A stretch of 64,000 nucleotides of DNA from Candidatus Heimdallarchaeota archaeon (GTDB taxonomy: Archaea; Asgardarchaeota; Heimdallarchaeia; Hodarchaeales; Hodarchaeaceae). The translations under genes and the position numbers were made by a program. The stretch lies in NCBI GenBank assembly GCA_019057635.1, contig DXJL01000113.1:6737-70736 (forward strand), in the 5' to 3' direction. Position 1 is the stretch's first letter. Each line of letters begins with the position of its first letter. Shown here in pieces: positions 1 through 64,000 of the stretch. The notes below the pieces were generated by a model, which saw only the letters and a list, made by a program, of their open reading frames with translations, searched no databases and was not told the origin of the DNA.

Positions 1-1008
1 AAGAACTATTTTTTGCGATTTGCTGCCTGCTTTGGGCAATTTCTTACACTGTCAGATGCCATCATTAGCTACCGTCAACTTCCGTTAAAAATTTTTGAAA
101 TGGCAAAATCTTTCAGGCGTGAACAACGCGGGGAGCTTGCTGGACTACGTAGACTTAGAGCTTTCACCATGCCTGACTTACATACAGCTATAAGCGATAT
201 TAAGATGGCTAAAAAAGAGTTTGTTGAACAATTCCGTCTTGCATATCAATATATGCAAGATATTGAGGTTAATATTGAAACTGCATTCCGTATGACAACT
301 GAATTCTTTGATGAAAATAAGGAATGGGTAATCTCTCTTATAAAATTATTAAATAAACCAGTTCTACTCGAATTGTTCGAAACAAGATATGCGTATTTCA
401 TTTTAAAGTTTGAATTTAATGTGGTTGATACACAAAAGAAAGCTGCAGCACTTTCCACAGTTCAAATTGATGTAGAAAATTCTGAACGATTTGACATTAA
501 ATATACTAGCTCGAGTGGAAAAGAAATTTATCCATTATTAATGCATTGTTCGCTTTCCGGATCCACTGAGAGAGTCATTTATGGAATTATTGAGGAGCAA
601 ATTAAACGTTCTCAAAAAGGGTCGAAACCGCAATTTCCTTTATGGTTATCTCCTGCACAAGTAAGAATATTACCTGTATCTGAGGATTACCTTGATTTCA
701 CAAATACAATCGCAGAAGAACTGGAACAAAATGATATTAGAGTGGAAATTGATGATCGAGACTTATCTCTTGGTAAGAAAATTAGAGCTGCGGAGAAATT
801 ATGGACTCCCATTATTATTGTAGCTGGAGAAAAGGAACTGAATGAAGGAAAAGTGAGTGTAAGATATCGGTTCAATAATTCGCAAGAATTTCAAGCATTA
901 GAAGAAGTCGTCGAATTTATTCAAAGTCAGACTCAGGATAAACCGACCTATTTTCGAGTTTTTCCAAAGCTGGTTTCCCATCAGCCAATATTCTCCCGAG
1001 TAGTCTAG
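1..1008 (+). CDS. thrS: Threonyl-tRNA synthetase, C-terminal portion (class II catalytic core plus anticodon-binding domain). The gene starts upstream of the window.
   Basis: The class II motif-2-like FRREQRGELAGLRRLRAFTMPDLH is present. The C-terminal PLWLSPAQVRILPVSED...IRVEIDDRDLSLGKKIRAAEKLWTPIIIVAGEKELNEGKVSVRYR matches the ThrRS/ProRS-type anticodon-binding domain. The reading frame is open from base 1. Confidence 0.75.
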   Translation, partial: KNYFLRFAACFGQFLTLSDAIISYRQLPLKIFEMAKSFRREQRGELAGLRRLRAFTMPDLHTAISDIKMAKKEFVEQFRLAYQYMQDIEVNIETAFRMTTEFFDENKEWVISLIKLLNKPVLLELFETRYAYFILKFEFNVVDTQKKAAALSTVQIDVENSERFDIKYTSSSGKEIYPLLMHCSLSGSTERVIYGIIEEQIKRSQKGSKPQFPLWLSPAQVRILPVSEDYLDFTNTIAEELEQNDIRVEIDDRDLSLGKKIRAAEKLWTPIIIVAGEKELNEGKVSVRYRFNNSQEFQALEEVVEFIQSQTQDKPTYFRVFPKLVSHQPIFSRVV

Positions 1009-1204
1009 TAGGAGTACTTCAGAGTAATTTCGAATACAACCAATAAAATAGGTTTATTAATAATGCACAGAACTCTTAAAACAACCGCTATAAGAAAACT
1101 GTTTATGTATTTGAAACCCTCTCTGTCGAAGAGTAGTGAGTTTCTCAATAAATTTTATCTTTAGCACTTACAGCATCTGATTCAATTGATGATTGGTTTA
1201 GAAG

Positions 1205-1753
1205 ATGCCAACTAAATTATTTGGTCGAGAAATCGAAAATCAAATAGCCTTTGTCGGTCTTGCTAATGCAGGAAAAACAACATTAGTAAAACGACTGAAA
1301 GGGCATGATGACTTAGCAACAGTCCCTACTATGGGTATGAATATAGAAACGCTAAAGATTGGTGGTATTGAAGTTATGGCTGTGGATTTAGGTGGACAGC
1401 CTACATATCCTACTAGTCTTTGGGAACCATTTGTTTCAGAAGCATCGGGAGTGGTCTTTGTTTTCGATTCAGCTGACAGAGACAAAGTTGAAACTGCAGC
1501 TAAGTGGCTTAAGAATGTTATTCAATGGGCACCAGAGGATTCTGCATTTTTATTTCTAGCAAATAAACAAGATCTTGATGTTGCAATGTCTTTAGATAAT
1601 ATAATTAAAACCCTTGAACTGGAAACTGAAATGGCAAAACGCCCGCGAACATTTGGGGTTTATCCATGCTCTGCTCTCACTGGAGAAGGCGTTGATGAAC
1701 CTTGGCGATGGATGAGCGAGAGATTTCAAAGTAAACTAGCACAAAGAAAGTAA
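1205..1753 (+). CDS. Arf/Arl-family small GTPase
   Basis: G1 GLANAGKTT, switch I TVPTMGMN, Arf-type G3 VDLGGQ, G4 NKQD and G5 CSAL are all present. Confidence 0.8.
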   Translation: MPTKLFGREIENQIAFVGLANAGKTTLVKRLKGHDDLATVPTMGMNIETLKIGGIEVMAVDLGGQPTYPTSLWEPFVSEASGVVFVFDSADRDKVETAAKWLKNVIQWAPEDSAFLFLANKQDLDVAMSLDNIIKTLELETEMAKRPRTFGVYPCSALTGEGVDEPWRWMSERFQSKLAQRK

Positions 1754-1766
1754 AGAGGTATCTTCA

Positions 1767-2330
1767 ATGAGTTTCCTTACCAAACTACGCTCGAAGTTCG
1801 CAAGAGAACGATTAACGGTGAAAATTGCCTGGTTAGGGCTTGATCATGCAGGAAAGACAACAATCGTCAAAAGAATTACCTCTGGTGAATTCGATGATAG
1901 TACATTTCGTACACTTGGTATGAATGTAGACGAGTTCAGCTCTGGTAATGTTAGATTTATATCTTGGGACATCGGTGGCCAAGAAGCCTTTCGTGAATCC
2001 CTCTGGGAGAGTTATATGGCAGGTTCAATGGGAATTGTTTATGTAATTGATTCAAATGACCGACAACGTTTTGATGAAGCTCAAGCTGAATTATGGAAGT
2101 ATGTCTTAAATAATGATAAGGTAGAAAACATCCCCATTCTGGTACTTGCAAACAAACAAGATCTTGAAAATGCTGCATCAGCTGGAGAAGTTGCTCGCTC
2201 CCTTAATCTTCACAAAGTAACCACTCATTCATATGCAATCGTACCTACTTCAGCTAAAACAGGCTTCAATATTGAAGAAGGATTAGAATGGCTTCGACAG
2301 CGAGTTACTGAAAAAATAGAAACTCTCTGA
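1767..2330 (+). CDS. Arf/Arl-family small GTPase, second tandem copy
   Basis: The N-terminal amphipathic segment MSFLTKLRSKFARE is followed by G1 GLDHAGKTT, G3 WDIGGQ, G4 NKQD and G5 TSAKTG. It lies 13 bp after the previous GTPase. Confidence 0.8.
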   Translation: MSFLTKLRSKFARERLTVKIAWLGLDHAGKTTIVKRITSGEFDDSTFRTLGMNVDEFSSGNVRFISWDIGGQEAFRESLWESYMAGSMGIVYVIDSNDRQRFDEAQAELWKYVLNNDKVENIPILVLANKQDLENAASAGEVARSLNLHKVTTHSYAIVPTSAKTGFNIEEGLEWLRQRVTEKIETL

Positions 2331-2352
2331 AAAATAAGAAAATTCTATTATA

Positions 2353-3147
2353 TTATTTTTTCATAACTTTTTTGTCCGAGACAAGATTTACTCTTTCAGT
2401 TAACGTTATGAATAGTCGATGTAACTTTGTTAGATCTAAATTCTTATTTATTCTGGAATATATACGAATAGAAGGATCTTCTGACGAATCGATAGAAATA
2501 CGTACAACAGAATCACGAATGGCGTATATTTGCTTAAGAAGTGGTTTATCTTTGAGGAAGAAGTCGCCCATACGTTCAGATGTTGCTTTCATTAAAAAGA
2601 ATTGATCTAATAATTCAGAATCAAGTATAACGTCTTTTAACTGAAAAAGTAAGTCTTGATGTTTTTTAATTTGTCCTTCTTCATGATTGGGGATAATTTG
2701 TATTTTTGTTGGTAGTTTCCCTTTTTTTGCATTTCCTTCTAACGCAATGTAGTCATTTGCTCCTGAAAACCATGAGATTATCACAGATAACATTAAATGA
2801 CGCTCTTCCAACGCAAACACGACACGAAAATCTTTGAATGGAATTTTAGATGATTTTTTATATTTAGGAAATAATAGGCCACCATTGGAAGTTATTTGAT
2901 CAGTTACTAAATCATCAAATTCATTAGAAAATATTTCAAGAAGAGCATCCTTTGATACATTGATAATTTTATGATTCTTCCTCCTACCAGACCACAACAG
3001 GTAAAAAGTAAAAAATAGAACTAATCCTGGTCCTAAAAATATTACCATATAATCTAGAAGCCCGTATTGCTCAGATTGAAGAAAGAATTGTCCAATGAAA
3101 AGAAATTTTTCCATAAAAGGGTCGTATATTGCCATTTTGAATCTCAA
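2353..3147 (-). CDS. Hypothetical protein with an N-terminal membrane anchor
   Basis: A hydrophobic helix VIFLGPGLVLFFTFYLLW lies near the N-terminus. No motif was recognised. The ORF is long with a clean frame. Confidence 0.4.
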   Translation of the reverse strand: MRFKMAIYDPFMEKFLFIGQFFLQSEQYGLLDYMVIFLGPGLVLFFTFYLLWSGRRKNHKIINVSKDALLEIFSNEFDDLVTDQITSNGGLLFPKYKKSSKIPFKDFRVVFALEERHLMLSVIISWFSGANDYIALEGNAKKGKLPTKIQIIPNHEEGQIKKHQDLLFQLKDVILDSELLDQFFLMKATSERMGDFFLKDKPLLKQIYAIRDSVVRISIDSSEDPSIRIYSRINKNLDLTKLHRLFITLTERVNLVSDKKVMKK

Positions 3148-3228
3148 AATGACCTTCTGAATCGATGTTTAATATTATTTGCTTCGATCTGATTTCGAAT
3201 TTTTTAATTTCAGATTTATTCTTAGTTC

Positions 3229-3801
3229 TCAAGATATATCTAGGTAGCTGGCTATTTCTCTATATTGAAAAATATCACTTTGAGAATTTCCAACGACTTG
3301 AAAAAACTTATATTTGGCGATTCCATCTTCACCAACGTCATTAGGATCAACTACCAGTGCTACTGAAAGAGGTTGAACTAATTGAAAAGAGTATACATGA
3401 GTAGTAATATCAGTTTGTGATAAAAATAATCCATATCCAGGATGTGAATGCCACCAACCCACACAGAATTCTGGACCCGATAATTGATCAAAAACTTGAA
3501 AATCCTCATCAGAAAAAGATACTGAATATTCATCTCCCTGGGTTACATAAATTCCCTTTGATATCATTATTTCTTTTGAGCGAACTTCAATCCCGCTGAG
3601 CAAGCCAATAGCCTCTTTTGGTTTGGCTTCGATAGAATAATTGGTAATTTCTATAATTGTTTGCTGTGATATGGTAACAGAAATTGTCTCTAAACTCAAT
3701 CGAGACATCTCGTTGTTGGCCTGATCTGAATGTAGGCCGTCAATTGATTGGTCTGTTTCGTCCTCATTATCAGAATTTTCAGGGGGATCTTTATTTGTCA
3801 T
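3229..3801 (-). CDS. JAB1/MPN/Mov34 (JAMM) metalloprotease, a putative deubiquitinase of the Rpn11/CSN5 type
   Basis: The JAMM motif is intact: upstream Glu (EAIGLLSG) then HSHPGYGLFLSQTD, which is H-x-H-x7-S-x2-D. There is an acidic N-terminal extension. Confidence 0.85.
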   Translation of the reverse strand: MTNKDPPENSDNEDETDQSIDGLHSDQANNEMSRLSLETISVTISQQTIIEITNYSIEAKPKEAIGLLSGIEVRSKEIMISKGIYVTQGDEYSVSFSDEDFQVFDQLSGPEFCVGWWHSHPGYGLFLSQTDITTHVYSFQLVQPLSVALVVDPNDVGEDGIAKYKFFQVVGNSQSDIFQYREIASYLDIS

Positions 3802-3896
3802 TAGAATATGATTCCTTAGCTATTCAGTAATTCCAATTCCACCCAGATTCAACTTCATTAGTAATACCCCAGCAGACCTAATTGAAACAATAGGAA

Positions 3897-4448
3897 CTAA
3901 CTCGTTCCATGCTCTTTTGTCCATTTAACAGCTTTCTCCCAGAAATCATTGAAATTGGACTGCATGGATTTTCCAGCCTCTGGATTGAATGGATCGCCAG
4001 GATCAACGAGGTATTCTGGAAATTCAGAATCTCCTGAACTCTGATAGACATCAAGCATCATTTCGATATGCTCAAATACACTAGGTAGAGTTATAGTCTT
4101 TTTCCATCCACCAAGTTCACCTATATTGTTCCAATTGATTAAACTAAGACAAACATTAGAACCCCATTTCCAACGAGTTTCACCTATAGCAATATTGGGA
4201 TGCCAAATTGGTGTAATAAAATTAACAATTGGAGGTTTGAATGGATATTCAGGTGGTAAATCAACGGTGATTTTCCATTCCCCGTTTTCATACGGAGTGC
4301 CTTCTTTCCCTTTTATTGTAGCAGAGTAGTGATGAAGATCATTATCCACTATTAGCCACTTTATGGTAGCACTTTTTGGGGGATAAATCTTTAGCATTCG
4401 CTTAAATTCTTCCCTTAATCGTCTGGAATGTAGATCAGACATAAGCAA
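3897..4448 (-). CDS. Ubiquitin-conjugating enzyme E2 (UBC fold)
   Basis: PPEYPFKPP, the HPN motif (IWHPNI) and the catalytic Cys context NVCLSLIN are present. Confidence 0.85.
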   Translation of the reverse strand: MLMSDLHSRRLREEFKRMLKIYPPKSATIKWLIVDNDLHHYSATIKGKEGTPYENGEWKITVDLPPEYPFKPPIVNFITPIWHPNIAIGETRWKWGSNVCLSLINWNNIGELGGWKKTITLPSVFEHIEMMLDVYQSSGDSEFPEYLVDPGDPFNPEAGKSMQSNFNDFWEKAVKWTKEHGTS

Positions 4449-4763
4449 TCTCTCCTAGTTCATTAATCAGGTGGTATCCATTAACCTATAAACTTACTCC
4501 ATCAATTTTATTTAAAGCTGCTGATTGTCGGGTTAGAAGGAAAGCCATTATGAGCTAGTTTTTTAAGGTCAGTTATCAGAATGAACCTGCAGTAATTCAA
4601 TATTCTGGAAGAAAATAGCGAAATTTCTTGTTATATTGGAACACAAGAGGCTTAGATCATTACTAAATGTGTGATTAAAGACCTCCCTTGTGCGCTAGTG
4701 ATATTTTGGAAACTCGTATGATTTATCTCTTTCAGAAAAAGTAGTTGAAAATGAGGTAGAATT

Positions 4764-5552
4764 ATGACTGATATCGAGACAGAAGTTGCCCAGTGTAATG
4801 GATGTGGTGCTCCTCTATTAGGAAACCCTTCTTCTCTTCGTCCCGTTCATTGTGAATATTGTGATTTGACAAACTATCTCAGGAAATCACAGGGAATAGC
4901 TCCTGATGAAAGTTCAGTAAACGAGGAAGTGGAATCTGAACATTATTATCTTTTATATCAAGAATCCCAGAAAATACTGGAAAATTTTCCTGGGGAATTA
5001 GCGGGAGAGGAAGTAGGAAAAATTCGTATTAAAATGCAAGTTGGACAGTACGCATTTCCATTATTGATAGTGCTTGATGATTTACCAGAAAAACCCTTTA
5101 TCGATGGTCCAAATGTTCTTCGAGAAGTTATCAACTGTGAGATTAATGACTTAAATACTATGAAAGATTGGATACCTGGAACAAGTTCGGTATTAGATGT
5201 CTTAGAAGAAATCTACCAGATATCTGAAAATCAACTTCCTCAAAAAATGGAAGGCCCTTCAACGACAAGTGAGTCAAAAAGTACGATTAAAGAAAAAAAT
5301 CCCCTCATACGACAGATCTTGGAAAGTTATGATGCCACGCCAACAAGAAAAGAAATTAAAATTAACTTTTATGCACAAACAGGAGAAGTTATTCCATTCA
5401 CAATCAAAAGAAAAAAGAACTATCCGATAGGTCTCGAAAGTGAAGTTCTTTCGAGGTATCCACTTATCCGCGGACCTTTAGAGGATTATGCGAAAGGTCG
5501 TATTGATCTTATTACTGTGTTGGCCGAAATTGAACGCTTATTCTATGTGTAG
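4764..5552 (+). CDS. N-terminal zinc ribbon plus an E2-variant (UEV/RWD-like) domain protein; a candidate ESCRT-I Vps23/TSG101-like ubiquitin binder
   Basis: CNGCG...CEYCD forms a zinc ribbon. The central region LPEKPFIDGPNV resembles the E2 YPFKPP...HPN region but lacks the HPN motif and the active-site context. Confidence 0.35.
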   Translation: MTDIETEVAQCNGCGAPLLGNPSSLRPVHCEYCDLTNYLRKSQGIAPDESSVNEEVESEHYYLLYQESQKILENFPGELAGEEVGKIRIKMQVGQYAFPLLIVLDDLPEKPFIDGPNVLREVINCEINDLNTMKDWIPGTSSVLDVLEEIYQISENQLPQKMEGPSTTSESKSTIKEKNPLIRQILESYDATPTRKEIKINFYAQTGEVIPFTIKRKKNYPIGLESEVLSRYPLIRGPLEDYAKGRIDLITVLAEIERLFYV

Positions 5553-5574
5553 AGACAATCAGAGGTAAAAAATT

Positions 5575-5904
5575 ATGAATAATCGAAAAAAAGATGTTGT
5601 CTGGGACTCAAACGTTAATTCCCAAGGAACAACATCGGATGGTATTGAACGTATGATTAAAGTCCGTTTTAAGGACCCACAACTTCCACCAGATCAAAAC
5701 ATCCGTGAAAAATATATTAACATAAATGGTACAGTTTTTCAAGCAATTACAGCAGCACGTGACGCATTTAATATTCCTGAAGTTGTACCAATCGCACTAC
5801 TGTTTAAAGGTCGAAGAATGAATCCATCAAACAACCTTGTTTCGTACAATATTGAAGATAACGCCCTTCTAATGATAGTACCTGATCAGATAAAAGGGGG
5901 GTAA
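5575..5904 (+). CDS. Ubiquitin-like beta-grasp modifier with a C-terminal Gly-Gly
   Basis: The 109-aa protein ends ...PDQIKGG immediately before the stop codon. Its size and hydrophobic pattern fit a beta-grasp fold. A GAGGT RBS lies 8 nt upstream, and the gene sits directly upstream of E1. Confidence 0.7.
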   Translation: MNNRKKDVVWDSNVNSQGTTSDGIERMIKVRFKDPQLPPDQNIREKYININGTVFQAITAARDAFNIPEVVPIALLFKGRRMNPSNNLVSYNIEDNALLMIVPDQIKGG

Positions 5905-5939
5905 TCTCCTCCTATTTCTTCTTATTAAGGGAATTATCA

Positions 5940-7178
5940 ATGAACTCACATCTCCCTTATTCAAAATTTGATCGTCAAGAGCGTCTTTCGATTTGGGACC
6001 AGAGTCTCATTGAAAAAAGTTGTGTGTTAATAATAGGAATAGGAGGAACTGGGGGAGAAGTGGCCAAGAATTTATCTTTACTTGGGGTGGGAAAATTGAT
6101 TTTGGTAGATATGGATACAATCGAATTTTCAAACTTAAACCGCCAACTACTATTTTCAAAAGCAGATATTGGTAAGAATAAAGCAAAGATAGCTAAGAAA
6201 GTAATTAAAAAAAGGTATAATTCCACTTTGAAAATTGAGGCGTATAGTGATCCCATTCAATCACTGCCTTACAGAATTTTTGAGGAAGCTGACATAATTG
6301 CTGGGTGTGTTGATAACTTTCTCGCACGACAATTTATTAATGAAATTGTTATAGAATTATGTTTACCGTTAATCGATTCTGCAACCGATGGTTATTTTGG
6401 CCAGGTACAAAGTGTAAATCCAAGGAAAAACGCTTGTCTGGCTTGCGATTTTCCACCTCCTCCAGAAGAGACTCGCCTTCTATCTGCACCCTGTACTCTT
6501 GTTGGAACTCCAAGAATCAAAGAACATTGTGCATGGAAGGCCCTTTATGAATTTCATACTATGAATGATCGGGAACCTGATGAAAATTCCCCCGATGATG
6601 TTCAGGAGATTACAAACCTAGCAAATAAATTCGCTACCGATCACCAATTCCCACTCTTTGATACCAAAGAGATTATTCAACTTGTATTATACCACGTACC
6701 TAGTCTAATTACTGTTAATGCGGTAACTAGTGGAATTCAATCGCAAGAAATCATAAAAACTCTATTTATCAACAAAATGAAGCTTTTTAAAAAAAAGGAT
6801 CAGAAGGAATTCAAATCTCTTATCCGTGCACAACGATTCAGAATTCCTGATTTAACTATTTATTCTGCACTAACAGGAAATATTAGTTCTTTTAATCTTA
6901 TCAATGATCCAGATTGTTTGGTGTGTGGTAATTCTTCAATTTACCACCAAACTCCAGTAACAATAAATGTAAACCCAAAGTTGAAATGCAAAACGATTTT
7001 TACAATATTAAAGCGTAGATTCAAGAAAAATTATATAGGTTTTAGAGGAAATTTCATTATTCCAGCGGAAGCATTAATAGAAAATATTCTTCAAGACGGG
7101 GATAGAATAACCGTTAGTTCACTAGATGATGATAAAGAAAAAAGAATAAGAATTAAATTTAAAAAGAAGAAGGGTTAA
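5940..7178 (+). CDS. E1-like ubiquitin-activating enzyme (ThiF/MoeB/UBA fold)
   Basis: The nucleotide-binding GIGGTGGEVAKNL and the motif LVDMDTIEFSNLNRQ are present. There are CxxC pairs (CLACDF), a Cys-containing segment APCTLVGTP, and a roughly 150-aa C-terminal extension. Confidence 0.85.
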   Translation: MNSHLPYSKFDRQERLSIWDQSLIEKSCVLIIGIGGTGGEVAKNLSLLGVGKLILVDMDTIEFSNLNRQLLFSKADIGKNKAKIAKKVIKKRYNSTLKIEAYSDPIQSLPYRIFEEADIIAGCVDNFLARQFINEIVIELCLPLIDSATDGYFGQVQSVNPRKNACLACDFPPPPEETRLLSAPCTLVGTPRIKEHCAWKALYEFHTMNDREPDENSPDDVQEITNLANKFATDHQFPLFDTKEIIQLVLYHVPSLITVNAVTSGIQSQEIIKTLFINKMKLFKKKDQKEFKSLIRAQRFRIPDLTIYSALTGNISSFNLINDPDCLVCGNSSIYHQTPVTINVNPKLKCKTIFTILKRRFKKNYIGFRGNFIIPAEALIENILQDGDRITVSSLDDDKEKRIRIKFKKKKG

Positions 7179-7507
7179 TCTTCATCAGTGGAAGGGTAAA
7201 AAATACGTACCTTTCTTCTAAGCTTTGGTTTTATCGGTTGAATGGATGGATTAAGATAAGGGTCTTTCAGTCCAAAATCTTGAATTTTTTCTTTCGTAAA
7301 TTTGCTGTAAATTTGACTAGATATTCGATCACGAGAAGTTTGACGGGATTGGGGTTTTTTGGCACTAAATTTTCTTGGTGAAGGTACAGTTAATCGAATG
7401 GTCGTTCGTTTTCCACATTTAGGGCAATACCACGCACCTGTGACAGGTTGTTCATTTGAACGAGGAACATATCCACAAAATTGACATTTAAATTCAGATT
7501 CTCTCAT
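7175..7507 (-). CDS. Small zinc-ribbon protein with a basic tail
   Basis: CQFCG...CPKCG is followed by a Lys/Arg-rich C-terminus. It overlaps the E1 stop by 4 bp. Confidence 0.35.
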   Translation of the reverse strand: MRESEFKCQFCGYVPRSNEQPVTGAWYCPKCGKRTTIRLTVPSPRKFSAKKPQSRQTSRDRISSQIYSKFTKEKIQDFGLKDPYLNPSIQPIKPKLRRKVRIFYPSTDED

Positions 7508-7657
7508 TTGGTAACATCACACAAGATAATTACGTTGAAATTGGTTAAGATTTCCTTATACATGAAATAATAGTACACGTAATAATATTTGAATTAAATA
7601 TTATTAAGGTGAATAATATAAAAATGTCTCCCCTTTCATCGATTTAGCGTCTCTTGG

Positions 7658-9418
7658 TTGTGCATCATGTTAAGACGAAAGAAGAAGAAATGGCTAGAAG
7701 CAGTTTCTACGGCACAATCACCAATACGGATAGAGGATTTTTCTTCTTCTACTGATAAAATGAATGTTGTCGCCTTTTTATATGAAAAAATCCAACAACA
7801 ACAATTGGATGGGCTTTTAGACTATAATCATATCTATTTCATTCCGAAATCACATATCTACAAAAAAATTCAACAATTTCTAGACGCACAAGGAATGGTT
7901 GATATATGTGAACTAATAGACCTAATGAATTTACCAGGTAATTTGCTTGAGCCTATTATCCATGATTACGTGCAAGAAATAGACGGTTTTTTTGATTTAA
8001 TCAAACGAAAATTCTTTACACGATCAGGAGCTATCTCATTCATTACTAAACTTCTTGGTAACACTCCCACGCATGATCTTGAATATTTACTAAATCAGAT
8101 ATACTGGACAGATCACCAATTAGAAGCTGTATTAGACTTAATGGCGCAAAAAGATCTATTCAGGGGTTATATTGACCCTATCAAACAACGTTTATACAAC
8201 TTCAAATCCCTTCGTTTTTCCCTTACTACTCCGAATGAAGGATCGATGAGAGCCCTATCCCGATTCATAAATGCATCATTCCAAATTTCTTCAGAAGTTT
8301 CTTTAATAGACATTTCTCGCCTTACAACGCTACCACAGGATGATCCATTGAAATTTCTTGAACTCTTTGAGAATCGTTTGAGTTATATTAGTTCTAAGGA
8401 TAGAGATTATATATACTCTACAATCGATATTGTTTCGCAAATTATATGGGATATTTATGTGTATGAAGAGATACCTTTGGATTTCTGGGTAGCCAGGTTT
8501 GATCTTGGGTTTGAAGCCTTATCTGATCTATTATTAGTATTAAATGAAAGTTTTCGTGGTAGCTTATCAAAAAAGTTTCTAAAAGGTATTTCTTTGATTC
8601 ATTGGTTCGAACAAGGAATTGATATTGAAGGATTAGCTACAAAAATAAATATAGACGTCTTGAGATTGTTAAAAGAGATAACAACTATAGCCCTTCGTTT
8701 AGAACTTCGTTTGGTGGCAGGTGATTCAATAAATCCGTTTCTAGTGAAAGGAATCAGAGATTTAGAGATATTTTGTCAAATTGATACTTCCTCATATTCC
8801 AATCCTTCAGTATACTTTGAGTGCCAAAATTGTAGGAGGGTAATGTGCTCAAACTGCAGAAAAATTGATAGCACCCATGAATGTCCGTTTTGTGGAAATA
8901 TTTCTGCGTTTATTATCGATCTACCACGGAATTGTCCTACTTGCCAATTGACCTATGCTTATTCATATAATCTTGAAACAACTGAGGAGTGCTATTTCTG
9001 TGAACAAGGTCCATTGAAATCTGGATGGTTTACTTCAGAGCAAAAACCCTTGAGTCTTACCGCTACTGAAAATCAATTTGTTAATTTCATCCAGAATCAT
9101 CATTCTCCAATAATTCCTTTACAACAAATTATTGATTTTGTTAGTCAATCATCAGAAGAAGTCATAAAAATACTAGAAAAACTCATTACTCACAAAATCA
9201 TTGCGGGAACAATTAGCATTCAAAAATTGCAATTGAAAATTAAAAAAGCTTATGTTTCGTTTGAGTGTGTGGTTTGTAAATGGGTTAAAACCGATAAAAA
9301 GAAGTTTATCTGTAATTTGTGTAACGGAGAAGTCTGTGAAAATTGTTATCAAGGGATGGAGTCGGTTGGAATGGTTGATTGTCCAGAATGTGGATCATCT
9401 CTTGAGTTAGTAGAATAA
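7658..9418 (+). CDS. Large alpha-helical protein with a C-terminal cluster of zinc-ribbon/treble-clef modules; a candidate E3-like or ubiquitin-binding component
   Basis: The C-terminal 200 aa contain at least five CxxC pairs: CQNC-CSNC-CPFC, CPTC-CYFC and CVVC-x10-CNLC-CENC-CPEC. The C-x2-C-x10-C-x2-C spacing matches the RanBP2/NZF type. Confidence 0.4.
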   Translation: MCIMLRRKKKKWLEAVSTAQSPIRIEDFSSSTDKMNVVAFLYEKIQQQQLDGLLDYNHIYFIPKSHIYKKIQQFLDAQGMVDICELIDLMNLPGNLLEPIIHDYVQEIDGFFDLIKRKFFTRSGAISFITKLLGNTPTHDLEYLLNQIYWTDHQLEAVLDLMAQKDLFRGYIDPIKQRLYNFKSLRFSLTTPNEGSMRALSRFINASFQISSEVSLIDISRLTTLPQDDPLKFLELFENRLSYISSKDRDYIYSTIDIVSQIIWDIYVYEEIPLDFWVARFDLGFEALSDLLLVLNESFRGSLSKKFLKGISLIHWFEQGIDIEGLATKINIDVLRLLKEITTIALRLELRLVAGDSINPFLVKGIRDLEIFCQIDTSSYSNPSVYFECQNCRRVMCSNCRKIDSTHECPFCGNISAFIIDLPRNCPTCQLTYAYSYNLETTEECYFCEQGPLKSGWFTSEQKPLSLTATENQFVNFIQNHHSPIIPLQQIIDFVSQSSEEVIKILEKLITHKIIAGTISIQKLQLKIKKAYVSFECVVCKWVKTDKKKFICNLCNGEVCENCYQGMESVGMVDCPECGSSLELVE

Positions 9419-9426
9419 ATTAGTTA

Positions 9427-10320
9427 TTATGACGATTTTTCGGCTTTTATTTTTGCGAGTTTTGATGAATATTTATCGGCTATTTCTTTATATCGTTTTT
9501 CAGAGATTTTACCTCCTAAAAACATCTCATCAGCCTGTTCGAGCATTAATTCGAATTTTTTAATTTTTTCTGAAACCTCATCAAATTTATTTCGCTCTTC
9601 TGCGAGTTCCTGTTGAGTTTCAATAATTTGCTTTTCAATCTCATACGTAAGTAAGGTTTCGTACTCTTCAGGCACTTTAAATCCACCAATATCTAATCCT
9701 ACTAGTTCTAGGCCCCATCGAGAGCTTTCAGGACCTAATTCAGATCTTGTTTGAATTTCTAAGCTTCTTCTGTCTTTTAATAACTCAGGTACAGTGTAAC
9801 GAGTCATAACATGTTTAACAGCTGCTATCACCGTCTGTTTCACCCAATTTTTAAGCTCATTTCCACTATAATACTGTTTATGGGAGACTACGTTCATGAT
9901 AAAATTCCTTGGATTCACAATCCGCATCCGAGAAATTCCCCAACATCCCACCATAACATTGTCTGAGGTGTAAATACCAGGCGTTCCCCATTTAATGATA
10001 AATTCACGTTTTGTAACCCATATAATTTCACTTCCAGGATGCTTCGCTGTTTTTTCCAATTGATAAATTCCACTCCCAGCAACTCCAACTAGCACCCCTG
10101 ACTGTAACAACACGGCATTTTCTGGTTCTTTTACAATAAAGCCGTCAATTTTTCTAAAGTTATCATTTTCTTCTGCTTTCACTCTATGAATTAACGATTC
10201 ACCAAGTGAATCATCAAATTTTGAGCTTAGAATCGCTTTTCCCTTGAATTTCTTGGTACCTATGTGAATTGTATCCCCTATTTTACGGAATAGTCCACCA
10301 AATTTGTCTGTTTCCGCCAT
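9427..10320 (-). CDS. SPFH/band-7 (stomatin/prohibitin-like) domain protein with a C-terminal coiled coil
   Basis: TSDNVMVGCWGISRMRIVNPRNF and NELKNWVKQTVIAAVKHVMTRYTVPELLKDRRSLEI follow the band-7 core pattern. The C-terminus is Lys/Glu-rich and helical. Confidence 0.5.
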   Translation of the reverse strand: MAETDKFGGLFRKIGDTIHIGTKKFKGKAILSSKFDDSLGESLIHRVKAEENDNFRKIDGFIVKEPENAVLLQSGVLVGVAGSGIYQLEKTAKHPGSEIIWVTKREFIIKWGTPGIYTSDNVMVGCWGISRMRIVNPRNFIMNVVSHKQYYSGNELKNWVKQTVIAAVKHVMTRYTVPELLKDRRSLEIQTRSELGPESSRWGLELVGLDIGGFKVPEEYETLLTYEIEKQIIETQQELAEERNKFDEVSEKIKKFELMLEQADEMFLGGKISEKRYKEIADKYSSKLAKIKAEKSS

Positions 10321-10329
10321 CGCTTCTAC

Positions 10330-11331
10330 CTACCAATCTTCATCTCCATATAACCCTGGAAAGTAATACTGATCTCCTGAATCAAGTGATGACACTTTTC
10401 GAGCAACTTTTTGATTGACAAGACTATCTAAGACCCTCATTACTCGTTGTTGATCCCATTTAGTATGAATCATAACTTCCTCAAATGTTACATAGCCTTT
10501 ATCTATTGCTAGATTAAATATGTTCCGGGCATCTTTTCCAAGAGCTACTGGTGTAAACTCGACAATTTTTATGCCAGATTGTTTGGAAACTCCTTCAATT
10601 AACGATTGTTTAGTTAGTTGTTTACAGGCCTTTTCTAAATCTTTCAATGAAAACTTGATATCTGGAACTTGATTTTTCAGAGAAGTATACAAGTTTGCCA
10701 TTGAAATATAACCACCTGAACTTGCTCTAAGAGTTTTTCCTTGTTCAAGGATTAAATCAGCAAGATTGTCAACAAATTTCCCTTTCCCAAATATTTTTGG
10801 CTTTTTTGTTGCATCTAACGCGGTTATTGTTAGTGTACGCCCTTCTTTTCGGAGTAACTCTCTCTCTAATTGCTGAATGCGGGAATCATATTTCTTCTGT
10901 AAATTCTTAATTCCCTCGGTTGATACTGGAGCTCCGTTAGCCAACTTATTTTGAACTTGAACTACCTCTTCTAATCGCGTTATCTGTTCACGAAGATCTA
11001 ACAACTCACTGCGGAGATCTAATTCTTTATTCCCAAATTCAAGATCATCAATTAATAGTTTAGACCGTTCTGTTATTTGGTCACAAAGAATAGTTGCCAG
11101 TAGCTGCGCAACACGGATTTCCCCACTTTCCTTTAAATTGGCCATTTTATTATCAGAGTAGAGTATTATATCAGGCACAGTTTCGCTTAAATACCTAATC
11201 TCTTCAAATTGTGTATAAAATTTAATTACTAGATCTGATATGTGTTTAGCTTTCATTGCAGCAGTATTACTTAATTGATTTAGCGCATTACTTGCAGTTT
11301 GAAATTTTTCTCTCAAAATAAGGGTCACCAC
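10330..11331 (-). CDS. ESCRT-II subunit Vps22/EAP30 homologue (tandem winged helix with an N-terminal coiled coil)
   Basis: SGGYISMANLYTSLKNQ...SLKDLEKACKQL...IKIVEF...GYVTFEEV...WDQQRVMRVLDSLV...YYFPGLY aligns with the EAP30/Vps22 pattern GG-I-L-EL...DL-RA-KKL...GYVT...W...RA-VL-L...YW-P-LF. Confidence 0.75.
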   Translation of the reverse strand: MVTLILREKFQTASNALNQLSNTAAMKAKHISDLVIKFYTQFEEIRYLSETVPDIILYSDNKMANLKESGEIRVAQLLATILCDQITERSKLLIDDLEFGNKELDLRSELLDLREQITRLEEVVQVQNKLANGAPVSTEGIKNLQKKYDSRIQQLERELLRKEGRTLTITALDATKKPKIFGKGKFVDNLADLILEQGKTLRASSGGYISMANLYTSLKNQVPDIKFSLKDLEKACKQLTKQSLIEGVSKQSGIKIVEFTPVALGKDARNIFNLAIDKGYVTFEEVMIHTKWDQQRVMRVLDSLVNQKVARKVSSLDSGDQYYFPGLYGDEDW

Positions 11332-11655
11332 ACTTATTCTTTTCTCAAATAAGAGATTAAATATTAATACATTTGATTTCGATTACTTAAAAGTGTCAAA
11401 ATCCGTTATTCACATTTGTAACGATTTTAATCCTTTTAAAGGTTTATGTTTAGGTGTGTTTAGAAAGATCTAATCGTAATTTAGAGATTACGAAATTTTC
11501 ATACTTAATCTCTGAGCCTGCAAAGTATAGAGAAGGTTATGTGCAGCAAATGAACATTGACATTGCAAAGCTAATCTGTGATTCTGTCCCTCTATCCTAA
11601 CATGTTTTCAATAGAATTTCACCTTGATAAAAAAAAGCAAGTTAAAAAAAACCAA

Positions 11656-12150
11656 TTATTCACTTTTCTTTACTTTCTGAGCCATTAAATATGCCCCTTC
11701 CATATCACGGTAATAATGACGCAATTCTTTAACAATTTTATAATCTAGAGACTCATACAATTTTACGGCAGCAGTGTTTGACATCCTTACTTCGAGAAAA
11801 AGCTCGTCTGCTCCATATTCTCTCATTGCTTCAGATGAAGCATTAATTAGCTTTGTAGCAACTTTGCTTCGTCTATATTCGGGTAGAACAGCAATACTTA
11901 CCGTGTGACCCTTTTTAGCCCGGTGAAAAATTGAAAAGAGACTCAGACCACTTTCAATTCGACCCATGGTGTATCCGACAATGATTCCATTTACTTCAGC
12001 CAGAGCAAATCCTTTGGGGCATTCTGAAAAAATAGTGCGGAAAAAACTTTCAGGGTAATTTTCAGGTAAACATTGACGATTTATATCTATAACTTTGTCT
12101 AGATCTCTTAGTTCGAAATAACGAATGATTATTGATGTCTGTTCGGTCAT
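11656..12150 (-). CDS. GNAT N-acetyltransferase (RimI/NatA-like)
   Basis: Motif A is present: IAVLPEYRRSKVATKLI, within the Q/RxxGxG/A region. The 164-aa size is typical. Confidence 0.8.
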   Translation of the reverse strand: MTEQTSIIIRYFELRDLDKVIDINRQCLPENYPESFFRTIFSECPKGFALAEVNGIIVGYTMGRIESGLSLFSIFHRAKKGHTVSIAVLPEYRRSKVATKLINASSEAMREYGADELFLEVRMSNTAAVKLYESLDYKIVKELRHYYRDMEGAYLMAQKVKKSE

Positions 12151-12323
12151 AAAACACCCCTATCTTTAGCTTCCTGTTTCATGCGGCGACGATATTCCGC
12201 ATATTTGTCGTGAGGTGAAAATTTTGGTGGATAAGTTGTTTTAAACCTGTGATTACATAAATTACATACTTCAAGAGACTGGTCTACTGTATATCTGCAT
12301 TCGCATTTTCTTAGTAAACGCAT
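12147..12323 (-). CDS. nop10: H/ACA ribonucleoprotein component Nop10 (58 aa; below the ORF-track cutoff)
   Basis: The translation MRLLRKCECRYTVDQSLEVCNLCNHRFKTTYPPKFSPHDKYAEYRRRMKQEAKDRGVL has a zinc ribbon plus PP-FSP-D-Y-EYRRR, which is the Nop10 signature. It sits downstream of aIF2-alpha, as in the conserved archaeal L44e-S27e-aIF2a-Nop10 cluster. Confidence 0.6.
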   Translation of the reverse strand: MRLLRKCECRYTVDQSLEVCNLCNHRFKTTYPPKFSPHDKYAEYRRRMKQEAKDRGVL

Positions 12324-12352
12324 TTGGATCCCAGAACAGTGTTACAGACGAT

Positions 12353-13138
12353 TTATTTTCTTTCAAATGAAATTTCTACTTCATTTGCCTTAAGGCTAGC
12401 TTGAACTTCCTTTTGAACATTTTTCCAAACAGTTTCAGCAGTTTTCCAATCCGCACTCTCGATAGTGCATCTATAATCAGGAGGAGAAATTACTTGCAGA
12501 TACAAATCTGAACCTTTATGTTTCTTCTTGAATGATTGCGTGTATTTTTTGAAGAAATTAGAAAGGACAACGGCTCCATCTGAATCATAGCAAGTAACTG
12601 ATATCTTTCCGAGTAATCGAACTGTAGGGGGTTGTAATTCCTTAACAGCTAGATCATAGAGGACAATTGCAACCTTTTCAGGAATATCGATCTTGGTCAA
12701 TATTTTCACAGATTTCTCACGTAGTAGGAGTAAAGCTTCGTAAATTGAGCCATAATTAACCATCAAGATCTTTTCAACACTTTCTGTTTCCGTTTCTGTC
12801 TTCTCACACGCAACGGCTACAATACCTCTCGCACGACTTTCCTGTTTGAGCTCCGTTAGCTTCGTACGTCGTTGAGGCTCAGACACTCTCCGAATAGACA
12901 TATCTATTTCTCCCCGTGCAGAGTCTATCCTCAGTATCTTAGCTACAACTCTCTGTCCTTCACGAACCTGACTTCGGATATTCCTAACCCAAGTACGGCT
13001 AAGCTCTGAAATGTGTACAAATCCTGCTTCAGCTCCAAGGCCCTCATAATCAAAGATCTCAAAATATGCTCCATGAGGAGTAACCTTTGAGCATGATCCA
13101 ACTACCAATTCTCCAACAGTAGGAAATTTAGATTCCAT
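12353..13138 (-). CDS. eif2a: Translation initiation factor 2 alpha subunit (aIF2-alpha)
   Basis: The N-terminal S1 domain reads GELVVGSCSKVTPHGAYFEIFDYEGLGAEAGFVHISELSRTWVRNI. The length of about 260 aa fits. Confidence 0.85.
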   Translation of the reverse strand: MESKFPTVGELVVGSCSKVTPHGAYFEIFDYEGLGAEAGFVHISELSRTWVRNIRSQVREGQRVVAKILRIDSARGEIDMSIRRVSEPQRRTKLTELKQESRARGIVAVACEKTETETESVEKILMVNYGSIYEALLLLREKSVKILTKIDIPEKVAIVLYDLAVKELQPPTVRLLGKISVTCYDSDGAVVLSNFFKKYTQSFKKKHKGSDLYLQVISPPDYRCTIESADWKTAETVWKNVQKEVQASLKANEVEISFERK

Positions 13139-13151
13139 ATATTATCTCCTA

Positions 13152-13346
13152 TTATTTGTTATCTAAGATTTCAATAACTTCTCCGAACAATCGAGTGATT
13201 CCAGAACGAGGTTCAGCAAGAACTTTTCCACAAACACGACAATTAATGTGTGTTGTGGCATGAGAAAAGATTTCCTGAACATTACCACATTCACAGGAGA
13301 TTTTAAGGAAATTAGATCGAGGTTGAGGAATATATTTTTTCTTCAT
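13152..13346 (-). CDS. rps27e: Ribosomal protein S27e
   Basis: The 64-aa protein has the C4 zinc finger CECGNVQEIFSHATTHINCRVCG, matching the S27e pattern PRSRFL-V-C-C. Confidence 0.8.
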   Translation of the reverse strand: MKKKYIPQPRSNFLKISCECGNVQEIFSHATTHINCRVCGKVLAEPRSGITRLFGEVIEILDNK

Positions 13347-13969
13347 TATAATTCACCAAATTTTTTCCCATCAGGAGTTTCTATTAAACGAGCAACTCCA
13401 CGTGCTACCAAAGCAGTTGCATTTTCTAAGGGAAGTTGTACGATGTCATTCTTTTCTAGTGGTCCGTAAGATACATCATCCAAACCTATGAACGCTTCAA
13501 CATTATAGAGCATTCTTACAATTGAATATTCTAACATAGTAGTTTTTTTTTCACTAATCTCCTGAAAGGGGTCTAGGACTACGGTAGAATTTTCAAATTG
13601 GTCTATTTCGGGTGAAACTCTTGGAGTATCTAAAATGTTTGGTTTCTCAACGCCAATCGTTTCAATCGAGAGTCGCAGATTATTCGCTATTTTACGCTCT
13701 CCCCAAGTTAAGCCGTTTTCATCAAAAAGAGTATGATTAATAACCAGATTTACTATCTTGATCAGTCTTAAGTGCACTAAATCTTTCCTGAGAAATATAA
13801 TCCGATCTAAAACGGCATTAGCCAGAGTTATGTTCGCTAATTGTTGAGCATCTTCTGATAATTTTGCCAGTAAACTATCGAGGGAAATATACAAATCCTT
13901 GGGAATGTTACAAAGCGAAGAATTCAACTTCTCATTTTTCCATAACAGAATTAAGTCATTGTAGTCCAA
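13346..13969 (-). CDS. GINS complex subunit, Gins51 (Gins15)-like
   Basis: The alpha-helical A-domain-like N-terminal half (LRLIKIVNLVINH...LTWGERKI) and a small C-terminal domain resemble archaeal Gins51. The position upstream of the S27e-aIF2a-Nop10 cluster is consistent. Confidence 0.4.
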   Translation of the reverse strand: MDYNDLILLWKNEKLNSSLCNIPKDLYISLDSLLAKLSEDAQQLANITLANAVLDRIIFLRKDLVHLRLIKIVNLVINHTLFDENGLTWGERKIANNLRLSIETIGVEKPNILDTPRVSPEIDQFENSTVVLDPFQEISEKKTTMLEYSIVRMLYNVEAFIGLDDVSYGPLEKNDIVQLPLENATALVARGVARLIETPDGKKFGEL

Positions 13970-14254
13970 AAAATCTCCTCTAAGGAATGCCTACCTTTTC
14001 ACGAATGAGTCATGCTTCATAATCCCTTATAAGTAAAAATTATAAAAAGGTAAAAAATCTAGTGTGTGAAATATCTATTTGGTAAATCTCCGATTGACTC
14101 AATAATGCGATTCAAGAGAAAGGAAATTAAATTTTACATATTTCCAGTTTTAGTGCATTTTGGCACAAAAATAGGGAAATATCAATCAAAAGATGAAGCC
14201 ACTGGTGGGAATTTCAAATAATATTCCGAGAAATACTATTTTTTGAACCCACGA

Positions 14255-14322
14255 CATCCTCCTGTTTGTTTCTCATCAGAACAAACCGGGAGTAATACCA
14301 AGGAGGCGCTATAACCGTGCTT
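14255..14322. other. Candidate structured RNA element or hairpin in the 760-bp ORF-free divergent intergenic region
   Basis: CCUCCUG-GUUUGUU-loop-AACAAAC-CGGGAG...CCAAGGAGG can form nested stems. It is a local GC rise in an AT-rich spacer. The strand is undetermined. Confidence 0.2.
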
Positions 14323-14729
14323 TGCCGAGATGATCTAAAGAAAATCTCATAAGCCACAGTGGCAATTTAGTCTTCTGATTACTCTGGATTTAATTTATCC
14401 AGAATTCTATTAAAACTCCCCTGATGAGTATTTTAGAATGTTTTTACATATGTCGTAAGAAACCCAAATGACATTAACTCACTCAAACAATAGAAATTTC
14501 TTTCAATATACTGAACGAAAAGAAAAAACACCTGCTACAATGAAATCGGTTTGGATCAGACTGCGATATTGGAAAATCATTTTGAAATATTCAATTTTCA
14601 GTTGAACATTGGGTGTAAGAACAAAAAGGAAGATTTAAGAGACTGAAATCGCGGTTTCAAGATAGAACAGAGTTCTTGATATAAAGAATGTGTTTTTCTA
14701 GTATGAACTGAATAGCTGGTACACTGACA

Positions 14730-15557
14730 ATGCTGGAATCATCACTGACCCTAATTCTCTTCTCAATCGCATTCTTTCTATTATTTCTGGGAGCCTATCA
14801 AGATTGGAAAACACGAGAAATAGTGGATTGGATTTGGATAGCTATGATTGGTAGTGGATGCATATTACATATTCTACAAATTATTTTATTACTAATGAAC
14901 AACTTAGATATCCAATCTTATCTTTTTACGTGGTTAAGTAACATTTCTATTGCTTTAATTTTAGCTGCCTTTCTTACTTTTTCTGGATTAGGAGGAGAGG
15001 CTGATAGAATTGCTTTTATTGCTATTTCGTTCGTTTCACCTGTTCAGCAACCACTATTCTCCATCACAGATCCAAAATATGATGTCATCTTTTCCATCAC
15101 TCCTAAAATTTTAGGAACATTCTTCAACGCATATTTACTAGCCATATCAGTTCCAATCGCCCTCTTATGCTACAATTTAATACGAAGAAACACAATTAGA
15201 GAATTTTATATAATTTCAAACCAATCTTTCATTGTTAAGATAGTATTATTTTTCATAGGTTACCCTCGAAGTACTCAGCGTATTTCGGAGGTGATAGAAA
15301 AAAAACCGTGGCATTTTGATTTCTTAGAGACTTATGATGACGTATCTGGGTGGAAGTATATTTTCCAAATGCGCCTTGAAACTCCAGAAGCTGATCTTTC
15401 CAGAAAAAAGGAGATTGCCAAAAAAACTCAGATTCATAACAAAGAGTCAATATGGGTTCAACCCTCCTTACCCTTCATTGTATTCTTACTATTAGGCTTC
15501 TTATTAGAGACACTACTAGGTAATGTCATTTTTGTCCTTACAGCATATTTTGCATAA
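14730..15557 (+). CDS. Polytopic membrane protein; archaeal type IV prepilin/preflagellin peptidase (A24, FlaK/PibD-like) candidate
   Basis: At least six hydrophobic helices are present. The first cytoplasmic-loop Asp context AYQDWKTREIVDWIW and a second acidic motif GLGGEADRIAF resemble the two catalytic Asp motifs of A24 peptidases. Confidence 0.45.
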   Translation: MLESSLTLILFSIAFFLLFLGAYQDWKTREIVDWIWIAMIGSGCILHILQIILLLMNNLDIQSYLFTWLSNISIALILAAFLTFSGLGGEADRIAFIAISFVSPVQQPLFSITDPKYDVIFSITPKILGTFFNAYLLAISVPIALLCYNLIRRNTIREFYIISNQSFIVKIVLFFIGYPRSTQRISEVIEKKPWHFDFLETYDDVSGWKYIFQMRLETPEADLSRKKEIAKKTQIHNKESIWVQPSLPFIVFLLLGFLLETLLGNVIFVLTAYFA

Positions 15558-15777
15558 ATAGTAAATGTATCTCTATGTAAATTTCAACGTATAACAATAG
15601 GTATCTTCTTTTTTTCTGTTTCAACCACTATAAACGAAATTGAAGAATTTTGGCTGTTGTTGCTTTCAATATTAACACATAAGTTTTCTTATCTTTCAAA
15701 GATTAATAAGCTAAATTTATTAAGAATTAATCTAGCATTGGTATACGGAGATAAAATTTATTTATTTTTCTCTGAAC

Positions 15778-16302
15778 TTGGAAAAAGACAACCAGGAGAT
15801 TGCTAGCTTGATAGATCCACGAAGGTTTGACAGTGTACTCAGTAAAATCATAAAAAGTGAACCCGGTATCCGAAAAATTATTCTAGTCGACCGGACTGGT
15901 CTTACGATCGCTCATGTTTCCAAGTTTAGTTATGTATCTGTTGATGTTGATGGCATTGGAGCAATTGCTTCAGCTGTATTTATGGCATCAGCAGAACAAG
16001 GATCTAATCTGACAATTGGCGGATTGGATATTGTCACTTCAGAATTCGATACTGGTAAAATATTCGCAAGCGCTTGTGGCCGAGGAATTTTGACAATAAT
16101 CTCAGATGCTGAGGTTAATATCGGAATGATCCGCTTACTCATGAGAAAGGCTAATGAGGAACTTAGCTCAATCCTTGATGAGTTTTTAGCTGGACAACCA
16201 TCTCGAGCCTTCTCAGGAATTGCCTCTGAAGCACCTGAAGTTCGTACTGGGCTCGAAAAAGATGAACTTGAAGCCGCGCTACGAGAGCTTGAAAAATTCT
16301 AA
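15778..16302 (+). CDS. Roadblock/LC7 (MglB-like) domain protein
   Basis: IRKIILVDRTGLTIAHV...DGIGAIASAVFMASAEQGSNLTIGGLDIV follows the Robl/LC7 alpha-beta-alpha pattern. Confidence 0.7.
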   Translation: MEKDNQEIASLIDPRRFDSVLSKIIKSEPGIRKIILVDRTGLTIAHVSKFSYVSVDVDGIGAIASAVFMASAEQGSNLTIGGLDIVTSEFDTGKIFASACGRGILTIISDAEVNIGMIRLLMRKANEELSSILDEFLAGQPSRAFSGIASEAPEVRTGLEKDELEAALRELEKF

Positions 16303-16344
16303 TCTAGTTTCTTATCCTCCTAGTCAGTGAAGGAGCCAAATTGA

Positions 16345-16926
16345 TTGCGAAAAGACGCAGAAGGTCGTCATAGATTTAAAATAGTATTTTATGGTCCCTC
16401 TCTCTGTGGAAAAACAACAACTCTTGGTTGGCTTTATCATAAGGTTGATGGTTTAGAAAAGGGGAAATTTACTCAACTAGCTGATCCACATGGACGCACG
16501 CTTTTTTTTGATTTTGCACCCATGCAAGCTACTACAGGAGTGGTTTTTGACGTTTACACTACAGCAGGACAGGAAAGACATAAACACCAGCGTAAAATAG
16601 TTATTCAGGGGGTAGATGGCATCTTATTTGTTGTTGATTCTTCATCAGATCAGCTTCAAGAAAATATTGCTTCTTTCGAGGAGCTTACAACTCATTTGGG
16701 GGAAGATTTAGGCACCACAATTCCTTTAGTTATTGCTTTGAACAAACGAGATGCTGAGGATGCACTACCAAGATCAGAGCTAATTGAAAAATTAAAATTA
16801 TCCAATTATCCAATTTATGAAACTGTGGCTACTACGGGTATTGGGATAAAGCGTGCTTTCCAATCATTAGCCCGTGAAATATTAATGATACAATTATACG
16901 GAACTAAGACATCTCAGAATAATTAG
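16345..16926 (+). CDS. Ras-superfamily small GTPase (MglA/Rag-like)
   Basis: G1 GPSLCGKTT, G3-like VYTTAGQER (T in place of D, as in MglA) and G4 NKRD are present. Roadblock genes flank it. Confidence 0.75.
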   Translation: MRKDAEGRHRFKIVFYGPSLCGKTTTLGWLYHKVDGLEKGKFTQLADPHGRTLFFDFAPMQATTGVVFDVYTTAGQERHKHQRKIVIQGVDGILFVVDSSSDQLQENIASFEELTTHLGEDLGTTIPLVIALNKRDAEDALPRSELIEKLKLSNYPIYETVATTGIGIKRAFQSLAREILMIQLYGTKTSQNN

Positions 16927-17198
16927 CTTTTTTTCTGAATAATTACAGTCCATCCTCTAGTTTCTATTACCTCAGAGTTATTGTTTAATATAGCTCTCAA
17001 GGCTGAAACTGCTTCTTGACGTGAATTGAAAGGAGAATTTTTTAGAAACTTTATTTTAATGGTTTTATCCTTTTTTAATCGGTTATTAAGTTCATTAAAA
17101 AAGGAATCAGATAAACCATTTTTTCCTACTTGTAAACTTGGCGACTCTGCTCTGATATTCCGTACGTTTGGTTGATGTAACTTGGACATGTATTTCAA
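16923..17198 (-). CDS. YhbY/CRM-domain RNA-binding protein
   Basis: LQVGKNGLSDSFFNELNNRLKKDKTIKIKFLKNSPFNSRQEA matches the YhbY/CRS1 fold signature (IGK-G-...ELIKVK-L). Confidence 0.65.
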   Translation of the reverse strand: MKYMSKLHQPNVRNIRAESPSLQVGKNGLSDSFFNELNNRLKKDKTIKIKFLKNSPFNSRQEAVSALRAILNNNSEVIETRGWTVIIQKKS

Positions 17199-17442
17199 AA
17201 CCTCTTACTTTGGAGCGTTTTGTTAAGTTAATCTTATAGTTTTGCTATCTAAACCTATAGTTCGATCTAATTTGTTATGATACAATAGAAGGAATTTCTC
17301 CTCGTAATATCTACATATTAGGATCTTATATTACTTTGAGTAGAAAGAATGATGTAAGTAGGTTTATTCTCCTTGTACACCTTCTCATTCGGAAAAATCT
17401 CGGAATTAGAAATATATTTATAGGAGATAAGCTTAAATTCAC

Positions 17443-17895
17443 ATGTCTAAGCAAAGATATGTGCGGAAATTTGTTTACAAGGGTGTAAGAATGTACATTC
17501 CCGATACTGATGCAGATCTACAAATGCATAAAGAAATAGTCGAAGTCTTGGAAGCATTTGTTAGTAAATTGCCAGCTATAGACTTTGCTAGCGTTGTTAG
17601 TCTTGAAGGACTTCCCATTTCCTCTTGGCCTCCTAAACTTCCAGGTGATTTGGATGATGTGCGAATAGCCGCAATGACTGCGGCAATTCTTAGTTTAGGC
17701 GAGAGAGCTGTCATGGAAACGGGGAAAGGAGAAATGACACGGATTCTTGTCGAAGGAAACGATGGTTACCTTATTTCAGTTCAATCTGGTAGTAAAGCAG
17801 TATTAACTGCTTCAGCAAACAGATCGGTGAAATTGGGCTTAATTTTTCTTGATATGAAACAGGCTGCAAAGAAAGTCGGTGAAATACTGGGTTAG
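17443..17895 (+). CDS. Roadblock/LC7 domain protein, second copy
   Basis: The pattern FASVVSLEGLPISS...AAMTAAILSLGERA...ILVEGNDGYLIS is Robl/LC7-like. Confidence 0.6.
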   Translation: MSKQRYVRKFVYKGVRMYIPDTDADLQMHKEIVEVLEAFVSKLPAIDFASVVSLEGLPISSWPPKLPGDLDDVRIAAMTAAILSLGERAVMETGKGEMTRILVEGNDGYLISVQSGSKAVLTASANRSVKLGLIFLDMKQAAKKVGEILG

Positions 17896-17971
17896 TTCCA
17901 ATCGAAACTCCAGAATTTTACTCATTTCATTCTGTAAGATAGGAAGAAGAACAATATTTGTTGTCTGTTAC

Positions 17972-19219
17972 CTAATAGAGCTTATTCCTCATTGATTGGG
18001 CCTTTTGATAATAAAAATCGTGCAAAACAGATTCATTTAACTCTTGAACAATTTCCGCTGCTCTTTCATAATAAATCAGAGCAGAGTCATAATTCTCCTT
18101 AGTAGCTTCAAAATCTCCAAATTCCCCATAAGCTATCATTAGATTATATTTGTCCCCCGATTTCTCAAAATATTCAATGGCTTCTGTCAGATAATGGGGT
18201 GCTTGCACATCACTAGAGACATCTCCCAATTTAAGATTTTGGCATAGTACTTTAGCAATGTTAATTTGGGCAATTGCTAAGTTATGCTTATCATTGCGTT
18301 CTTCTGCATGGCCACGCGCAATATCAAAGTTTTTAAGTGAACTATCATAATTAGCTAAACGATAATAGCATTCTCCAATATTCATATACGCATTCACAAC
18401 AGCTTTGTGAAAATTAGCTTTTTGGGCTTTTTCTAATGCGTTCTCAAAGACCGAAACTGCTTCTTGAAAATTATTTTGCTCATATAATATTATTCCCTCG
18501 GTTGACAAGACGTTCTCTTCAAGCATTGGGTCACCTAATTCCTTAGAAATCCGTCTTACGTTTTCTAAGAGTTCCTGTGCCAGAGCAGAATTCTTTGCTT
18601 CAACAGCTTCCTCTAGCTGAGCAAACGCGGCATGAAATTGACCATTCAAATCGGCTAGAATTGTGAAAATTTGTTCTGCCTTTTTAAAATTTGCTTTTGC
18701 CTTTTTTGGATCAGTAGATAAAATTCTTCTGCCTGCGTCAAGCAGTCGCCACGGTTCTTCCCCAATTATATCTGCAATCTTCCTCCACTCTTGCTTAGAG
18801 TTGCCGCAAATCACGCTTTTACTTCGCCATTTTTGTGGAAATTCAAATAATTCATTAACCAAGTCTAAAAGAAGGTTATTATCCCCCCCTGCCTGAGCTG
18901 CTACACTTTTGGGACCAACAGCACGAAGTTTGAGATCTCCCTCTGAAAATTCAAATAATACTCCGAGAGGAACAGATTTCTTCTTGTCTTCTCCCCATTT
19001 TCTGCCAACAATTAATAGAAAATTCTTTGATGGAAAATCAATATCTTCACGACTGACTGTTTTCAGTGCAAGCAACCAGTGATAGTCTGTATCAAAAAAA
19101 CTCGAGATTAACCTACCCTGAAATTCGGGATCCCAATCAACCAGATCCTCAACATCGGCTAATTCGATTACCTCCTCCTGACCAGCCCCTAAAGCAAAAT
19201 GAACTTTCCAAATGACCAT
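17972..19219 (-). CDS. TPR-repeat protein with an uncharacterised N-terminal domain
   Basis: Repeated A-x-x-x-Y/N pattern units fill the C-terminal 250 aa (AYMNIGECYYRLANYDSSLKNF, AIEYFEKSGDKYNLMIAYGEFGDF, ALIYYERAAEI). Confidence 0.6.
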   Translation of the reverse strand: MVIWKVHFALGAGQEEVIELADVEDLVDWDPEFQGRLISSFFDTDYHWLLALKTVSREDIDFPSKNFLLIVGRKWGEDKKKSVPLGVLFEFSEGDLKLRAVGPKSVAAQAGGDNNLLLDLVNELFEFPQKWRSKSVICGNSKQEWRKIADIIGEEPWRLLDAGRRILSTDPKKAKANFKKAEQIFTILADLNGQFHAAFAQLEEAVEAKNSALAQELLENVRRISKELGDPMLEENVLSTEGIILYEQNNFQEAVSVFENALEKAQKANFHKAVVNAYMNIGECYYRLANYDSSLKNFDIARGHAEERNDKHNLAIAQINIAKVLCQNLKLGDVSSDVQAPHYLTEAIEYFEKSGDKYNLMIAYGEFGDFEATKENYDSALIYYERAAEIVQELNESVLHDFYYQKAQSMRNKLY

Positions 19220-19443
19220 TCGTTCTTCACCCTACTTTCTTAGTCACGAGACACAACATCATTATAATTCTTACATTGATCAACTTAAATACAATTCTCA
19301 ATTAATTTGAGGTGCTTTATCAGAATACATTGTGACTACTTGATTATTTTAACCGTTGGATGTATATCTATTGAGCTCTAGTCGGTTTAAAAATTTACGA
19401 AAAATTGATTTCACAGTTTTTTTTCAGGAATACTTCTTCACTT

Positions 19444-20874
19444 TTAGAGCTCAGGATCATCTATAGCTAGCTTGCTGGTTCGATACTTAGGATGATATTT
19501 CTGTAATAGCTTTGGAGGAATTCGTTTTAATTCCTCTTCTGGAAGATCCGATAATAAATCCCAAGCCAGTTCCAGTGTATCAAAAATTTCTCGTGATTCA
19601 TAATACCCTTGACGTAGAAATTCTCTTTCAAAACGATCTGCAAATCGTAAATACTTCTTGTCGGTAGCACTTAAGCTTTCCTCACCAACAACGGCTACTA
19701 AATCCCTTAAGTTTCTTCCAAGGGAATATCCCGCAAACATTTGATCTGCAACTGGCTTATGACACACATGAGTCCGTCCTCTTCCGATTCCTTCACGCAT
19801 CAATCGACTCAGACTGGGCATTGGATCAATAGGAGGATATATTCCTCTTCGATTTAAATCTCGATCCACAATTAGTTGGCCTTCTGTAATATACCCAGAA
19901 AGATCAGGAATTGGATGTGTTATATCATCAGAGGGCATAGAAAGGATAGGGAGCTGTGTAATCGTTCCTGAATGACCTTTTATTCTTCCTGCTCGCTCGT
20001 AAATTGTAGCAAGATCGGTGTACAGATACCCTGGATATCCACGACGGCCAGGAACTTCTTCACGTGCAGCTGAGATCTCACGTAAAGCCTCAGCATAGTT
20101 TGTCATGTCAGTTAGTATAACTAAACAATGGTAATCGTATTCAAAAGCTAGATACTCAGCTACTGAGAGTGCAATCCGCGGAGTGATCAACCTTTCTGCT
20201 GCTGGGGAATCGGCTAGATTTAGGAAAAGTATTACTCGTTCAAGAGCACCAGTTTTCTCAAAGTCGTCTCTAAAAAATCGTGCTTCTTCAGTAGTGATAC
20301 CCATTGCTGCAAAAATGACCGCAAACTCTTCATCCTTCCCTAAAACAGTTGACTGACGTGCAATTTGTGCAGCGATATTATTATGAGGTAATCCACTACC
20401 GGAGAAAATTGGCAACTTCTGACCTCTAATTAATGTGTTTAAACCATCAATGGAAGATATTCCTGTCTGAATAAATTCTCTAGGATACTCACGAGAGTAA
20501 GGATTGATGGGGGCGCCTGTAATATCTAATCGTTCTTCCGCGAAAATCTGTGGTCCAGCATCGATAGCTTTTCCACTCCCAGAAAAAATTCGACCAAGCA
20601 TGTCTTGCGATACTGCAATTTTAATCGTTTCACCCAGAAACCTAACGGAAGTTTTTCGAGTATCGAGACCTTGGGTCCCTTCAAAAACTTGCACAACTGC
20701 AATGTCTTCTGCGGCTTCTAGAACTTGACCAGTTCTTTTTTCTCCATCTGGAGTGAGAACATGCACTATTTCACCATAGGCAACTCCTTTAATGTTCTTA
20801 ACGAATAATAAAGGACCAGCTATTGAAGATACTGTGGAATATGTGATGACCGAGGAGGGAGATTCTTCAATCAT
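19444..20874 (-). CDS. atpB: A/V-type ATPase subunit B (non-catalytic regulatory subunit) homologue, not adjacent to other atp genes
   Basis: [20 protein letters not shown], the B-subunit signature in place of a P-loop, is present along with extensive V/A-ATPase B-like sequence. The gene is flanked by a TPR gene and glyS rather than atpA and atpD. Confidence 0.75.
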
Positions 20875-20921
20875 AATCTATACACTTCGTTTCTGTTCTT
20901 ATCGTCTGAAATAGTAGTTGA

Positions 20922-22493
20922 TTAAATCATTTTTGCTGCTAAATAATTATTACGTAAATTCTTTAGCTCCTCAACTAGCTTCTCAATCGGAATTCTTGTT
21001 TGTTGCATACTATCCCTGTCCCTGATAGTAATATTTTCATCCTCAAGAGTATCAAAATCGACGGTAACGCAAAAAGGAGTCCCAATTTCATCATGTCTAC
21101 GATACCTTTTACCAATTGATCCACCATCATCAAAATTAACCGTAAATCCTTGTGTCCTTAAGAATTTAAATATATCTTGTGCTTTTGCAAGAATTTGGGG
21201 CTTTCTCTGTAATGGAAAAACTGCTACATCGTAGGGGGCCAGGCTTGGGTGAATTTTCAATACCACCCGTTTTCTGTCATTAACGGTTTCCTCTTGATAT
21301 CCATCAGCAAGAATCGTTAATAAAATACGCCCAAGACCAACAGAGGGTTCTGCAACGACATATGGTACATAACGTTTTACACCTGTCTCATCAGTCTCAC
21401 TAAAATGAAGTTTTGTTTTAGAATGTATTTGATGTTGCTCTAAATCATATTGAGTTCTATTTGCACAACCCATTAATTCTTTCCAGCCAAATTTATATTG
21501 ATACTCAATATCCCAAGTATCTAAAGCGTAATGACTCAATTCTGATTCTAGATGTTGTCTGAATCGTAATTTATTACCGTTTATACCCATTTTATCCGTA
21601 AACCAGTTATTAAAAGTCGCTAACCAGTATGCTTGCCATTTATTTTTGAAAATTTGATCATCCCAAGCTTTTTGAATGCTCATTGGTACAAAATCGTCTG
21701 AGATTTTGTCCGTCTGTTCTTTTCTTGAATAAATATTCACTTGTGTTTCATTCACATCCTCAAAAACGGGACAATCGTTGGTCTTCTGGGGATCTGTAAA
21801 ATATTCAAACTCCATTAATTCATATTCACGTACTCGGAATAAAAAATTACGGGGAGAAATTTCATTTCTAAAAACTATGCCAGATTGGGCAATACCAAAA
21901 GGTATTTTTACACGTGTAGAATCAATTACATTTCTGAATCCAGAAAAGATTAACTGAGCATTCTCAGGTCGAAGATAAACAGTTGATGCTGAATCCTGAA
22001 TTGGACCCACCTGTGTCTTGAACATTAAATTGAAAGTTATTGGTTTTCCCAACTTACCTCCACATTCTGGACAGATTAATCCCTCTTTTAGAACGAGTTC
22101 CCTCATTCCTTCGAGATCTAGATGCTCAGACTGTATGTGTAATTGATCTTCAACTAAATGATCAAGTCTATGTTTTTTCTTACATTTACCTTCGCAAAAA
22201 ATTAAGGGGTCCGTGAAACTTGACAGGTGTCCAGAAGCTTCCCAAACTTTTGGATGAGTAATGATGGCACCCTCATATCCGACAATGTCATCACGGTTTC
22301 TAACGAACTCAGTCCACCATGCATCCTTAATCCGATTTTTGATCTCCACACCTATAGGCCCAAAATCCCAGAATCCGGCCAGACCCCCGTAAATGTCACC
22401 TGTACGATAAGCGATACCAGTTTTATTCGCAAACGCCATTATTTTTTCTAGAAACTGTTTTAAATCCTCATCTAGTTCCATTTTCTTTACCAA
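20922..22493 (-). CDS. glyS: Glycyl-tRNA synthetase, archaeal/eukaryotic alpha2 type
   Basis: YGGLAGFWDFGPIGVEIKNRIKDAWW and the class II motifs are present. The 523-aa length fits. Confidence 0.9.
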   Translation of the reverse strand: MVKKMELDEDLKQFLEKIMAFANKTGIAYRTGDIYGGLAGFWDFGPIGVEIKNRIKDAWWTEFVRNRDDIVGYEGAIITHPKVWEASGHLSSFTDPLIFCEGKCKKKHRLDHLVEDQLHIQSEHLDLEGMRELVLKEGLICPECGGKLGKPITFNLMFKTQVGPIQDSASTVYLRPENAQLIFSGFRNVIDSTRVKIPFGIAQSGIVFRNEISPRNFLFRVREYELMEFEYFTDPQKTNDCPVFEDVNETQVNIYSRKEQTDKISDDFVPMSIQKAWDDQIFKNKWQAYWLATFNNWFTDKMGINGNKLRFRQHLESELSHYALDTWDIEYQYKFGWKELMGCANRTQYDLEQHQIHSKTKLHFSETDETGVKRYVPYVVAEPSVGLGRILLTILADGYQEETVNDRKRVVLKIHPSLAPYDVAVFPLQRKPQILAKAQDIFKFLRTQGFTVNFDDGGSIGKRYRRHDEIGTPFCVTVDFDTLEDENITIRDRDSMQQTRIPIEKLVEELKNLRNNYLAAKMI

Positions 22494-22720
22494 ACTTAAT
22501 TCATTTACAGATTACTTATTTTAAGGGAAATTAATACAGATTTTCTCATTGAATATTTACGATACCTGTTTAAACATTTGTTAAAGCGATAATAGCCCAT
22601 TACACCACTTAGGAAGCAATTTCCTTTAGTAATTTAAAAATATCTTCTGCAAGATCAAGAATCGAGACAAAACTGCTTAGAAGTTTCAAATTGATTACTA
22701 CAAAAATATCCAGGATATAC

Positions 22721-23575
22721 TTAGTTGGTGACTTTTTCCCAGTAAGGGACCTTACCTGCGACAAATTCTCGCATTATAACCTTAGCAGCTTCAATATAAT
22801 TCAATTTTCCACCCTTAAGTATTAATCCCCTTCTTTTAGCAATATGATCTAGTATCTCTTGATTACTTTCTTCTCGTGAAGGGATATCATACTTCTCTAT
22901 AAATCCCTTAAAGTAATGCAGTCTTATTCGATCAAGAAAAAAATTAACAGTATCAATCGGATCTGGTAATTTCCCAATTTCATAAGCTCCCAGAAAAGCT
23001 TGCAGATTGATATCAGGAATATCGAATGGTACCACTCCTGGAGAGTCATAAATCAAGATTCTGTTCGAAATTCGGACTATTTGCTTATGACGTGTCACAC
23101 CTGGTTTTTGACCTGTTGGTGCAACATGTTTTCCTCGCAAAATGTTTAATAAACTACTTTTCCCCGTATTTGGAATACCTACCAAAGAAATAACGGTTTC
23201 TCTTTTCGGAGATAACCGTGAAATTTGTTGTCTTAACTTTTTGGTCCCTAACCTATTTTGAGCTGAGATGTATACTGTAGGAAATTCTTTATTCAGAATT
23301 TGTTTGTTATTTTCACAGATATTTCTTGGAACAAGATCACACTTATTGAGTACAATTATCAAGGAGCATCCTAAAGTTGATATATGTTTTTCAATAGAGG
23401 AAACTCTAGTTAGATGGGGGAATCTTCCATCTACAACTTCTAAAATAACATCACTTGTCCTTATAAGCTCGAATACCCAGCGATTTTCTTTTCTACGTCT
23501 CATGAATCTAAGACTCATTTCTTTTGTGTCATTTAGATAAGTAACGAAGAAATATGTTTGACTTTTTATGTTCAC
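22721..23575 (-). CDS. Circularly permuted ribosome-biogenesis GTPase (YlqF/RbgA/Nug-family)
   Basis: The order is G4 NKCDL, then G1 GIPNTGKSSL, then G3 DSPG, which is the cpGTPase arrangement. Confidence 0.75.
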   Translation of the reverse strand: MNIKSQTYFFVTYLNDTKEMSLRFMRRRKENRWVFELIRTSDVILEVVDGRFPHLTRVSSIEKHISTLGCSLIIVLNKCDLVPRNICENNKQILNKEFPTVYISAQNRLGTKKLRQQISRLSPKRETVISLVGIPNTGKSSLLNILRGKHVAPTGQKPGVTRHKQIVRISNRILIYDSPGVVPFDIPDINLQAFLGAYEIGKLPDPIDTVNFFLDRIRLHYFKGFIEKYDIPSREESNQEILDHIAKRRGLILKGGKLNYIEAAKVIMREFVAGKVPYWEKVTN

Positions 23576-23850
23576 GTCAGACTTGTAAGGAGATGATTAC
23601 CTTTAAATTCGACGTTATTACCTGTAATCCTAGACACACTTAAGCAAAGCATATAATTTATCAAATAAATCCATTACCTATTTCAATTCAGTATTCCAAT
23701 TTCAAAATTTTCACCATTCCAAAAAAAAAATAATTCATATAATAACAAAAAAATACTCATGTCAAAAGCAATATCATCAGAAGGAATAGGGCAAAAAACA
23801 TTACTAGAATCATCTTTTGTTCGAAAGATCCTTTTTCTAGTAACTAAATC

Positions 23851-24312
23851 TTGATACAAAACATAAATCTCCCTATTTCGAGGAAAGTATTGATCTTGAC
23901 AGCTGAAAAAGACTACCTTGCTAGCTTAAAACGTGCACGGGAGAACCTGCCCGCTCACGTGTTTGAAAAGTCTCGTTTTGAAATTCCACAGGGTGATATC
24001 TTTCAAGAAGGAAATAGAACGTGGATCACTGATTGGAATCGAATCCTCAAAATTTTAAATCGTGAAAATGATGCTGATCACCTATCAAAACATTTAGCAG
24101 GAGAATTCGCAACCTCTGCGACCGAGGAACGAGGCCGTTTATTTCTGCAAGGCAAATTTTCAAGAACAATGGTCAATCGCGAGTTAGCAGCGTACGTCAA
24201 AGAATTCGTCCTGTGTGAAGAATGTGGAAAACCAGATACAAAACTCGTCCGAGAAGGAAGAATTCTGATAAAAGTTTGTGAAGCTTGTGGTGCCCGTGGA
24301 GCGGTCAAGTAA
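23851..24312 (+). CDS. eif2b: Translation initiation factor 2 beta subunit (aIF2-beta)
   Basis: The C-terminal zinc ribbon VLCEECGKPDTKL...CEACGA is typical of the eIF2-beta/eIF5 family. Confidence 0.8.
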   Translation: MIQNINLPISRKVLILTAEKDYLASLKRARENLPAHVFEKSRFEIPQGDIFQEGNRTWITDWNRILKILNRENDADHLSKHLAGEFATSATEERGRLFLQGKFSRTMVNRELAAYVKEFVLCEECGKPDTKLVREGRILIKVCEACGARGAVK

Positions 24313-24328
24313 ACACAGTTCTGAACGA

Positions 24329-24640
24329 GTGTTTTTTAAAATTCACCGTAGGGATAGAACTGAAATTCTTGCTATCTGTGATGAAGCCCTCCTGGGAAAA
24401 GAGCTGACCAATAACACTACTAGAATGAAAGTTCCAATTGGCTTTTATAAGGGTAGAGATATCTCTCAATCAGATGCCTTAGACTTAATGCGAAGATATG
24501 CAAATATTAATGCTTTAGGATCTGTTCTTGATTTAGGTATAAAAAACGAAATCATAAACGAAGAAGCAGTGATATGGTTTAACTCCGATGATGGTAGAAG
24601 AATTCCACATTTACTTATTTTCTCATTTCCTCCTATTTAA
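24329..24640 (+). CDS. DUF424-family archaeal protein. The track ORF 24278-24640 overlaps eif2b, so a GTG start near 24329 is more likely.
   Basis: ILAICDEALLGKELT...FYKGRDISQSDALDLMRRYANINALGSV matches the DUF424 pattern (NICDE-LLGK...EA-EL...NAVG). No ATG lies downstream of the eif2b stop. Confidence 0.45.
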   Translation: MFFKIHRRDRTEILAICDEALLGKELTNNTTRMKVPIGFYKGRDISQSDALDLMRRYANINALGSVLDLGIKNEIINEEAVIWFNSDDGRRIPHLLIFSFPPI

Positions 24641-24648
24641 TTGTTTCA

Positions 24649-25752
24649 GTGATGTTTATGTCTCCACAATGCATTGCGTGTGGGGAGAATGAAGAATTCT
24701 TCCAGCATTTGTGTCAATCATGTTATTTGGAATCCAATCCAATCTTGAAAAAAAAGAAGGATTTGGAATTTGTAGTATGTATGACTTGTGGTTTGCTTGC
24801 GTCCAAAGGCCATTGGACCAAATTTTTCATGAATGACTTGAATTCATCAAAAATCTATCCGAAACTAGCGAATTTCGTGAATCAAGAATGGAAATTCCAT
24901 TATCGTCCAAGTAAAATTGAAGTAAACCATACTGAGCGGATATATAATGAAGATGATGAATTAATTTCTGTTCACGGGATGGTTGTTATTTCTGCTAGCC
25001 CTGATCCTTTTGTTCCTTTAACAACTATTCAAGAAGATTTTGTTATTAATATTAATTGGGGGGATTGTTCTGATTGCCAAACACGCTCAAGTGGTTTATA
25101 TATTTCTAAGATACAAGTAAGGTCTCAGAATGAAACTACATCAGAAGAATTAGATAATTGGGGTAGTGAAATAGATAAAATAAGTAAAGAATTCCCCCTT
25201 TCGGATGGTAAAAATCCCCTTTTCAGATTAATTCAAATTAAAAATGGTCTTGATGCTCTTTTCCGTTCTAAATCAGCGGCTCATTCTGTGGGGAGAATTT
25301 TCGCTAGAGATAAAGGTGGCCTTATTCAAGTAACGACTGAATTTGCTGGTTTTGATAAATCTAAATCTAAGGAATACCCGAGGAAACAGGTTGTATCGGT
25401 TGCATTACCCAAGTATCGAGAAGGAGATTACATTCTAATCGATAAACATGTATTCAAAATAGATGGATATTCAAATTTCAAAATAGCTTGCTTAGATGTC
25501 ATGAATAAAACTCTAAGAAGAATGTCTATAAAATTATTCGATGAACTAAATCCAAAATCGCTAGATATGGATTTTGAGGAATATCAGATAATTCACTTTG
25601 AAACAGCAGAAAATTTAGCTGAAATAATGAATTTATCGAGCTATGACACTCAATTTGTCGATTCGACTGAACTACAGACCTTCTCAGAAGGAGATACCTT
25701 TTGGGGAATAGTTTATGAAGGAAGAATTATACTGAAAAATCATTCCGATTAG
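24649..25752 (+). CDS. NMD3-family protein (homologue of the 60S subunit export/biogenesis factor)
   Basis: N-terminal CxxC pairs (CIACG...CQSCY...CMTCG) are followed by an OB-like region. The 367-aa size is typical of archaeal Nmd3. Confidence 0.6.
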   Translation: MMFMSPQCIACGENEEFFQHLCQSCYLESNPILKKKKDLEFVVCMTCGLLASKGHWTKFFMNDLNSSKIYPKLANFVNQEWKFHYRPSKIEVNHTERIYNEDDELISVHGMVVISASPDPFVPLTTIQEDFVININWGDCSDCQTRSSGLYISKIQVRSQNETTSEELDNWGSEIDKISKEFPLSDGKNPLFRLIQIKNGLDALFRSKSAAHSVGRIFARDKGGLIQVTTEFAGFDKSKSKEYPRKQVVSVALPKYREGDYILIDKHVFKIDGYSNFKIACLDVMNKTLRRMSIKLFDELNPKSLDMDFEEYQIIHFETAENLAEIMNLSSYDTQFVDSTELQTFSEGDTFWGIVYEGRIILKNHSD

Positions 25753-25773
25753 AAAAGTGGTGGGATTCAGGCA

Positions 25774-27156
25774 TTGAAATTTGATGAGAATCTGAAACAA
25801 TACATCAATAGTATTCAGGTTGCTTCAAAGATTATCTCGTTTTATGAGAAGAAGCAAGTATCGTTAAGAAATGCAATGAAGATGTATCCAAAATTCTCGA
25901 GTGATGAGGACCGCTACTCGTATTCCCAAGTACATGCATTAGTCTTTGAAACTGTTCGTTTTCAAAATATTGCGAATCGGATAATTCACCAGCAGATACA
26001 AAATCAATTCGCACAGAAGATCCCAGTAAAAGTGAGAAATATTCTGAGAATTGTCATCTACCTTGTTGTCTTAGCACCAGAAAGTCCACAAAATCAATAC
26101 TGGGATCTTTCTTGTCAAGATTTATTAAAATCACTTGATTTACAATTTTCAAAACACATTTTCTCTGATTTAAGTAATTATTTAAACAAGTGGAAGTTGG
26201 AAATCCTTCTTGACACAATCAATGATAAAGAGGAGAAACTTGGTGTACAGTTCGCCCATCCGACTTGGTTAGTTCGTGATCTACTTAACTTCTATGGATT
26301 AGAACTGACTAAAAAAATTTTGGTGGCAAATAATAAGACATTACCAGTGTATTTGAGATTGAATCTGTTGAAATTTGAGAGAAGTACGATTATTACTCAA
26401 TTATCAAATGAAGGAGTTTCTATCGAACCAGATCCTATTCTGAATGATGTTGTGAAGGTTAAATCAACAGAAATCCCCCTACCTCGCCTACCATCCTTTA
26501 AAAACGACTTATATTATATGCAAACAAAAGGTTCTTCTTTAATATCTCATATTCTAGACCCGAAAAAAGGAGAAAAGATACTTGATGCATGTGCCGCTCC
26601 AGGAGGAAAAACTACACACTTAGCCACTCTTCAAGGTGATTTAGGATTCATAGTTGCGACGGACAATCATCACCGAAGAATGCAAGAGTTAGTAAGAAAA
26701 ATTAATGTTTACAATCTGAAAAGCATTCATCCAGTGCTATTTGATATGAGAATAGACCGAGTCTTTCGAAACACTTTCGATAAAATTCTTCTCGATGCAC
26801 CATGTTCAGGTTCTGGCACATTTTCTTCTCGCCCAGATGCAAAATGGAGAATAGATAGGCATCAAGTCAAATGGCTAAGTAATCTACAGTATTCTCTTTT
26901 GAATAATGTTTCAAAAATGTTAACCAAAAATCAATCTTCATACTTAATTTATTCCACATGTTCCCTCCTTCCGATGGAAAATGAAGATGTGATTGAGCAG
27001 TTCTTAACGACATGTCCTCAATTTGAATTAAAAACACAAAATTTGACCATTGGAACCCCAAGTCCGAAATTCCCACTTGCACAACGGTTATTCCCACATA
27101 TTAATGAAACTGAAGGATTTTCAATCTTTAAAATTGGTTATAAAGAATTTAACTGA
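25774..27156 (+). CDS. NOL1/NOP2/Sun-family RNA (cytosine-C5) methyltransferase
   Basis: The SAM motif LDACAAPGGKTTHLA, the catalytic DAPCSGSG, a second Cys in TCSLLPMENE, and an N-terminal NusB-like region are present. Confidence 0.85.
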   Translation: MKFDENLKQYINSIQVASKIISFYEKKQVSLRNAMKMYPKFSSDEDRYSYSQVHALVFETVRFQNIANRIIHQQIQNQFAQKIPVKVRNILRIVIYLVVLAPESPQNQYWDLSCQDLLKSLDLQFSKHIFSDLSNYLNKWKLEILLDTINDKEEKLGVQFAHPTWLVRDLLNFYGLELTKKILVANNKTLPVYLRLNLLKFERSTIITQLSNEGVSIEPDPILNDVVKVKSTEIPLPRLPSFKNDLYYMQTKGSSLISHILDPKKGEKILDACAAPGGKTTHLATLQGDLGFIVATDNHHRRMQELVRKINVYNLKSIHPVLFDMRIDRVFRNTFDKILLDAPCSGSGTFSSRPDAKWRIDRHQVKWLSNLQYSLLNNVSKMLTKNQSSYLIYSTCSLLPMENEDVIEQFLTTCPQFELKTQNLTIGTPSPKFPLAQRLFPHINETEGFSIFKIGYKEFN

Positions 27157-29707
27157 AAAATTCCATTAGGTTGACCTGGCCTGTAGATAATTCCTCGAGG
27201 TCGATATCTAATGCTCCTATTAATTGTTCAAAAATAGTATCAATCATTGATCTATAAGCTTTTATATCAATCTTGGATTTTTGGGACATAAGTTCTAAAG
27301 CGGTGACTCTATCGGAATTTTTAGTCTTTACAAATCTAATAAAGCGTCCAGATTTTATGAACTCAGCTGGTACAGATTTATTTAGAGGTTTATTATGACG
27401 CTGTTTTTGAAACATCTCCTCCAGCTGCCAGGCTGCTTTTACATGTTGTGCATTTACTGCGTACTTATGTAAAGGTTGTGTCATTTGCATAGAAATAGCA
27501 AGATCGTCATTTGAATATTTCCCTTTTTCTAATTTTCGATACACGCCACCAATATACTCTTTAACACGAGCTTCTGCAGCATAAAACTCAGGTTCCGATT
27601 TGACCTCTGATAACCTCTTTAATACATTTTTAAATGCTTTTTGAAGAAATTGTGGTGTATTCCGTTTTTTTCCCATTAATCCCTTTACATCAATCTCTGA
27701 ATTTGGATAAACACCAAAATAATTTTTCTTGCGTTGAGAAAGAACTACATAACGATAGGTCTTTTCTACTTCAAGACCTACTCCCAGTGACTCTTGACTC
27801 CAATTTATTATCTCTTGAATTTGCTCTTGTGTTGGGGATAGAAGAAAAACGGAGTCTGTATCTCCATAAAGAACTTTAATGTTTAAACTTTGAGCTTTGG
27901 AAATTGTCCGCTCAATAGAATCTCTTCCATAGGCAGTAGTAGCATCAGCAACAGGAAGACAGTATAAGAGAAAACGATCACTTCCTAAAACACCGTAAGA
28001 TGCATTAATTAAGACTTTAAGGCTTCTTTCCAGTATTTTATAATAATCCTGCTGAATTGACTTCTTTTTTGATTCTGGTTTCAACCATTGAACTCGAACA
28101 TCTTTTATGAAACCGATAGTATCAGCGATAATTCCACGTTCTTTTTGACACACCCAATAGTTAGTTTGTGGAACTTTATTTTGTTTACATTCAGAATGAT
28201 TACATAAAATTGTTTCATAGCTTAAATTAAAGGCACTTATGATGGAAGGGTAAAGAGAAGCAAAATCTAAAACAGTAACATCAAAATGAAGCCCTGGAAC
28301 TGGATCAATCACTGTTGCTCCTTTGTATTTTTTTCCTTTGATAATTGCTTCAGAACTTCTAAATATATTTTTTTCTTTTTGAATATCCGCTGCATTGGGG
28401 ATCAAGTATTGTCTACGACGATGTTCAGAATAAAAAAGGCTCTGTACCCAATTCGATACTGCTGTTCTTGTTAAATCGTCAATGGGAGTACGTGTTATAC
28501 GAGAGAGTACAAATATCAATTTCAGAGGAGTTTTATTATCAAATAAGAGAAGTTCAAGTGTTATTTTCGCATCTCTTACACAATAGTGTATTAACTCCCA
28601 TTCTGTAAGTTGAGCAATCTCTTTTTGAAGTTTAATCTTTCCTACACCCAACAATGCTGATGCAATTGCATTTAGATTGGTTTCCTGATATTTATTTCCA
28701 AAAGCATAAGTACGAATGGCCACATTCTGATAAAACCGATAAAGATCAAGATGAATCCCATTTCTTAGGGTACATTCTCTATTACGCCTATTCCAAATAA
28801 TAGGGCTAAACTTATTGACCTTTAATTCTCTAGCACGCTCATTTAAGTAAGGAAAATCAAAGTTATCCCCATTAAACGTTACACAAATTGGATAATTATC
28901 TAGGATCTCAAATGCTCTTTTCAATAAATCTGCTTCATCCTTAAATCGAACTATGTCGATTGATTGAGAATCATTGTCAATTTCTTGACCTTTTTCTACC
29001 TCTTCTCTCTCTAAAACGAGAGCAAAAGCACCATTTGAATTATCAGAGAAACAGATGCAGGTGATCCTATGTTTTGGATCAGACGCTTGTGGAATCTGGT
29101 TTTCAGTATATTCGGTTTCAATATCACAAGACAGAATTGGAAAATCTGGTATTTCTTGCGTGAAATCGATGATAAAATTATTCAAGAGGCCTTCATACTT
29201 TTCTAGGTGAGTCATTACCGCTGTTGGAAGCGTTAAATCAGAGTTTTGAGTACCTGGATTGAAGAATTCCTTTTTTTCTACATTCCATCTGTATTTCCTA
29301 CCTGGGACGAGTTGTTGGTCATAAAGCCAGTTACGATGATATTTTATTCTTGATTCCCAAGTTTCTCCTAATATCTCTCTTACCTTCGGAACTTCACTGG
29401 GAGTAGGCGTGAATATTTGTGTAAACGTAGAATCTACATTGTGTAGTAAATCACGTTTTTCAATAGTAGCAAGTCGCTTAATGGTTCGTGAAGATATATT
29501 CCTTGCCTTAATATCTTGAATGGATTCACTACTTAAACAATACGGTTCATGGTCAAATGGATCTGTAATATACACTATTTTACCTTTCTTGATATCAAGA
29601 AACTTTATTCCTGCTCCGTTGCTCTTCGCATCATAGACAGTGCTTAACAATAAATAATCTTTATTCGCTTCCAGATTAAAATTATTTCCAGGTTTAATTT
29701 TACTCAT
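27149..29707 (-). CDS. polB: Family B DNA polymerase
   Basis: Exo I LSCDIETEY, motif C KVLYGDTDS and motif A DFASLYPSII are present. The protein is 852 aa with no intein-sized insertion. Confidence 0.9.
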   Translation of the reverse strand: MSKIKPGNNFNLEANKDYLLLSTVYDAKSNGAGIKFLDIKKGKIVYITDPFDHEPYCLSSESIQDIKARNISSRTIKRLATIEKRDLLHNVDSTFTQIFTPTPSEVPKVREILGETWESRIKYHRNWLYDQQLVPGRKYRWNVEKKEFFNPGTQNSDLTLPTAVMTHLEKYEGLLNNFIIDFTQEIPDFPILSCDIETEYTENQIPQASDPKHRITCICFSDNSNGAFALVLEREEVEKGQEIDNDSQSIDIVRFKDEADLLKRAFEILDNYPICVTFNGDNFDFPYLNERARELKVNKFSPIIWNRRNRECTLRNGIHLDLYRFYQNVAIRTYAFGNKYQETNLNAIASALLGVGKIKLQKEIAQLTEWELIHYCVRDAKITLELLLFDNKTPLKLIFVLSRITRTPIDDLTRTAVSNWVQSLFYSEHRRRQYLIPNAADIQKEKNIFRSSEAIIKGKKYKGATVIDPVPGLHFDVTVLDFASLYPSIISAFNLSYETILCNHSECKQNKVPQTNYWVCQKERGIIADTIGFIKDVRVQWLKPESKKKSIQQDYYKILERSLKVLINASYGVLGSDRFLLYCLPVADATTAYGRDSIERTISKAQSLNIKVLYGDTDSVFLLSPTQEQIQEIINWSQESLGVGLEVEKTYRYVVLSQRKKNYFGVYPNSEIDVKGLMGKKRNTPQFLQKAFKNVLKRLSEVKSEPEFYAAEARVKEYIGGVYRKLEKGKYSNDDLAISMQMTQPLHKYAVNAQHVKAAWQLEEMFQKQRHNKPLNKSVPAEFIKSGRFIRFVKTKNSDRVTALELMSQKSKIDIKAYRSMIDTIFEQLIGALDIDLEELSTGQVNLMEFFS

Positions 29708-29928
29708 CTAGGAAACTCCTAGGTCTCTAAGACGCCATTGAATGATTGATAACCTAATAGCTTATACTGAGATTACATAACTTTTATGTTTTTATCCTAA
29801 AAAATCATTTTTTTTCACCTAAAAAATTATTAAAAGGAAATTTTTTAATTCCTTCATATATATTCCAATCTAACACTCATAAATCAGTTTGCAGAAGCAA
29901 TCATTGGTCAAGATGGAAGTGAACACAT

Positions 29929-30273
29929 TTGTCTCAAGGAGAATTAAATGCTAAAAAAATTGAAACTTTGACCAAAGTAGCTAGACTTCTAGGTGATCAG
30001 ATTCAGGCTCAGAGTAGAGCAATAAATAAGATTCAAAATGAAATTGATTGGATAAAAGAATCTCTTAAAAGAATCACTAATGAAGAATTACCTGTAAAAG
30101 CTGAAGTGTTCCAAACAGAGGATGATATAACGCCTGAAATCATACAAGCTCAGGAACCTAGCGTTATTTCTTCTTCAGAAGAAGAAATAGATAAGACTAC
30201 ATCAAAAACTAAAAAGCGACCTTCTGAAAAAGAAGAACTTCTACAGGCATTAAAGATCATTGATAATCTTTAA
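29929..30273 (+). CDS. Hypothetical acidic coiled-coil protein
   Basis: The ORF is clean with a heptad-like N-terminal half and a Ser/Glu-rich tail. No motif was recognised. Confidence 0.3.
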   Translation: MSQGELNAKKIETLTKVARLLGDQIQAQSRAINKIQNEIDWIKESLKRITNEELPVKAEVFQTEDDITPEIIQAQEPSVISSSEEEIDKTTSKTKKRPSEKEELLQALKIIDNL

Positions 30274-30313
30274 AAATAACTCAGTGGACTCGTGAAGAGT
30301 CTCGAAATAAAAT

Positions 30314-31987
30314 CTAGCGTAGAATATAGCGTACAAGTTGCTTAATATCTAAGGGAATCCCTTCTTTATTCCCTAATATGGTATTAGTGTAAGATCCGAT
30401 TAGATCTGACCATTCCCATCTATCCAATTGGTATAGTTCTTCTTCTGGGGATTCTATCACTTTGATGATCCGTCTATCAACATAATCATTCAATCGTCTT
30501 TGTAAATCCAATCTCTTTTCTGCAGGAATCCCTAGGATTTGGCTAATCTTTTCCTTTGATAGTGGTTGGTTGGTTCCCAGAAGAAAGAGGATCCAATTAT
30601 CAGGAGACGCTAACAACGCTTTTACCACAGGACGGAGGTCTATATCCATCCCAACTGAAACACCACCTGCTTTCATCGTGATTTCTTTGGTAACTTTGTA
30701 GCTTAGCTCTTTACCCCCATCACCTTGCTCTTTTAAATTCACAAGGCGTTCTTTTAACAGATTAACTTCCTCACGAAGATTTGCAATGTCAGATGTTATT
30801 ACCATACTGTCAGAGCTTTCTTCTAAAATTTCAGGTGAAACTGTTCCCCCTTCTCTCAACAGATTCTTTAATTTTTCATTTTCTTGTCTTGTATCGATTA
30901 AAATTCTTTCAAATTCTAATAATTTCTCAGATAAGTCTTCAGCGAGTCGTTCATCAATTGCCCTGGACCAAGAAAGTTTTTCGTGAGTACTTTGTGTTGT
31001 ACCTACAAGCTCTACTTCCAAATCCTCTTTGATTGCTTCTAATTCCTTTATACGAGCTTCTTGGCTCAATATTTTGTCTTTCAGCCTGTTTACTATCGAT
31101 GCAGTATTTAAAATGACCTTGTTATCATCCACATTTGGAATTCGATAAACGGGTACTACACTTCCCCTATCCCAAATAGATGCGGTTTCATACCTAACCC
31201 CCAACTTCTCAATCAACTTAGCAATTTCACGAGTTTCATCATTATATCTGAACATGAAAAGATTTTCCTCATCACCCTCAAACCTGTACAATCGAGAAAA
31301 TTTCAACCAGATTGTGACAAAATCCAAAACATCTTGTTCATCTTTACATTTGGAGACAGAAAGGATTATTTGGGGAAAACTAGCTTGGAATTCTCCAGTA
31401 AACGCTTTAACAACCGCAGAGCAAAGCTGCACGGGAATTTTAACATAAAAACCTCGTTGATTCTGTGCAAGTTCGCCATCAGGACACAAGTTCACATCAA
31501 AAACAGAATCAAATGTTTCGATAAAACTCTCAATTTTTCCTCTTTGATCAGTTTGGTAGGTACCGGTCTGAAATACATTCTTGGATAGTGTAAATAATCC
31601 GAGAAGCTTAGCTAAAGAATTGCTCTTAGTTTTTACGGGAAGTTTTATTGGAAGCTGGCTCTTTTTATTCCCTATACTAGTGACTGTGAAAGAGGTCATA
31701 AAAAGTTCGCGTTCATTTTCAACTAATATGCGAAGTGTTGACAGAGGAATGGTCATTTTTGGATTTGAACGGTATCGTGACCATTGTGTTCGACTAACAA
31801 CTGGACCCAACGCTTTTTGCATTCTACTATGTTGGAATACGAATCGACGCCCAGCTAATGAAAGATTTACTCTGGCCTCGTCTGGAAAGTTCTTTAATGA
31901 CAACCATTCCTCGATTTCATGATCCATATCAAGTCTTGATCGTCTCTTAAAGACTTCTTCATGTAATTCTAATTTTTCGGACTCCAA
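30314..31987 (-). CDS. Hypothetical 557-aa protein with a central coiled coil and a C-terminal winged-helix-like domain
   Basis: The ORF is long. The C-terminal segment is wH-like (ISQILGIPAEKRLDLQRRLNDYVDRRIIKV). No catalytic motif was recognised. Confidence 0.3.
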   Translation of the reverse strand: MESEKLELHEEVFKRRSRLDMDHEIEEWLSLKNFPDEARVNLSLAGRRFVFQHSRMQKALGPVVSRTQWSRYRSNPKMTIPLSTLRILVENERELFMTSFTVTSIGNKKSQLPIKLPVKTKSNSLAKLLGLFTLSKNVFQTGTYQTDQRGKIESFIETFDSVFDVNLCPDGELAQNQRGFYVKIPVQLCSAVVKAFTGEFQASFPQIILSVSKCKDEQDVLDFVTIWLKFSRLYRFEGDEENLFMFRYNDETREIAKLIEKLGVRYETASIWDRGSVVPVYRIPNVDDNKVILNTASIVNRLKDKILSQEARIKELEAIKEDLEVELVGTTQSTHEKLSWSRAIDERLAEDLSEKLLEFERILIDTRQENEKLKNLLREGGTVSPEILEESSDSMVITSDIANLREEVNLLKERLVNLKEQGDGGKELSYKVTKEITMKAGGVSVGMDIDLRPVVKALLASPDNWILFLLGTNQPLSKEKISQILGIPAEKRLDLQRRLNDYVDRRIIKVIESPEEELYQLDRWEWSDLIGSYTNTILGNKEGIPLDIKQLVRYILR

Positions 31988-32172
31988 ATTATTACCTCAC
32001 CCTGAAGTGATCACGATATTATAATGATCTTCTAATCTTATTTATTAAGCTAACAAATTCTTTCTTGAATGATAAATGTTTCTTTTCTGAAGTGTTTATA
32101 TTAACTAACTAAGACTGCACCAGTGGCACAGTCATGATTTTTATGGTTAACGAAATTTATTTGAGCTAGTTT

Positions 32173-32949
32173 ATGATGATTGATTTTTACTTGGCACTAT
32201 TAGATCCCATTTTTGACTTATTCTTGCTCATCTGGATATCATTAAATGATATCCTTATCGATCTTGTTGAGACTTTTGGAGTTTGGGGGCTTATATTCGC
32301 CATGGTTTTTCAATCCGTTGTTGCTCCAATTATATCTGAAGCAGTACTGACTGCAGCAGGATTTGGGTTTTATAATGCCTATGGGAACGAAGGTTTATTT
32401 TTAGCTTTTATTGGAGGGTTTATTGGTTCTCTCCTTGGAGCAGTAATCGCATTTTATATTGCACGGGGAGTACAATCATTATTGAGAAAGAAGATAGTTG
32501 ATGTTTACGGAACTAGAAAAGAGGACTCAGATTCTGAACTTAATCAAAGGAATCCACGATTAACACGATTAGCCAATTTCCTTGCTCGGTTTATTGATGA
32601 AGATTCCGAATACTTTTTTGATTTAATTGAAAATCATGGTTTTCTATTTGTATTAATTGGACGCCTAGCTCCATTTATCCCCTTTGATGCTGTTTCTTAT
32701 GGGGCTGGCTTTACTCGGATAAGTTTCTGGAATTATTTTATCCCAACAATTATTGGAACGATTCCCAGGGTCTTATTTTATATTTATTTGGGTGCAGAGT
32801 TAGTTTCATGGGCTGAAGAAGATTTAAATATTTTCTTTCTAATCCTTTTAGCCTTTGCCCTAATAATATTCAGTTTATATATGATGAGTATGCGTTTCCT
32901 AAAAAATAGGATCGGAAGAAAACGGGATATTGATAAATCTCATAACTAA
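32173..32949 (+). CDS. DedA/VTT-domain (Tvp38/TMEM41/VMP1-like) membrane protein
   Basis: It is a multi-TM protein. GRLAPFIPFDAVSYGAGFTRISFWNYF matches the VTT/DedA re-entrant loop signature. Confidence 0.5.
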   Translation: MMIDFYLALLDPIFDLFLLIWISLNDILIDLVETFGVWGLIFAMVFQSVVAPIISEAVLTAAGFGFYNAYGNEGLFLAFIGGFIGSLLGAVIAFYIARGVQSLLRKKIVDVYGTRKEDSDSELNQRNPRLTRLANFLARFIDEDSEYFFDLIENHGFLFVLIGRLAPFIPFDAVSYGAGFTRISFWNYFIPTIIGTIPRVLFYIYLGAELVSWAEEDLNIFFLILLAFALIIFSLYMMSMRFLKNRIGRKRDIDKSHN

Positions 32950-33056
32950 TTAAATTAGTGGAAAATACGTCTCAAAAATAAAACATCAGGGAGTTTATGA
33001 ACCCCCTCCCTTGCTTGAAAATCATATCGGCTATAAGTGAATATTTATAGACCTTT

Positions 33057-33434
33057 TCACATTAGAATAGCGTCTACGGTTCCACTTTGTCCAGGACGAG
33101 AAGTTACACGAGCTTTTCCTTTATCAGTTTGAATAATAGCTCCCTTAGTAATGATTTTTCGTCGAGCAAAGTCTCTATTTGCGGGATTAGCTTCAACATC
33201 TAGTATTTCTACTTTTTCAGATGTTTTTTTATCTGGATGAGAGAGATTTGTGTATTTATGAGCTAATAGACGAATTTTTCGATTTCCTCCACGTGTTCTT
33301 ATCATCTTACTTCTTTGATCGCTAAGAACTGTGAGCGCGGGTGGGCGGGATAGATCCCGTTTTTTCTTTTTAATCGCTGTGTGATAACGTCCACCGCTGG
33401 GTTTACGAACGGACCGTTTTTGTGATCGTGCCAT
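33057..33434 (-). CDS. rps8e: Ribosomal protein S8e
   Basis: The N-terminus MARSQKRSVRKPSGGRY is S8e-like. The protein is basic and 125 aa long. Confidence 0.8.
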   Translation of the reverse strand: MARSQKRSVRKPSGGRYHTAIKKKKRDLSRPPALTVLSDQRSKMIRTRGGNRKIRLLAHKYTNLSHPDKKTSEKVEILDVEANPANRDFARRKIITKGAIIQTDKGKARVTSRPGQSGTVDAILM

Positions 33435-33512
33435 TAATATCTCCTCTGATTGTTATACGCAAGAGTATATTAGAAAGCCATTTATGTGGGCTTCTTCAAT
33501 ATTTGGGCAATC

Positions 33513-33839
33513 TTAACTTCGCTTATATCTTTCCTCTCTTTGCCTCTTCTTCCTGTCAAGATATTTTTTCGACTTCTTACGCTTTATTTTCTCATGGGTG
33601 ACTATTTCATCATTTATCTGAACACGTTCGTAAGCCGCTTTGCTTGCAGATATAACAATCCATGGACTTTGAGTTGAGCCAATCGCTTCGACTACGTCTC
33701 CAAGGGATTTTGATTTCCCTTCTATATCAACATATGCTTTAGATCCTATTTTAGGTAAATTTATTCCTTTCAATTGAACAAGTACTTTTCCTTGTGTCTT
33801 AACGGTGCATTTACCGATTCGCATGGATGAGGGTGTCAT
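33513..33839 (-). CDS. gar1: H/ACA ribonucleoprotein component Gar1
   Basis: A small beta-barrel core (IGKCTVKTQGKVLVQL...LGDVVEAIGSTQSPWIVI) carries a Lys/Arg-rich tail. Confidence 0.6.
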   Translation of the reverse strand: MTPSSMRIGKCTVKTQGKVLVQLKGINLPKIGSKAYVDIEGKSKSLGDVVEAIGSTQSPWIVISASKAAYERVQINDEIVTHEKIKRKKSKKYLDRKKRQREERYKRS

Positions 33840-33976
33840 AAGATTTCCCAGTTAACGTGAAATTGTGAATCATCTTTCAATATTTGCCTTGCATTTGTTA
33901 ATAATCTCTTATTGGTTTTTTTGTGACAAGGAAGAAAGAAGAAAAACTAAATTTATCAGTTTGTACTTCCTAAGTA

Positions 33977-35221
33977 ATGTGGAGAAAACAAAGTATGAAT
34001 TCCTATGATGTCATTATAGTTGGGGGAGGGCCAACAGGTCTTTCTACTGCCATTACAATAGCAAAAAAAAGTGATCTCAAAGTCTTAGTTTTAGAAGAGC
34101 ATTCTGAAATTGGAAATCCCCTAGCTTGTGGTGAGGGAATTTCCACAGAGAAGTTATTAACATTAAAAAATATGCCTCGGGTTTCCCAAGAAACTAACGG
34201 TTCGATATTAAAATTTCAGAAAGAAGAATCCTTTATCGAACGTGAAATTATTTCACAGCGTTTTTTTTTTGGTACAACAGGTGTAGCTACCTCAAATGTG
34301 AATACAGTAACAATTAATCGTCCTTTATTTGATAAGCTCCTCGCAAAAGAAGCTGAAGAGCACGCAGCAACAATTCAATTAAAATCCCAAGTCCTAGGAA
34401 TCACAAAGAAAAATCAAAATTTGGAAGTAAAAACTCAAAAAAAAACTTTTTCGGCTCCACTGGTAATTGGATGTGATGGCCCATCAGCCCACAGTGTACA
34501 GATGATGAATTTGTCACCACCAACTGAGTATGTACAAGGGATAGAATATAAGATTGAGGGTGTATATACTGATGCATTAGATTTCTATTTTAATTTTAGA
34601 GAGTTCCCTAAAATGCATTATGGGTGGGTTTTTCCTAAAAAATCACATACAAACGTTGGGATTGTCACTGATACAGCTTCTAAACCGAAAGAAATGCTAG
34701 TAAAATTCGTAGATTATTTAAATAATTCAAATATGAAAAAAAGTGCAGTTCTAAAAGAAATTGCTGGAATTATACCTGCTAGTGGCCCTATTCCTAAAAA
34801 ATATTGCGATAATTACATGGTAGCGGGAGATGCAGCAGGAATGACAAATTCTATTTTTTATGGGGGAATTGCTATTGGTATTCACGCAGGAATGCTTGCA
34901 GGAGAAACTGCAATCAAGGCGCATGAATCTCAAAGATTTGACGATGAGTTCCTCTCGAAATATCAAATACGATTGGATTCTTTTCCATATTCGGATCCAG
35001 TGATTCAAAAAGCTCATGAAATATTATATAACAAATTGTCACCTGAAGATATTGAAACATTTGGGACTCTTTTAGATGGCTGGGATATAACAACGATTTC
35101 TAGCTTTCAAAAAATAATTTTACTGTTAAAAGCGTTGAAAAAACCTTCCACGCTTAGGCACATCAATGAGGTTCGTACAGTTGCATATGGCTTTAGTAAA
35201 AGCCGAGATTGGGGATTCTAA
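33977..35221 (+). CDS. Geranylgeranyl reductase-family FAD-dependent oxidoreductase
   Basis: The FAD fingerprint is YDVIIVGGGPTGLSTA. LACGEGIS is a GGR-type Cys motif. The roughly 410-aa length fits. Confidence 0.6.
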   Translation: MWRKQSMNSYDVIIVGGGPTGLSTAITIAKKSDLKVLVLEEHSEIGNPLACGEGISTEKLLTLKNMPRVSQETNGSILKFQKEESFIEREIISQRFFFGTTGVATSNVNTVTINRPLFDKLLAKEAEEHAATIQLKSQVLGITKKNQNLEVKTQKKTFSAPLVIGCDGPSAHSVQMMNLSPPTEYVQGIEYKIEGVYTDALDFYFNFREFPKMHYGWVFPKKSHTNVGIVTDTASKPKEMLVKFVDYLNNSNMKKSAVLKEIAGIIPASGPIPKKYCDNYMVAGDAAGMTNSIFYGGIAIGIHAGMLAGETAIKAHESQRFDDEFLSKYQIRLDSFPYSDPVIQKAHEILYNKLSPEDIETFGTLLDGWDITTISSFQKIILLLKALKKPSTLRHINEVRTVAYGFSKSRDWGF

Positions 35222-35359
35222 CTAGAATTACGACCAGAATAGCACCTTTACATTGTTAAGTCAAGACTTAATAATCCCATGTCGGTCAGTGGAAAAATGT
35301 CAGAACTCGTCAGAAAAAGCCAGTAATAACTCTAATAATACATACGAGGAATCTTAGAA

Positions 35360-35506
35360 ATGAAAAGTAATGCAAAAGCCTTCATTGCCTTTAGTATGGG
35401 AATAATTCTCCTTGCTACTGCAATATCAGAGGGTCAATTTGGAGACATTGCTGATTTGATAGTAGAAATCACTTCAAGTGCAATTGCAGGTATTCCAACA
35501 CCATAG
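35360..35506 (+). CDS. Possible 48-aa small membrane protein, not in the ORF track
   Basis: The translation MKSNAKAFIAFSMGIILLATAISEGQFGDIADLIVEITSSAIAGIPTP has a hydrophobic helix and sits directly upstream of the 4Fe-4S membrane protein. Confidence 0.2.
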   Translation: MKSNAKAFIAFSMGIILLATAISEGQFGDIADLIVEITSSAIAGIPTP

Positions 35507-35515
35507 GCGATCAAA

Positions 35516-36427
35516 ATGACATGGCACAAGAAAGGCAAGGCAAATTTGACAAAACTCCGTCTTCTGAGGACTTTTGTTCAATTTATTATGTTTTTATTAA
35601 TGAATTTATCCTTTTTTCTAATTGGTGCAACTTGGCTAGTTTTACCAGTAGTAATGCCCAAATCAATATTCACCACTTCAGAAGGGGCATTTGATCTCCT
35701 TCAGCGTATGCTTACTACCGCTATTATTCCATTAATTCCACTGGCGTCTTTTTTCTTGATTGGAGCCGTTTTTGGAAGGATGTTTTGCTCCTGGGGATGC
35801 CCATTCGGTTTATTTCAGGACATAATTGGTTTCTTAACCTCTAGATTCAACAAATATGAACCTACAAAAGATACAAATGATAGTTATAGACAGATAGGGG
35901 AATTCATTGTTGGAGGAACTGTTTTGGTATCAGTTGTGATCGGTATTGGGATAGGATTGGGTGATGCAGAACAGGTAAAAGCATCTTTTGGGGTTTTTTC
36001 TGAGCAACCTTGGACAGCTTTAAGCCCCGCGACTTTCTTGTTTACGGTGATTCCTTTACTCTTCTACTGGGGAACTATTGATACCTTTTTTAGTTGGGAG
36101 ACGTTTGTTCAAATAGATATATTTTTCTGGATTCGCTTTTTAATCTTCGCAGGAGGGTTAATACTTATCATTTACGTTCCCCGAGGTTGGTGTCGATGGT
36201 TTTGTCCTGTAGGAATTATCATGGGCCAATTAGGTAAGAATTCTATGATAGGCGTTGGTAGAAACATCTCAAAATGTACCCATTGTGGTATATGTGAAGA
36301 TGTTTGTCCAATGGGTGTTCGAGTATTATCTCATCCTCCAGAGAAAGTTCGAAGTGAGCATTGTACAAATTGTCTAGATTGTGTTGCAGCGTGCCCTGAA
36401 GATGCTATGGAAATTAAATTCCTCTAA
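35516..36427 (+). CDS. Membrane-bound 4Fe-4S polyferredoxin-like protein (NapH/MauN-like)
   Basis: TM helices are present. The motif FCSWGCPFGLFQD and a second CRWFCPVG are followed by C-terminal ferredoxin motifs CTHCGICEDVCP and CTNCLDCVAACP. Confidence 0.6.
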   Translation: MTWHKKGKANLTKLRLLRTFVQFIMFLLMNLSFFLIGATWLVLPVVMPKSIFTTSEGAFDLLQRMLTTAIIPLIPLASFFLIGAVFGRMFCSWGCPFGLFQDIIGFLTSRFNKYEPTKDTNDSYRQIGEFIVGGTVLVSVVIGIGIGLGDAEQVKASFGVFSEQPWTALSPATFLFTVIPLLFYWGTIDTFFSWETFVQIDIFFWIRFLIFAGGLILIIYVPRGWCRWFCPVGIIMGQLGKNSMIGVGRNISKCTHCGICEDVCPMGVRVLSHPPEKVRSEHCTNCLDCVAACPEDAMEIKFL

Positions 36428-36468
36428 ATTAGTACACAAATGCTTTCTTTGAACGGAAAAGATTCTTC

Positions 36469-36717
36469 TTAACCCCAACGAAGGCGATCTATTTCACGAT
36501 CTTTCTTCAACTTCTTCTTTATCTTTCTGTAGTGATCGCTGCATAAATGTGCTTTAGTTACTTTATCTTTAACTGATAAATTCAGTCCAGCTTCTTTAAT
36601 TGCAGCACCAGCTTTTTCTTTCGAAACAGTTTTCTTGCTCTCATTCGAGCAACCTTCTACATCGCAATTTTTCTTTCCTGGAATTTCTCTCACATCGCTC
36701 TCAAAATTCTTTTTCAT
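36469..36717 (-). CDS. Small Lys-rich protein with a putative zinc site
   Basis: CDVEGC...CSDH may bind zinc. It overlaps the upstream KaiC-like gene by 4 bp. Confidence 0.3.
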   Translation of the reverse strand: MKKNFESDVREIPGKKNCDVEGCSNESKKTVSKEKAGAAIKEAGLNLSVKDKVTKAHLCSDHYRKIKKKLKKDREIDRLRWG

Positions 36718-37469
36718 AAATAAGGGGCAAGTTCAATATGACCAGGACTAGGTTGAAAAGAGAATTTGGCATTTTCTAACTCTGATAGTGACATTCCAGG
36801 AACCTTTATTATCTGAAGAATGTCTGTTGGAGAAGGTTCTTTGCCATCAGAAGTCTCTTTTGTTAACCTGAGCACTCCATCACAATAATGTTCCACAGCT
36901 TGTATTATACGAGGAGAATGAACATCTCTGTGAAGTGTTAGAATACTTACAATTCCCATTTCCTTATCAGTGGCTATCTTATGTTGTAAAAACGCCATTG
37001 GCGCTTTGAGACTTTCTGATACAAGTAGGATTGTTGTTAATGAATCAAGAACACCACGAACAGGTTGGGAACGAACGTGCAGTAATGCTCTTCTAATTTG
37101 ATCAGTTACTTCCCTAGGTTGTGTAATATCACGAATAACATTTTCTCCTGCAGTACTCGGTCTTCCTTCAGAATAACCAAAAGGATTTGAAAAAGCGTCC
37201 AAGAAAACAAGTCGTTTTGTTTCAAATGTAACTTCAGAAATATTATAGGGAACAAATAGAGGGGAATAATGCGAGAATAGATGCTCTGTTGATAAAATAT
37301 ATCCATATTCACCTGTTCTTAATCCTTCAGACAAAAACTGTACAAGAATATGTTCTGTATTTATACCTACTTCATCTTCCACCAATATTATGGATCCACG
37401 AGGAACCCCTCCACCTAAAGCGTCATCTAAGAGCGGAATTCCAAATTTAGCGCGATCTTCCATTGACAT
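36714..37469 (-). CDS. KaiC/RadB-like RecA-superfamily domain protein with a degenerate Walker A, a probable pseudo-ATPase
   Basis: FGIPLLDDALGGGVPRGSIILVEDEVGINT aligns with the KaiC/RadA GIPGLDELLGGGLPRGS...GPPGTGKT, but the P-loop is replaced by EDEVGINT. Confidence 0.55.
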   Translation of the reverse strand: MSMEDRAKFGIPLLDDALGGGVPRGSIILVEDEVGINTEHILVQFLSEGLRTGEYGYILSTEHLFSHYSPLFVPYNISEVTFETKRLVFLDAFSNPFGYSEGRPSTAGENVIRDITQPREVTDQIRRALLHVRSQPVRGVLDSLTTILLVSESLKAPMAFLQHKIATDKEMGIVSILTLHRDVHSPRIIQAVEHYCDGVLRLTKETSDGKEPSPTDILQIIKVPGMSLSELENAKFSFQPSPGHIELAPYL

Positions 37470-37798
37470 CTTCTAATCTCCACACTATTCTTTCCTGATC
37501 AAGTAATTTAAAAATCTGTAAATATCTGATAATATGTACTTTTTCTCTTTTTTCTTTGTTTGATGCTCAGTCTTGTTCATTTTCGATGATTTAAGAACTA
37601 CCTATATCGTGACCTTAAAAGACTGTCTGTTTTACTTACCAGAAAGTTGAATATATTTGGCTTAATAAGAGGTAGATTAATTATCTGGCAATTTATAAAT
37701 AAATTTAAACAATTGCTTACTTATGGTTTGTAGTAGACTCTCTGAAACACTAAAATAAGGAATGATGCGAACTTAACAATTGTCGGAGTCAAATACGA

Positions 37799-38587
37799 AT
37801 GAAGATTGAATTTATTGGAATACAAACGAAAATCATTACTACAAATGATAGAGATATTGTCCAGTTTGTTAAAAACGCCCTGAGGGAAAATGAATGTGAA
37901 CTTCAGGATAATGATTTTGTAATTATAGCTAGTAAAATAATTTCAACAGTAGAAGGGTGTCAACACAAAATTTCTGATATTAAGGACATTAGACAAGAAT
38001 CTTATGAACTAGCACAAAAATCTCGACTCGACCCCCGATTTGTGGAATTAGTTTTTCGTGAATCTGATGAAATAGTTGGTGCAGTACCAGGTGCAGTGCT
38101 TGCATTAAAAAATGGTATTCTTCAAGCAAATGCAGGGGTAGATCAGAGTAATTCGGGTGGTAAGGAATATTACATAACTTTACCTAGAGATCCTGTTGAA
38201 ACTGCTAATAAAATTCATTTACAACTTGAAAACGAGTTGTCTGTCTTAATTGGAGTTATAATCGCTGATTCGAAGACCCATCCTTTACGTAGAGGTACAT
38301 CAGGTTTTGCACTGGGTGTTGCAGGATTCTCACCTATAATTGATGACCGAGGAACTATGGACCTTTTCAATCGAAAAATGAACATAACTACAAGAGCTTT
38401 GGCTGATAACCTTGTATGTGGAGCAGAAATATTAATGGGGGAATCAAATGAGCAGATCCCAATAGTTATCGCAAGAGGATATGAAAAGATACCAGCACAA
38501 GCAATAATAGATGTTTATGAAAATAATGAACTGATGAAAATGAATCCTGTTCAATGTATCTATATAGGTCCGCTCTGGAAGAAATAA
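37799..38587 (+). CDS. CofE-like gamma-glutamyl ligase family protein (F420-0:gamma-glutamyl ligase homologue)
   Basis: ANAGVDQSN and GVIIADSKTHPLRRGTSGFALG match CofE-family motifs. Confidence 0.55.
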   Translation: MKIEFIGIQTKIITTNDRDIVQFVKNALRENECELQDNDFVIIASKIISTVEGCQHKISDIKDIRQESYELAQKSRLDPRFVELVFRESDEIVGAVPGAVLALKNGILQANAGVDQSNSGGKEYYITLPRDPVETANKIHLQLENELSVLIGVIIADSKTHPLRRGTSGFALGVAGFSPIIDDRGTMDLFNRKMNITTRALADNLVCGAEILMGESNEQIPIVIARGYEKIPAQAIIDVYENNELMKMNPVQCIYIGPLWKK

Positions 38588-38606
38588 TTATTGAAAGGGA
38601 TTAGAA

Positions 38607-39476
38607 ATGCAAATAGTTGGTGAAATTGGAGGTATCTCTTTTGGAGATGGATATAAGACTATAATTATGGGGGTCATGAATCTTTCACCGTCTTCTTTTT
38701 ACAAAGGAAGTATTAAAAAAACTCCAAGCGACATTCAGGAGAATATCCTTGAGTTTGTAAACGAAGGGGTTGATATAATTGATGTGGGAGCAATTTCTAG
38801 TGCACCCTCATTTATCTATAATTCTGTTGAGGATGAATCGGAATCTGTGGAATTAGAAAGATTAAAGATGTTTTTTGATGTAATAAATGAAATAGGTTGC
38901 AATATTCCCATTTCTGTTGATACTCAATCCCATAAAACAGCCAATTTTGTGTTAAAATCCGGTGCATCCATGATTAATGATATTTCAGGTTTAAAATCCG
39001 ATCCAATGATGGCAGACACAGTTTCTGGTTATGACGCTTCGGTTTCTGTAATGGCTTGTCAATTTCAACCAGGAGATGTATTTAAAATCCCTGATATAAT
39101 AAATGAGTTGGAAAAAAGCAAAGAATTAGCAGTAAACGCTGGTATTTCACGAAAAAAGATAATAATAGATCCTGGATTAGGAGCTTGGGTACCAAAAAGA
39201 AATACAAAAAATGATTATATGATAATTAAACAATTAGAGAAAATGAGAGTTATAGACCAGCCTATATTGGTTGGTATTTCACGAAAATCGTTTATTGGGG
39301 CAGTAATAGAGAAAACTTCCGAAGAACGATTGTGGGGATCCTTAAGTGCTACCTCCATTGCTATTTCAAATGGAGCTCATATTGTTCGAACACATGACGT
39401 TAGAGAAACCAAAGATGCATGTTTAGTAGCTGATTACATAAAATTCCTAGATGAAAAAGAAACTTCTTATAAATGA
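38607..39476 (+). CDS. folP: Dihydropteroate synthase-like pterin-binding protein
   Basis: The pterin-binding TIM-barrel motifs are IMGVMNLSPSSF and IIDVGAISSAPS (compare IIDVGGESTRPG), with the C-terminal region GISRKSFIG. Confidence 0.7.
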   Translation: MQIVGEIGGISFGDGYKTIIMGVMNLSPSSFYKGSIKKTPSDIQENILEFVNEGVDIIDVGAISSAPSFIYNSVEDESESVELERLKMFFDVINEIGCNIPISVDTQSHKTANFVLKSGASMINDISGLKSDPMMADTVSGYDASVSVMACQFQPGDVFKIPDIINELEKSKELAVNAGISRKKIIIDPGLGAWVPKRNTKNDYMIIKQLEKMRVIDQPILVGISRKSFIGAVIEKTSEERLWGSLSATSIAISNGAHIVRTHDVRETKDACLVADYIKFLDEKETSYK

Positions 39477-39531
39477 TTCAGAGATTGAATATATGATACA
39501 TAATCTTAAAACTTCAACGTAGGTTTACACT

Positions 39532-40137
39532 TTGACCAATCTAGATGAATTCTTTGGGGATAATCAATCCCAAAATGTTGATGCACTAATCGCAGTAACC
39601 AAAAAATTCTTTGTGTTTGTTTCACAATTAGCAGAAATTGTCGATGATCTGGAAAGAAAGTATGCTGAACTGAGTAGTAGAATTAGTCAGATTTCCCAAC
39701 AACCTTCGGCTCCACCTCAGCTCTCTGCTCCAGGATTAACCTCTTCACCCCCTGATTCTCAACCAATTGCTCCATCAGTTGGTCCTTCCCCACCAACCGC
39801 GCCTCCACCAAGCTTACCCACTCCACCAGCATTTCCAACTCCTCCATCGCCAGTACAAGCTCAACCATCAGCAGTACCTACACCCGTTTCCGCGAACGCT
39901 CCCCCACAGCCTGCTGGATCCATGCCATCACCATCTAGTCTTCCACCCTTACCTGGACAATCACCTGCCCCTCCATCACCAGGTTTAGCGCCACCTACCG
40001 TAGGTGGACAAATGGGAGGTGCACGGCCACCTACGCCTCAGGCTCATCCATCCCCAATGAGTTTGAAAGCTCAAATGAATATGGAATTAAAGGAAGCTTT
40101 TTCTCGAATACGTAAGGGATGGGATGAAGAGAAATAG
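39532..40137 (+). CDS. Proline-rich low-complexity protein with conserved-looking N- and C-terminal helical segments
   Basis: The central roughly 120 aa are about 35% Pro (PSAPPQLSAPGLTSSPPDSQPIAPSVGPSPPTAPPPSLPTPPAFPTPPSPV...). The DNA is locally GC-rich. Both ends are structured. Confidence 0.5.
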   Translation: MTNLDEFFGDNQSQNVDALIAVTKKFFVFVSQLAEIVDDLERKYAELSSRISQISQQPSAPPQLSAPGLTSSPPDSQPIAPSVGPSPPTAPPPSLPTPPAFPTPPSPVQAQPSAVPTPVSANAPPQPAGSMPSPSSLPPLPGQSPAPPSPGLAPPTVGGQMGGARPPTPQAHPSPMSLKAQMNMELKEAFSRIRKGWDEEK

Positions 40138-40153
40138 ACAATAATGTTTGTTA

Positions 40154-41104
40154 TTACGTTCGTACACCATACAGCAAATTTGCCAACTCTCTTAGGTGTA
40201 CAATCCCTCTTATTTCATATTCAAAAGAGGGAATTTCTTGTAAATCGAATTCATCATATAAATCTTTAATTTTGCCTAAATTCTTGAGTTGATCATTATA
40301 TCTATTCTTGCAGTATGTACACTCAGGATTATCAGGTTGAAGTTGGTTAATGTATATTCGTTTAATAGGAAAAGCAACCTCAAATAATGTACGAATTAAT
40401 CGCTCAGTTTCCCAGATTGCCATGACTGTAGGAATTGTAACTGCGACAAATTCAGTCTCTTCATGATTGCTAAGATGAGTTCTCGCAATCTCAACCTGAT
40501 CTCTCAATTCCTCTAGTTTATCAAAAGCATCTTGTTCATCAAGATCTGTTCCACCACCAATAAGAGATTTAAAACCACTCATCAATCCTCCAATACGACG
40601 GCGCATTTTTATCAACCGAAATAACCAATTTTGGGTCAATTCAGGTAATTGCAAAAGTTTTAATGTGTGTCCAGTTGGAGCAGTATCGAAAACAACGATA
40701 TCGTACTCGGGGTTCTGAATGAATTCTAACAACTGGATAAACGCGACTGTTTCGTCAGTACCTGGAGGGGAGAGAGAATTAGCATCTCCATCTCCTAATA
40801 ATTCACTGAAAGCACCTGTTGGATCTTGTTGGCTTATCATTTCTGAATATGTACTCATTGCCTTATCAGTACTCAGTTCAATTGCCCATAAATTATCAAC
40901 ATTATTTACCTTTATATAATCGTCTCCACCTATCTGTTGATCTAAACTATCAGATACAGAATGAGCTGGGTCAGTTGAAACTAATAATGTATTGTGACCT
41001 AAATCTGCAGCTCGGATAGCTGTTGCTGCGGCCATTGTGGTCTTTCCAACACCCCCCTTCCCTCCAAAAAATAAAAAATGTTTGTTAAATATTGAATTTG
41101 ACAT
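40154..41104 (-). CDS. ArsA/Get3-family ATPase with a CxxC motif (Get3/TRC40-like)
   Basis: The deviant Walker A GGKGGVGKTT, the motif STDPAHS and a downstream ECTYCKNRY (CxxC) are present. Confidence 0.8.
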   Translation of the reverse strand: MSNSIFNKHFLFFGGKGGVGKTTMAAATAIRAADLGHNTLLVSTDPAHSVSDSLDQQIGGDDYIKVNNVDNLWAIELSTDKAMSTYSEMISQQDPTGAFSELLGDGDANSLSPPGTDETVAFIQLLEFIQNPEYDIVVFDTAPTGHTLKLLQLPELTQNWLFRLIKMRRRIGGLMSGFKSLIGGGTDLDEQDAFDKLEELRDQVEIARTHLSNHEETEFVAVTIPTVMAIWETERLIRTLFEVAFPIKRIYINQLQPDNPECTYCKNRYNDQLKNLGKIKDLYDEFDLQEIPSFEYEIRGIVHLRELANLLYGVRT

Positions 41105-41439
41105 AAAAGGGGAGGGTAGGGAACTAAAACAAGAATCTTTTGTTGAGAACTAATTTCGAATGAGTCCTCTAGAGCTTGATCTCAGACAGGATTTTGCATC
41201 TGAGGGTGTTTCTTTTGTCTTTCAAAAGGAATTTATCTTTTCTGATCGGTCAAATATTGTGGACTTCTTTCTTGCACACCATACCTTCTAATAATTGTTG
41301 TACTACATATTCTCATGACTGAATTTATCGGATATACGCAAAAAGATAACTTTGTTGCATCACGATGGAGACTAGCTACAGCAATGAGCTAGTTGATGAC
41401 CTCAGGTGAATACAAATGACAACATTTGATAGCATTTGT

Positions 41440-41700
41440 AATAACCGTTCTGAAAGACTTACCCAAAGAGGACAGCTAGGAATAATTGGGAAAAAATGTT
41501 CTTAACTATCTTTGGAGCTGTTCTTCCTGATTCAGCGACGCGAGCCGGCATTAATGCCGGTCTTACCGCCTCTCCACAGGCGTTTAAGGTCTCCGCAGAA
41601 CTCTCGGCGACGGGAAGTACACATGACTTTCCAGATTGATTCGCAGCTTTTCTTCTTATAAACCTATTAAGCCCTGTAATCAAAACAAATTCGCTTGTTT
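41440..41700 (-). ncRNA. Candidate structured ncRNA in a GC-rich island, with weak RNase P RNA-like motifs
   Basis: About 56 kb of 33% GC background is interrupted by a roughly 150-nt island of over 55% GC. The minus strand reads CUGGAAAGUC (compare CR-I GGAAAGUCC), GGCGGUAAGACCGGCAUUAAUGCCGGC (compare GGUAAGAGCGC plus hairpin) and UUUCAGAACGGUUAUUAC (compare ACAGAACCCGGCUUA). Confidence 0.25.
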
Positions 41701-41972
41701 CCCGCTATTCTAATAGCAAGACGTTACCTAGCGCGTCATTTTAGGTATAATCCCATGAGATCGGTTGAACACTCTGTTAATCATGGATTGTAATCTCTAC
41801 CCCCTTCTCCTAAGATATCCTGCCTTCTATTTCTCTTCTTTCCTAAAAATCATCTTGTCCTATTTGTCCATAAATGTCCATATCTGTCACTCTATCCGAC
41901 AACAGTATTTAACCCTAAGATTTAACAAGACATTCAAATTGGGAATAATTATACCTATATTAGGCGATATTT

Positions 41973-42578
41973 ATGTGGGCTGTATCTAAAAGGTCTCAAC
42001 TTGCTAGAAAGATAATTATCAGCTTTGTTTTTGCTATCCTCTGCTTTAATTATTTATCAGTGCAGGTTAAGGCATCTCCATCAAAAACAACAAATGTTTC
42101 TAACACATATCCTAGCTTATTTGTTACTAAAGTTGTTGATCTTACAGAAGTTACATTAAATGATTCATTTGTTGTAACGATTACGATTAGGAATATAGGT
42201 AATAGCACGGCATATAATGTTACCTTTATTGATACTTTAAATGCTCCTTGGGTTTTTGACGTGGCTGGTTTGACAAAAATATCTTACAGCTGGATTGAAC
42301 CTAATCAAACACGTATATTTAGTTATATAGTTACTGCCCTATCCTTAGGAGAGTTTCAACTTCATTCTGCACGAGTTTACTACCATATATCAGATCAAAC
42401 CGATACCGAGTTCCTAGCTTTTAGTAATTCACTGGATATTGCTGTAACTAAGGCAGAGGAAGATCTTTCGTTGGCAGACCTCAATTCTGCTATAACCTTC
42501 TTACTTATTCTATTTATTCTCAACACAATTCTTACATTACGATTTGTAGCACCTAAGTTAAATCGAAAGAAACCTTAA
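41973..42578 (+). CDS. Secreted or surface protein with a signal peptide, a CARDB/DUF11-like beta-sandwich and a C-terminal TM anchor
   Basis: There are N-terminal and C-terminal hydrophobic segments. VVTITIRNIGNSTAYNVTFID resembles the CARDB pattern, and N-x-T/S sequons are present. Confidence 0.4.
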   Translation: MWAVSKRSQLARKIIISFVFAILCFNYLSVQVKASPSKTTNVSNTYPSLFVTKVVDLTEVTLNDSFVVTITIRNIGNSTAYNVTFIDTLNAPWVFDVAGLTKISYSWIEPNQTRIFSYIVTALSLGEFQLHSARVYYHISDQTDTEFLAFSNSLDIAVTKAEEDLSLADLNSAITFLLILFILNTILTLRFVAPKLNRKKP

Positions 42579-42592
42579 TTTTACTTTTAAAG

Positions 42593-43162
42593 TTGTTAAA
42601 TCGAGAAAGGAAAATGGATACTCCCGTCCCAGCTCTATTAGTGGATAAACATGTTATTGTTTGGAATCATGACCTTGGAAGTAAAATCTATCAATTAGGA
42701 TATTTTGGATCACCAGTTGGGATAAGAAAACCAAAATCTCCGAGATTTGAACGGCCTCTTGAACTAACTTTATTGGAAGCTGCGTTTCTATTAAAAAAAA
42801 ATATAATTCGAATCTCCGAGAATAATCAAGAGATCTCTCATGATAAGTTCCTAACCATCTGTAAAGAACGTTTTGCTAAATTTGAGGATTTGTACGCGGT
42901 TTATAAGAATCTGCGGGATAAAAGATACATCGTACGCCCTGGACTTAAATTTGGAACTGATTTTTCCGTATACCGCAGGGGTCCAGGAATTGATCATGCG
43001 CCATTTCTCGTCTCTATCTTTCCAAAAGAATCGACTATCGAACCTATTGACTTAGTCAGAGCTGGAAGATTAGCCACGTCAGTTCGTAAACGCTATGTTA
43101 TAGCGACCGTCTTATCAGATCAACAAATTAGATATTATGTATTTCAGTGGAATAGACCATAA
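42593..43162 (+). CDS. endA: tRNA-splicing endonuclease
   Basis: The N-domain LELTLLEAAFLLKKN is followed by the catalytic region YIVRPGLKFGTDFSVYRRGPGIDHAPFLV (compare R-G-KFG-DF-VY...HA-F). Confidence 0.75.
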   Translation: MLNRERKMDTPVPALLVDKHVIVWNHDLGSKIYQLGYFGSPVGIRKPKSPRFERPLELTLLEAAFLLKKNIIRISENNQEISHDKFLTICKERFAKFEDLYAVYKNLRDKRYIVRPGLKFGTDFSVYRRGPGIDHAPFLVSIFPKESTIEPIDLVRAGRLATSVRKRYVIATVLSDQQIRYYVFQWNRP

Positions 43163-43171
43163 ACCAGCAAA

Positions 43172-43861
43172 TTACTCAAACGCGTTTGAATAAATGCCGA
43201 CTTGAGGTTCAAAGAATTCACCAGACTCCAATAATTCTGTAATTGCATCATAAATTTGCGCCTCATCAATATTTGGTAATTTTACGACAATGTTGTCCAT
43301 TGTAACACCATTTCCTTGATCCAATTGTTTGACAAGCGTTTTTAATTTATTTTTTAAATCTTCTAGTGATGCAACACCAAGATCAATTCCTTCAACGACT
43401 GCAGATTTTACTTTGATCTCTGTATCAATGTGTTGGCGCTGTTGAACAGTTTTTAATTTGTGATAAATAAACCAATTATCATCCTTGATATTTTCTACAA
43501 TATCAGGAGTAATAAACACATCTACTGTATCGCCTTGTTCAGAAATTTGAATTTGCCCAAGTATTTCGACTTTATCCCACTGAGAAATAGATTCGATACT
43601 ACCATCCCAAGCTTTTACCATTGTAGCTCCACTCCCATCTTCAATTTTTAATCCAACATAATTATTTTCTCCTCCGTATTTCTCAGTTACAACACCAACT
43701 ATCCATATCCGGAACAGAGTTGATCCATCAGCAGTGATTAGACGCCAACGTTCTTCACTATCCTTTGTAACTTCTGCACTATTTATGTTCTGAATTTTGA
43801 CTCGTTTATAGGGAGATCGTCTTTTCATCTGTATTCTCTCATATATTTTGAGTTTATTCAA
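43172..43861 (-). CDS. OB-fold plus C-terminal winged-helix protein, RPA32 (RPA2)-like candidate
   Basis: An OB-like core (RIWIVGVVTEKYGGENNYVGLKIEDGSGATMVKAWDG...VEILGQI) carries a C-terminal helical domain. Confidence 0.35.
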   Translation of the reverse strand: MNKLKIYERIQMKRRSPYKRVKIQNINSAEVTKDSEERWRLITADGSTLFRIWIVGVVTEKYGGENNYVGLKIEDGSGATMVKAWDGSIESISQWDKVEILGQIQISEQGDTVDVFITPDIVENIKDDNWFIYHKLKTVQQRQHIDTEIKVKSAVVEGIDLGVASLEDLKNKLKTLVKQLDQGNGVTMDNIVVKLPNIDEAQIYDAITELLESGEFFEPQVGIYSNAFE

Positions 43862-44339
43862 CCCAAGACTTGTTAATTAGATCAAATGATACGTAGTCTT
43901 CACTTTCAAATAGTACGCCTAACTCATATAGTGCCCTTTCAGGTTTATCTGACGAATGAACAATATTTTTTGTTAAATCAATACCAAAATCACCACGGAT
44001 AGTTCCAGGTTCAGCTTCAGGTGAGTTAGTCGCTCCCGCTAATTTTCTTACGATCTTAACGCAATTTTTTCCTTGGATTGAAATAGCAACTAAAGGACCT
44101 GAAAGAATAAAAGATTTCAGTAGTGGATAAAAACCTTTTTCAACATGAATGTCATATAATTTATCTACATCATCCTCTGTCAATTTAATCATTTTTAAAG
44201 CATTTAACTTTAAACCCTTTCTTTCAATGCGGGAAATAATTTCTCCTATTAAGCCTCTCTGCACTGCGTCTGGTTTAATTACCAATAATGTTTTTTCTGT
44301 CATTTTTTCACACGATTCCTCTGTCACTTCGAGATTCAT
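43854..44339 (-). CDS. ndk: Nucleoside diphosphate kinase; the true start is probably the internal Met (MTEKTLLVIKPD, near 44303)
   Basis: LLVIKPDAVQRGLIGEIISRIERKG and NIVHSSD (an NxxHGSD variant) are present. Confidence 0.8.
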   Translation of the reverse strand: MNLEVTEESCEKMTEKTLLVIKPDAVQRGLIGEIISRIERKGLKLNALKMIKLTEDDVDKLYDIHVEKGFYPLLKSFILSGPLVAISIQGKNCVKIVRKLAGATNSPEAEPGTIRGDFGIDLTKNIVHSSDKPERALYELGVLFESEDYVSFDLINKSWVE

Positions 44340-44544
44340 TTGAAATCTTATTGAATGGGAAGAAATGATACTGGTCTTATGAAGCTACTGTAAAGGAGAA
44401 GATGTTACCTTTTTACTGGTTATCGTTTTAAATCAAATTAAAGGTCGAACTAATTAAATAAGGTACTTGTTTTCAACTATAATAACAAATTGGCATTTTT
44501 TGATAAATTAAATCACATATTACTTCTCGATTAAAAATCTACAA

Positions 44545-44607
44545 TAATAATAATTTCACGTAAAAAATGGAAATCAATAATAATATCACGTAAAAAATGG
44601 AAATCAC
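44545..44607. repeat. Tandem direct repeat of about 32 bp, 2 copies, upstream of hppA
   Basis: aataataatTTCACGTAAAAAATGGAAATCA is immediately followed by aataataaTATCACGTAAAAAATGGAAATCA, which is 29 of 31 bp identical. Confidence 0.7.
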
Positions 44608-44681
44608 TTCGATAAGACCTTATTCTCAATACAGGTCAAAGGAATTTCTAATATTTGGATTTTTGTTATTTAAAATGAAAG

Positions 44682-47129
44682 GTGGAAATAATGTTCACAA
44701 CTTTTTTGGATTTAGAGCTCATTGAACAGCTAACCCTTCTTATCGTAATTGGTGTTGCCATTATTGCGTTTATCTACTCATGGTGGCTACGCAAAGATGT
44801 TCTCAGCCATGACAAAGGGTCTGAAGAAATGCAACAGGTATGGGAAGCTATCAATGAAGGAGCAAATGCTTATCTGAAACGACAACTCAAAACAATTCTT
44901 CCTATAGTGCTAATTCTTACGATAGCGCTGTTTTTCAGTGTGTACTTAGTTGAACCCACTGAAGCAGCGAGAGATGAATTTGTTGGACTCGATCCAGTAC
45001 TAATGGTTGCAATAGGACGTACTATAGCATTCATAATGGGAGCATCGTTCTCAATGATGGTAGGTCAATTTGGTATGCGTATTGCAGTTCAAGGAAATTT
45101 AAGAGTAGCTGCTACAGCATCACAGACTACTGATGAATATGGTAACCCAATAGATGTAGGACAGAGATATAGTAAAGCTCTTTCTGTTGCTTATCATGCT
45201 GGAACTGTCACAGGTATGTTAACCGATGGTTTTGGACTATTGGGTGGTACTCTCATATTTATTATCTTTGGACAGGCAGCACCTGATGCGTTACTTGGTT
45301 TTGGGTTTGGTGGAACCATTCTAGCTCTATTCATGAGAGTTGGAGGAGGCATTTACACTAAAGCTGCTGATGTAGGAGCAGATCTCGTTGGCAAGGTCGA
45401 AAAAGATATTCCAGAGGATGATCCTCGAAATGCTGGGGTCATTGCTGATCTAGTTGGAGATAATGTAGGCGACTGCGCTGGTATGGCTGCAGATATTTTT
45501 GAGTCGTACGAAGTAACCATTGTTTCTTCCTTAATATTAGGACTAGTGCTTTATCAAATAGATGAACGAATCGTTTGGATTATGTTTCCATTAATAGTCC
45601 GAGCTGTGGGCGTAATCAGTTCGATTGTAGGTACTTATGCAGTCGCATTATGGAAAACACCTGATGCAGAAAAAGCTATGTTCCAATCCTATGAGATTTC
45701 TAGCGCTATCACTATTATTACGTCGCTGTTCTTGGCTACATTTTATGCTGGCGATTGGAGACTCGGTTTTCTAATTGCGGTCGGTGTTTTACTTGCAGTA
45801 TCTTTCAACCCAATTACAGCACGTTTCACTGCAAAAGCTGGAGGACCAGTCGTAGAGGTATTTGAATCTACTGAAGGGGGCCCAGCGACCACAATTCTAA
45901 GTGGAATAGCATTGGGATACGAAAGCAGTGTTTGGGCTGTTGTTGCAATCTCTGTATCATTCATTTTTGCAATCGTAACTTATGCAATTTTCCCCGATAA
46001 TAATGGATTGCCTTTGATTGGCGGATTGACTAATAACATTTCTGTCGCTCCAGAAGATATACAACATGCCATTCTATACGGAATTGCATTAATAGGTATT
46101 GGTATGCTTTCTCACACGGGAAATAATGTTGCTATGGATTCTTTTGGACCAATTAGTGACAATGCTCAAGGTATCGCTGAAATGACTGGTATGGACAAAG
46201 AATCAAGACATGTCCTCGAAGAATTAGATGCTGTAGGAAATACAACAAAAGCGATTACCAAAGGAATTGCGATTGCATCTGCCGTAATTGCATCGGTAAG
46301 TCTATTTGCATCATTTGTAACAGATGTCGGAATTGTCGCTGAAAACTTGGGAATTGAGAGTCCACTAGCATATGGATTACGTATTGATATACCTGCAGTC
46401 TTTGTAGGTCTTCTCCTTGGTGCTGCACTTCCATGGATATTTTCAGCATTCAATATTAGAGCTGTAAATCGAGCAGCTGGCCAAACTATTCAAGAAGTTC
46501 GTCGACAATTTAGAATACCAGGGATTATGGAAGGCACAAAGAAACCTGATTATGGTAACGTTGTTGAAATAGTAACTGCTGCAGCTCAAAGAGAACTGAT
46601 TAGCTTGACAATAATAGCAGTCAGTGTACCAATTTTTATGGCAATATTCTTTACAATTGCCCTTGGTGCTGTTAACATTCCTGGTTTGAATACAGCAGAA
46701 TTGATCGGGTCTGGTGTTGAAGTACTAGGTGGTTTTCAGGCAGGAATAATTGTTAGTGGACAATTACTAGCAGTTTACATGTCTAATGCTGGTGGAGCAT
46801 GGGATAATGCCAAGAAAGCTATTGAAGATGAAGTAAGAGATCTAGAGAAGAATACAGGGAAAGGATCGGAACGTCATAAAGCAAGTGTTGTTGGAGACAC
46901 TGTTGGTGATCCATTGAAAGATACAGCTGGTCCAGCGTTAAATCCTATGATAAAAGTAATTAACCTGATTAGTCTTATTATCGCTCCACTGTTAGTTCAA
47001 TCTTCTCAGGATTCTACACTAACGCTTATATTAGCAGTTGTTGGTGCATTACTTTTCGTCGCTTTCATCTGGGCTTATTTGAAAAGCTCCCGAAAATCAG
47101 CAATATCTTTTAACATTGAAGATGATTAA
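44682..47129 (+). CDS. hppA: Membrane-bound H+-translocating pyrophosphatase, K+-independent type
   Basis: GGIYTKAADVGADLVGKVE and DNVGDCAGMAADIFESYEV are present. The GNTTKA signature has Lys rather than Ala, indicating K+-independence. There are about 16 TM helices. Confidence 0.9.
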   Translation: MEIMFTTFLDLELIEQLTLLIVIGVAIIAFIYSWWLRKDVLSHDKGSEEMQQVWEAINEGANAYLKRQLKTILPIVLILTIALFFSVYLVEPTEAARDEFVGLDPVLMVAIGRTIAFIMGASFSMMVGQFGMRIAVQGNLRVAATASQTTDEYGNPIDVGQRYSKALSVAYHAGTVTGMLTDGFGLLGGTLIFIIFGQAAPDALLGFGFGGTILALFMRVGGGIYTKAADVGADLVGKVEKDIPEDDPRNAGVIADLVGDNVGDCAGMAADIFESYEVTIVSSLILGLVLYQIDERIVWIMFPLIVRAVGVISSIVGTYAVALWKTPDAEKAMFQSYEISSAITIITSLFLATFYAGDWRLGFLIAVGVLLAVSFNPITARFTAKAGGPVVEVFESTEGGPATTILSGIALGYESSVWAVVAISVSFIFAIVTYAIFPDNNGLPLIGGLTNNISVAPEDIQHAILYGIALIGIGMLSHTGNNVAMDSFGPISDNAQGIAEMTGMDKESRHVLEELDAVGNTTKAITKGIAIASAVIASVSLFASFVTDVGIVAENLGIESPLAYGLRIDIPAVFVGLLLGAALPWIFSAFNIRAVNRAAGQTIQEVRRQFRIPGIMEGTKKPDYGNVVEIVTAAAQRELISLTIIAVSVPIFMAIFFTIALGAVNIPGLNTAELIGSGVEVLGGFQAGIIVSGQLLAVYMSNAGGAWDNAKKAIEDEVRDLEKNTGKGSERHKASVVGDTVGDPLKDTAGPALNPMIKVINLISLIIAPLLVQSSQDSTLTLILAVVGALLFVAFIWAYLKSSRKSAISFNIEDD

Positions 47130-47305
47130 ACTTCAAATTCCCCTGAAGTATTCATCCTCCCCTTTTTTTCCTTTTTTTCTTACTTTAGTCAATTCTCGAA
47201 ACGAACACTTACTTGGAAAGACTCAATAGTCTAATAAATAAAGCCTTTAATGATTCTATTTTCGGTATAGCTGAAGCAAGGTCAGCGGAAAGAGGTACTG
47301 GATAA

Positions 47306-47851
47306 ATGTATTATTTGACTCAAATCCGTGAAACTATTCGAATTCCCCCCAATAGATTTGGACAACCTCTAGAGGAGGTAATTCTTGATATCTCAAGAAC
47401 GAAGAATGAAACTACAATTGGAGGAGATGTGGGAATGATTGTCGCGATTTTGTCTGTAAATGAGATTTCACCTGGTAGGATTGTACCTGGTGACGGAGCA
47501 ACTTTTCACGATGTAGAATATCAGGCGATTTCTTTTCGTCCTTTAGACGATGAAGTAACTGAAGGTGAAGTAGTTGAAACAACCAAATTTGGATTCTTCA
47601 TGCGAATAGGGTGTACTGATGCTTTAGCACATATCAGTCAAATCGCTGATGAATATTTTCAAATGTCATCCCGTTCTTCAGGTGTTTTAGTAGGAAGAGA
47701 ATCAGGTAGAACTATCAGGCCTGGAGATTTGGTCCGAGGAAAAATCATTACTGCTACTGTAGATCATGTAAGTATGAAGATCGCAGTAACCATGAAAGGC
47801 GAGGGTTTAGGTTTAAAAACTTGGATTGACGAAAAAAAAGAGGCGGTTTAA
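47306..47851 (+). CDS. rpoE: DNA-directed RNA polymerase subunit E' (Rpo7)
   Basis: An Rpb7-like N-domain plus an S1 domain are present. It begins the conserved archaeal cluster rpoE-spt4-DUF359-S24e-S27ae. Confidence 0.8.
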   Translation: MYYLTQIRETIRIPPNRFGQPLEEVILDISRTKNETTIGGDVGMIVAILSVNEISPGRIVPGDGATFHDVEYQAISFRPLDDEVTEGEVVETTKFGFFMRIGCTDALAHISQIADEYFQMSSRSSGVLVGRESGRTIRPGDLVRGKIITATVDHVSMKIAVTMKGEGLGLKTWIDEKKEAV

Positions 47852-48046
47852 TTGGTAAAAATCAAAGCTTGTAAGAAATGTAACAGTATAGTTCAAGGAG
47901 AGGAAGTTTGTCCTATTTGTAAAACGCATAATCATTTATCAAAAAGCTTCGTAGGTATGGTCATTATCCGATCACCCCAAGGTAGTAAGATCGCGCGAAG
48001 ATTGAATATAAATCGTCCTGGAAAATATGCAATTAAAGTTCGTTGA
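47852..48046 (+). CDS. spt4: Transcription elongation factor Spt4 (RpoE'')
   Basis: The 64-aa protein has the C4 zinc finger CKKCNSIVQGEEVCPICK and sits immediately downstream of rpoE. Confidence 0.7.
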   Translation: MVKIKACKKCNSIVQGEEVCPICKTHNHLSKSFVGMVIIRSPQGSKIARRLNINRPGKYAIKVR

Positions 48047-48639
48047 GGGAACTTATTGTGGGATATAAACTCCCAGTTACACTTCGAAATTCATTTCGAG
48101 CCCCCATTGGAGAATTATTCATTGGAGATCATTCTATATCTGCTAAAAATGCAATAGAATATATAAAAAAGATCAATAGGGGACTTACTATTGCTATTGG
48201 GGATGTCTGTGCAAAATCTCTTCTTAACCAAGGGTTCCATCCCAATATCATTGTTTTTGATGAAAAAACACAACGTACTAAGAAAATTTCACTTGATCTT
48301 AAACAATATTCACTAAAAGATGTATACAATCCAAAAGAATGGATCCTGGAAAGCACAATTCATGAAATAAAAAATGCAATAGCTTTTTGTACTTCCAACA
48401 AATGTCGCATAGCAGTTAGGATTGACGGTGAAGAGGACCTATTAATCATCCCAGCGATAATTTCCCTACCTCTTGGAAGTGTAGTGATTTATGGACAACC
48501 TCCTGTTACCACTGAAGAAGGCATTGTGGTAGCGTTAATAACTTCTTCCCTGAAGAACATAATCCAAGATATATTGAAAAAATTCGAATTTCATGAGGAA
48601 TACATAGATGGAAATCACCATTACAGAAGAAAAACATAA
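48043..48639 (+). CDS. DUF359-family protein (GTP-dependent dephospho-CoA kinase family)
   Basis: GDVCAKSLLNQGFHPNIIVFDEKTQR fits the DUF359 motif. Its position in the conserved rpoE-spt4-DUF359-rps24e-rps27ae block is consistent. Confidence 0.6.
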   Translation: MRELIVGYKLPVTLRNSFRAPIGELFIGDHSISAKNAIEYIKKINRGLTIAIGDVCAKSLLNQGFHPNIIVFDEKTQRTKKISLDLKQYSLKDVYNPKEWILESTIHEIKNAIAFCTSNKCRIAVRIDGEEDLLIIPAIISLPLGSVVIYGQPPVTTEEGIVVALITSSLKNIIQDILKKFEFHEEYIDGNHHYRRKT

Positions 48640-48910
48640 TCCCCTCATTGGCCGAAATGAAATTAAGGCACTAATTACTCATCTTGGTGAGATCACACCA
48701 ACCAGAGAGGCAGTACGTTCCAAAATTGCAGCACAATTAAACTTTGATCTCGATCGTGTGGTAATTCAGAATATAATTGGTCATTTTGGTGAACCAAAAT
48801 CTCAACTAATTGCTCATTGTTATGATAATTCTGAGGATGTTTATGTATTCGAACCTAAATTCCGTCTTAAGAGAAATAAAATCATCCTAAATGATCAAAA
48901 AGAGGGTTAA
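48608..48910 (+). CDS. rps24e: Ribosomal protein S24e
   Basis: The 100-aa sequence NPLIGRNEIKALITHLGEITPTREAVRSKIAAQLN...FGEPKSQLIAHCYD is S24e-like. Confidence 0.75.
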   Translation: MEITITEEKHNPLIGRNEIKALITHLGEITPTREAVRSKIAAQLNFDLDRVVIQNIIGHFGEPKSQLIAHCYDNSEDVYVFEPKFRLKRNKIILNDQKEG

Positions 48911-48914
48911 CTAA

Positions 48915-49076
48915 ATGCCAGTTCGTAGAAATCCAGTCCAATCATATTATAAAGTTGATTATAAGAAAGGTACAATTAAGAGAACCAACAAGTTTTGCCC
49001 AAGATGCAAGGGATCTTTTTTGGCTAAACATAAGAATAGAGCAGCATGTGGACTGTGTGGTTATACGGAATTTTAA
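48915..49076 (+). CDS. rps27ae: Ribosomal protein S27ae (53 aa; below the track cutoff), with no ubiquitin fusion
   Basis: The translation [53 protein letters not shown] has a C4 ribbon CPRC...CGLCGY. It lies downstream of S24e. Confidence 0.7.
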
Positions 49077-49097
49077 TCTTTAGATCATGAAGCTAGT

Positions 49098-50090
49098 ATG
49101 GCATCTACTGAACCTATCATTTTAGGGCTTGAAGGGACAGCTCATACAGCTGGGGTAGCTGTGATTCAAGGACCTCAAATCCATGCAAATGAATCCGCAA
49201 CATATTTTCCACCTCAAGGTGGAATTCATCCACGAGAAGCTGCTACCTACCTTACTAAGCAATTTCCCATCCTTCTTAAAAAAATATTTCAAAAATTACA
49301 ATTCAAACCTGATAAAATTGATGGAATTGCATTTTCTCAGGGTCCTGGCTTAGGTCCATGTCTTAGAACTACAGCTACTGTTGCTAGAGCAATTTCCTTA
49401 AAACTCAATAAACCACTTTTAGGAGTAAATCATTGTATTGCTCATGTGGAATTAGGAAGAACCATTACTCCAGCAAACGATCCGCTTGTTCTCTATGTAA
49501 GTGGAGGAAACACACAACTAATTACTTTCTTAAATGGGAGATATCGTGTCTTAGGAGAAACTCTAGACATTGCTATTGGAAATGCATTAGATTCATTGGG
49601 AAGAGAAATGAATTTACCCCATCCTGGGGGTCCCCACATTGAGAAACGAGCTCAACAAGGGAAGAATCTTCTATTACTCCCTTATACGATAAAGGGAATG
49701 TCTTTCTCCTTCTCAGGTATGGTAACTGCAGCAAAGAAATTGATTGCCAATCACTCAACTTCTGACATCTGTTACTCCTTTCAGGAGTATACATTTGCTA
49801 TACTGGCCGAAGCAACGGAAAGAGCCCTTTCTTGTACAAAGAAAGGTTCAGTATTATTGACAGGAGGAGTTGCTGCTAATGTCCATTTGCAAAACATCAT
49901 AAAACTAGTTGCGAAAGAGCAAGAATCCTTATTTTATGTCGTTCCAAGAAATTTAGCAGGAGACAATGGGGTTATGATTGCATTCGCAGGTACTCATCTA
50001 TTAAAGACAGGAGAAATTATCCCTATTCAGAAAAGTCAAGTTAAGCCTCGTTGGAGAACTGATCAAGTTCAAGTAGGATGGATCTCATGA
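49098..50090 (+). CDS. kae1: KEOPS subunit Kae1 (tRNA t6A threonylcarbamoyltransferase)
   Basis: ILGLEGTAHTAGVAV, HCIAHVELG and the ASKHD-fold motifs are present. The length is 330 aa. Confidence 0.9.
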   Translation: MASTEPIILGLEGTAHTAGVAVIQGPQIHANESATYFPPQGGIHPREAATYLTKQFPILLKKIFQKLQFKPDKIDGIAFSQGPGLGPCLRTTATVARAISLKLNKPLLGVNHCIAHVELGRTITPANDPLVLYVSGGNTQLITFLNGRYRVLGETLDIAIGNALDSLGREMNLPHPGGPHIEKRAQQGKNLLLLPYTIKGMSFSFSGMVTAAKKLIANHSTSDICYSFQEYTFAILAEATERALSCTKKGSVLLTGGVAANVHLQNIIKLVAKEQESLFYVVPRNLAGDNGVMIAFAGTHLLKTGEIIPIQKSQVKPRWRTDQVQVGWIS

Positions 50091-50740
50091 AATTAATACA
50101 AGCAGAAAAGATTGCAAAAGGTGCAGAAGCAGTTATATTTAAGGGAACATTTCTTCAAAGTCCTATTGCAATCAAACATCGCTTACCAAAATCTTATCGC
50201 CATCCAGATATTGATAATCGTATAAGACTTCACAGGTTAAGATCAGAAGCGAAAGTTATGACTAACGCGCGAAAAATTGGAGTTAGTGTACCTAGTTTAT
50301 TCGGGGTCGATATTGAGGATCATATTCTAATTATTGAATCGCTAGAAGGTAAATTGCTATTCGAGGAGATGAATTCATTACCGATAGACAAACTAGACCC
50401 AATTTTCGTCAATCTTGGGCATCAAATTGGCCTTTTACATAGTAACGATATAATTCATGGTGACTTGACTGTATTTAATGTTCTTATTCAATTAGAAGAT
50501 AAACTATCAATAATAGACTTTGGGTTAGGCAAAATTTCTAATGAATTAGAAGCAAAAGCGGATGATCTGCTTACTTTTTATTCAACTTTAAAAGCAATTC
50601 AACCAGCGTCAAATATTCTCTTCAATACATTTTTAGAAGGGTATCTAAGTGTGTATCCCGAGGGGAAGAACACTTATGAACAAATGAAAAAAATTCAAAG
50701 TCGTGCACGATATATCGCAAGGGAAGATCGCCTTGAATAA
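50078..50740 (+). CDS. bud32: KEOPS subunit Bud32 (atypical RIO-like kinase)
   Basis: GAEAVIFKG, the catalytic IIHGDLTVFNVL and IDFGLGKIS are present. It overlaps kae1 by 13 bp and the two are not fused. Confidence 0.8.
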   Translation: MDLMKLIQAEKIAKGAEAVIFKGTFLQSPIAIKHRLPKSYRHPDIDNRIRLHRLRSEAKVMTNARKIGVSVPSLFGVDIEDHILIIESLEGKLLFEEMNSLPIDKLDPIFVNLGHQIGLLHSNDIIHGDLTVFNVLIQLEDKLSIIDFGLGKISNELEAKADDLLTFYSTLKAIQPASNILFNTFLEGYLSVYPEGKNTYEQMKKIQSRARYIAREDRLE

Positions 50741-50764
50741 TCATATAAATTAGGTGGAAAACGG

Positions 50765-51520
50765 ATGAAATTCAAGATTTTTCATGAAGATCAAAAAATA
50801 TTAAATCAATGTAAGAGATTTATAGCGGGATGGCATGGATTAGGGGAAATTGGATATATTACTGTTTCTCATATAATTGAAAATCTCAAGTTAAAACGAA
50901 TAGCCACTATCATGTCAAGTGGAGCTCCTCCATTTATTTCTGTTCAAAACAATCAATTGAGACTTCCTTTCGAAATATATGGAAAAGAAGAATACGATTT
51001 TGCGATTTTCATTCCTCATCTACAGCCCTATCGTCATGTACAAATTGAATTTTCTGAAAAAATGTCTGAATGGATCCTAAAACAAAAAAATTTGTCTGAA
51101 GCATATTTCATAGGAGGGGTTGATGCTCGTTTAAAATCATCAGAGAACGAAATTCAATATATTCCGACAAGAGCTTTTTTAAATTCATCAAAGCTCAATT
51201 CAAATTTCATTGAAGAAATACAGACGAATTTACTTGATCCAGGGCTATTTGTTGCAGGACCTCTAGCTATTATGCTCGGATATCTTGACATGAGTATGTT
51301 TCCCGCTGTAGGACTTTTGGCCTATGCACAGAGAGAGCGCCCCGATCCATTAGGTGCTGTTGCTACCATTAAGAAACTTAATTATATTTTAAACATTGAT
51401 ATTGATACAAATGAATTAGTGCAAAATGCTCAAACAATAGAAGAGGAAATTAAACGACAATTAGCCCCTATCGAAGCAAATGATCCTGACAAACTTGCTA
51501 CAAAACGGATGTATACCTAG
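50765..51520 (+). CDS. PAC2-family (archaeal PbaA/PbaB-like) proteasome assembly chaperone candidate
   Basis: The N-terminal FIAGWHGLGEIGYITVSHIIENL resembles the PAC2 G-PG-G-VG motif. The length is about 250 aa. Confidence 0.45.
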   Translation: MKFKIFHEDQKILNQCKRFIAGWHGLGEIGYITVSHIIENLKLKRIATIMSSGAPPFISVQNNQLRLPFEIYGKEEYDFAIFIPHLQPYRHVQIEFSEKMSEWILKQKNLSEAYFIGGVDARLKSSENEIQYIPTRAFLNSSKLNSNFIEEIQTNLLDPGLFVAGPLAIMLGYLDMSMFPAVGLLAYAQRERPDPLGAVATIKKLNYILNIDIDTNELVQNAQTIEEEIKRQLAPIEANDPDKLATKRMYT

Positions 51521-51539
51521 AATGTCTCAATTTGAGCAA

Positions 51540-52331
51540 TTAACGCCCGTGACGTCGTTTTCGAGATTGATAGGTACGAATAGCTCGCCATAAGTCGATT
51601 TTTCTAAACCCTGGAAAATATACATCTGCAAAATAAAGCTCACTATATACAGATTGCCAAGTTAGAAAACCTGACAAACGTTCTTCGCCTGATGTTCGAA
51701 TAATAAGGTCAGGGTCAGGTATCCCATTGGTGTATAGATGTCGTTCAACTACTAATTCATTAATATCTTCTATGGCCATTTCATTGTTAGCTATTTTTTT
51801 TGCTATGGATTTCATTGCATCGATCATCTCTGCTCGACCCCCATAACCAATAGCAATGATAAGTGTTGGACCAGGTTTATCGGTTTGAGAACTTTTTTCT
51901 GCCCTATCTATTGCTTGTTGAACATTCGTCGGTAATGAATGAGTTCGTCCAATAACTTTAATTCTCACATTCCTTTTCTTGAACTCAGGATGATCAATAA
52001 GTTCCTTAAAGGTGGATTCAAATATATCCATTAACTCATTAATTTCACCCTCTGACCTCTCGAAATTTTCTGTCGAAAAGGCATAGAGAGTTACATATTC
52101 AATTTCCAGATCCCAAAACCACTCTAAAATATTTTTGAGCTTGTCACGTCCAAGGCGGTGACCAAAAGTACTCGGGAGCCGTTTCGCACGCGCATAACGC
52201 CGATTCCCATCCATGATTAAAGCAACATGTGTAGGGTGAATGCCTTCTTCAATGCCGCCTTTAATTTGATTCCACAATCTACGTTCATAGAGCTTATATA
52301 AAAGTGAATCAATTCGTAAATTAAATTTCAA
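51540..52331 (-). CDS. uppS: cis-Prenyltransferase (undecaprenyl-diphosphate synthase family)
   Basis: PTHVALIMDGNRRYA, YVTLYAFSTENFERS and the C-terminal RxG motif region ERLSGFLTWQ are present. Confidence 0.85.
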   Translation of the reverse strand: MKFNLRIDSLLYKLYERRLWNQIKGGIEEGIHPTHVALIMDGNRRYARAKRLPSTFGHRLGRDKLKNILEWFWDLEIEYVTLYAFSTENFERSEGEINELMDIFESTFKELIDHPEFKKRNVRIKVIGRTHSLPTNVQQAIDRAEKSSQTDKPGPTLIIAIGYGGRAEMIDAMKSIAKKIANNEMAIEDINELVVERHLYTNGIPDPDLIIRTSGEERLSGFLTWQSVYSELYFADVYFPGFRKIDLWRAIRTYQSRKRRHGR

Positions 52332-52494
52332 AATTAAAATCCAGCTATTTAATGTATGAGGATTTCATTTCTTAAAACATTCATTCAATAATATATATTT
52401 CTTGGATCCAAAGTTCCGCAAGTTTATCAAAGGATCCAGTTTTTTTCATTTTTAATATTTGAAAAATTAAGTAATCAAAAGAGAACATCATAAA

Positions 52495-52582
52495 TGGTGC
52501 GGGGGGTGAGATTTGAACTCACGAACGCCTACACGACTAGGACCTCAACCTAGCTCCTTTGACCTGGCTGGGAAACCCCCGC
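52495..52582 (-). tRNA. tRNA-Leu (anticodon GAG) with a long variable arm and an encoded CCA
   Basis: The reverse complement reads GCGGGGGUU...CUAGG-UUGAGGU-CCUAG...GUGAG-UUCAAAU-CUCAC-CCCCCGC-ACCA. The acceptor has 7 bp, U33 and G37 are present, the anticodon is GAG, the T-loop is UUCAAAU, and the length is 88 nt. Confidence 0.8.
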
Positions 52583-52594
52583 GTGTTTGCTCTA

Positions 52595-52960
52595 TTACCG
52601 TACAATGATCATATACTCTTTAAAGGGGGATTTGAATTCTGGCAGAACTTTTCCTGAAAATAAACGAAATGTTAGCCCACCAGAGGAAAAGGAATAAATC
52701 TTTTCTTTTCCAACTGGCTTTGTCCTATAGCTAGTGGCATTTAAAGCTACTTTAGCATCTTTAAATGATAGTTTCTTTTTCTTAGCCGCGGAAATAACTT
52801 CGATCTGGAGATTCTTTACATCGTGCAAATCGGCTATTTTTGAAGGAATTTCAATTTTTCCTCTGAGACCCAACTTCTCATCTCTAAAATCTATTAGCCA
52901 CAGATTATTATCTAAATCTTCCTCTAGCTGAAATACTTCCGCATTTATTATCATGTTCAT
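52595..52960 (-). CDS. Small OB-fold protein, possibly an RNA polymerase subunit Rpo8/RpoG-like
   Basis: Weak resemblance to crenarchaeal RpoG (..SFSSGGLTFRLFSG.. versus ..ISGLLYKISS..). It is otherwise unassigned. Confidence 0.2.
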   Translation of the reverse strand: MNMIINAEVFQLEEDLDNNLWLIDFRDEKLGLRGKIEIPSKIADLHDVKNLQIEVISAAKKKKLSFKDAKVALNATSYRTKPVGKEKIYSFSSGGLTFRLFSGKVLPEFKSPFKEYMIIVR

Positions 52961-52962
52961 TC

Positions 52963-53406
52963 CTACTCTTCTGAAGCTTGATCGCTTGCATATCGGTTAA
53001 AAATTGCCCGAACTCGATCTGCAACTGGTCCTGTTCCTTCAACACCCGTTTCAGAAACTTTCACTCTTTCAAGAACTACTATTAATCCGGCTTCATCATA
53101 GACTTTCACGTCCCCAGGACGACGAAAGATTTGTTCCAGTTCATCTTTCAACCCCGAAAGATCAAATGGGGCTTCTTCTAAATAAATCTCTGCTATTTGG
53201 TCACCATTTAAGCAAATACGATGAATTTCGTTACTATCATCATCACGCTTGGCTTTTATTAGTACACAGGTTAGAGTCTCTGGTGATAATCCCTTAAGTT
53301 CTCCAACGAATTTTTTCCCATTCTTGAGAATTACTGCTACTCTTTTATTGTTAAATGCAGTGATTTCTTTTTGAAAAGTTCTTTTGGCTTGACCGACCAT
53401 GGACAT
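52963..53406 (-). CDS. Sm-like (LSm) protein with a C-terminal extension
   Basis: The Sm1/Sm2-like KRVAVILKNGKKFVGELKGLSPETLTCVL...ICLNGDQIAEIYL is followed by a roughly 70-aa acidic tail. Confidence 0.45.
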   Translation of the reverse strand: MSMVGQAKRTFQKEITAFNNKRVAVILKNGKKFVGELKGLSPETLTCVLIKAKRDDDSNEIHRICLNGDQIAEIYLEEAPFDLSGLKDELEQIFRRPGDVKVYDEAGLIVVLERVKVSETGVEGTGPVADRVRAIFNRYASDQASEE

Positions 53407-53660
53407 GTAAAAGCCTCCTTACAAAACAAGCAGACATCGTTATTAGTAAATCCTTTAGATATTCATCCAAAATTTGCTTCGTAACGGTAATCTGGCTGGT
53501 TAAATGTGCAATTATCTTGTATATATATTTTTTCTGAAGTCCTGTTGAGAATATATGGAATATAAGAATTCATTTTAAGGAAAACCAACATTTTTAATTG
53601 ATAAACGCCTTTCTGAGTCTAAAAAGTAAGTATCAAGATCTTTGCCAACGAACAAGCTAC

Positions 53661-53969
53661 TTACATCTGTTCAACAGTTCTAGCCTCTATAAGAAGGGAC
53701 CAATCAAGATTTAGTTTGATAAGTTTTTCTAATTTCAGATCTAGTTCATCTTTTTGTCCAAAAGCTAAGGCTATATCTCCCGTCTTTATATCTACAAAAG
53801 TATCCTCACTGAAAGTAAACTTATATTCAGAATTATCGTCAGATAGGATTACATAAGCATCTACTTTCTCTTTTACCTTGCAAAAGAATTGAAATTTTGT
53901 TGTAGCAGCAATATTGGCAAGAGACAAAATAGTTATCTCCTCATAGGGTCTAATTGAAGTTCTTTTCAT
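53661..53969 (-). CDS. Hypothetical small protein, possibly an OB-fold
   Basis: It is a clean 102-aa ORF with alternating beta-strand-like segments. No motif was recognised. Confidence 0.2.
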   Translation of the reverse strand: MKRTSIRPYEEITILSLANIAATTKFQFFCKVKEKVDAYVILSDDNSEYKFTFSEDTFVDIKTGDIALAFGQKDELDLKLEKLIKLNLDWSLLIEARTVEQM

Positions 53970-54145
53970 CGTAATCCTCTCTTGTTAGCTAATTCCAGTT
54001 TTATGATTGAAATAATTAATATTCCTCATTCCTAACAAATCAATCTTTTTGGGGTCATCCTTTCTTAATAGAAAAAACTCAGCTTCTTTAAAACTTTAGG
54101 AGATTTCTGCTTACACTGAGCCCAAAATGACTGGAGTTAATTTTA

Positions 54146-54490
54146 ATGGAATTTTGTGAATGTGGAGCCCTTCTTGTCCCTGATAAGGAGACGGATGGAA
54201 CCATTGTAATGAAATGCAATTCATGTGGGAAAACGATACCTGCTGACTCTAAGTCTAATTCAAAAGCTTTCGAGATTAAACAAACCATAAGACACTCAGA
54301 TTTAGAAAAAACAGTCATTATTGATGATGAAAATGAAGTGCAAACTATGCCCACAGCAACTGCAAGCTGTGAAAAATGTGGACATCATGAAGCTGTATAC
54401 TGGCAGCTTCAAACTCGGAGTGCGGATGAAGCTTCCACTACATTTTATCGGTGTACGAAATGCAAATTTACATGGCGTGATTATGGCTAA
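54146..54490 (+). CDS. tfs: Transcription factor S (TFS; TFIIS/Rpb9-like)
   Basis: An N-terminal zinc ribbon CECG...CNSCG and a C-terminal TFIIS-type ribbon CEKCGHHEAVYWQLQTRSADEASTTFYRCTKC are present. The latter carries the RSADE acidic hairpin. Confidence 0.8.
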   Translation: MEFCECGALLVPDKETDGTIVMKCNSCGKTIPADSKSNSKAFEIKQTIRHSDLEKTVIIDDENEVQTMPTATASCEKCGHHEAVYWQLQTRSADEASTTFYRCTKCKFTWRDYG

Positions 54491-54505
54491 AAATAATAAA
54501 TGAGG

Positions 54506-55186
54506 TCATGCTTTTTTTATGATCATAATTGCATGCTTCTTCTCAAAAGCGTCAATAGTTGAATTTTCGAGTACTTGTAATCCAAAATCGTCTTCTAATA
54601 CTTTCATCTGATTGGAAAACACCTCTTCTGGTTCAAGAGAAACATCAATACTTTGAGATTTTATGGCTATGACACCTACTCCCCCTGGCTTCAGGTACTC
54701 TTGTGCATTTCTACCAAAAATTGTTGCTTGCTCAGGCTGGGAAACATCTTGATATATAAGATCGAGATTGAAAACATAGGAGGAATACTCTTCTGGCCTT
54801 CTAGCATCAGCAAGAATTGGAATCAGATTTGGACGTTGTTCTGCAAGGCGATAAAACTTTCTCATGACTTTTGGAGAGAATTCGACTCCATATATGAACC
54901 CATCATCTAAAATATCAGAGAAATGAGAAGGAGTTGTGCCTGTAGAGACCCCCAAGTAAAGGATATTTTTTCCTTTCAGTTGTGGAAGAAGTTTCATTCC
55001 CGATAAGTAAGCTGCAGCAAATTTTGATCGAAACGGATCCCAAAGTCTATACTCCTCGTTGTCAACCTTGATTAATCTCTCGCCGTACACAGAAGTCCCA
55101 GGAACTTTGTTTTTAGTGGCGAGACGATTTTTTTGATCAATTTTTAACTGATACATTCCCTGAATCATTGTTTCTTTTACTTGCAT
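54506..55186 (-). CDS. flpA: Fibrillarin (C/D box sRNP 2'-O-methyltransferase)
   Basis: YLGVSTGTTPSHFSDI, YGVEFSPKVMRK, IPILADARRPEEY and IYQDVSQPEQA match the fibrillarin signature. Confidence 0.9.
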   Translation of the reverse strand: MQVKETMIQGMYQLKIDQKNRLATKNKVPGTSVYGERLIKVDNEEYRLWDPFRSKFAAAYLSGMKLLPQLKGKNILYLGVSTGTTPSHFSDILDDGFIYGVEFSPKVMRKFYRLAEQRPNLIPILADARRPEEYSSYVFNLDLIYQDVSQPEQATIFGRNAQEYLKPGGVGVIAIKSQSIDVSLEPEEVFSNQMKVLEDDFGLQVLENSTIDAFEKKHAIMIIKKA

Positions 55187-55213
55187 TTTTTCACCTTGAG
55201 ATTACTATAATTA

Positions 55214-56527
55214 TCAATCTTTTTTCGTATACCGTCGTTTTTTATGTTTTGAGTCTTTTCTTGGCCCAGATTTCTTTGATCCTTTTTGATACAGTTTTCC
55301 GCGCTTTCCTCTAGGTTTATAGTCTTTTTTCTTCTGCTTTCTTGTTCTCTGCTTCTCTGAAGGCTCGGGGAAGGATTCCTTTATCTCGTCTATTCTTTTC
55401 TCAAGATCTTTTAATAACGTTGGAGCAATAAACTCGCCACTGAAAAAGTCAACTCGTGCAGCAATACTCAATTTTCCCGCTAATGCCCTAGCAATCTTCC
55501 CTCTCTGATGCATTTTTGCAGAATGAATGAATTGAGATTGAAAGATGACACCATGTTTCGGAGGATCTTCTCCTGATCTTAAATGCCTGAATAATGCTTT
55601 TTCTGCACCTAGGACTTGAATTGTTCCTGAAGATTTTTTTGCTAGATTCTCCAAACTCCCTACAAGGGAGATGAGACGAGCTCCAAGCAAACTTCCTACA
55701 AGTAATTGTAAGTTAGGAGCTACTTCCTTCATGCTTTCTTCAATGTATTTTTCTAAGGTTTCTTTAGTGTTAAGGATTTCCACCCCAAAGGATGCCAAAT
55801 TGGATATCGGATTCATATCATATGTTGAAATTTCAGCACCAAGAGATTTTTCTGCAGCTTCGTGAATTAGTTCTTGTCTTCGTTCAGATAGTGAAACAAT
55901 TTCATCGGTTGCTATTTCTGACCGAAGCTTTCCCTGCATTTTTGATACAAGTCTTATGTATTGATTATTATCTCTCACCAATTCTTGTAATTCTGGAAAA
56001 TGAATCCCATACCATTCTGATAAGCGAGCAAAAATCAAGTTTATAATTGAATTAATATCATCAATACTATTAATTGCTTGAGCAAGATATTTATCCCTAG
56101 CTTCTACGTTCTCCCGTAAGAGAGTCTGAGTATGAACAAGAGATTTCTTGCGCATTAAAGAGATAAGATCTGTTGGACTTGCTAGATTTAATTTTTCGAC
56201 AAGATATTCATTTATATTGGTTCTAAATGTGGAAAATTCTCCTGTACTTGCAAAACGAACCTGATCATATCCAATCTCCCGTAAATGGTCAACTACCATT
56301 GCATTATCAGAAACAATTTCTTCTGTTATGTCTGGTAAGGCCTTTCGTATTTCTTCCTCATGCTCGTGAAGAAAAACTTGGAACTCATCAGTTAAAATTG
56401 TTTCAGTGTTTGTAAACATAACGGAATCAAATATCTTTGTCGATTCAGAAGTCATCTCTCCAAAGATAACCCCTGCTGCTGATACTAGTACGCCTTTCAA
56501 TTTTACACACCCGATTATATAATTCAT
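55214..56527 (-). CDS. nop5: Nop5 (Nop56/58) C/D box sRNP core protein with a lysine-rich C-terminal tail
   Basis: The NOP domain GAEKALFRHLRSGEDPPKHGVIFQSQFIH...KGKIARALAGKLSIAARVDFFSG is present. The tail reads KQRTRKQKKKDYKPRGKRGKLYQKGSKKSGPRKDSKHKKRRYTKKD. The gene forms an operon with flpA. Confidence 0.85.
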   Translation of the reverse strand: MNYIIGCVKLKGVLVSAAGVIFGEMTSESTKIFDSVMFTNTETILTDEFQVFLHEHEEEIRKALPDITEEIVSDNAMVVDHLREIGYDQVRFASTGEFSTFRTNINEYLVEKLNLASPTDLISLMRKKSLVHTQTLLRENVEARDKYLAQAINSIDDINSIINLIFARLSEWYGIHFPELQELVRDNNQYIRLVSKMQGKLRSEIATDEIVSLSERRQELIHEAAEKSLGAEISTYDMNPISNLASFGVEILNTKETLEKYIEESMKEVAPNLQLLVGSLLGARLISLVGSLENLAKKSSGTIQVLGAEKALFRHLRSGEDPPKHGVIFQSQFIHSAKMHQRGKIARALAGKLSIAARVDFFSGEFIAPTLLKDLEKRIDEIKESFPEPSEKQRTRKQKKKDYKPRGKRGKLYQKGSKKSGPRKDSKHKKRRYTKKD

Positions 56528-56702
56528 GCAAACCTATTCCCAGATATAATTCTTTCTTTCAAAATCATTAGTTGCTATAAATCAATCTGAGGAGGAAGAA
56601 CGATCTCTACTCTGTTCTAATGTAAACTTTGGTTAGAAGATACTTTTTTTATAATGGGTAAAACCTATATTGAAATGCTTAAAGCGAAAACTGGAATAGA
56701 AA

Positions 56703-56888
56703 ATGATGCGACAAAAACCCATAAGTATCAAAATTCCTGATCAAATACTCATTCTCATCGATAACTTCGTACGCCTTGGCCAATATGAATCAAGATCCCA
56801 TTTTTTGCGTATGGCTATTGAGGAGTTGCTTAAACAGGAAAGGGAAACTTGGGATAAATTAGTGGATCAGATTTCACAGAAAGAATAA
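56703..56888 (+). CDS. Ribbon-helix-helix (CopG/Arc/MetJ-like) DNA-binding protein
   Basis: ISIKIPDQILILIDNFV (beta-strand) is followed by SRSHFLRMAIEELL (helices). The length is 61 aa. Confidence 0.5.
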   Translation: MMRQKPISIKIPDQILILIDNFVRLGQYESRSHFLRMAIEELLKQERETWDKLVDQISQKE

Positions 56889-56900
56889 CTTGGATGAATT

Positions 56901-57482
56901 ATGTATTCATTTTCTCAGGAGGAAAAGCAGCAACTTCTTTTTGCATGTATTATTTTTGTAATAGTCGAACTCTCAATACTTATAAATTTTTTAAACCTTC
57001 TAGAGCTATTAATCACTGGCGTTTTAATTCTCCCACTATTCGCATTACACGAATTAGCCCATAAATATACAGCTGTGAGATATGGATTTCCTGCAAAATT
57101 TCATTTAGATCAAAGTATGGCTGTACTTTCACTAATGACGGTATTATTTCCTTTTAAAATAATCGCGCCTGGTGCAATTATTTGGTATGGTAATCCTTCT
57201 AGCAGAATTAGAGCCAATGTCTCAATAATGGGACCTTTAGTCAATATCTTTTTAGGAGGATTTTTATTAATCACTTCGACTTTTCTCCCCCCTTTGTGGG
57301 GTTTTATCATAGTTTTCATCAGTAAAGCTTCATTTGATATCGCCCTCTTCAATCTTCTACCATTCTCTATCTTAGATGGAGCAAAGGTCTATAGATGGAA
57401 TCAAGAGGTTTATTTCATAATATTTGGTTTTACAGCCTTAATTTGGCTTTTTCATCCTCTAGGCATATTGAGTGGAATTTAA
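56901..57482 (+). CDS. Minimal site-2 protease (peptidase M50) family membrane metalloprotease
   Basis: The intramembrane HExxH is LHELAHKY. A second motif, NLLPFSILDGAKV, matches N-x2-P-x3-LDG. There are four or more TM helices. Confidence 0.6.
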   Translation: MYSFSQEEKQQLLFACIIFVIVELSILINFLNLLELLITGVLILPLFALHELAHKYTAVRYGFPAKFHLDQSMAVLSLMTVLFPFKIIAPGAIIWYGNPSSRIRANVSIMGPLVNIFLGGFLLITSTFLPPLWGFIIVFISKASFDIALFNLLPFSILDGAKVYRWNQEVYFIIFGFTALIWLFHPLGILSGI

Positions 57483-57484
57483 CA

Positions 57485-57874
57485 ATGAATTATTTAACTT
57501 CAAAAGAAAAACGTTCACTAGGGATAGCAATCGGACTCATTCTATCCTTACTACTCACTTTTCTTTTATATTCGGGAAATAATGAACCATTATTACTTCT
57601 GTCTTGGGGAATAATATCAATTTTATTCTCATTAATTATTGCCTATACGTTTGTTTTTCAATCAACACCCTCCCATTCTGAGATAAGGGATTCATTTAGT
57701 CCGAGAATAATTCCACCTTCCAAAATAAGGAAAAAAACACAAATTCAGGGGCAATGCAGTCAGTGTGGATCACCTACTTTGCTTGGATTTACTTGTTCAT
57801 ATTGTGGAAGATATTTTTGTACAAATCATCGTCTTCCAGAAAAACATGAATGCACTGGGCTATACCACAAATAA
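57485..57874 (+). CDS. Membrane-anchored AN1-type zinc-finger protein. The track ORF starts at 57395, but the Met at 57485 after the preceding gene's stop is preferred.
   Basis: Two N-terminal TM helices are followed by the C-terminal CSQCG-x10-CSYCGRYFCTNHRLPEKHEC. This matches the AN1 consensus C-x2-C-x10-C-x2-C-x4-C-x2-H-x5-H-x-C exactly. Confidence 0.55.
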   Translation: MNYLTSKEKRSLGIAIGLILSLLLTFLLYSGNNEPLLLLSWGIISILFSLIIAYTFVFQSTPSHSEIRDSFSPRIIPPSKIRKKTQIQGQCSQCGSPTLLGFTCSYCGRYFCTNHRLPEKHECTGLYHK

Positions 57875-57882
57875 AAACAGAT

Positions 57883-59349
57883 TTAAGAAGAAATCGCATG
57901 TACAAATTCTGATATAAGAAGATTGAGTATACCTAAACAAAGAAACAAGAAGTAAAAGGCATTGAACAGATAAAAACCTCCAAGGGTACAATACTTGACG
58001 AAACCAAGAACAAGAATGAGCATATAAATCAATTCCACAATTGTAAGTCTATCTAAAGGAATATGATTGTGGATTTTTTGGCGAGACGAATCACCTATTC
58101 CTGATACGTTATATTTTGGTGTTCTTACAAATTCTCCTCCTTTCATTACAAACCCTGTGAGCGTTCCCACTGCCATTCGTACAACCAAACCTCCTCCCCA
58201 AAAGAGGAAAAGAGGGATAAGGATTAAAACCCACCTTGCTCTTTCTGCGCGAATAATTGCTGATGCATAAGCAACAATTCCGCAGAATGTAGCAACTGCA
58301 AAAAGGAGTCCAAAAATAAAAAAAGGCTCTGTGTCTAACGAGGGGCTAAATATCAACAATGTGCTTGTGATTGTATTAATTACTATCATAAAAGGAAAGA
58401 GATACTGAGTCAGATGAACTGTACCTTGTATTTTACATACAAATGAACAGTTAGGAGATAGAAACAAAAATGAGAGAAAATTTTTTCTGATATTTTGTGA
58501 AAACCCCTTAGACCATCTACTCTGTTGGATGATCCATGAACGAAGAGTTGGGGGGATTTCTTGATTATTAACTACACCAGTTAAATAAACAAGTTCATAA
58601 CCCTTCATTTGAGCTCTATAGGCAAGATCTAAATCTTCAGCCAAGGTATCTGAGGACCAATCTCCGCTTGCATCTATCGCTGCTCGCCTCCAAATACCAC
58701 CCGTTCCATTAAAGGATATATAGGCACTTAAACTCTTCCGTCCGATTTTTTCAACCCAAAAATGACCATCTAATCCAATGGACATAGCACGTGTGAATAA
58801 TGAATAATTTAGATTGGAGTACCCCCACCTAGCCTGTACGGCTCCAATATCATTTCTATCCTTGAAATAATGGATACAATTAAGTAAAAAATTCGGATTA
58901 ATTACAAAATCTGAATCAAATATTGCAACAAATTCAGAATTATCTTTATTCAATCCATTTCTTAAAGCACCTGCTTTGAATCCATCTCGTGTAGATCTTC
59001 GAATGATATTTACATTAAATCCTTTTTCTTTTAAACGCTTGATATTTAATTCAATCAATCTTGAAGTATCATCTGTGGAATCATCAAGAATTTGAAATTT
59101 TAAACGATCTAATGGATAAATAATATTCTCCAAATTTACTAGCGTTTTCTCTATTATTTTTGATTCATTATAAATAGGTAACTGAATAGTAACAGTAGGA
59201 AGCTCCAATTCACTATATTTCTCTTTAGGGATGGGATCCTTCCAATTAACAGACGTAATTGTAAGGAAGAACAAATTAACAGGATATGGGATAATGATAA
59301 GAGCAGAAATTAAATTTAAACTTAATATTATTAAGAGAATTAAATCCAT
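57883..59349 (-). CDS. Family 2 glycosyltransferase, processive synthase-like (CESA/chitin synthase-like), multi-TM
   Basis: The GT2 D...DxD region (ILDDSTDD, FDSDF) and QQSRWSKG (QxxRW) are present. TM helices lie at the N-terminus and in the C-terminal half. Confidence 0.75.
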   Translation of the reverse strand: MDLILLIILSLNLISALIIIPYPVNLFFLTITSVNWKDPIPKEKYSELELPTVTIQLPIYNESKIIEKTLVNLENIIYPLDRLKFQILDDSTDDTSRLIELNIKRLKEKGFNVNIIRRSTRDGFKAGALRNGLNKDNSEFVAIFDSDFVINPNFLLNCIHYFKDRNDIGAVQARWGYSNLNYSLFTRAMSIGLDGHFWVEKIGRKSLSAYISFNGTGGIWRRAAIDASGDWSSDTLAEDLDLAYRAQMKGYELVYLTGVVNNQEIPPTLRSWIIQQSRWSKGFSQNIRKNFLSFLFLSPNCSFVCKIQGTVHLTQYLFPFMIVINTITSTLLIFSPSLDTEPFFIFGLLFAVATFCGIVAYASAIIRAERARWVLILIPLFLFWGGGLVVRMAVGTLTGFVMKGGEFVRTPKYNVSGIGDSSRQKIHNHIPLDRLTIVELIYMLILVLGFVKYCTLGGFYLFNAFYFLFLCLGILNLLISEFVHAISS

Positions 59350-59519
59350 CTTTCAATTATCCTATATGATAAGTTGATTGAGAAAAAGAAATATTTAATT
59401 TATGCCTATATTTCATATATCAAGTAAATTCCATTCTCATCTTTAGATAAATTGTGCAGAACGAGTAAATAGTAATTAAAAAGGCTATTGATCCTCAACT
59501 ATTCTCCAGGTGCTATGAT

Positions 59520-61031
59520 TTGGTAAATGACTTAATTTCAACTCTTGAAATGTCTATCGCTGATGTAAATGCAGATTATCTTGGAGTAAAAAGAATAATT
59601 CTGATGGAAAACGCTGGAAGGGGGTTAGCTGAATTTATATGGGACATTTGTAAGGAATCTCATTGTTCATCTATCGTTATTATTGCAGGTAAAGGCGGGA
59701 ATGGAGGCGATGGGATGGTTGCAGCACGTCATCTCGCCAATAAAACTAAAGTTTCTCTTTATTTAGTAGGGGCAAAAGAGGATATCAAGAAACATTCAAC
59801 CCGAAAAAATTGGGAGATTCTAGAGAATCTACCACATTCTATTAGCGTAAATGAAGTAAGCGATCCTGTAGATTTAAATAAAATAAATATCAGTAAAAAG
59901 ACAATAATTGTTGATGCACTATTTGGAACTGGAGTTCGTGGAGAAATTACTGGTCATTATTCCAAAGTTATTTCCTATATTAACTCATGCGAAAAGAAAG
60001 GGGCTATTATAATATGTGTTGATACCCCCTCAGGAATCGATCCGAATACCGGTCAAAAAGCCAATATTTTCGTCAAAGGTCATTATACGGTAGTTTTTCA
60101 TAAACAGAAACAAGGATTAACAGTAGAGAATTCAGGCAAAATCACAGTTATTTCAATAGGAATTCCCCCAGAAGCAGAATTTATTGTTGGTCCTGGAGAT
60201 CTATTGGCGCTTTCTAATAAAAATAAATGGGTAAAAAAAGGAGATCAAGGAAAAATACTCGTGATAGGGGGAAATGAAAAATATTCTGGGGCCCCAGCTC
60301 TAGCAGCTATGGGGGCCTTACAAGCAGGTTCAGATTTAGTGACAATTATTGCTCCTAAACACGTTTCACATGCTATTCGTTCCTACACTCCAGAGTTTAT
60401 AGTCGATAGCTATCCATCCTCCCACCTAACATCTGAATCACTACCTTTTCAACAAATGAAAGAAACTGATTCAATAGTATTAGGGCCCGGATTAGGACGT
60501 CATTCTGATACTCAAAAAGCGGTGGAAAAAATTCTTAAATTCACAAAAACACATGATATTCCATTAGTTATAGATGCAGATGCATTACATCTTATTAACC
60601 GATCTCAATTGTACTCAAAGGTTATTCTTACACCTCATGCGGGCGAGTTTGCAGTTCTAACTGGAATTATATTACCTTCTGGTTTTTCTTCATTTTCAGA
60701 GAGACTAAATGCAGTATTAAAAGCAACTAAAGATTCTCCCGCAGTATGGTTAGTTAAGGGCCCATGGGATATCATATCTTGTTCTGAGAAGTATAAGATT
60801 AATAAATCTGGTGTCCCTGAAATGTCACGTGGGGGTACTGGAGATATTCTAGCAGGTTTAACCGCAGGTTTTGTAAACAAAACAAAAAATCTTTTCTACG
60901 CAGCCACGATTTCGGCATTTATTAACGGGAAAGCTGGAGAGCTGTCTCGTAGGGATTTTTCCACATCAAATTTGCTAACAAAAATACCCGAAGCACTGCG
61001 ATCTAGTTGGAATTTTATCTCTGAAGATTAG
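59520..61031 (+). CDS. nnr: Bifunctional NAD(P)H-hydrate repair enzyme (YjeF-N epimerase plus YjeF-C ADP-dependent dehydratase)
   Basis: The YjeF-N motif IIAGKGGNGGDGMVAARHL is present. The YjeF-C motifs are KILVIGGNEKYSGAPALAAMGAL and SRGGTGDILAGLTAGF. Confidence 0.85.
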   Translation: MVNDLISTLEMSIADVNADYLGVKRIILMENAGRGLAEFIWDICKESHCSSIVIIAGKGGNGGDGMVAARHLANKTKVSLYLVGAKEDIKKHSTRKNWEILENLPHSISVNEVSDPVDLNKINISKKTIIVDALFGTGVRGEITGHYSKVISYINSCEKKGAIIICVDTPSGIDPNTGQKANIFVKGHYTVVFHKQKQGLTVENSGKITVISIGIPPEAEFIVGPGDLLALSNKNKWVKKGDQGKILVIGGNEKYSGAPALAAMGALQAGSDLVTIIAPKHVSHAIRSYTPEFIVDSYPSSHLTSESLPFQQMKETDSIVLGPGLGRHSDTQKAVEKILKFTKTHDIPLVIDADALHLINRSQLYSKVILTPHAGEFAVLTGIILPSGFSSFSERLNAVLKATKDSPAVWLVKGPWDIISCSEKYKINKSGVPEMSRGGTGDILAGLTAGFVNKTKNLFYAATISAFINGKAGELSRRDFSTSNLLTKIPEALRSSWNFISED

Positions 61032-61639
61032 TTCGAGAGCTGCAATCTATCTGCTTCGAAAGCATCAATTTCCTCAAGAATTCCAAATATTTTATGGATC
61101 GATTGGTAAACATATTCTTCCTTTTTTGCACCCGTGCATACCAATTTTCCTGATTGAAAGAGAAGAAGTACTACTTTTGGTTCTTGCATTCGGTAAATTA
61201 GTCCTGGAAATTGCTCTGGTTCATACATGGAATGCTCTAATAAGAGGGCAGCCAATTCAAGATTTATTCTCTTTCCTAAGGTTCCAGAAGCAACAATATT
61301 TTGAACTGTTATTGTGGCTTCATGCTTCACATTGTGACCTGCTTGCCGTAATAATTCAGAAATGACCTCAACAGCTTCCTGGATCATTTCTACTGATTTG
61401 GCACCAGTTACAACAAGTTTTCCAGAGGAAAAAACCAGTATTGAGACTTTTGGTTTTTTGATCTTGACTACGACACCTGGAAACTGCTCAGGTATGTAAG
61501 AAACTTGCACATCTCCGGGAAGACGGCTTGCGGCTCTTTCAAGCTTAATTTTACAGCGTAAATCTACTGAAGCAACTACATTTTGAACTTCAGCAAATAT
61601 TTCATCTTTAATTGACTCATTTGACATGATAATCACCAT
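61028..61639 (-). CDS. tbp: TATA-box binding protein
   Basis: The two direct repeats VQNVVASVDL...FPGVVVKIKKPKVSILVFSSGKLVVTGAK and VQNIVASGTL...FPGLIYRMQEPKVVLLLFQSGKLVCTGAK are present. Confidence 0.9.
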   Translation of the reverse strand: MVIIMSNESIKDEIFAEVQNVVASVDLRCKIKLERAASRLPGDVQVSYIPEQFPGVVVKIKKPKVSILVFSSGKLVVTGAKSVEMIQEAVEVISELLRQAGHNVKHEATITVQNIVASGTLGKRINLELAALLLEHSMYEPEQFPGLIYRMQEPKVVLLLFQSGKLVCTGAKKEEYVYQSIHKIFGILEEIDAFEADRLQLSN

Positions 61640-61741
61640 CGTAACAAAATTAAGAGCGAGTATACAATGTGAAGAAAAATTAAGGGAAAATCTATTCTTC
61701 TAGAATAGATACAGACCCTTCTACTTATTAAAAAACCAAAC

Positions 61742-61767
61742 TTATAAGCATTTATAAGGTTTATAAG
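61742..61767. promoter_or_regulatory. Three closely spaced TTATAAG motifs (TATA-box-like) in the tbp-tfb divergent intergenic region
   Basis: cTTATAAGcatTTATAAGgtTTATAAGctg is about 100 bp from the tbp start and about 340 bp upstream of tfb. The region is AT-rich and ORF-free. Confidence 0.3.
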
Positions 61768-62108
61768 CTGAGTTCAGTTTTTTTCTGAAATGTTTTCGAA
61801 TGAATGTTTGGTAAACTGACTTTCCTATATTGAAACTAGGATTTTTGTTTTTATATGCGATGAATTATTATTTTAAATATTTTCTGTTGGTGAAATTATA
61901 GAAGTAATTGGATTTTCTAAAGAACAGCTTATTTATAGAAAAAGACTTAGGAGATCAGTATATCCTTACTCTAGGTTCAATATTCAGAAATATTTTCTTT
62001 CGATTTTTAGCTAAAATATCGAAGAAATTGATTTCTTTTCCAATACTTATTTAAAAGCCTATCCATTATATAAAACCCATTCGAGGTTTCAACTGGAGGG
62101 CAAGTTGT

Positions 62109-63047
62109 TTGACGCCACCTGAACAAAAATGTCCCGAATGCGGTAGTAACGATATTGTAATGGACATGACAAAAGGCACTTCAATTTGTGCATCATGTGG
62201 ACTTGTTATTGATTTACAAATCGATTTAGGCCCAGAGTGGCGAGCTTATAATTCAACTGAACTTCAAGAACGCGCTCGAGCAGGAGGCCCCATCACTCCA
62301 CTTAAAGCGGAAATGGGTTTACGAACTCAAATCGGAAATATTAGAAAAGATATTTCGGGAAGGACTCTTCCATTTTCTTCACAAACTAAGTATAGGCGGC
62401 TTTCACGAATTGATAACCGAACAAGAAAATCGGAAATCAGAAATTTACGCTTTGCCTTAAAGGAATTAAAACGAATTAAAAGTCAACTTGAACTACCAGA
62501 AGATGTGGCCGAAATGGGAGCCATGATATATCGTAAAGCACTGAAAAAAAACCTCATTCGCGGGCGTTCGATTGATGGGATGATCGCAGCTAGTTTGTAC
62601 CTTGCCTGTCGAAAAAAGAAACTCCCCCAAACATTAAAAGATATCGCTTCAGTATCTAATATCTCTTCCAAAGAATTAGGCAGATGTATAAGAATTATTC
62701 TTCAAAAATTAGATTTGAAAGTTAGTCCAAGCGATTATTCCGCGTTAGTTCATCGTCTTGGAATTAACCTTCGTGTTACCATGAGAGCTCGTCGACAAGC
62801 CGTAAAAATATTAAATATTGCCCGATTACGAGGAGCTACGGTTGGTAAAAATCCAATGAGCCTAGCAGCTGCATCACTATATATCGCAACAATACAAACT
62901 GGTGAGCGCCGTACACAACAAGAAATCGCTACGGCCGCCAAAATTACTCCTGTCACAATCAGAAATCGATTCAAAGAATTAGTAAAAATTATTGATGCGG
63001 AGTCTTCGAAGGATGGTCATGATCCTCTTCAATCTTTACTTGTTTAG
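62109..63047 (+). CDS. tfb: Transcription initiation factor IIB (TFB)
   Basis: The N-terminal zinc ribbon CPECGS...CASCG and the B-reader region are followed by two cyclin-fold repeats. The length is 312 aa. Confidence 0.9.
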   Translation: MTPPEQKCPECGSNDIVMDMTKGTSICASCGLVIDLQIDLGPEWRAYNSTELQERARAGGPITPLKAEMGLRTQIGNIRKDISGRTLPFSSQTKYRRLSRIDNRTRKSEIRNLRFALKELKRIKSQLELPEDVAEMGAMIYRKALKKNLIRGRSIDGMIAASLYLACRKKKLPQTLKDIASVSNISSKELGRCIRIILQKLDLKVSPSDYSALVHRLGINLRVTMRARRQAVKILNIARLRGATVGKNPMSLAAASLYIATIQTGERRTQQEIATAAKITPVTIRNRFKELVKIIDAESSKDGHDPLQSLLV

Positions 63048-63069
63048 AAGGATAAATTAGAATACGATT

Positions 63070-63771
63070 TTATGATACATCTTCAACCGAAGATACTATT
63101 CCATCCTTAATGTGGAAGATTCTATTTGCCTCTTTGGCAATATTGGAATCGTGAGTGACAAGAATCAAGGTTTGATTTTCAGTTTTATTTACTTCTCTCA
63201 ACAAACTCAATACTGCTTGTCCCGATTCCGTATCCAAATCTCCAGTAGGCTCATCAGCTAATAATATAGTTGGTTTGTTGGCAAGGGAACGCGCTATTGC
63301 GACTCTTTGACGTTCTCCTCCACTTAATTCATCTGGTTTATGATCTTTGCGCCTCAACAGATCCACTTTCTCGAGTAATTCTGTTGCTCTTTTCACGCGT
63401 CTATCCTTTGGTATTCCTGCTATCAACATTGGTAATTCGACGTTTTCTAATGCAGTCAGGACGGGAAGTAAATTATAAAATTGAAATATAAATCCTACAC
63501 TTTTTCGTCTAATTTCTGTAAGTTGTTGTTCGCTTGCTCGAGATATATCGCTTCCTTCAAGTAAAACTTGTCCAGAGGACGGATTATCTAATGAACCAAT
63601 AATATTGAGAAGGGTTGTCTTCCCACAGCCGCTAGGACCCATTATAGAAATCATTTCTCCCCTGTTTATTTTCATATTAATCCCTCTCAAAGCATCGACC
63701 CTCACTTCTCCTAAGATGTAAGATTTCCTTAGATTTCTACATTCAACAACTATATCTTGACCTGATGCCAT
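63070..63771 (-). CDS. ABC transporter ATP-binding protein (LolD/MacB-type)
   Basis: Walker A GPSGCGKTT, the signature LSGGERQR, Walker B ILLADEPTGDLD and the H-loop VTHD are present. Confidence 0.85.
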   Translation of the reverse strand: MASGQDIVVECRNLRKSYILGEVRVDALRGINMKINRGEMISIMGPSGCGKTTLLNIIGSLDNPSSGQVLLEGSDISRASEQQLTEIRRKSVGFIFQFYNLLPVLTALENVELPMLIAGIPKDRRVKRATELLEKVDLLRRKDHKPDELSGGERQRVAIARSLANKPTILLADEPTGDLDTESGQAVLSLLREVNKTENQTLILVTHDSNIAKEANRIFHIKDGIVSSVEDVS

Positions 63772-64000
63772 TTAAACCGCCTTCAACTACTTTTTTAATT
63801 CAAATAATATTGTACAGTAGATTAATTGGTCAAGGCAGCGATTCAATTACGAGTTATTAACATTTTTATGAAGGAAAGAAATTTATTATCTCGTTACAAC
63901 CAAATTCCAACGATCTGACAATTCAAGTCATTATATAATAAGTATTGAAAACTTGTCGTTAGAATAAGGGCTTATCGGGGTAAAAACTTTATAAAAAAAC

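Follow-up and report, generated by a model that had tools for sequence, protein, structure and literature searches.

Which gene product supplies the E3-like component of this Hodarchaeales ubiquitin-type gene cluster, and do the SPFH and ESCRT-II genes beside it belong to the same system? The window, a stretch of 64,000 nucleotides, encodes a JAB/MPN deubiquitinase-like protein (positions 3229..3801, minus strand; Pfam JAB 38.9 bits, Prok-JAB 27 bits), a UBC-type E2 (3897..4448, minus strand; Pfam UQ_con 86 bits), a ubiquitin-like protein, or Ubl, with a C-terminal Gly-Gly (5575..5904, plus strand; Pfam Rad60-SLD 25.1 bits, ubiquitin 19.3 bits; last residues QIKGG) and a ThiF-type E1 (5940..7178, plus strand; Pfam ThiF 169.7 bits). 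Judged by sequence, the E1 is of the canonical ubiquitin/SUMO/NEDD8-activating type, its best PDB matches being SAE2, UBA1 and UBA3 at 100–115 bits, with UBA5 at 64 bits; the E2 matches UBE2K, Ubc1 and UBE2T, and UFC1 is absent among the 60 PDB matches listed. The initial annotation singled out four further ORFs, all of which are present at the coordinates it gave, and saw no RING-type E3 otherwise in the locus. Indeed, neither the ORF list nor Pfam reveals a small RING E3 there, a component encoded in other Asgard clusters (bioRxiv 10.1101/2023.07.25.550441).

The best candidate for the missing component, in the capacity of an E3 or an adaptor, would be the large zinc-rich protein encoded at 7667..9418 on the plus strand. 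Although its ORF can also be read from a TTG codon at 7658, which yields the 586 aa reported initially, the homologues measure 582–585 aa and an identical database protein 583 aa, so the true start is the ATG at 7667 and the product has 583 aa. The same candidate, as E3 or ubiquitin receptor, had been put forward by the initial annotation. That most of the protein is winged-helix and UFL1-like in character escaped that annotation; the proposal is strengthened by this finding. The N-terminal half is a UFL1-like scaffold: an N-terminal helix (aa 2–14) with an invariant Trp9 precedes a tandem winged-helix array (aa 21–363; 7727..8755, plus strand), delineated from the DSSP pattern of the model and HMMER alignments to UFL1, in which a short first unit is followed by five full winged-helix domains. 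A seventh winged helix, PCI/DDRGK1-like, occupies aa 466–525 (9062..9241, plus strand). AF2 modelled the protein with confidence (pLDDT 88, pTM 0.76), and the top seven Foldseek matches in the PDB are UFL1 chains (E=3e-10 to 1e-3), other winged-helix arrays (TFIIIC, CSN, Vps22, SelB) appearing only at E-values of at least 4e-3. The sequence profile of the family likewise retrieves UFL1 chains from the PDB (E=4e-7 to 4e-6) and no other winged-helix-array family, HMMER alignments reach UFL1 residues 20–234, and Pfam E3_UFM1_ligase is detected in 27 of the 46 family members at E<=0.1 (best 3e-6).

Zinc-binding modules, as the initial annotation recognized, are abundant in the protein. It contains nine CxxC motifs and one CxxD, of which all 18 cysteines and D373 are invariant in 46 homologues of 41–77% identity, a constancy far beyond chance, and these residues presumably bind zinc. 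Zinc finger 1 (aa 364–412; 8756..8902, plus strand; C370-x2-D373-x12-C-x2-C-x4-C-x2-C-x8-C-x2-C) is the most conserved segment, with a mean column conservation of 0.85, against 0.82 for the zinc ribbon and 0.55–0.68 for the other domains. The C4 zinc ribbon (aa 413–450; 8903..9016, plus strand; C423-x2-C426-x15-C442-x2-C445) keeps its four cysteines even in relatives at 18–27% identity. Zinc finger 2 (aa 526–583; 9242..9415, plus strand; C-x2-C-x11-C-x2-C-x4-C-x2-C-x11-C-x2-C) is homologous to finger 1 (hhalign 93%, E=3.2e-7), with the ligands in register, and a distant homologue has Cys where finger 1 has Asp.

Finger 2 has a ZZ/RING-type cross-brace fold, featuring C-x-[VI]-C, a helix after ligand 6 and C-P-x-C. 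The fingers resemble both the ZZ fingers of p62/SQSTM1, Nbr1, KCMF1 and HERC2 and the C4C4 RINGs of CNOT4, TFIIH p44 and MAT1, which share the eight cross-brace-spaced ligands, the beta-hairpin, the helix after ligand 6 and the C-P-x-C last pair. However, none of the RING, ZZ and B-box Pfam models reaches its cut-off in the 583-aa protein, finger 2 uses Cys exclusively as ligands and lacks the two His that close a ZZ domain, and in the Hodarchaeales proteins the second ligand of finger 1 is Asp. The last ligand of finger 2 is followed by Gly, where many active RINGs have an Arg/Lys ‘linchpin’. The initial annotation had perceived an NZF/RanBP2 finger with the spacing C-x2-C-x10-C-x2-C, but the measured spacings (x12, x4, x8, x13 and x15 in the central cluster; x11, x4 and x11 in the C-terminal one) include no such module. 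Although NZF/RanBP2 fingers, as in Npl4 and Vps36, also have four Cys in two CxxC pairs, here the spacing is x11, not x10, the W-x-C and T-F signatures are missing, and a second set of four Cys is interspersed with the first, the two together forming a single eight-Cys cross-brace domain; the NZF reading was accordingly rejected. Nor did the protein model as generic rubredoxin-like ribbons, and it is retained in the syntenic loci of relatives.

Eukaryotic UFL1 is thus the closest known counterpart by both sequence profile and structure, sharing the N-terminal helix, the short first winged helix and the co-linear array, and it, too, acts alongside a ubiquitin-like conjugation system. The winged helix resembling that of its partner DDRGK1 is in our protein part of the same chain. 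Nevertheless, UFL1 is a pure scaffold E3 devoid of zinc fingers, whereas the window protein carries a zinc ribbon in addition to its two ZZ/RING fingers; it lacks the C-terminal half of UFL1 (583 versus ~790 aa), falls below the Pfam E3_UFM1_ligase cut-off (19.0 versus 23.2 bits) and is encoded with a UBA1/SAE2-type E1, a UBC-type E2 and a Gly-Gly Ubl rather than UBA5, UFC1 and UFM1. UFL1-like proteins have already been reported in Asgard archaea (Picchianti et al. 2023, PMC10183829), probably referring to a ~790-aa ‘PCI/DUF2042 domain-containing’ family that combines zinc ribbons, DDRGK, E3_UFM1_ligase and PCI domains with an often VPS28-like C-terminus (for instance, Lokiarchaeum ossiferum NEF87_003698). 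This family also occurs in Hodarchaeota, bears cysteine-rich modules and is homologous to the 583-aa family over a triple winged-helix region (hhalign 95.7%, E=9.5e-9), but it is separate from ours: its scores for DDRGK and E3_UFM1_ligase exceed the Pfam cut-offs, it has no C-terminal ZZ/RING fingers and it is far more widespread, being found in Loki-, Thor-, Hermod- and Hod-labelled genomes. Ubiquitin linkage appears specific to the paralogue described here, because no ubiquitin genes adjoin the ~790-aa family in the two genomes checked. We found no description in the literature of a zinc-finger-bearing, ubiquitin-linked family of UFL1-like paralogues.

The gene order JAB-E2-p262-Ubl-E1-ZnR-UFL1like-SPFH-EAP30 (ZnR denoting a small zinc-ribbon protein) is identical in ~20 species-level Hodarchaeales genomes. 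This is weak evidence of function, since the synteny also spans unrelated housekeeping genes (ThrRS, GNAT, aIF2-alpha, GINS). By contrast, in the distant lineage C the genes surrounding the UFL1-like gene are entirely different and differently ordered, yet it directly adjoins Ubl, JAB and E2, with E1 within 5 kb, which further strengthens the candidacy of the zinc-rich protein; one lineage C paralogue is without finger 2.

The 110-aa small zinc-ribbon protein (7175..7507, minus strand) is conserved in Hodarchaeales and in a third lineage, B, and carries a conserved C-terminal motif, P-K-x-R-x-K-I-R-L-F. As noted initially, its ORF overlaps the end of the E1 gene; the overlap is of 4 nt and the orientation convergent. 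The gene always adjoins the UFL1-like gene in both groups, lying divergent from it in Hodarchaeales and directly downstream on the same strand in lineage B. On the other side, the 297-aa SPFH/Band-7 protein (9427..10320, minus strand) was correctly assigned (Pfam Band_7 61.3 bits, Band_7_1 48.2 bits). Like flotillin, erlin, stomatin and HflK/C, it has a helical tail C-terminal to the Band_7 domain, but its similarity to the solved members is very weak, flotillin-2 being the nearest (E=0.002), and its hydropathy shows no transmembrane or hairpin segment at the usual threshold (maximum KD19 1.41).

The SPFH gene follows the EAP30 gene, in the same orientation, after a gap of 9 nt, and the two therefore probably form one operon. 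The latter (10330..11331, minus strand) encodes a long-form ESCRT-II Vps22/EAP30 homologue of 333 aa from GTG, and its identity, proposed from the sequence motifs, is borne out by Pfam EAP30 (41.7 bits, cut-off 26.8). All 72 orthologues, 328–333 aa in length, contain PF04157, and that of B3_Heim is 99% identical. A helical extension of ~170 aa precedes the tandem winged-helix core (~aa 175–325), and in a search of the PDB with the family profile residues 174–325 align with human SNF8/Vps22 (E=3.4e-13); yeast Vps22 is matched as well (E=3e-4), but neither Vps36 nor Vps25. The alignment with SNF8 takes in the GG-I..L, GYVT and terminal Y-x-x-P-x-L[FY] positions on which the initial assignment relied. 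The N-terminal ‘coiled coil’, in contrast, amounts to a Pro/Gly-poor extension, which makes the N-terminus ~85–90 residues longer than that of human Vps22 or the 27.9-kDa Heimdall AB_125 protein. That ubiquitin and ESCRT genes, Vps22 among them, lie together in Heimdall genomes, of which B3_Heim is one, has already been published, as has an Asgard Vps22 (Hatano et al. 2022, PMC9192718). Here, however, the partner gene of EAP30 is SPFH, and not Vps25, ESCRT-III or Vps4.

SPFH scaffolds are known to organize E3 ligases and proteases, as erlin1/2 do with RNF170 and HflK/C with FtsH. We tentatively regard the Hodarchaeales locus as a conserved extension of the ubiquitin locus, a reading to which we give slightly less than even weight, in which the 583-aa protein would act in the adjacent canonical E1-E2-Ubl-JAB cascade as an E3-like component of the scaffold type. 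The UFL1-like array could serve as a docking platform, whereas the two ZZ/RING fingers and the zinc ribbon might recruit the E2~Ubl conjugate or recognize a substrate or ubiquitin end; E2 or ubiquitin binding and ligase activity are predictions of this reading. Its probable partners would be the small zinc-ribbon protein, the long-form Vps22 and the SPFH protein resembling flotillin, a combination that would couple ubiquitylation with ESCRT-II or a membrane-associated scaffold. A partnership of the SPFH protein with the E3-like protein is suggested by gene order, and a physical complex with it or with Vps22 is conceivable.

The protein could instead be a reader or receptor, conjugation being left to E1 and E2 alone or to an E3 encoded elsewhere; its ZZ-like fingers would recognize protein N-termini (degrons) or ubiquitin or Ubl ends, and the winged-helix array would pass marked cargo to the SPFH and Vps22 partners. 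We consider this rather unlikely. The motif [YF]-x-C-x2-C-x3-[VI]-C-x2-C-[YF] does resemble the consensus of the ZZ core, the linchpin is absent and Vps22, a subunit of the ESCRT-II cargo pathway, is encoded nearby. But the last ligands, a Cys-x2-Cys pair after an 11-residue loop in the form C-P-x-C, are typical of RINGs, RING domains equal ZZ in Z score, Pfam ZZ reaches E<=0.1 in just 2 of the 46 members, and no ubiquitin-binding motif was identified in the 583-aa protein. Counting more generally against an E3-like role, winged helices and zinc fingers are commonly combined in nucleic-acid-binding proteins. Distinctly unlikely, in our view, is a nucleic-acid or ribosome factor akin to TFIIIC, SelB, RPC34 or TFIIE, or a UFL1-like 60S binder, adjacent to ubiquitin genes through inherited order: UFL1 is ~7 orders of magnitude ahead of the nucleic-acid-binding arrays in Foldseek E-value, the presence of TFIIIC and SelB among the matches notwithstanding, and is the sole such family found by sequence profile. 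The titles of PDB entries 8ohd and 8qfc do place eukaryotic UFL1 on the 60S subunit, and the Hodarchaeales synteny runs across genes of translation and replication (aIF2-alpha, Nop10, S27e, GINS); the Ubl/JAB/E2 adjacency nevertheless recurs in lineage C amid other genes, whereas the ~790-aa family without these fingers is also without ubiquitin neighbours.

It appears similarly improbable that the Vps22 homologue, the SPFH protein and the zinc-rich protein are functionally independent neighbours, Vps22 serving only in canonical ESCRT-II with Vps25 from elsewhere, the SPFH protein acting as a general membrane scaffold and the zinc-rich protein having an unrelated role. Genes for Vps25, Vps28, ESCRT-III and Vps4 are found nowhere in the 64-kb window, so the canonical partners of Vps22 are encoded elsewhere, and lineage C retains the UFL1-like gene with no SPFH or EAP30 gene nearby. 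Against independence stand the tight spacing of the EAP30 and SPFH genes and the layout in lineage B, where, despite a UFL1-like gene that runs opposite to its Hodarchaeales orientation and E1/Ubl genes shifted by ~7 kb, the EAP30, SPFH, UFL1-like and zinc-ribbon genes form an operon-like, co-directional series with spacers of 12–30 nt or, between the SPFH and UFL1-like genes, an overlap of 13 nt.

The ubiquitin-type genes of the Hodarchaeales window, the GC content of which is low (~36%), lie in a block in which every ORF listed by the initial annotation was recovered. Two Arf-like GTPases (1205-2330, +) are followed by a single-TM protein without assigned function (2353-3147, -), a JAB/MPN protein (3229-3801, -), a UBC-type E2 (3897-4448, -), p262, a conserved 262-aa Zn-ribbon protein also without assigned function (4764-5552, +), a ubiquitin-like protein (Ubl) with a Gly-Gly end (5575-5904, +), a ThiF-type E1 (5940-7178, +), a 110-aa Zn-ribbon protein (ZnR; 7175-7507, -), a large zinc-rich protein (+, ending at 9418), an SPFH protein (9427-10320, -) and an EAP30 protein (10330-11331, -), beyond which lie GNAT, aIF2-alpha and GINS genes. 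In the closely related genome B3_Heim (contig NJBF01000001), the counterparts of the EAP30 and large zinc-rich proteins are 99% and 97% identical, respectively. Clustering of ubiquitin and ESCRT genes in Heimdall genomes, with B3_Heim among those plotted, has been described by Hatano et al. (2022; PMC9192718), who mention neither a Band-7 nor a zinc protein.

The large zinc-rich protein is indeed present but, rather than the 586 residues counted from position 7658, it comprises 583, its true start being the ATG at 7667 (7667-9418). The sequence contains nine CxxC motifs and one CxxD, and all 18 Cys of the former together with Asp373 of the latter are invariant in 46 homologues (41-77% identity). 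A confident AlphaFold2 model (46-sequence alignment; pLDDT 88, pTM 0.76) begins with a helix (aa 2-14) carrying the invariant Trp9 and a short first winged-helix unit, continues through five complete winged helices to aa 363 and a beta-rich zinc region (aa 364-450), and ends with a seventh winged helix (aa 466-525) and a zinc domain (aa 526-583). For the N-terminal array, eukaryotic UFL1 emerges as the relative from three independent comparisons. The family sequence profile retrieved four UFL1 constructs from PDB (E=4e-7 to 4e-6) in co-linear alignments, with residues 22-103 and 64-169 of the query corresponding to UFL1 20-102 and 123-234; the best seven Foldseek matches in PDB were all UFL1 chains (E=3e-10, ~340-370 aligned columns), with other winged-helix arrays (TFIIIC, CSN, Vps22, SelB) following from E=4e-3; and the Pfam family E3_UFM1_ligase (PF09743) was matched by 27 of the 46 members at E<=0.1 (best 3e-6), the protein of the window itself scoring below the cut-off (19.0 bits, E=0.0012, vs 23.2). 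Among known structures, the modelled co-linear array is most similar to UFL1. The seventh winged helix matches PCI in 38/46 members (best 1.6e-8) and, weakly, the winged helix of DDRGK1.

The C-terminal 58 residues (finger 2) read C-x2-C-x11-C-x2-C-x4-C-x2-C-x11-C-x2-C, with a C-x-[VI]-C motif, a helix starting from ligands 5/6 and a C-P-x-C pair. The eight ligands conform to the RING spacing C-x2-C-x(9-39)-C-x(1-3)-[CH]-x(2-4)-C-x2-C-x(4-48)-C-x2-C and, in the model, take up a cross-brace fold. The initial annotation had seen an NZF/RanBP2 module here; this reading is excluded by spacing and fold, since the loop is x11 instead of x10, the four Cys are interleaved in an eight-Cys domain and a T-F motif is lacking. 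No curated RING model is matched above its cut-off, the best being zf-RING_5 (E=2.4e-5) and zf-RING_4 (E=1.2e-4) with isolated domains, and the linchpin position, where many active RING domains carry Arg or Lys, is occupied by Gly. For the protein of the window, every family in the per-member comparison falls below its cut-off, and across members the scores of many zinc-finger families are similar. Because the sequence models are undecided among RING, B-box, ZZ, C1 and double zinc ribbon, all below cut-off, we refer to a ZZ/RING-type cross-brace finger. Finger 1 (aa 364-412) is homologous to finger 2, with every ligand in register (hhalign 93%, E=3.2e-7); as second ligand it has Asp in Hodarchaeales and Cys in one distant homologue, and it is followed by a C4 ribbon (aa 413-450). 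Mean column conservation amounts to 0.85 for finger 1 and 0.82 for the ribbon, compared with 0.55-0.68 for the other domains, which locates the most constrained function of the protein in this by far most conserved region.

An exhaustive search of representative sequences with the 583-family profile recovered only ~8 full-length clusters and, at E ~5e-4, one further protein (P0208; contig L032, 870-3233). The latter is a member of a different Asgard family, widespread and ~790 aa in size, whose annotation reads ‘PCI/DUF2042 domain-containing’ (relatives P0219-P0337); its proteins come from genomes with Loki- (including Lokiarchaeum ossiferum), Thor-, Hermod- and Hodarchaeota labels. P0208 exceeds the Pfam cut-offs for DDRGK, E3_UFM1_ligase and PCI; among the members listed, precomputed matches include PCI in all and E3_UFM1_ligase plus DDRGK in nearly all, and a VPS28 C-terminal match in about one third (P0208, 29.4 bits vs a cut-off of 24.5). 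It is probably this family that was detected by Picchianti et al. (2023; PMC10183829). Three winged helices are homologous between the two families (hhalign 95.7%, E=9.5e-9), and the 583 family is a distinct paralogue equipped with ZZ/RING fingers. It is not the Asgard UFL1 orthologue, because the same clade also has a separate family in which the DDRGK and E3_UFM1_ligase matches are significant. Neither ubiquitin nor ESCRT genes neighbour the ~790-aa gene in the two genomes checked. In the ~790-aa proteins, N-terminal Zn ribbons are joined to DDRGK, a winged-helix array of the E3_UFM1_ligase type and a winged helix of the PCI type; a single chain holds parts resembling both UFL1 and DDRGK1, to which about one third of members add a tail resembling ESCRT-I, and this architecture merits a separate study. 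Two relatives of the 583 family were also encountered. A 552-aa protein (P0142; contig L007, 121-1779) has finger 2 and a central zinc module that is reduced, as well as an N-terminal transmembrane helix recalling the ER anchor of DDRGK1. A 376-aa Hodarchaeales paralogue (P0151; contig L035, 8001-9131) consists of two repeats of a winged helix plus a cross-brace finger, suggesting that this combination is the evolutionary module.

Both neighbours downstream of the zinc-rich protein belong to the families named by the initial annotation. The EAP30 protein matches PF04157 with 41.7 bits (curated cut-off 26.8), a domain also carried by all 70 full-length homologues, and a 25-orthologue profile aligns its tandem winged-helix core with human SNF8 (E=3.4e-13, aa 174-325) and yeast Vps22 (E=3e-4) in PDB; the GG-I..L, GYVT and C-terminal Y..P.L[FY] positions are reproduced in the alignment to human Vps22. 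The same search yielded no match to Vps36 or Vps25 at E<=1, and by sequence the protein appears closer to Vps22 than to Vps36. Each Asgard genome has one Vps22/36-like gene, which groups with Vps22, according to Hatano et al. (2022; PMC9192718). Residue 90 of human Vps22 corresponds to residue 175 here, so that the N-terminal helical part, a putative coiled coil according to the initial annotation, is ~85 residues longer. Asgard Vps22 genes are usually linked to those for Vps25, ESCRT-III and Vps4 (Hatano et al., 2022; PMC9192718); no Vps25, Vps28, Snf7 (ESCRT-III) or Vps4 domain was found in ORFs of at least 110 aa across the 64-kb window. The SPFH protein matches Band_7 (PF01145; 61.3 bits vs 23.6) and Band_7_1 (48.2 bits vs 24); in a hydropathy scan for a membrane anchor or hairpin, its highest 19-residue Kyte-Doolittle mean was 1.41 (aa 70-88).

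The cascade next door is of the ubiquitin type. The nearest relatives of the E1 are SAE2/UBA1/UBA3 (100-115 bits, vs 64 bits for UBA5), the E2 is UBC-type, with UBE2K, Ubc1 and UBE2T the closest among the PDB matches listed, and the Ubl matches the Pfam families Rad60-SLD and ubiquitin but not Ufm1. A UFM1-type cascade with UBA5, UFC1 and UFM1 partners was accordingly rejected.

Since complete Hodarchaeales gene order and Hodarchaeales-level identities were found on five contigs labelled Promethearchaeota, Hermodarchaeota or Thorarchaeota (L018, L020, L021, L022 and L029), submitter taxon names in these MAG sets are unreliable, and the loci were therefore grouped as lineages A, B and C rather than as named classes. 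In lineage A (Hodarchaeales), the order Arf-Arf-TM-JAB-E2-p262-Ubl-E1-ZnR-UFL1-like-SPFH-EAP30-GNAT-aIF2-alpha-GINS is invariant across ~20 genomes counted at species level, among them three chromosomes that are closed or nearly so. Lineage B (contigs L005, L006 and L031) encodes UFL1-like proteins with 24-25% identity (aIF2-alpha, 41-42%); the UFL1-like gene is inverted and forms a co-directional, tightly spaced unit with the EAP30, SPFH and small Zn-ribbon genes, overlapping the SPFH gene by 13 nt, with E1, Ubl and p262 ~7 kb off. In lineage C (contigs L003, L004 and L008, labelled Thorarchaeota), the identity is 26-27% and the flanking genes are unrelated; the Ubl, JAB and E2 genes directly adjoin the UFL1-like gene, E1 lies <5 kb away in L008, and a second paralogue without finger 2 is located beside the UFL1-like gene in L003, whereas SPFH and EAP30 are not near it. 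The Ubl genes of L003 (1330-1608) and L008 (1936-2250) extend beyond Gly-Gly by one residue (GGV) or six (GGIRLHLS); judging by these ends, the products are predicted pro-forms needing processing, with JAB and E2 encoded adjacently. Thorarchaeota seemingly lack true ubiquitin homologues (Hatano et al., 2022; PMC9192718), and the label of these two contigs may be wrong.

Taken alone, the block order of lineage A is weak functional evidence because housekeeping genes share the block, and the genes are possibly mere neighbours without functional coupling. Comparison of the lineages indicates that the linkage to ubiquitin genes recurs in A and C and that to SPFH-EAP30 in A and B, the small Zn-ribbon gene accompanying the UFL1-like gene in A and B. 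The evidence best supports a reading in which the 583-aa protein serves the ubiquitin cascade encoded next door as an E3-like component of the scaffold type or as an adaptor, with ZnR, the SPFH scaffold and the long-form Vps22 as its probable partners. Its folds, its homology, the invariance of its ligands and its gene linkage are established; beyond this, it would bind zinc as well as E2, Ubl or substrate, and might participate in catalysis and complex formation. The foremost alternative casts the protein as a reader or receptor of the ZZ type. The cross-brace fold of the modelled finger superimposes on ZZ domains (PF00569); the last two ligands, expected to be His in ZZ, are the Cys of C-P-x-C, and only 2/46 members match Pfam ZZ (best E=0.0036). 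A binder of nucleic acids or ribosomes is another possibility; in the profile search against PDB, no other winged-helix family approached the significance of UFL1, the next being the Pyrococcus winged-helix regulator PF0095 at E=0.05. If the 583-aa protein were a winged-helix/zinc-finger protein of unrelated function, the locus would be an ordinary one, because Vps22 beside ubiquitin genes has been published.

The E3-like interpretation bears on what is missing from the locus. In other Asgard clusters, a small RING E3 ubiquitylates UEV-Vps23 (2023 preprint, bioRxiv 10.1101/2023.07.25.550441); no such gene is present in this Hodarchaeales ubiquitin locus, and the 583-aa protein represents a concrete, clonable candidate E3 or adaptor. 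The findings are in part known, namely, Vps22 beside ubiquitin genes and UFL1-like proteins in Asgard archaea, and in part new, in that a UFL1-like protein bearing RING/ZZ fingers is linked to ubiquitin genes and paired with SPFH and Vps22; no earlier description of the zinc-finger UFL1-like family or its linkage was found in the literature searched. The gene order hints that ubiquitylation, an SPFH scaffold and ESCRT-II Vps22 acted together before eukaryogenesis, and the protein may bridge ubiquitin-type and UFM1-type ligases in evolution. Eme and colleagues reportedly inferred in 2023 that Hodarchaeales are the closest archaeal relatives of eukaryotes. A far-reaching and, in our estimate, improbable extension would be that the UFL1-type scaffold was first part of a ubiquitin E3 with RING/ZZ fingers in those Asgard archaea from which eukaryotes arose, used with canonical E1, E2 and ubiquitin and physically coupled to SPFH and ESCRT-II Vps22, and that the eukaryotic UFMylation ligase descends from this ubiquitin-ESCRT-linked E3, the ancestral arrangement having been kept in Hodarchaeales. 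DDRGK- and UFL1-like domains are fused to a Vps28-like domain in related Asgard proteins.

Several further genes of the window deserve mention. The single-TM protein (264 aa, predicted helix at aa 34-52, without family match) is encoded directly downstream of JAB in every Hodarchaeales locus. In Hodarchaeales, the p262 gene is invariably located between those for E2 and Ubl, and in lineage B it has stayed next to Ubl and E1; its product displays an invariant N-terminal C-x2-C...C-x2-C ribbon and two conserved regions downstream. That p262 might be a hidden RING or UEV was rejected, as no Pfam or PDB sequence match was obtained even with a 13-sequence profile, and NCBIfam and PADLOC gave none either. 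More generally, none of the seven proteins tried matched NCBIfam, and an anti-phage defence system was dismissed upon the lack of significant PADLOC matches. In ZnR, a basic, Ser-rich linker precedes a strongly conserved C-terminal motif, G-[FYL]-K-E-P-Y-I-N-P ... P-K-x-R-x-K-I-R-L-F-[YF]-K-K, reminiscent of the short linear or strand-addition motifs that engage partners. ORFs of 557, 201 and 229 aa (30314-31987, -; 39532-40137, +; 43172-43861, -) have no Pfam match at E<=0.001. Eukaryote-signature genes are abundant (1205-2330, 15778-17895, 32173-32949, 40154-41104 and 41973-42578) and include, besides the tandem Arf-like GTPase pair (1205-2330) adjoining the ubiquitin cluster, those for a Ras/Arf-like GTPase flanked by two Roadblock/LC7 proteins, a VTT-domain (VMP1/TMEM41-like) protein, a Get3/ArsA ATPase and a TRAP-beta-like protein.
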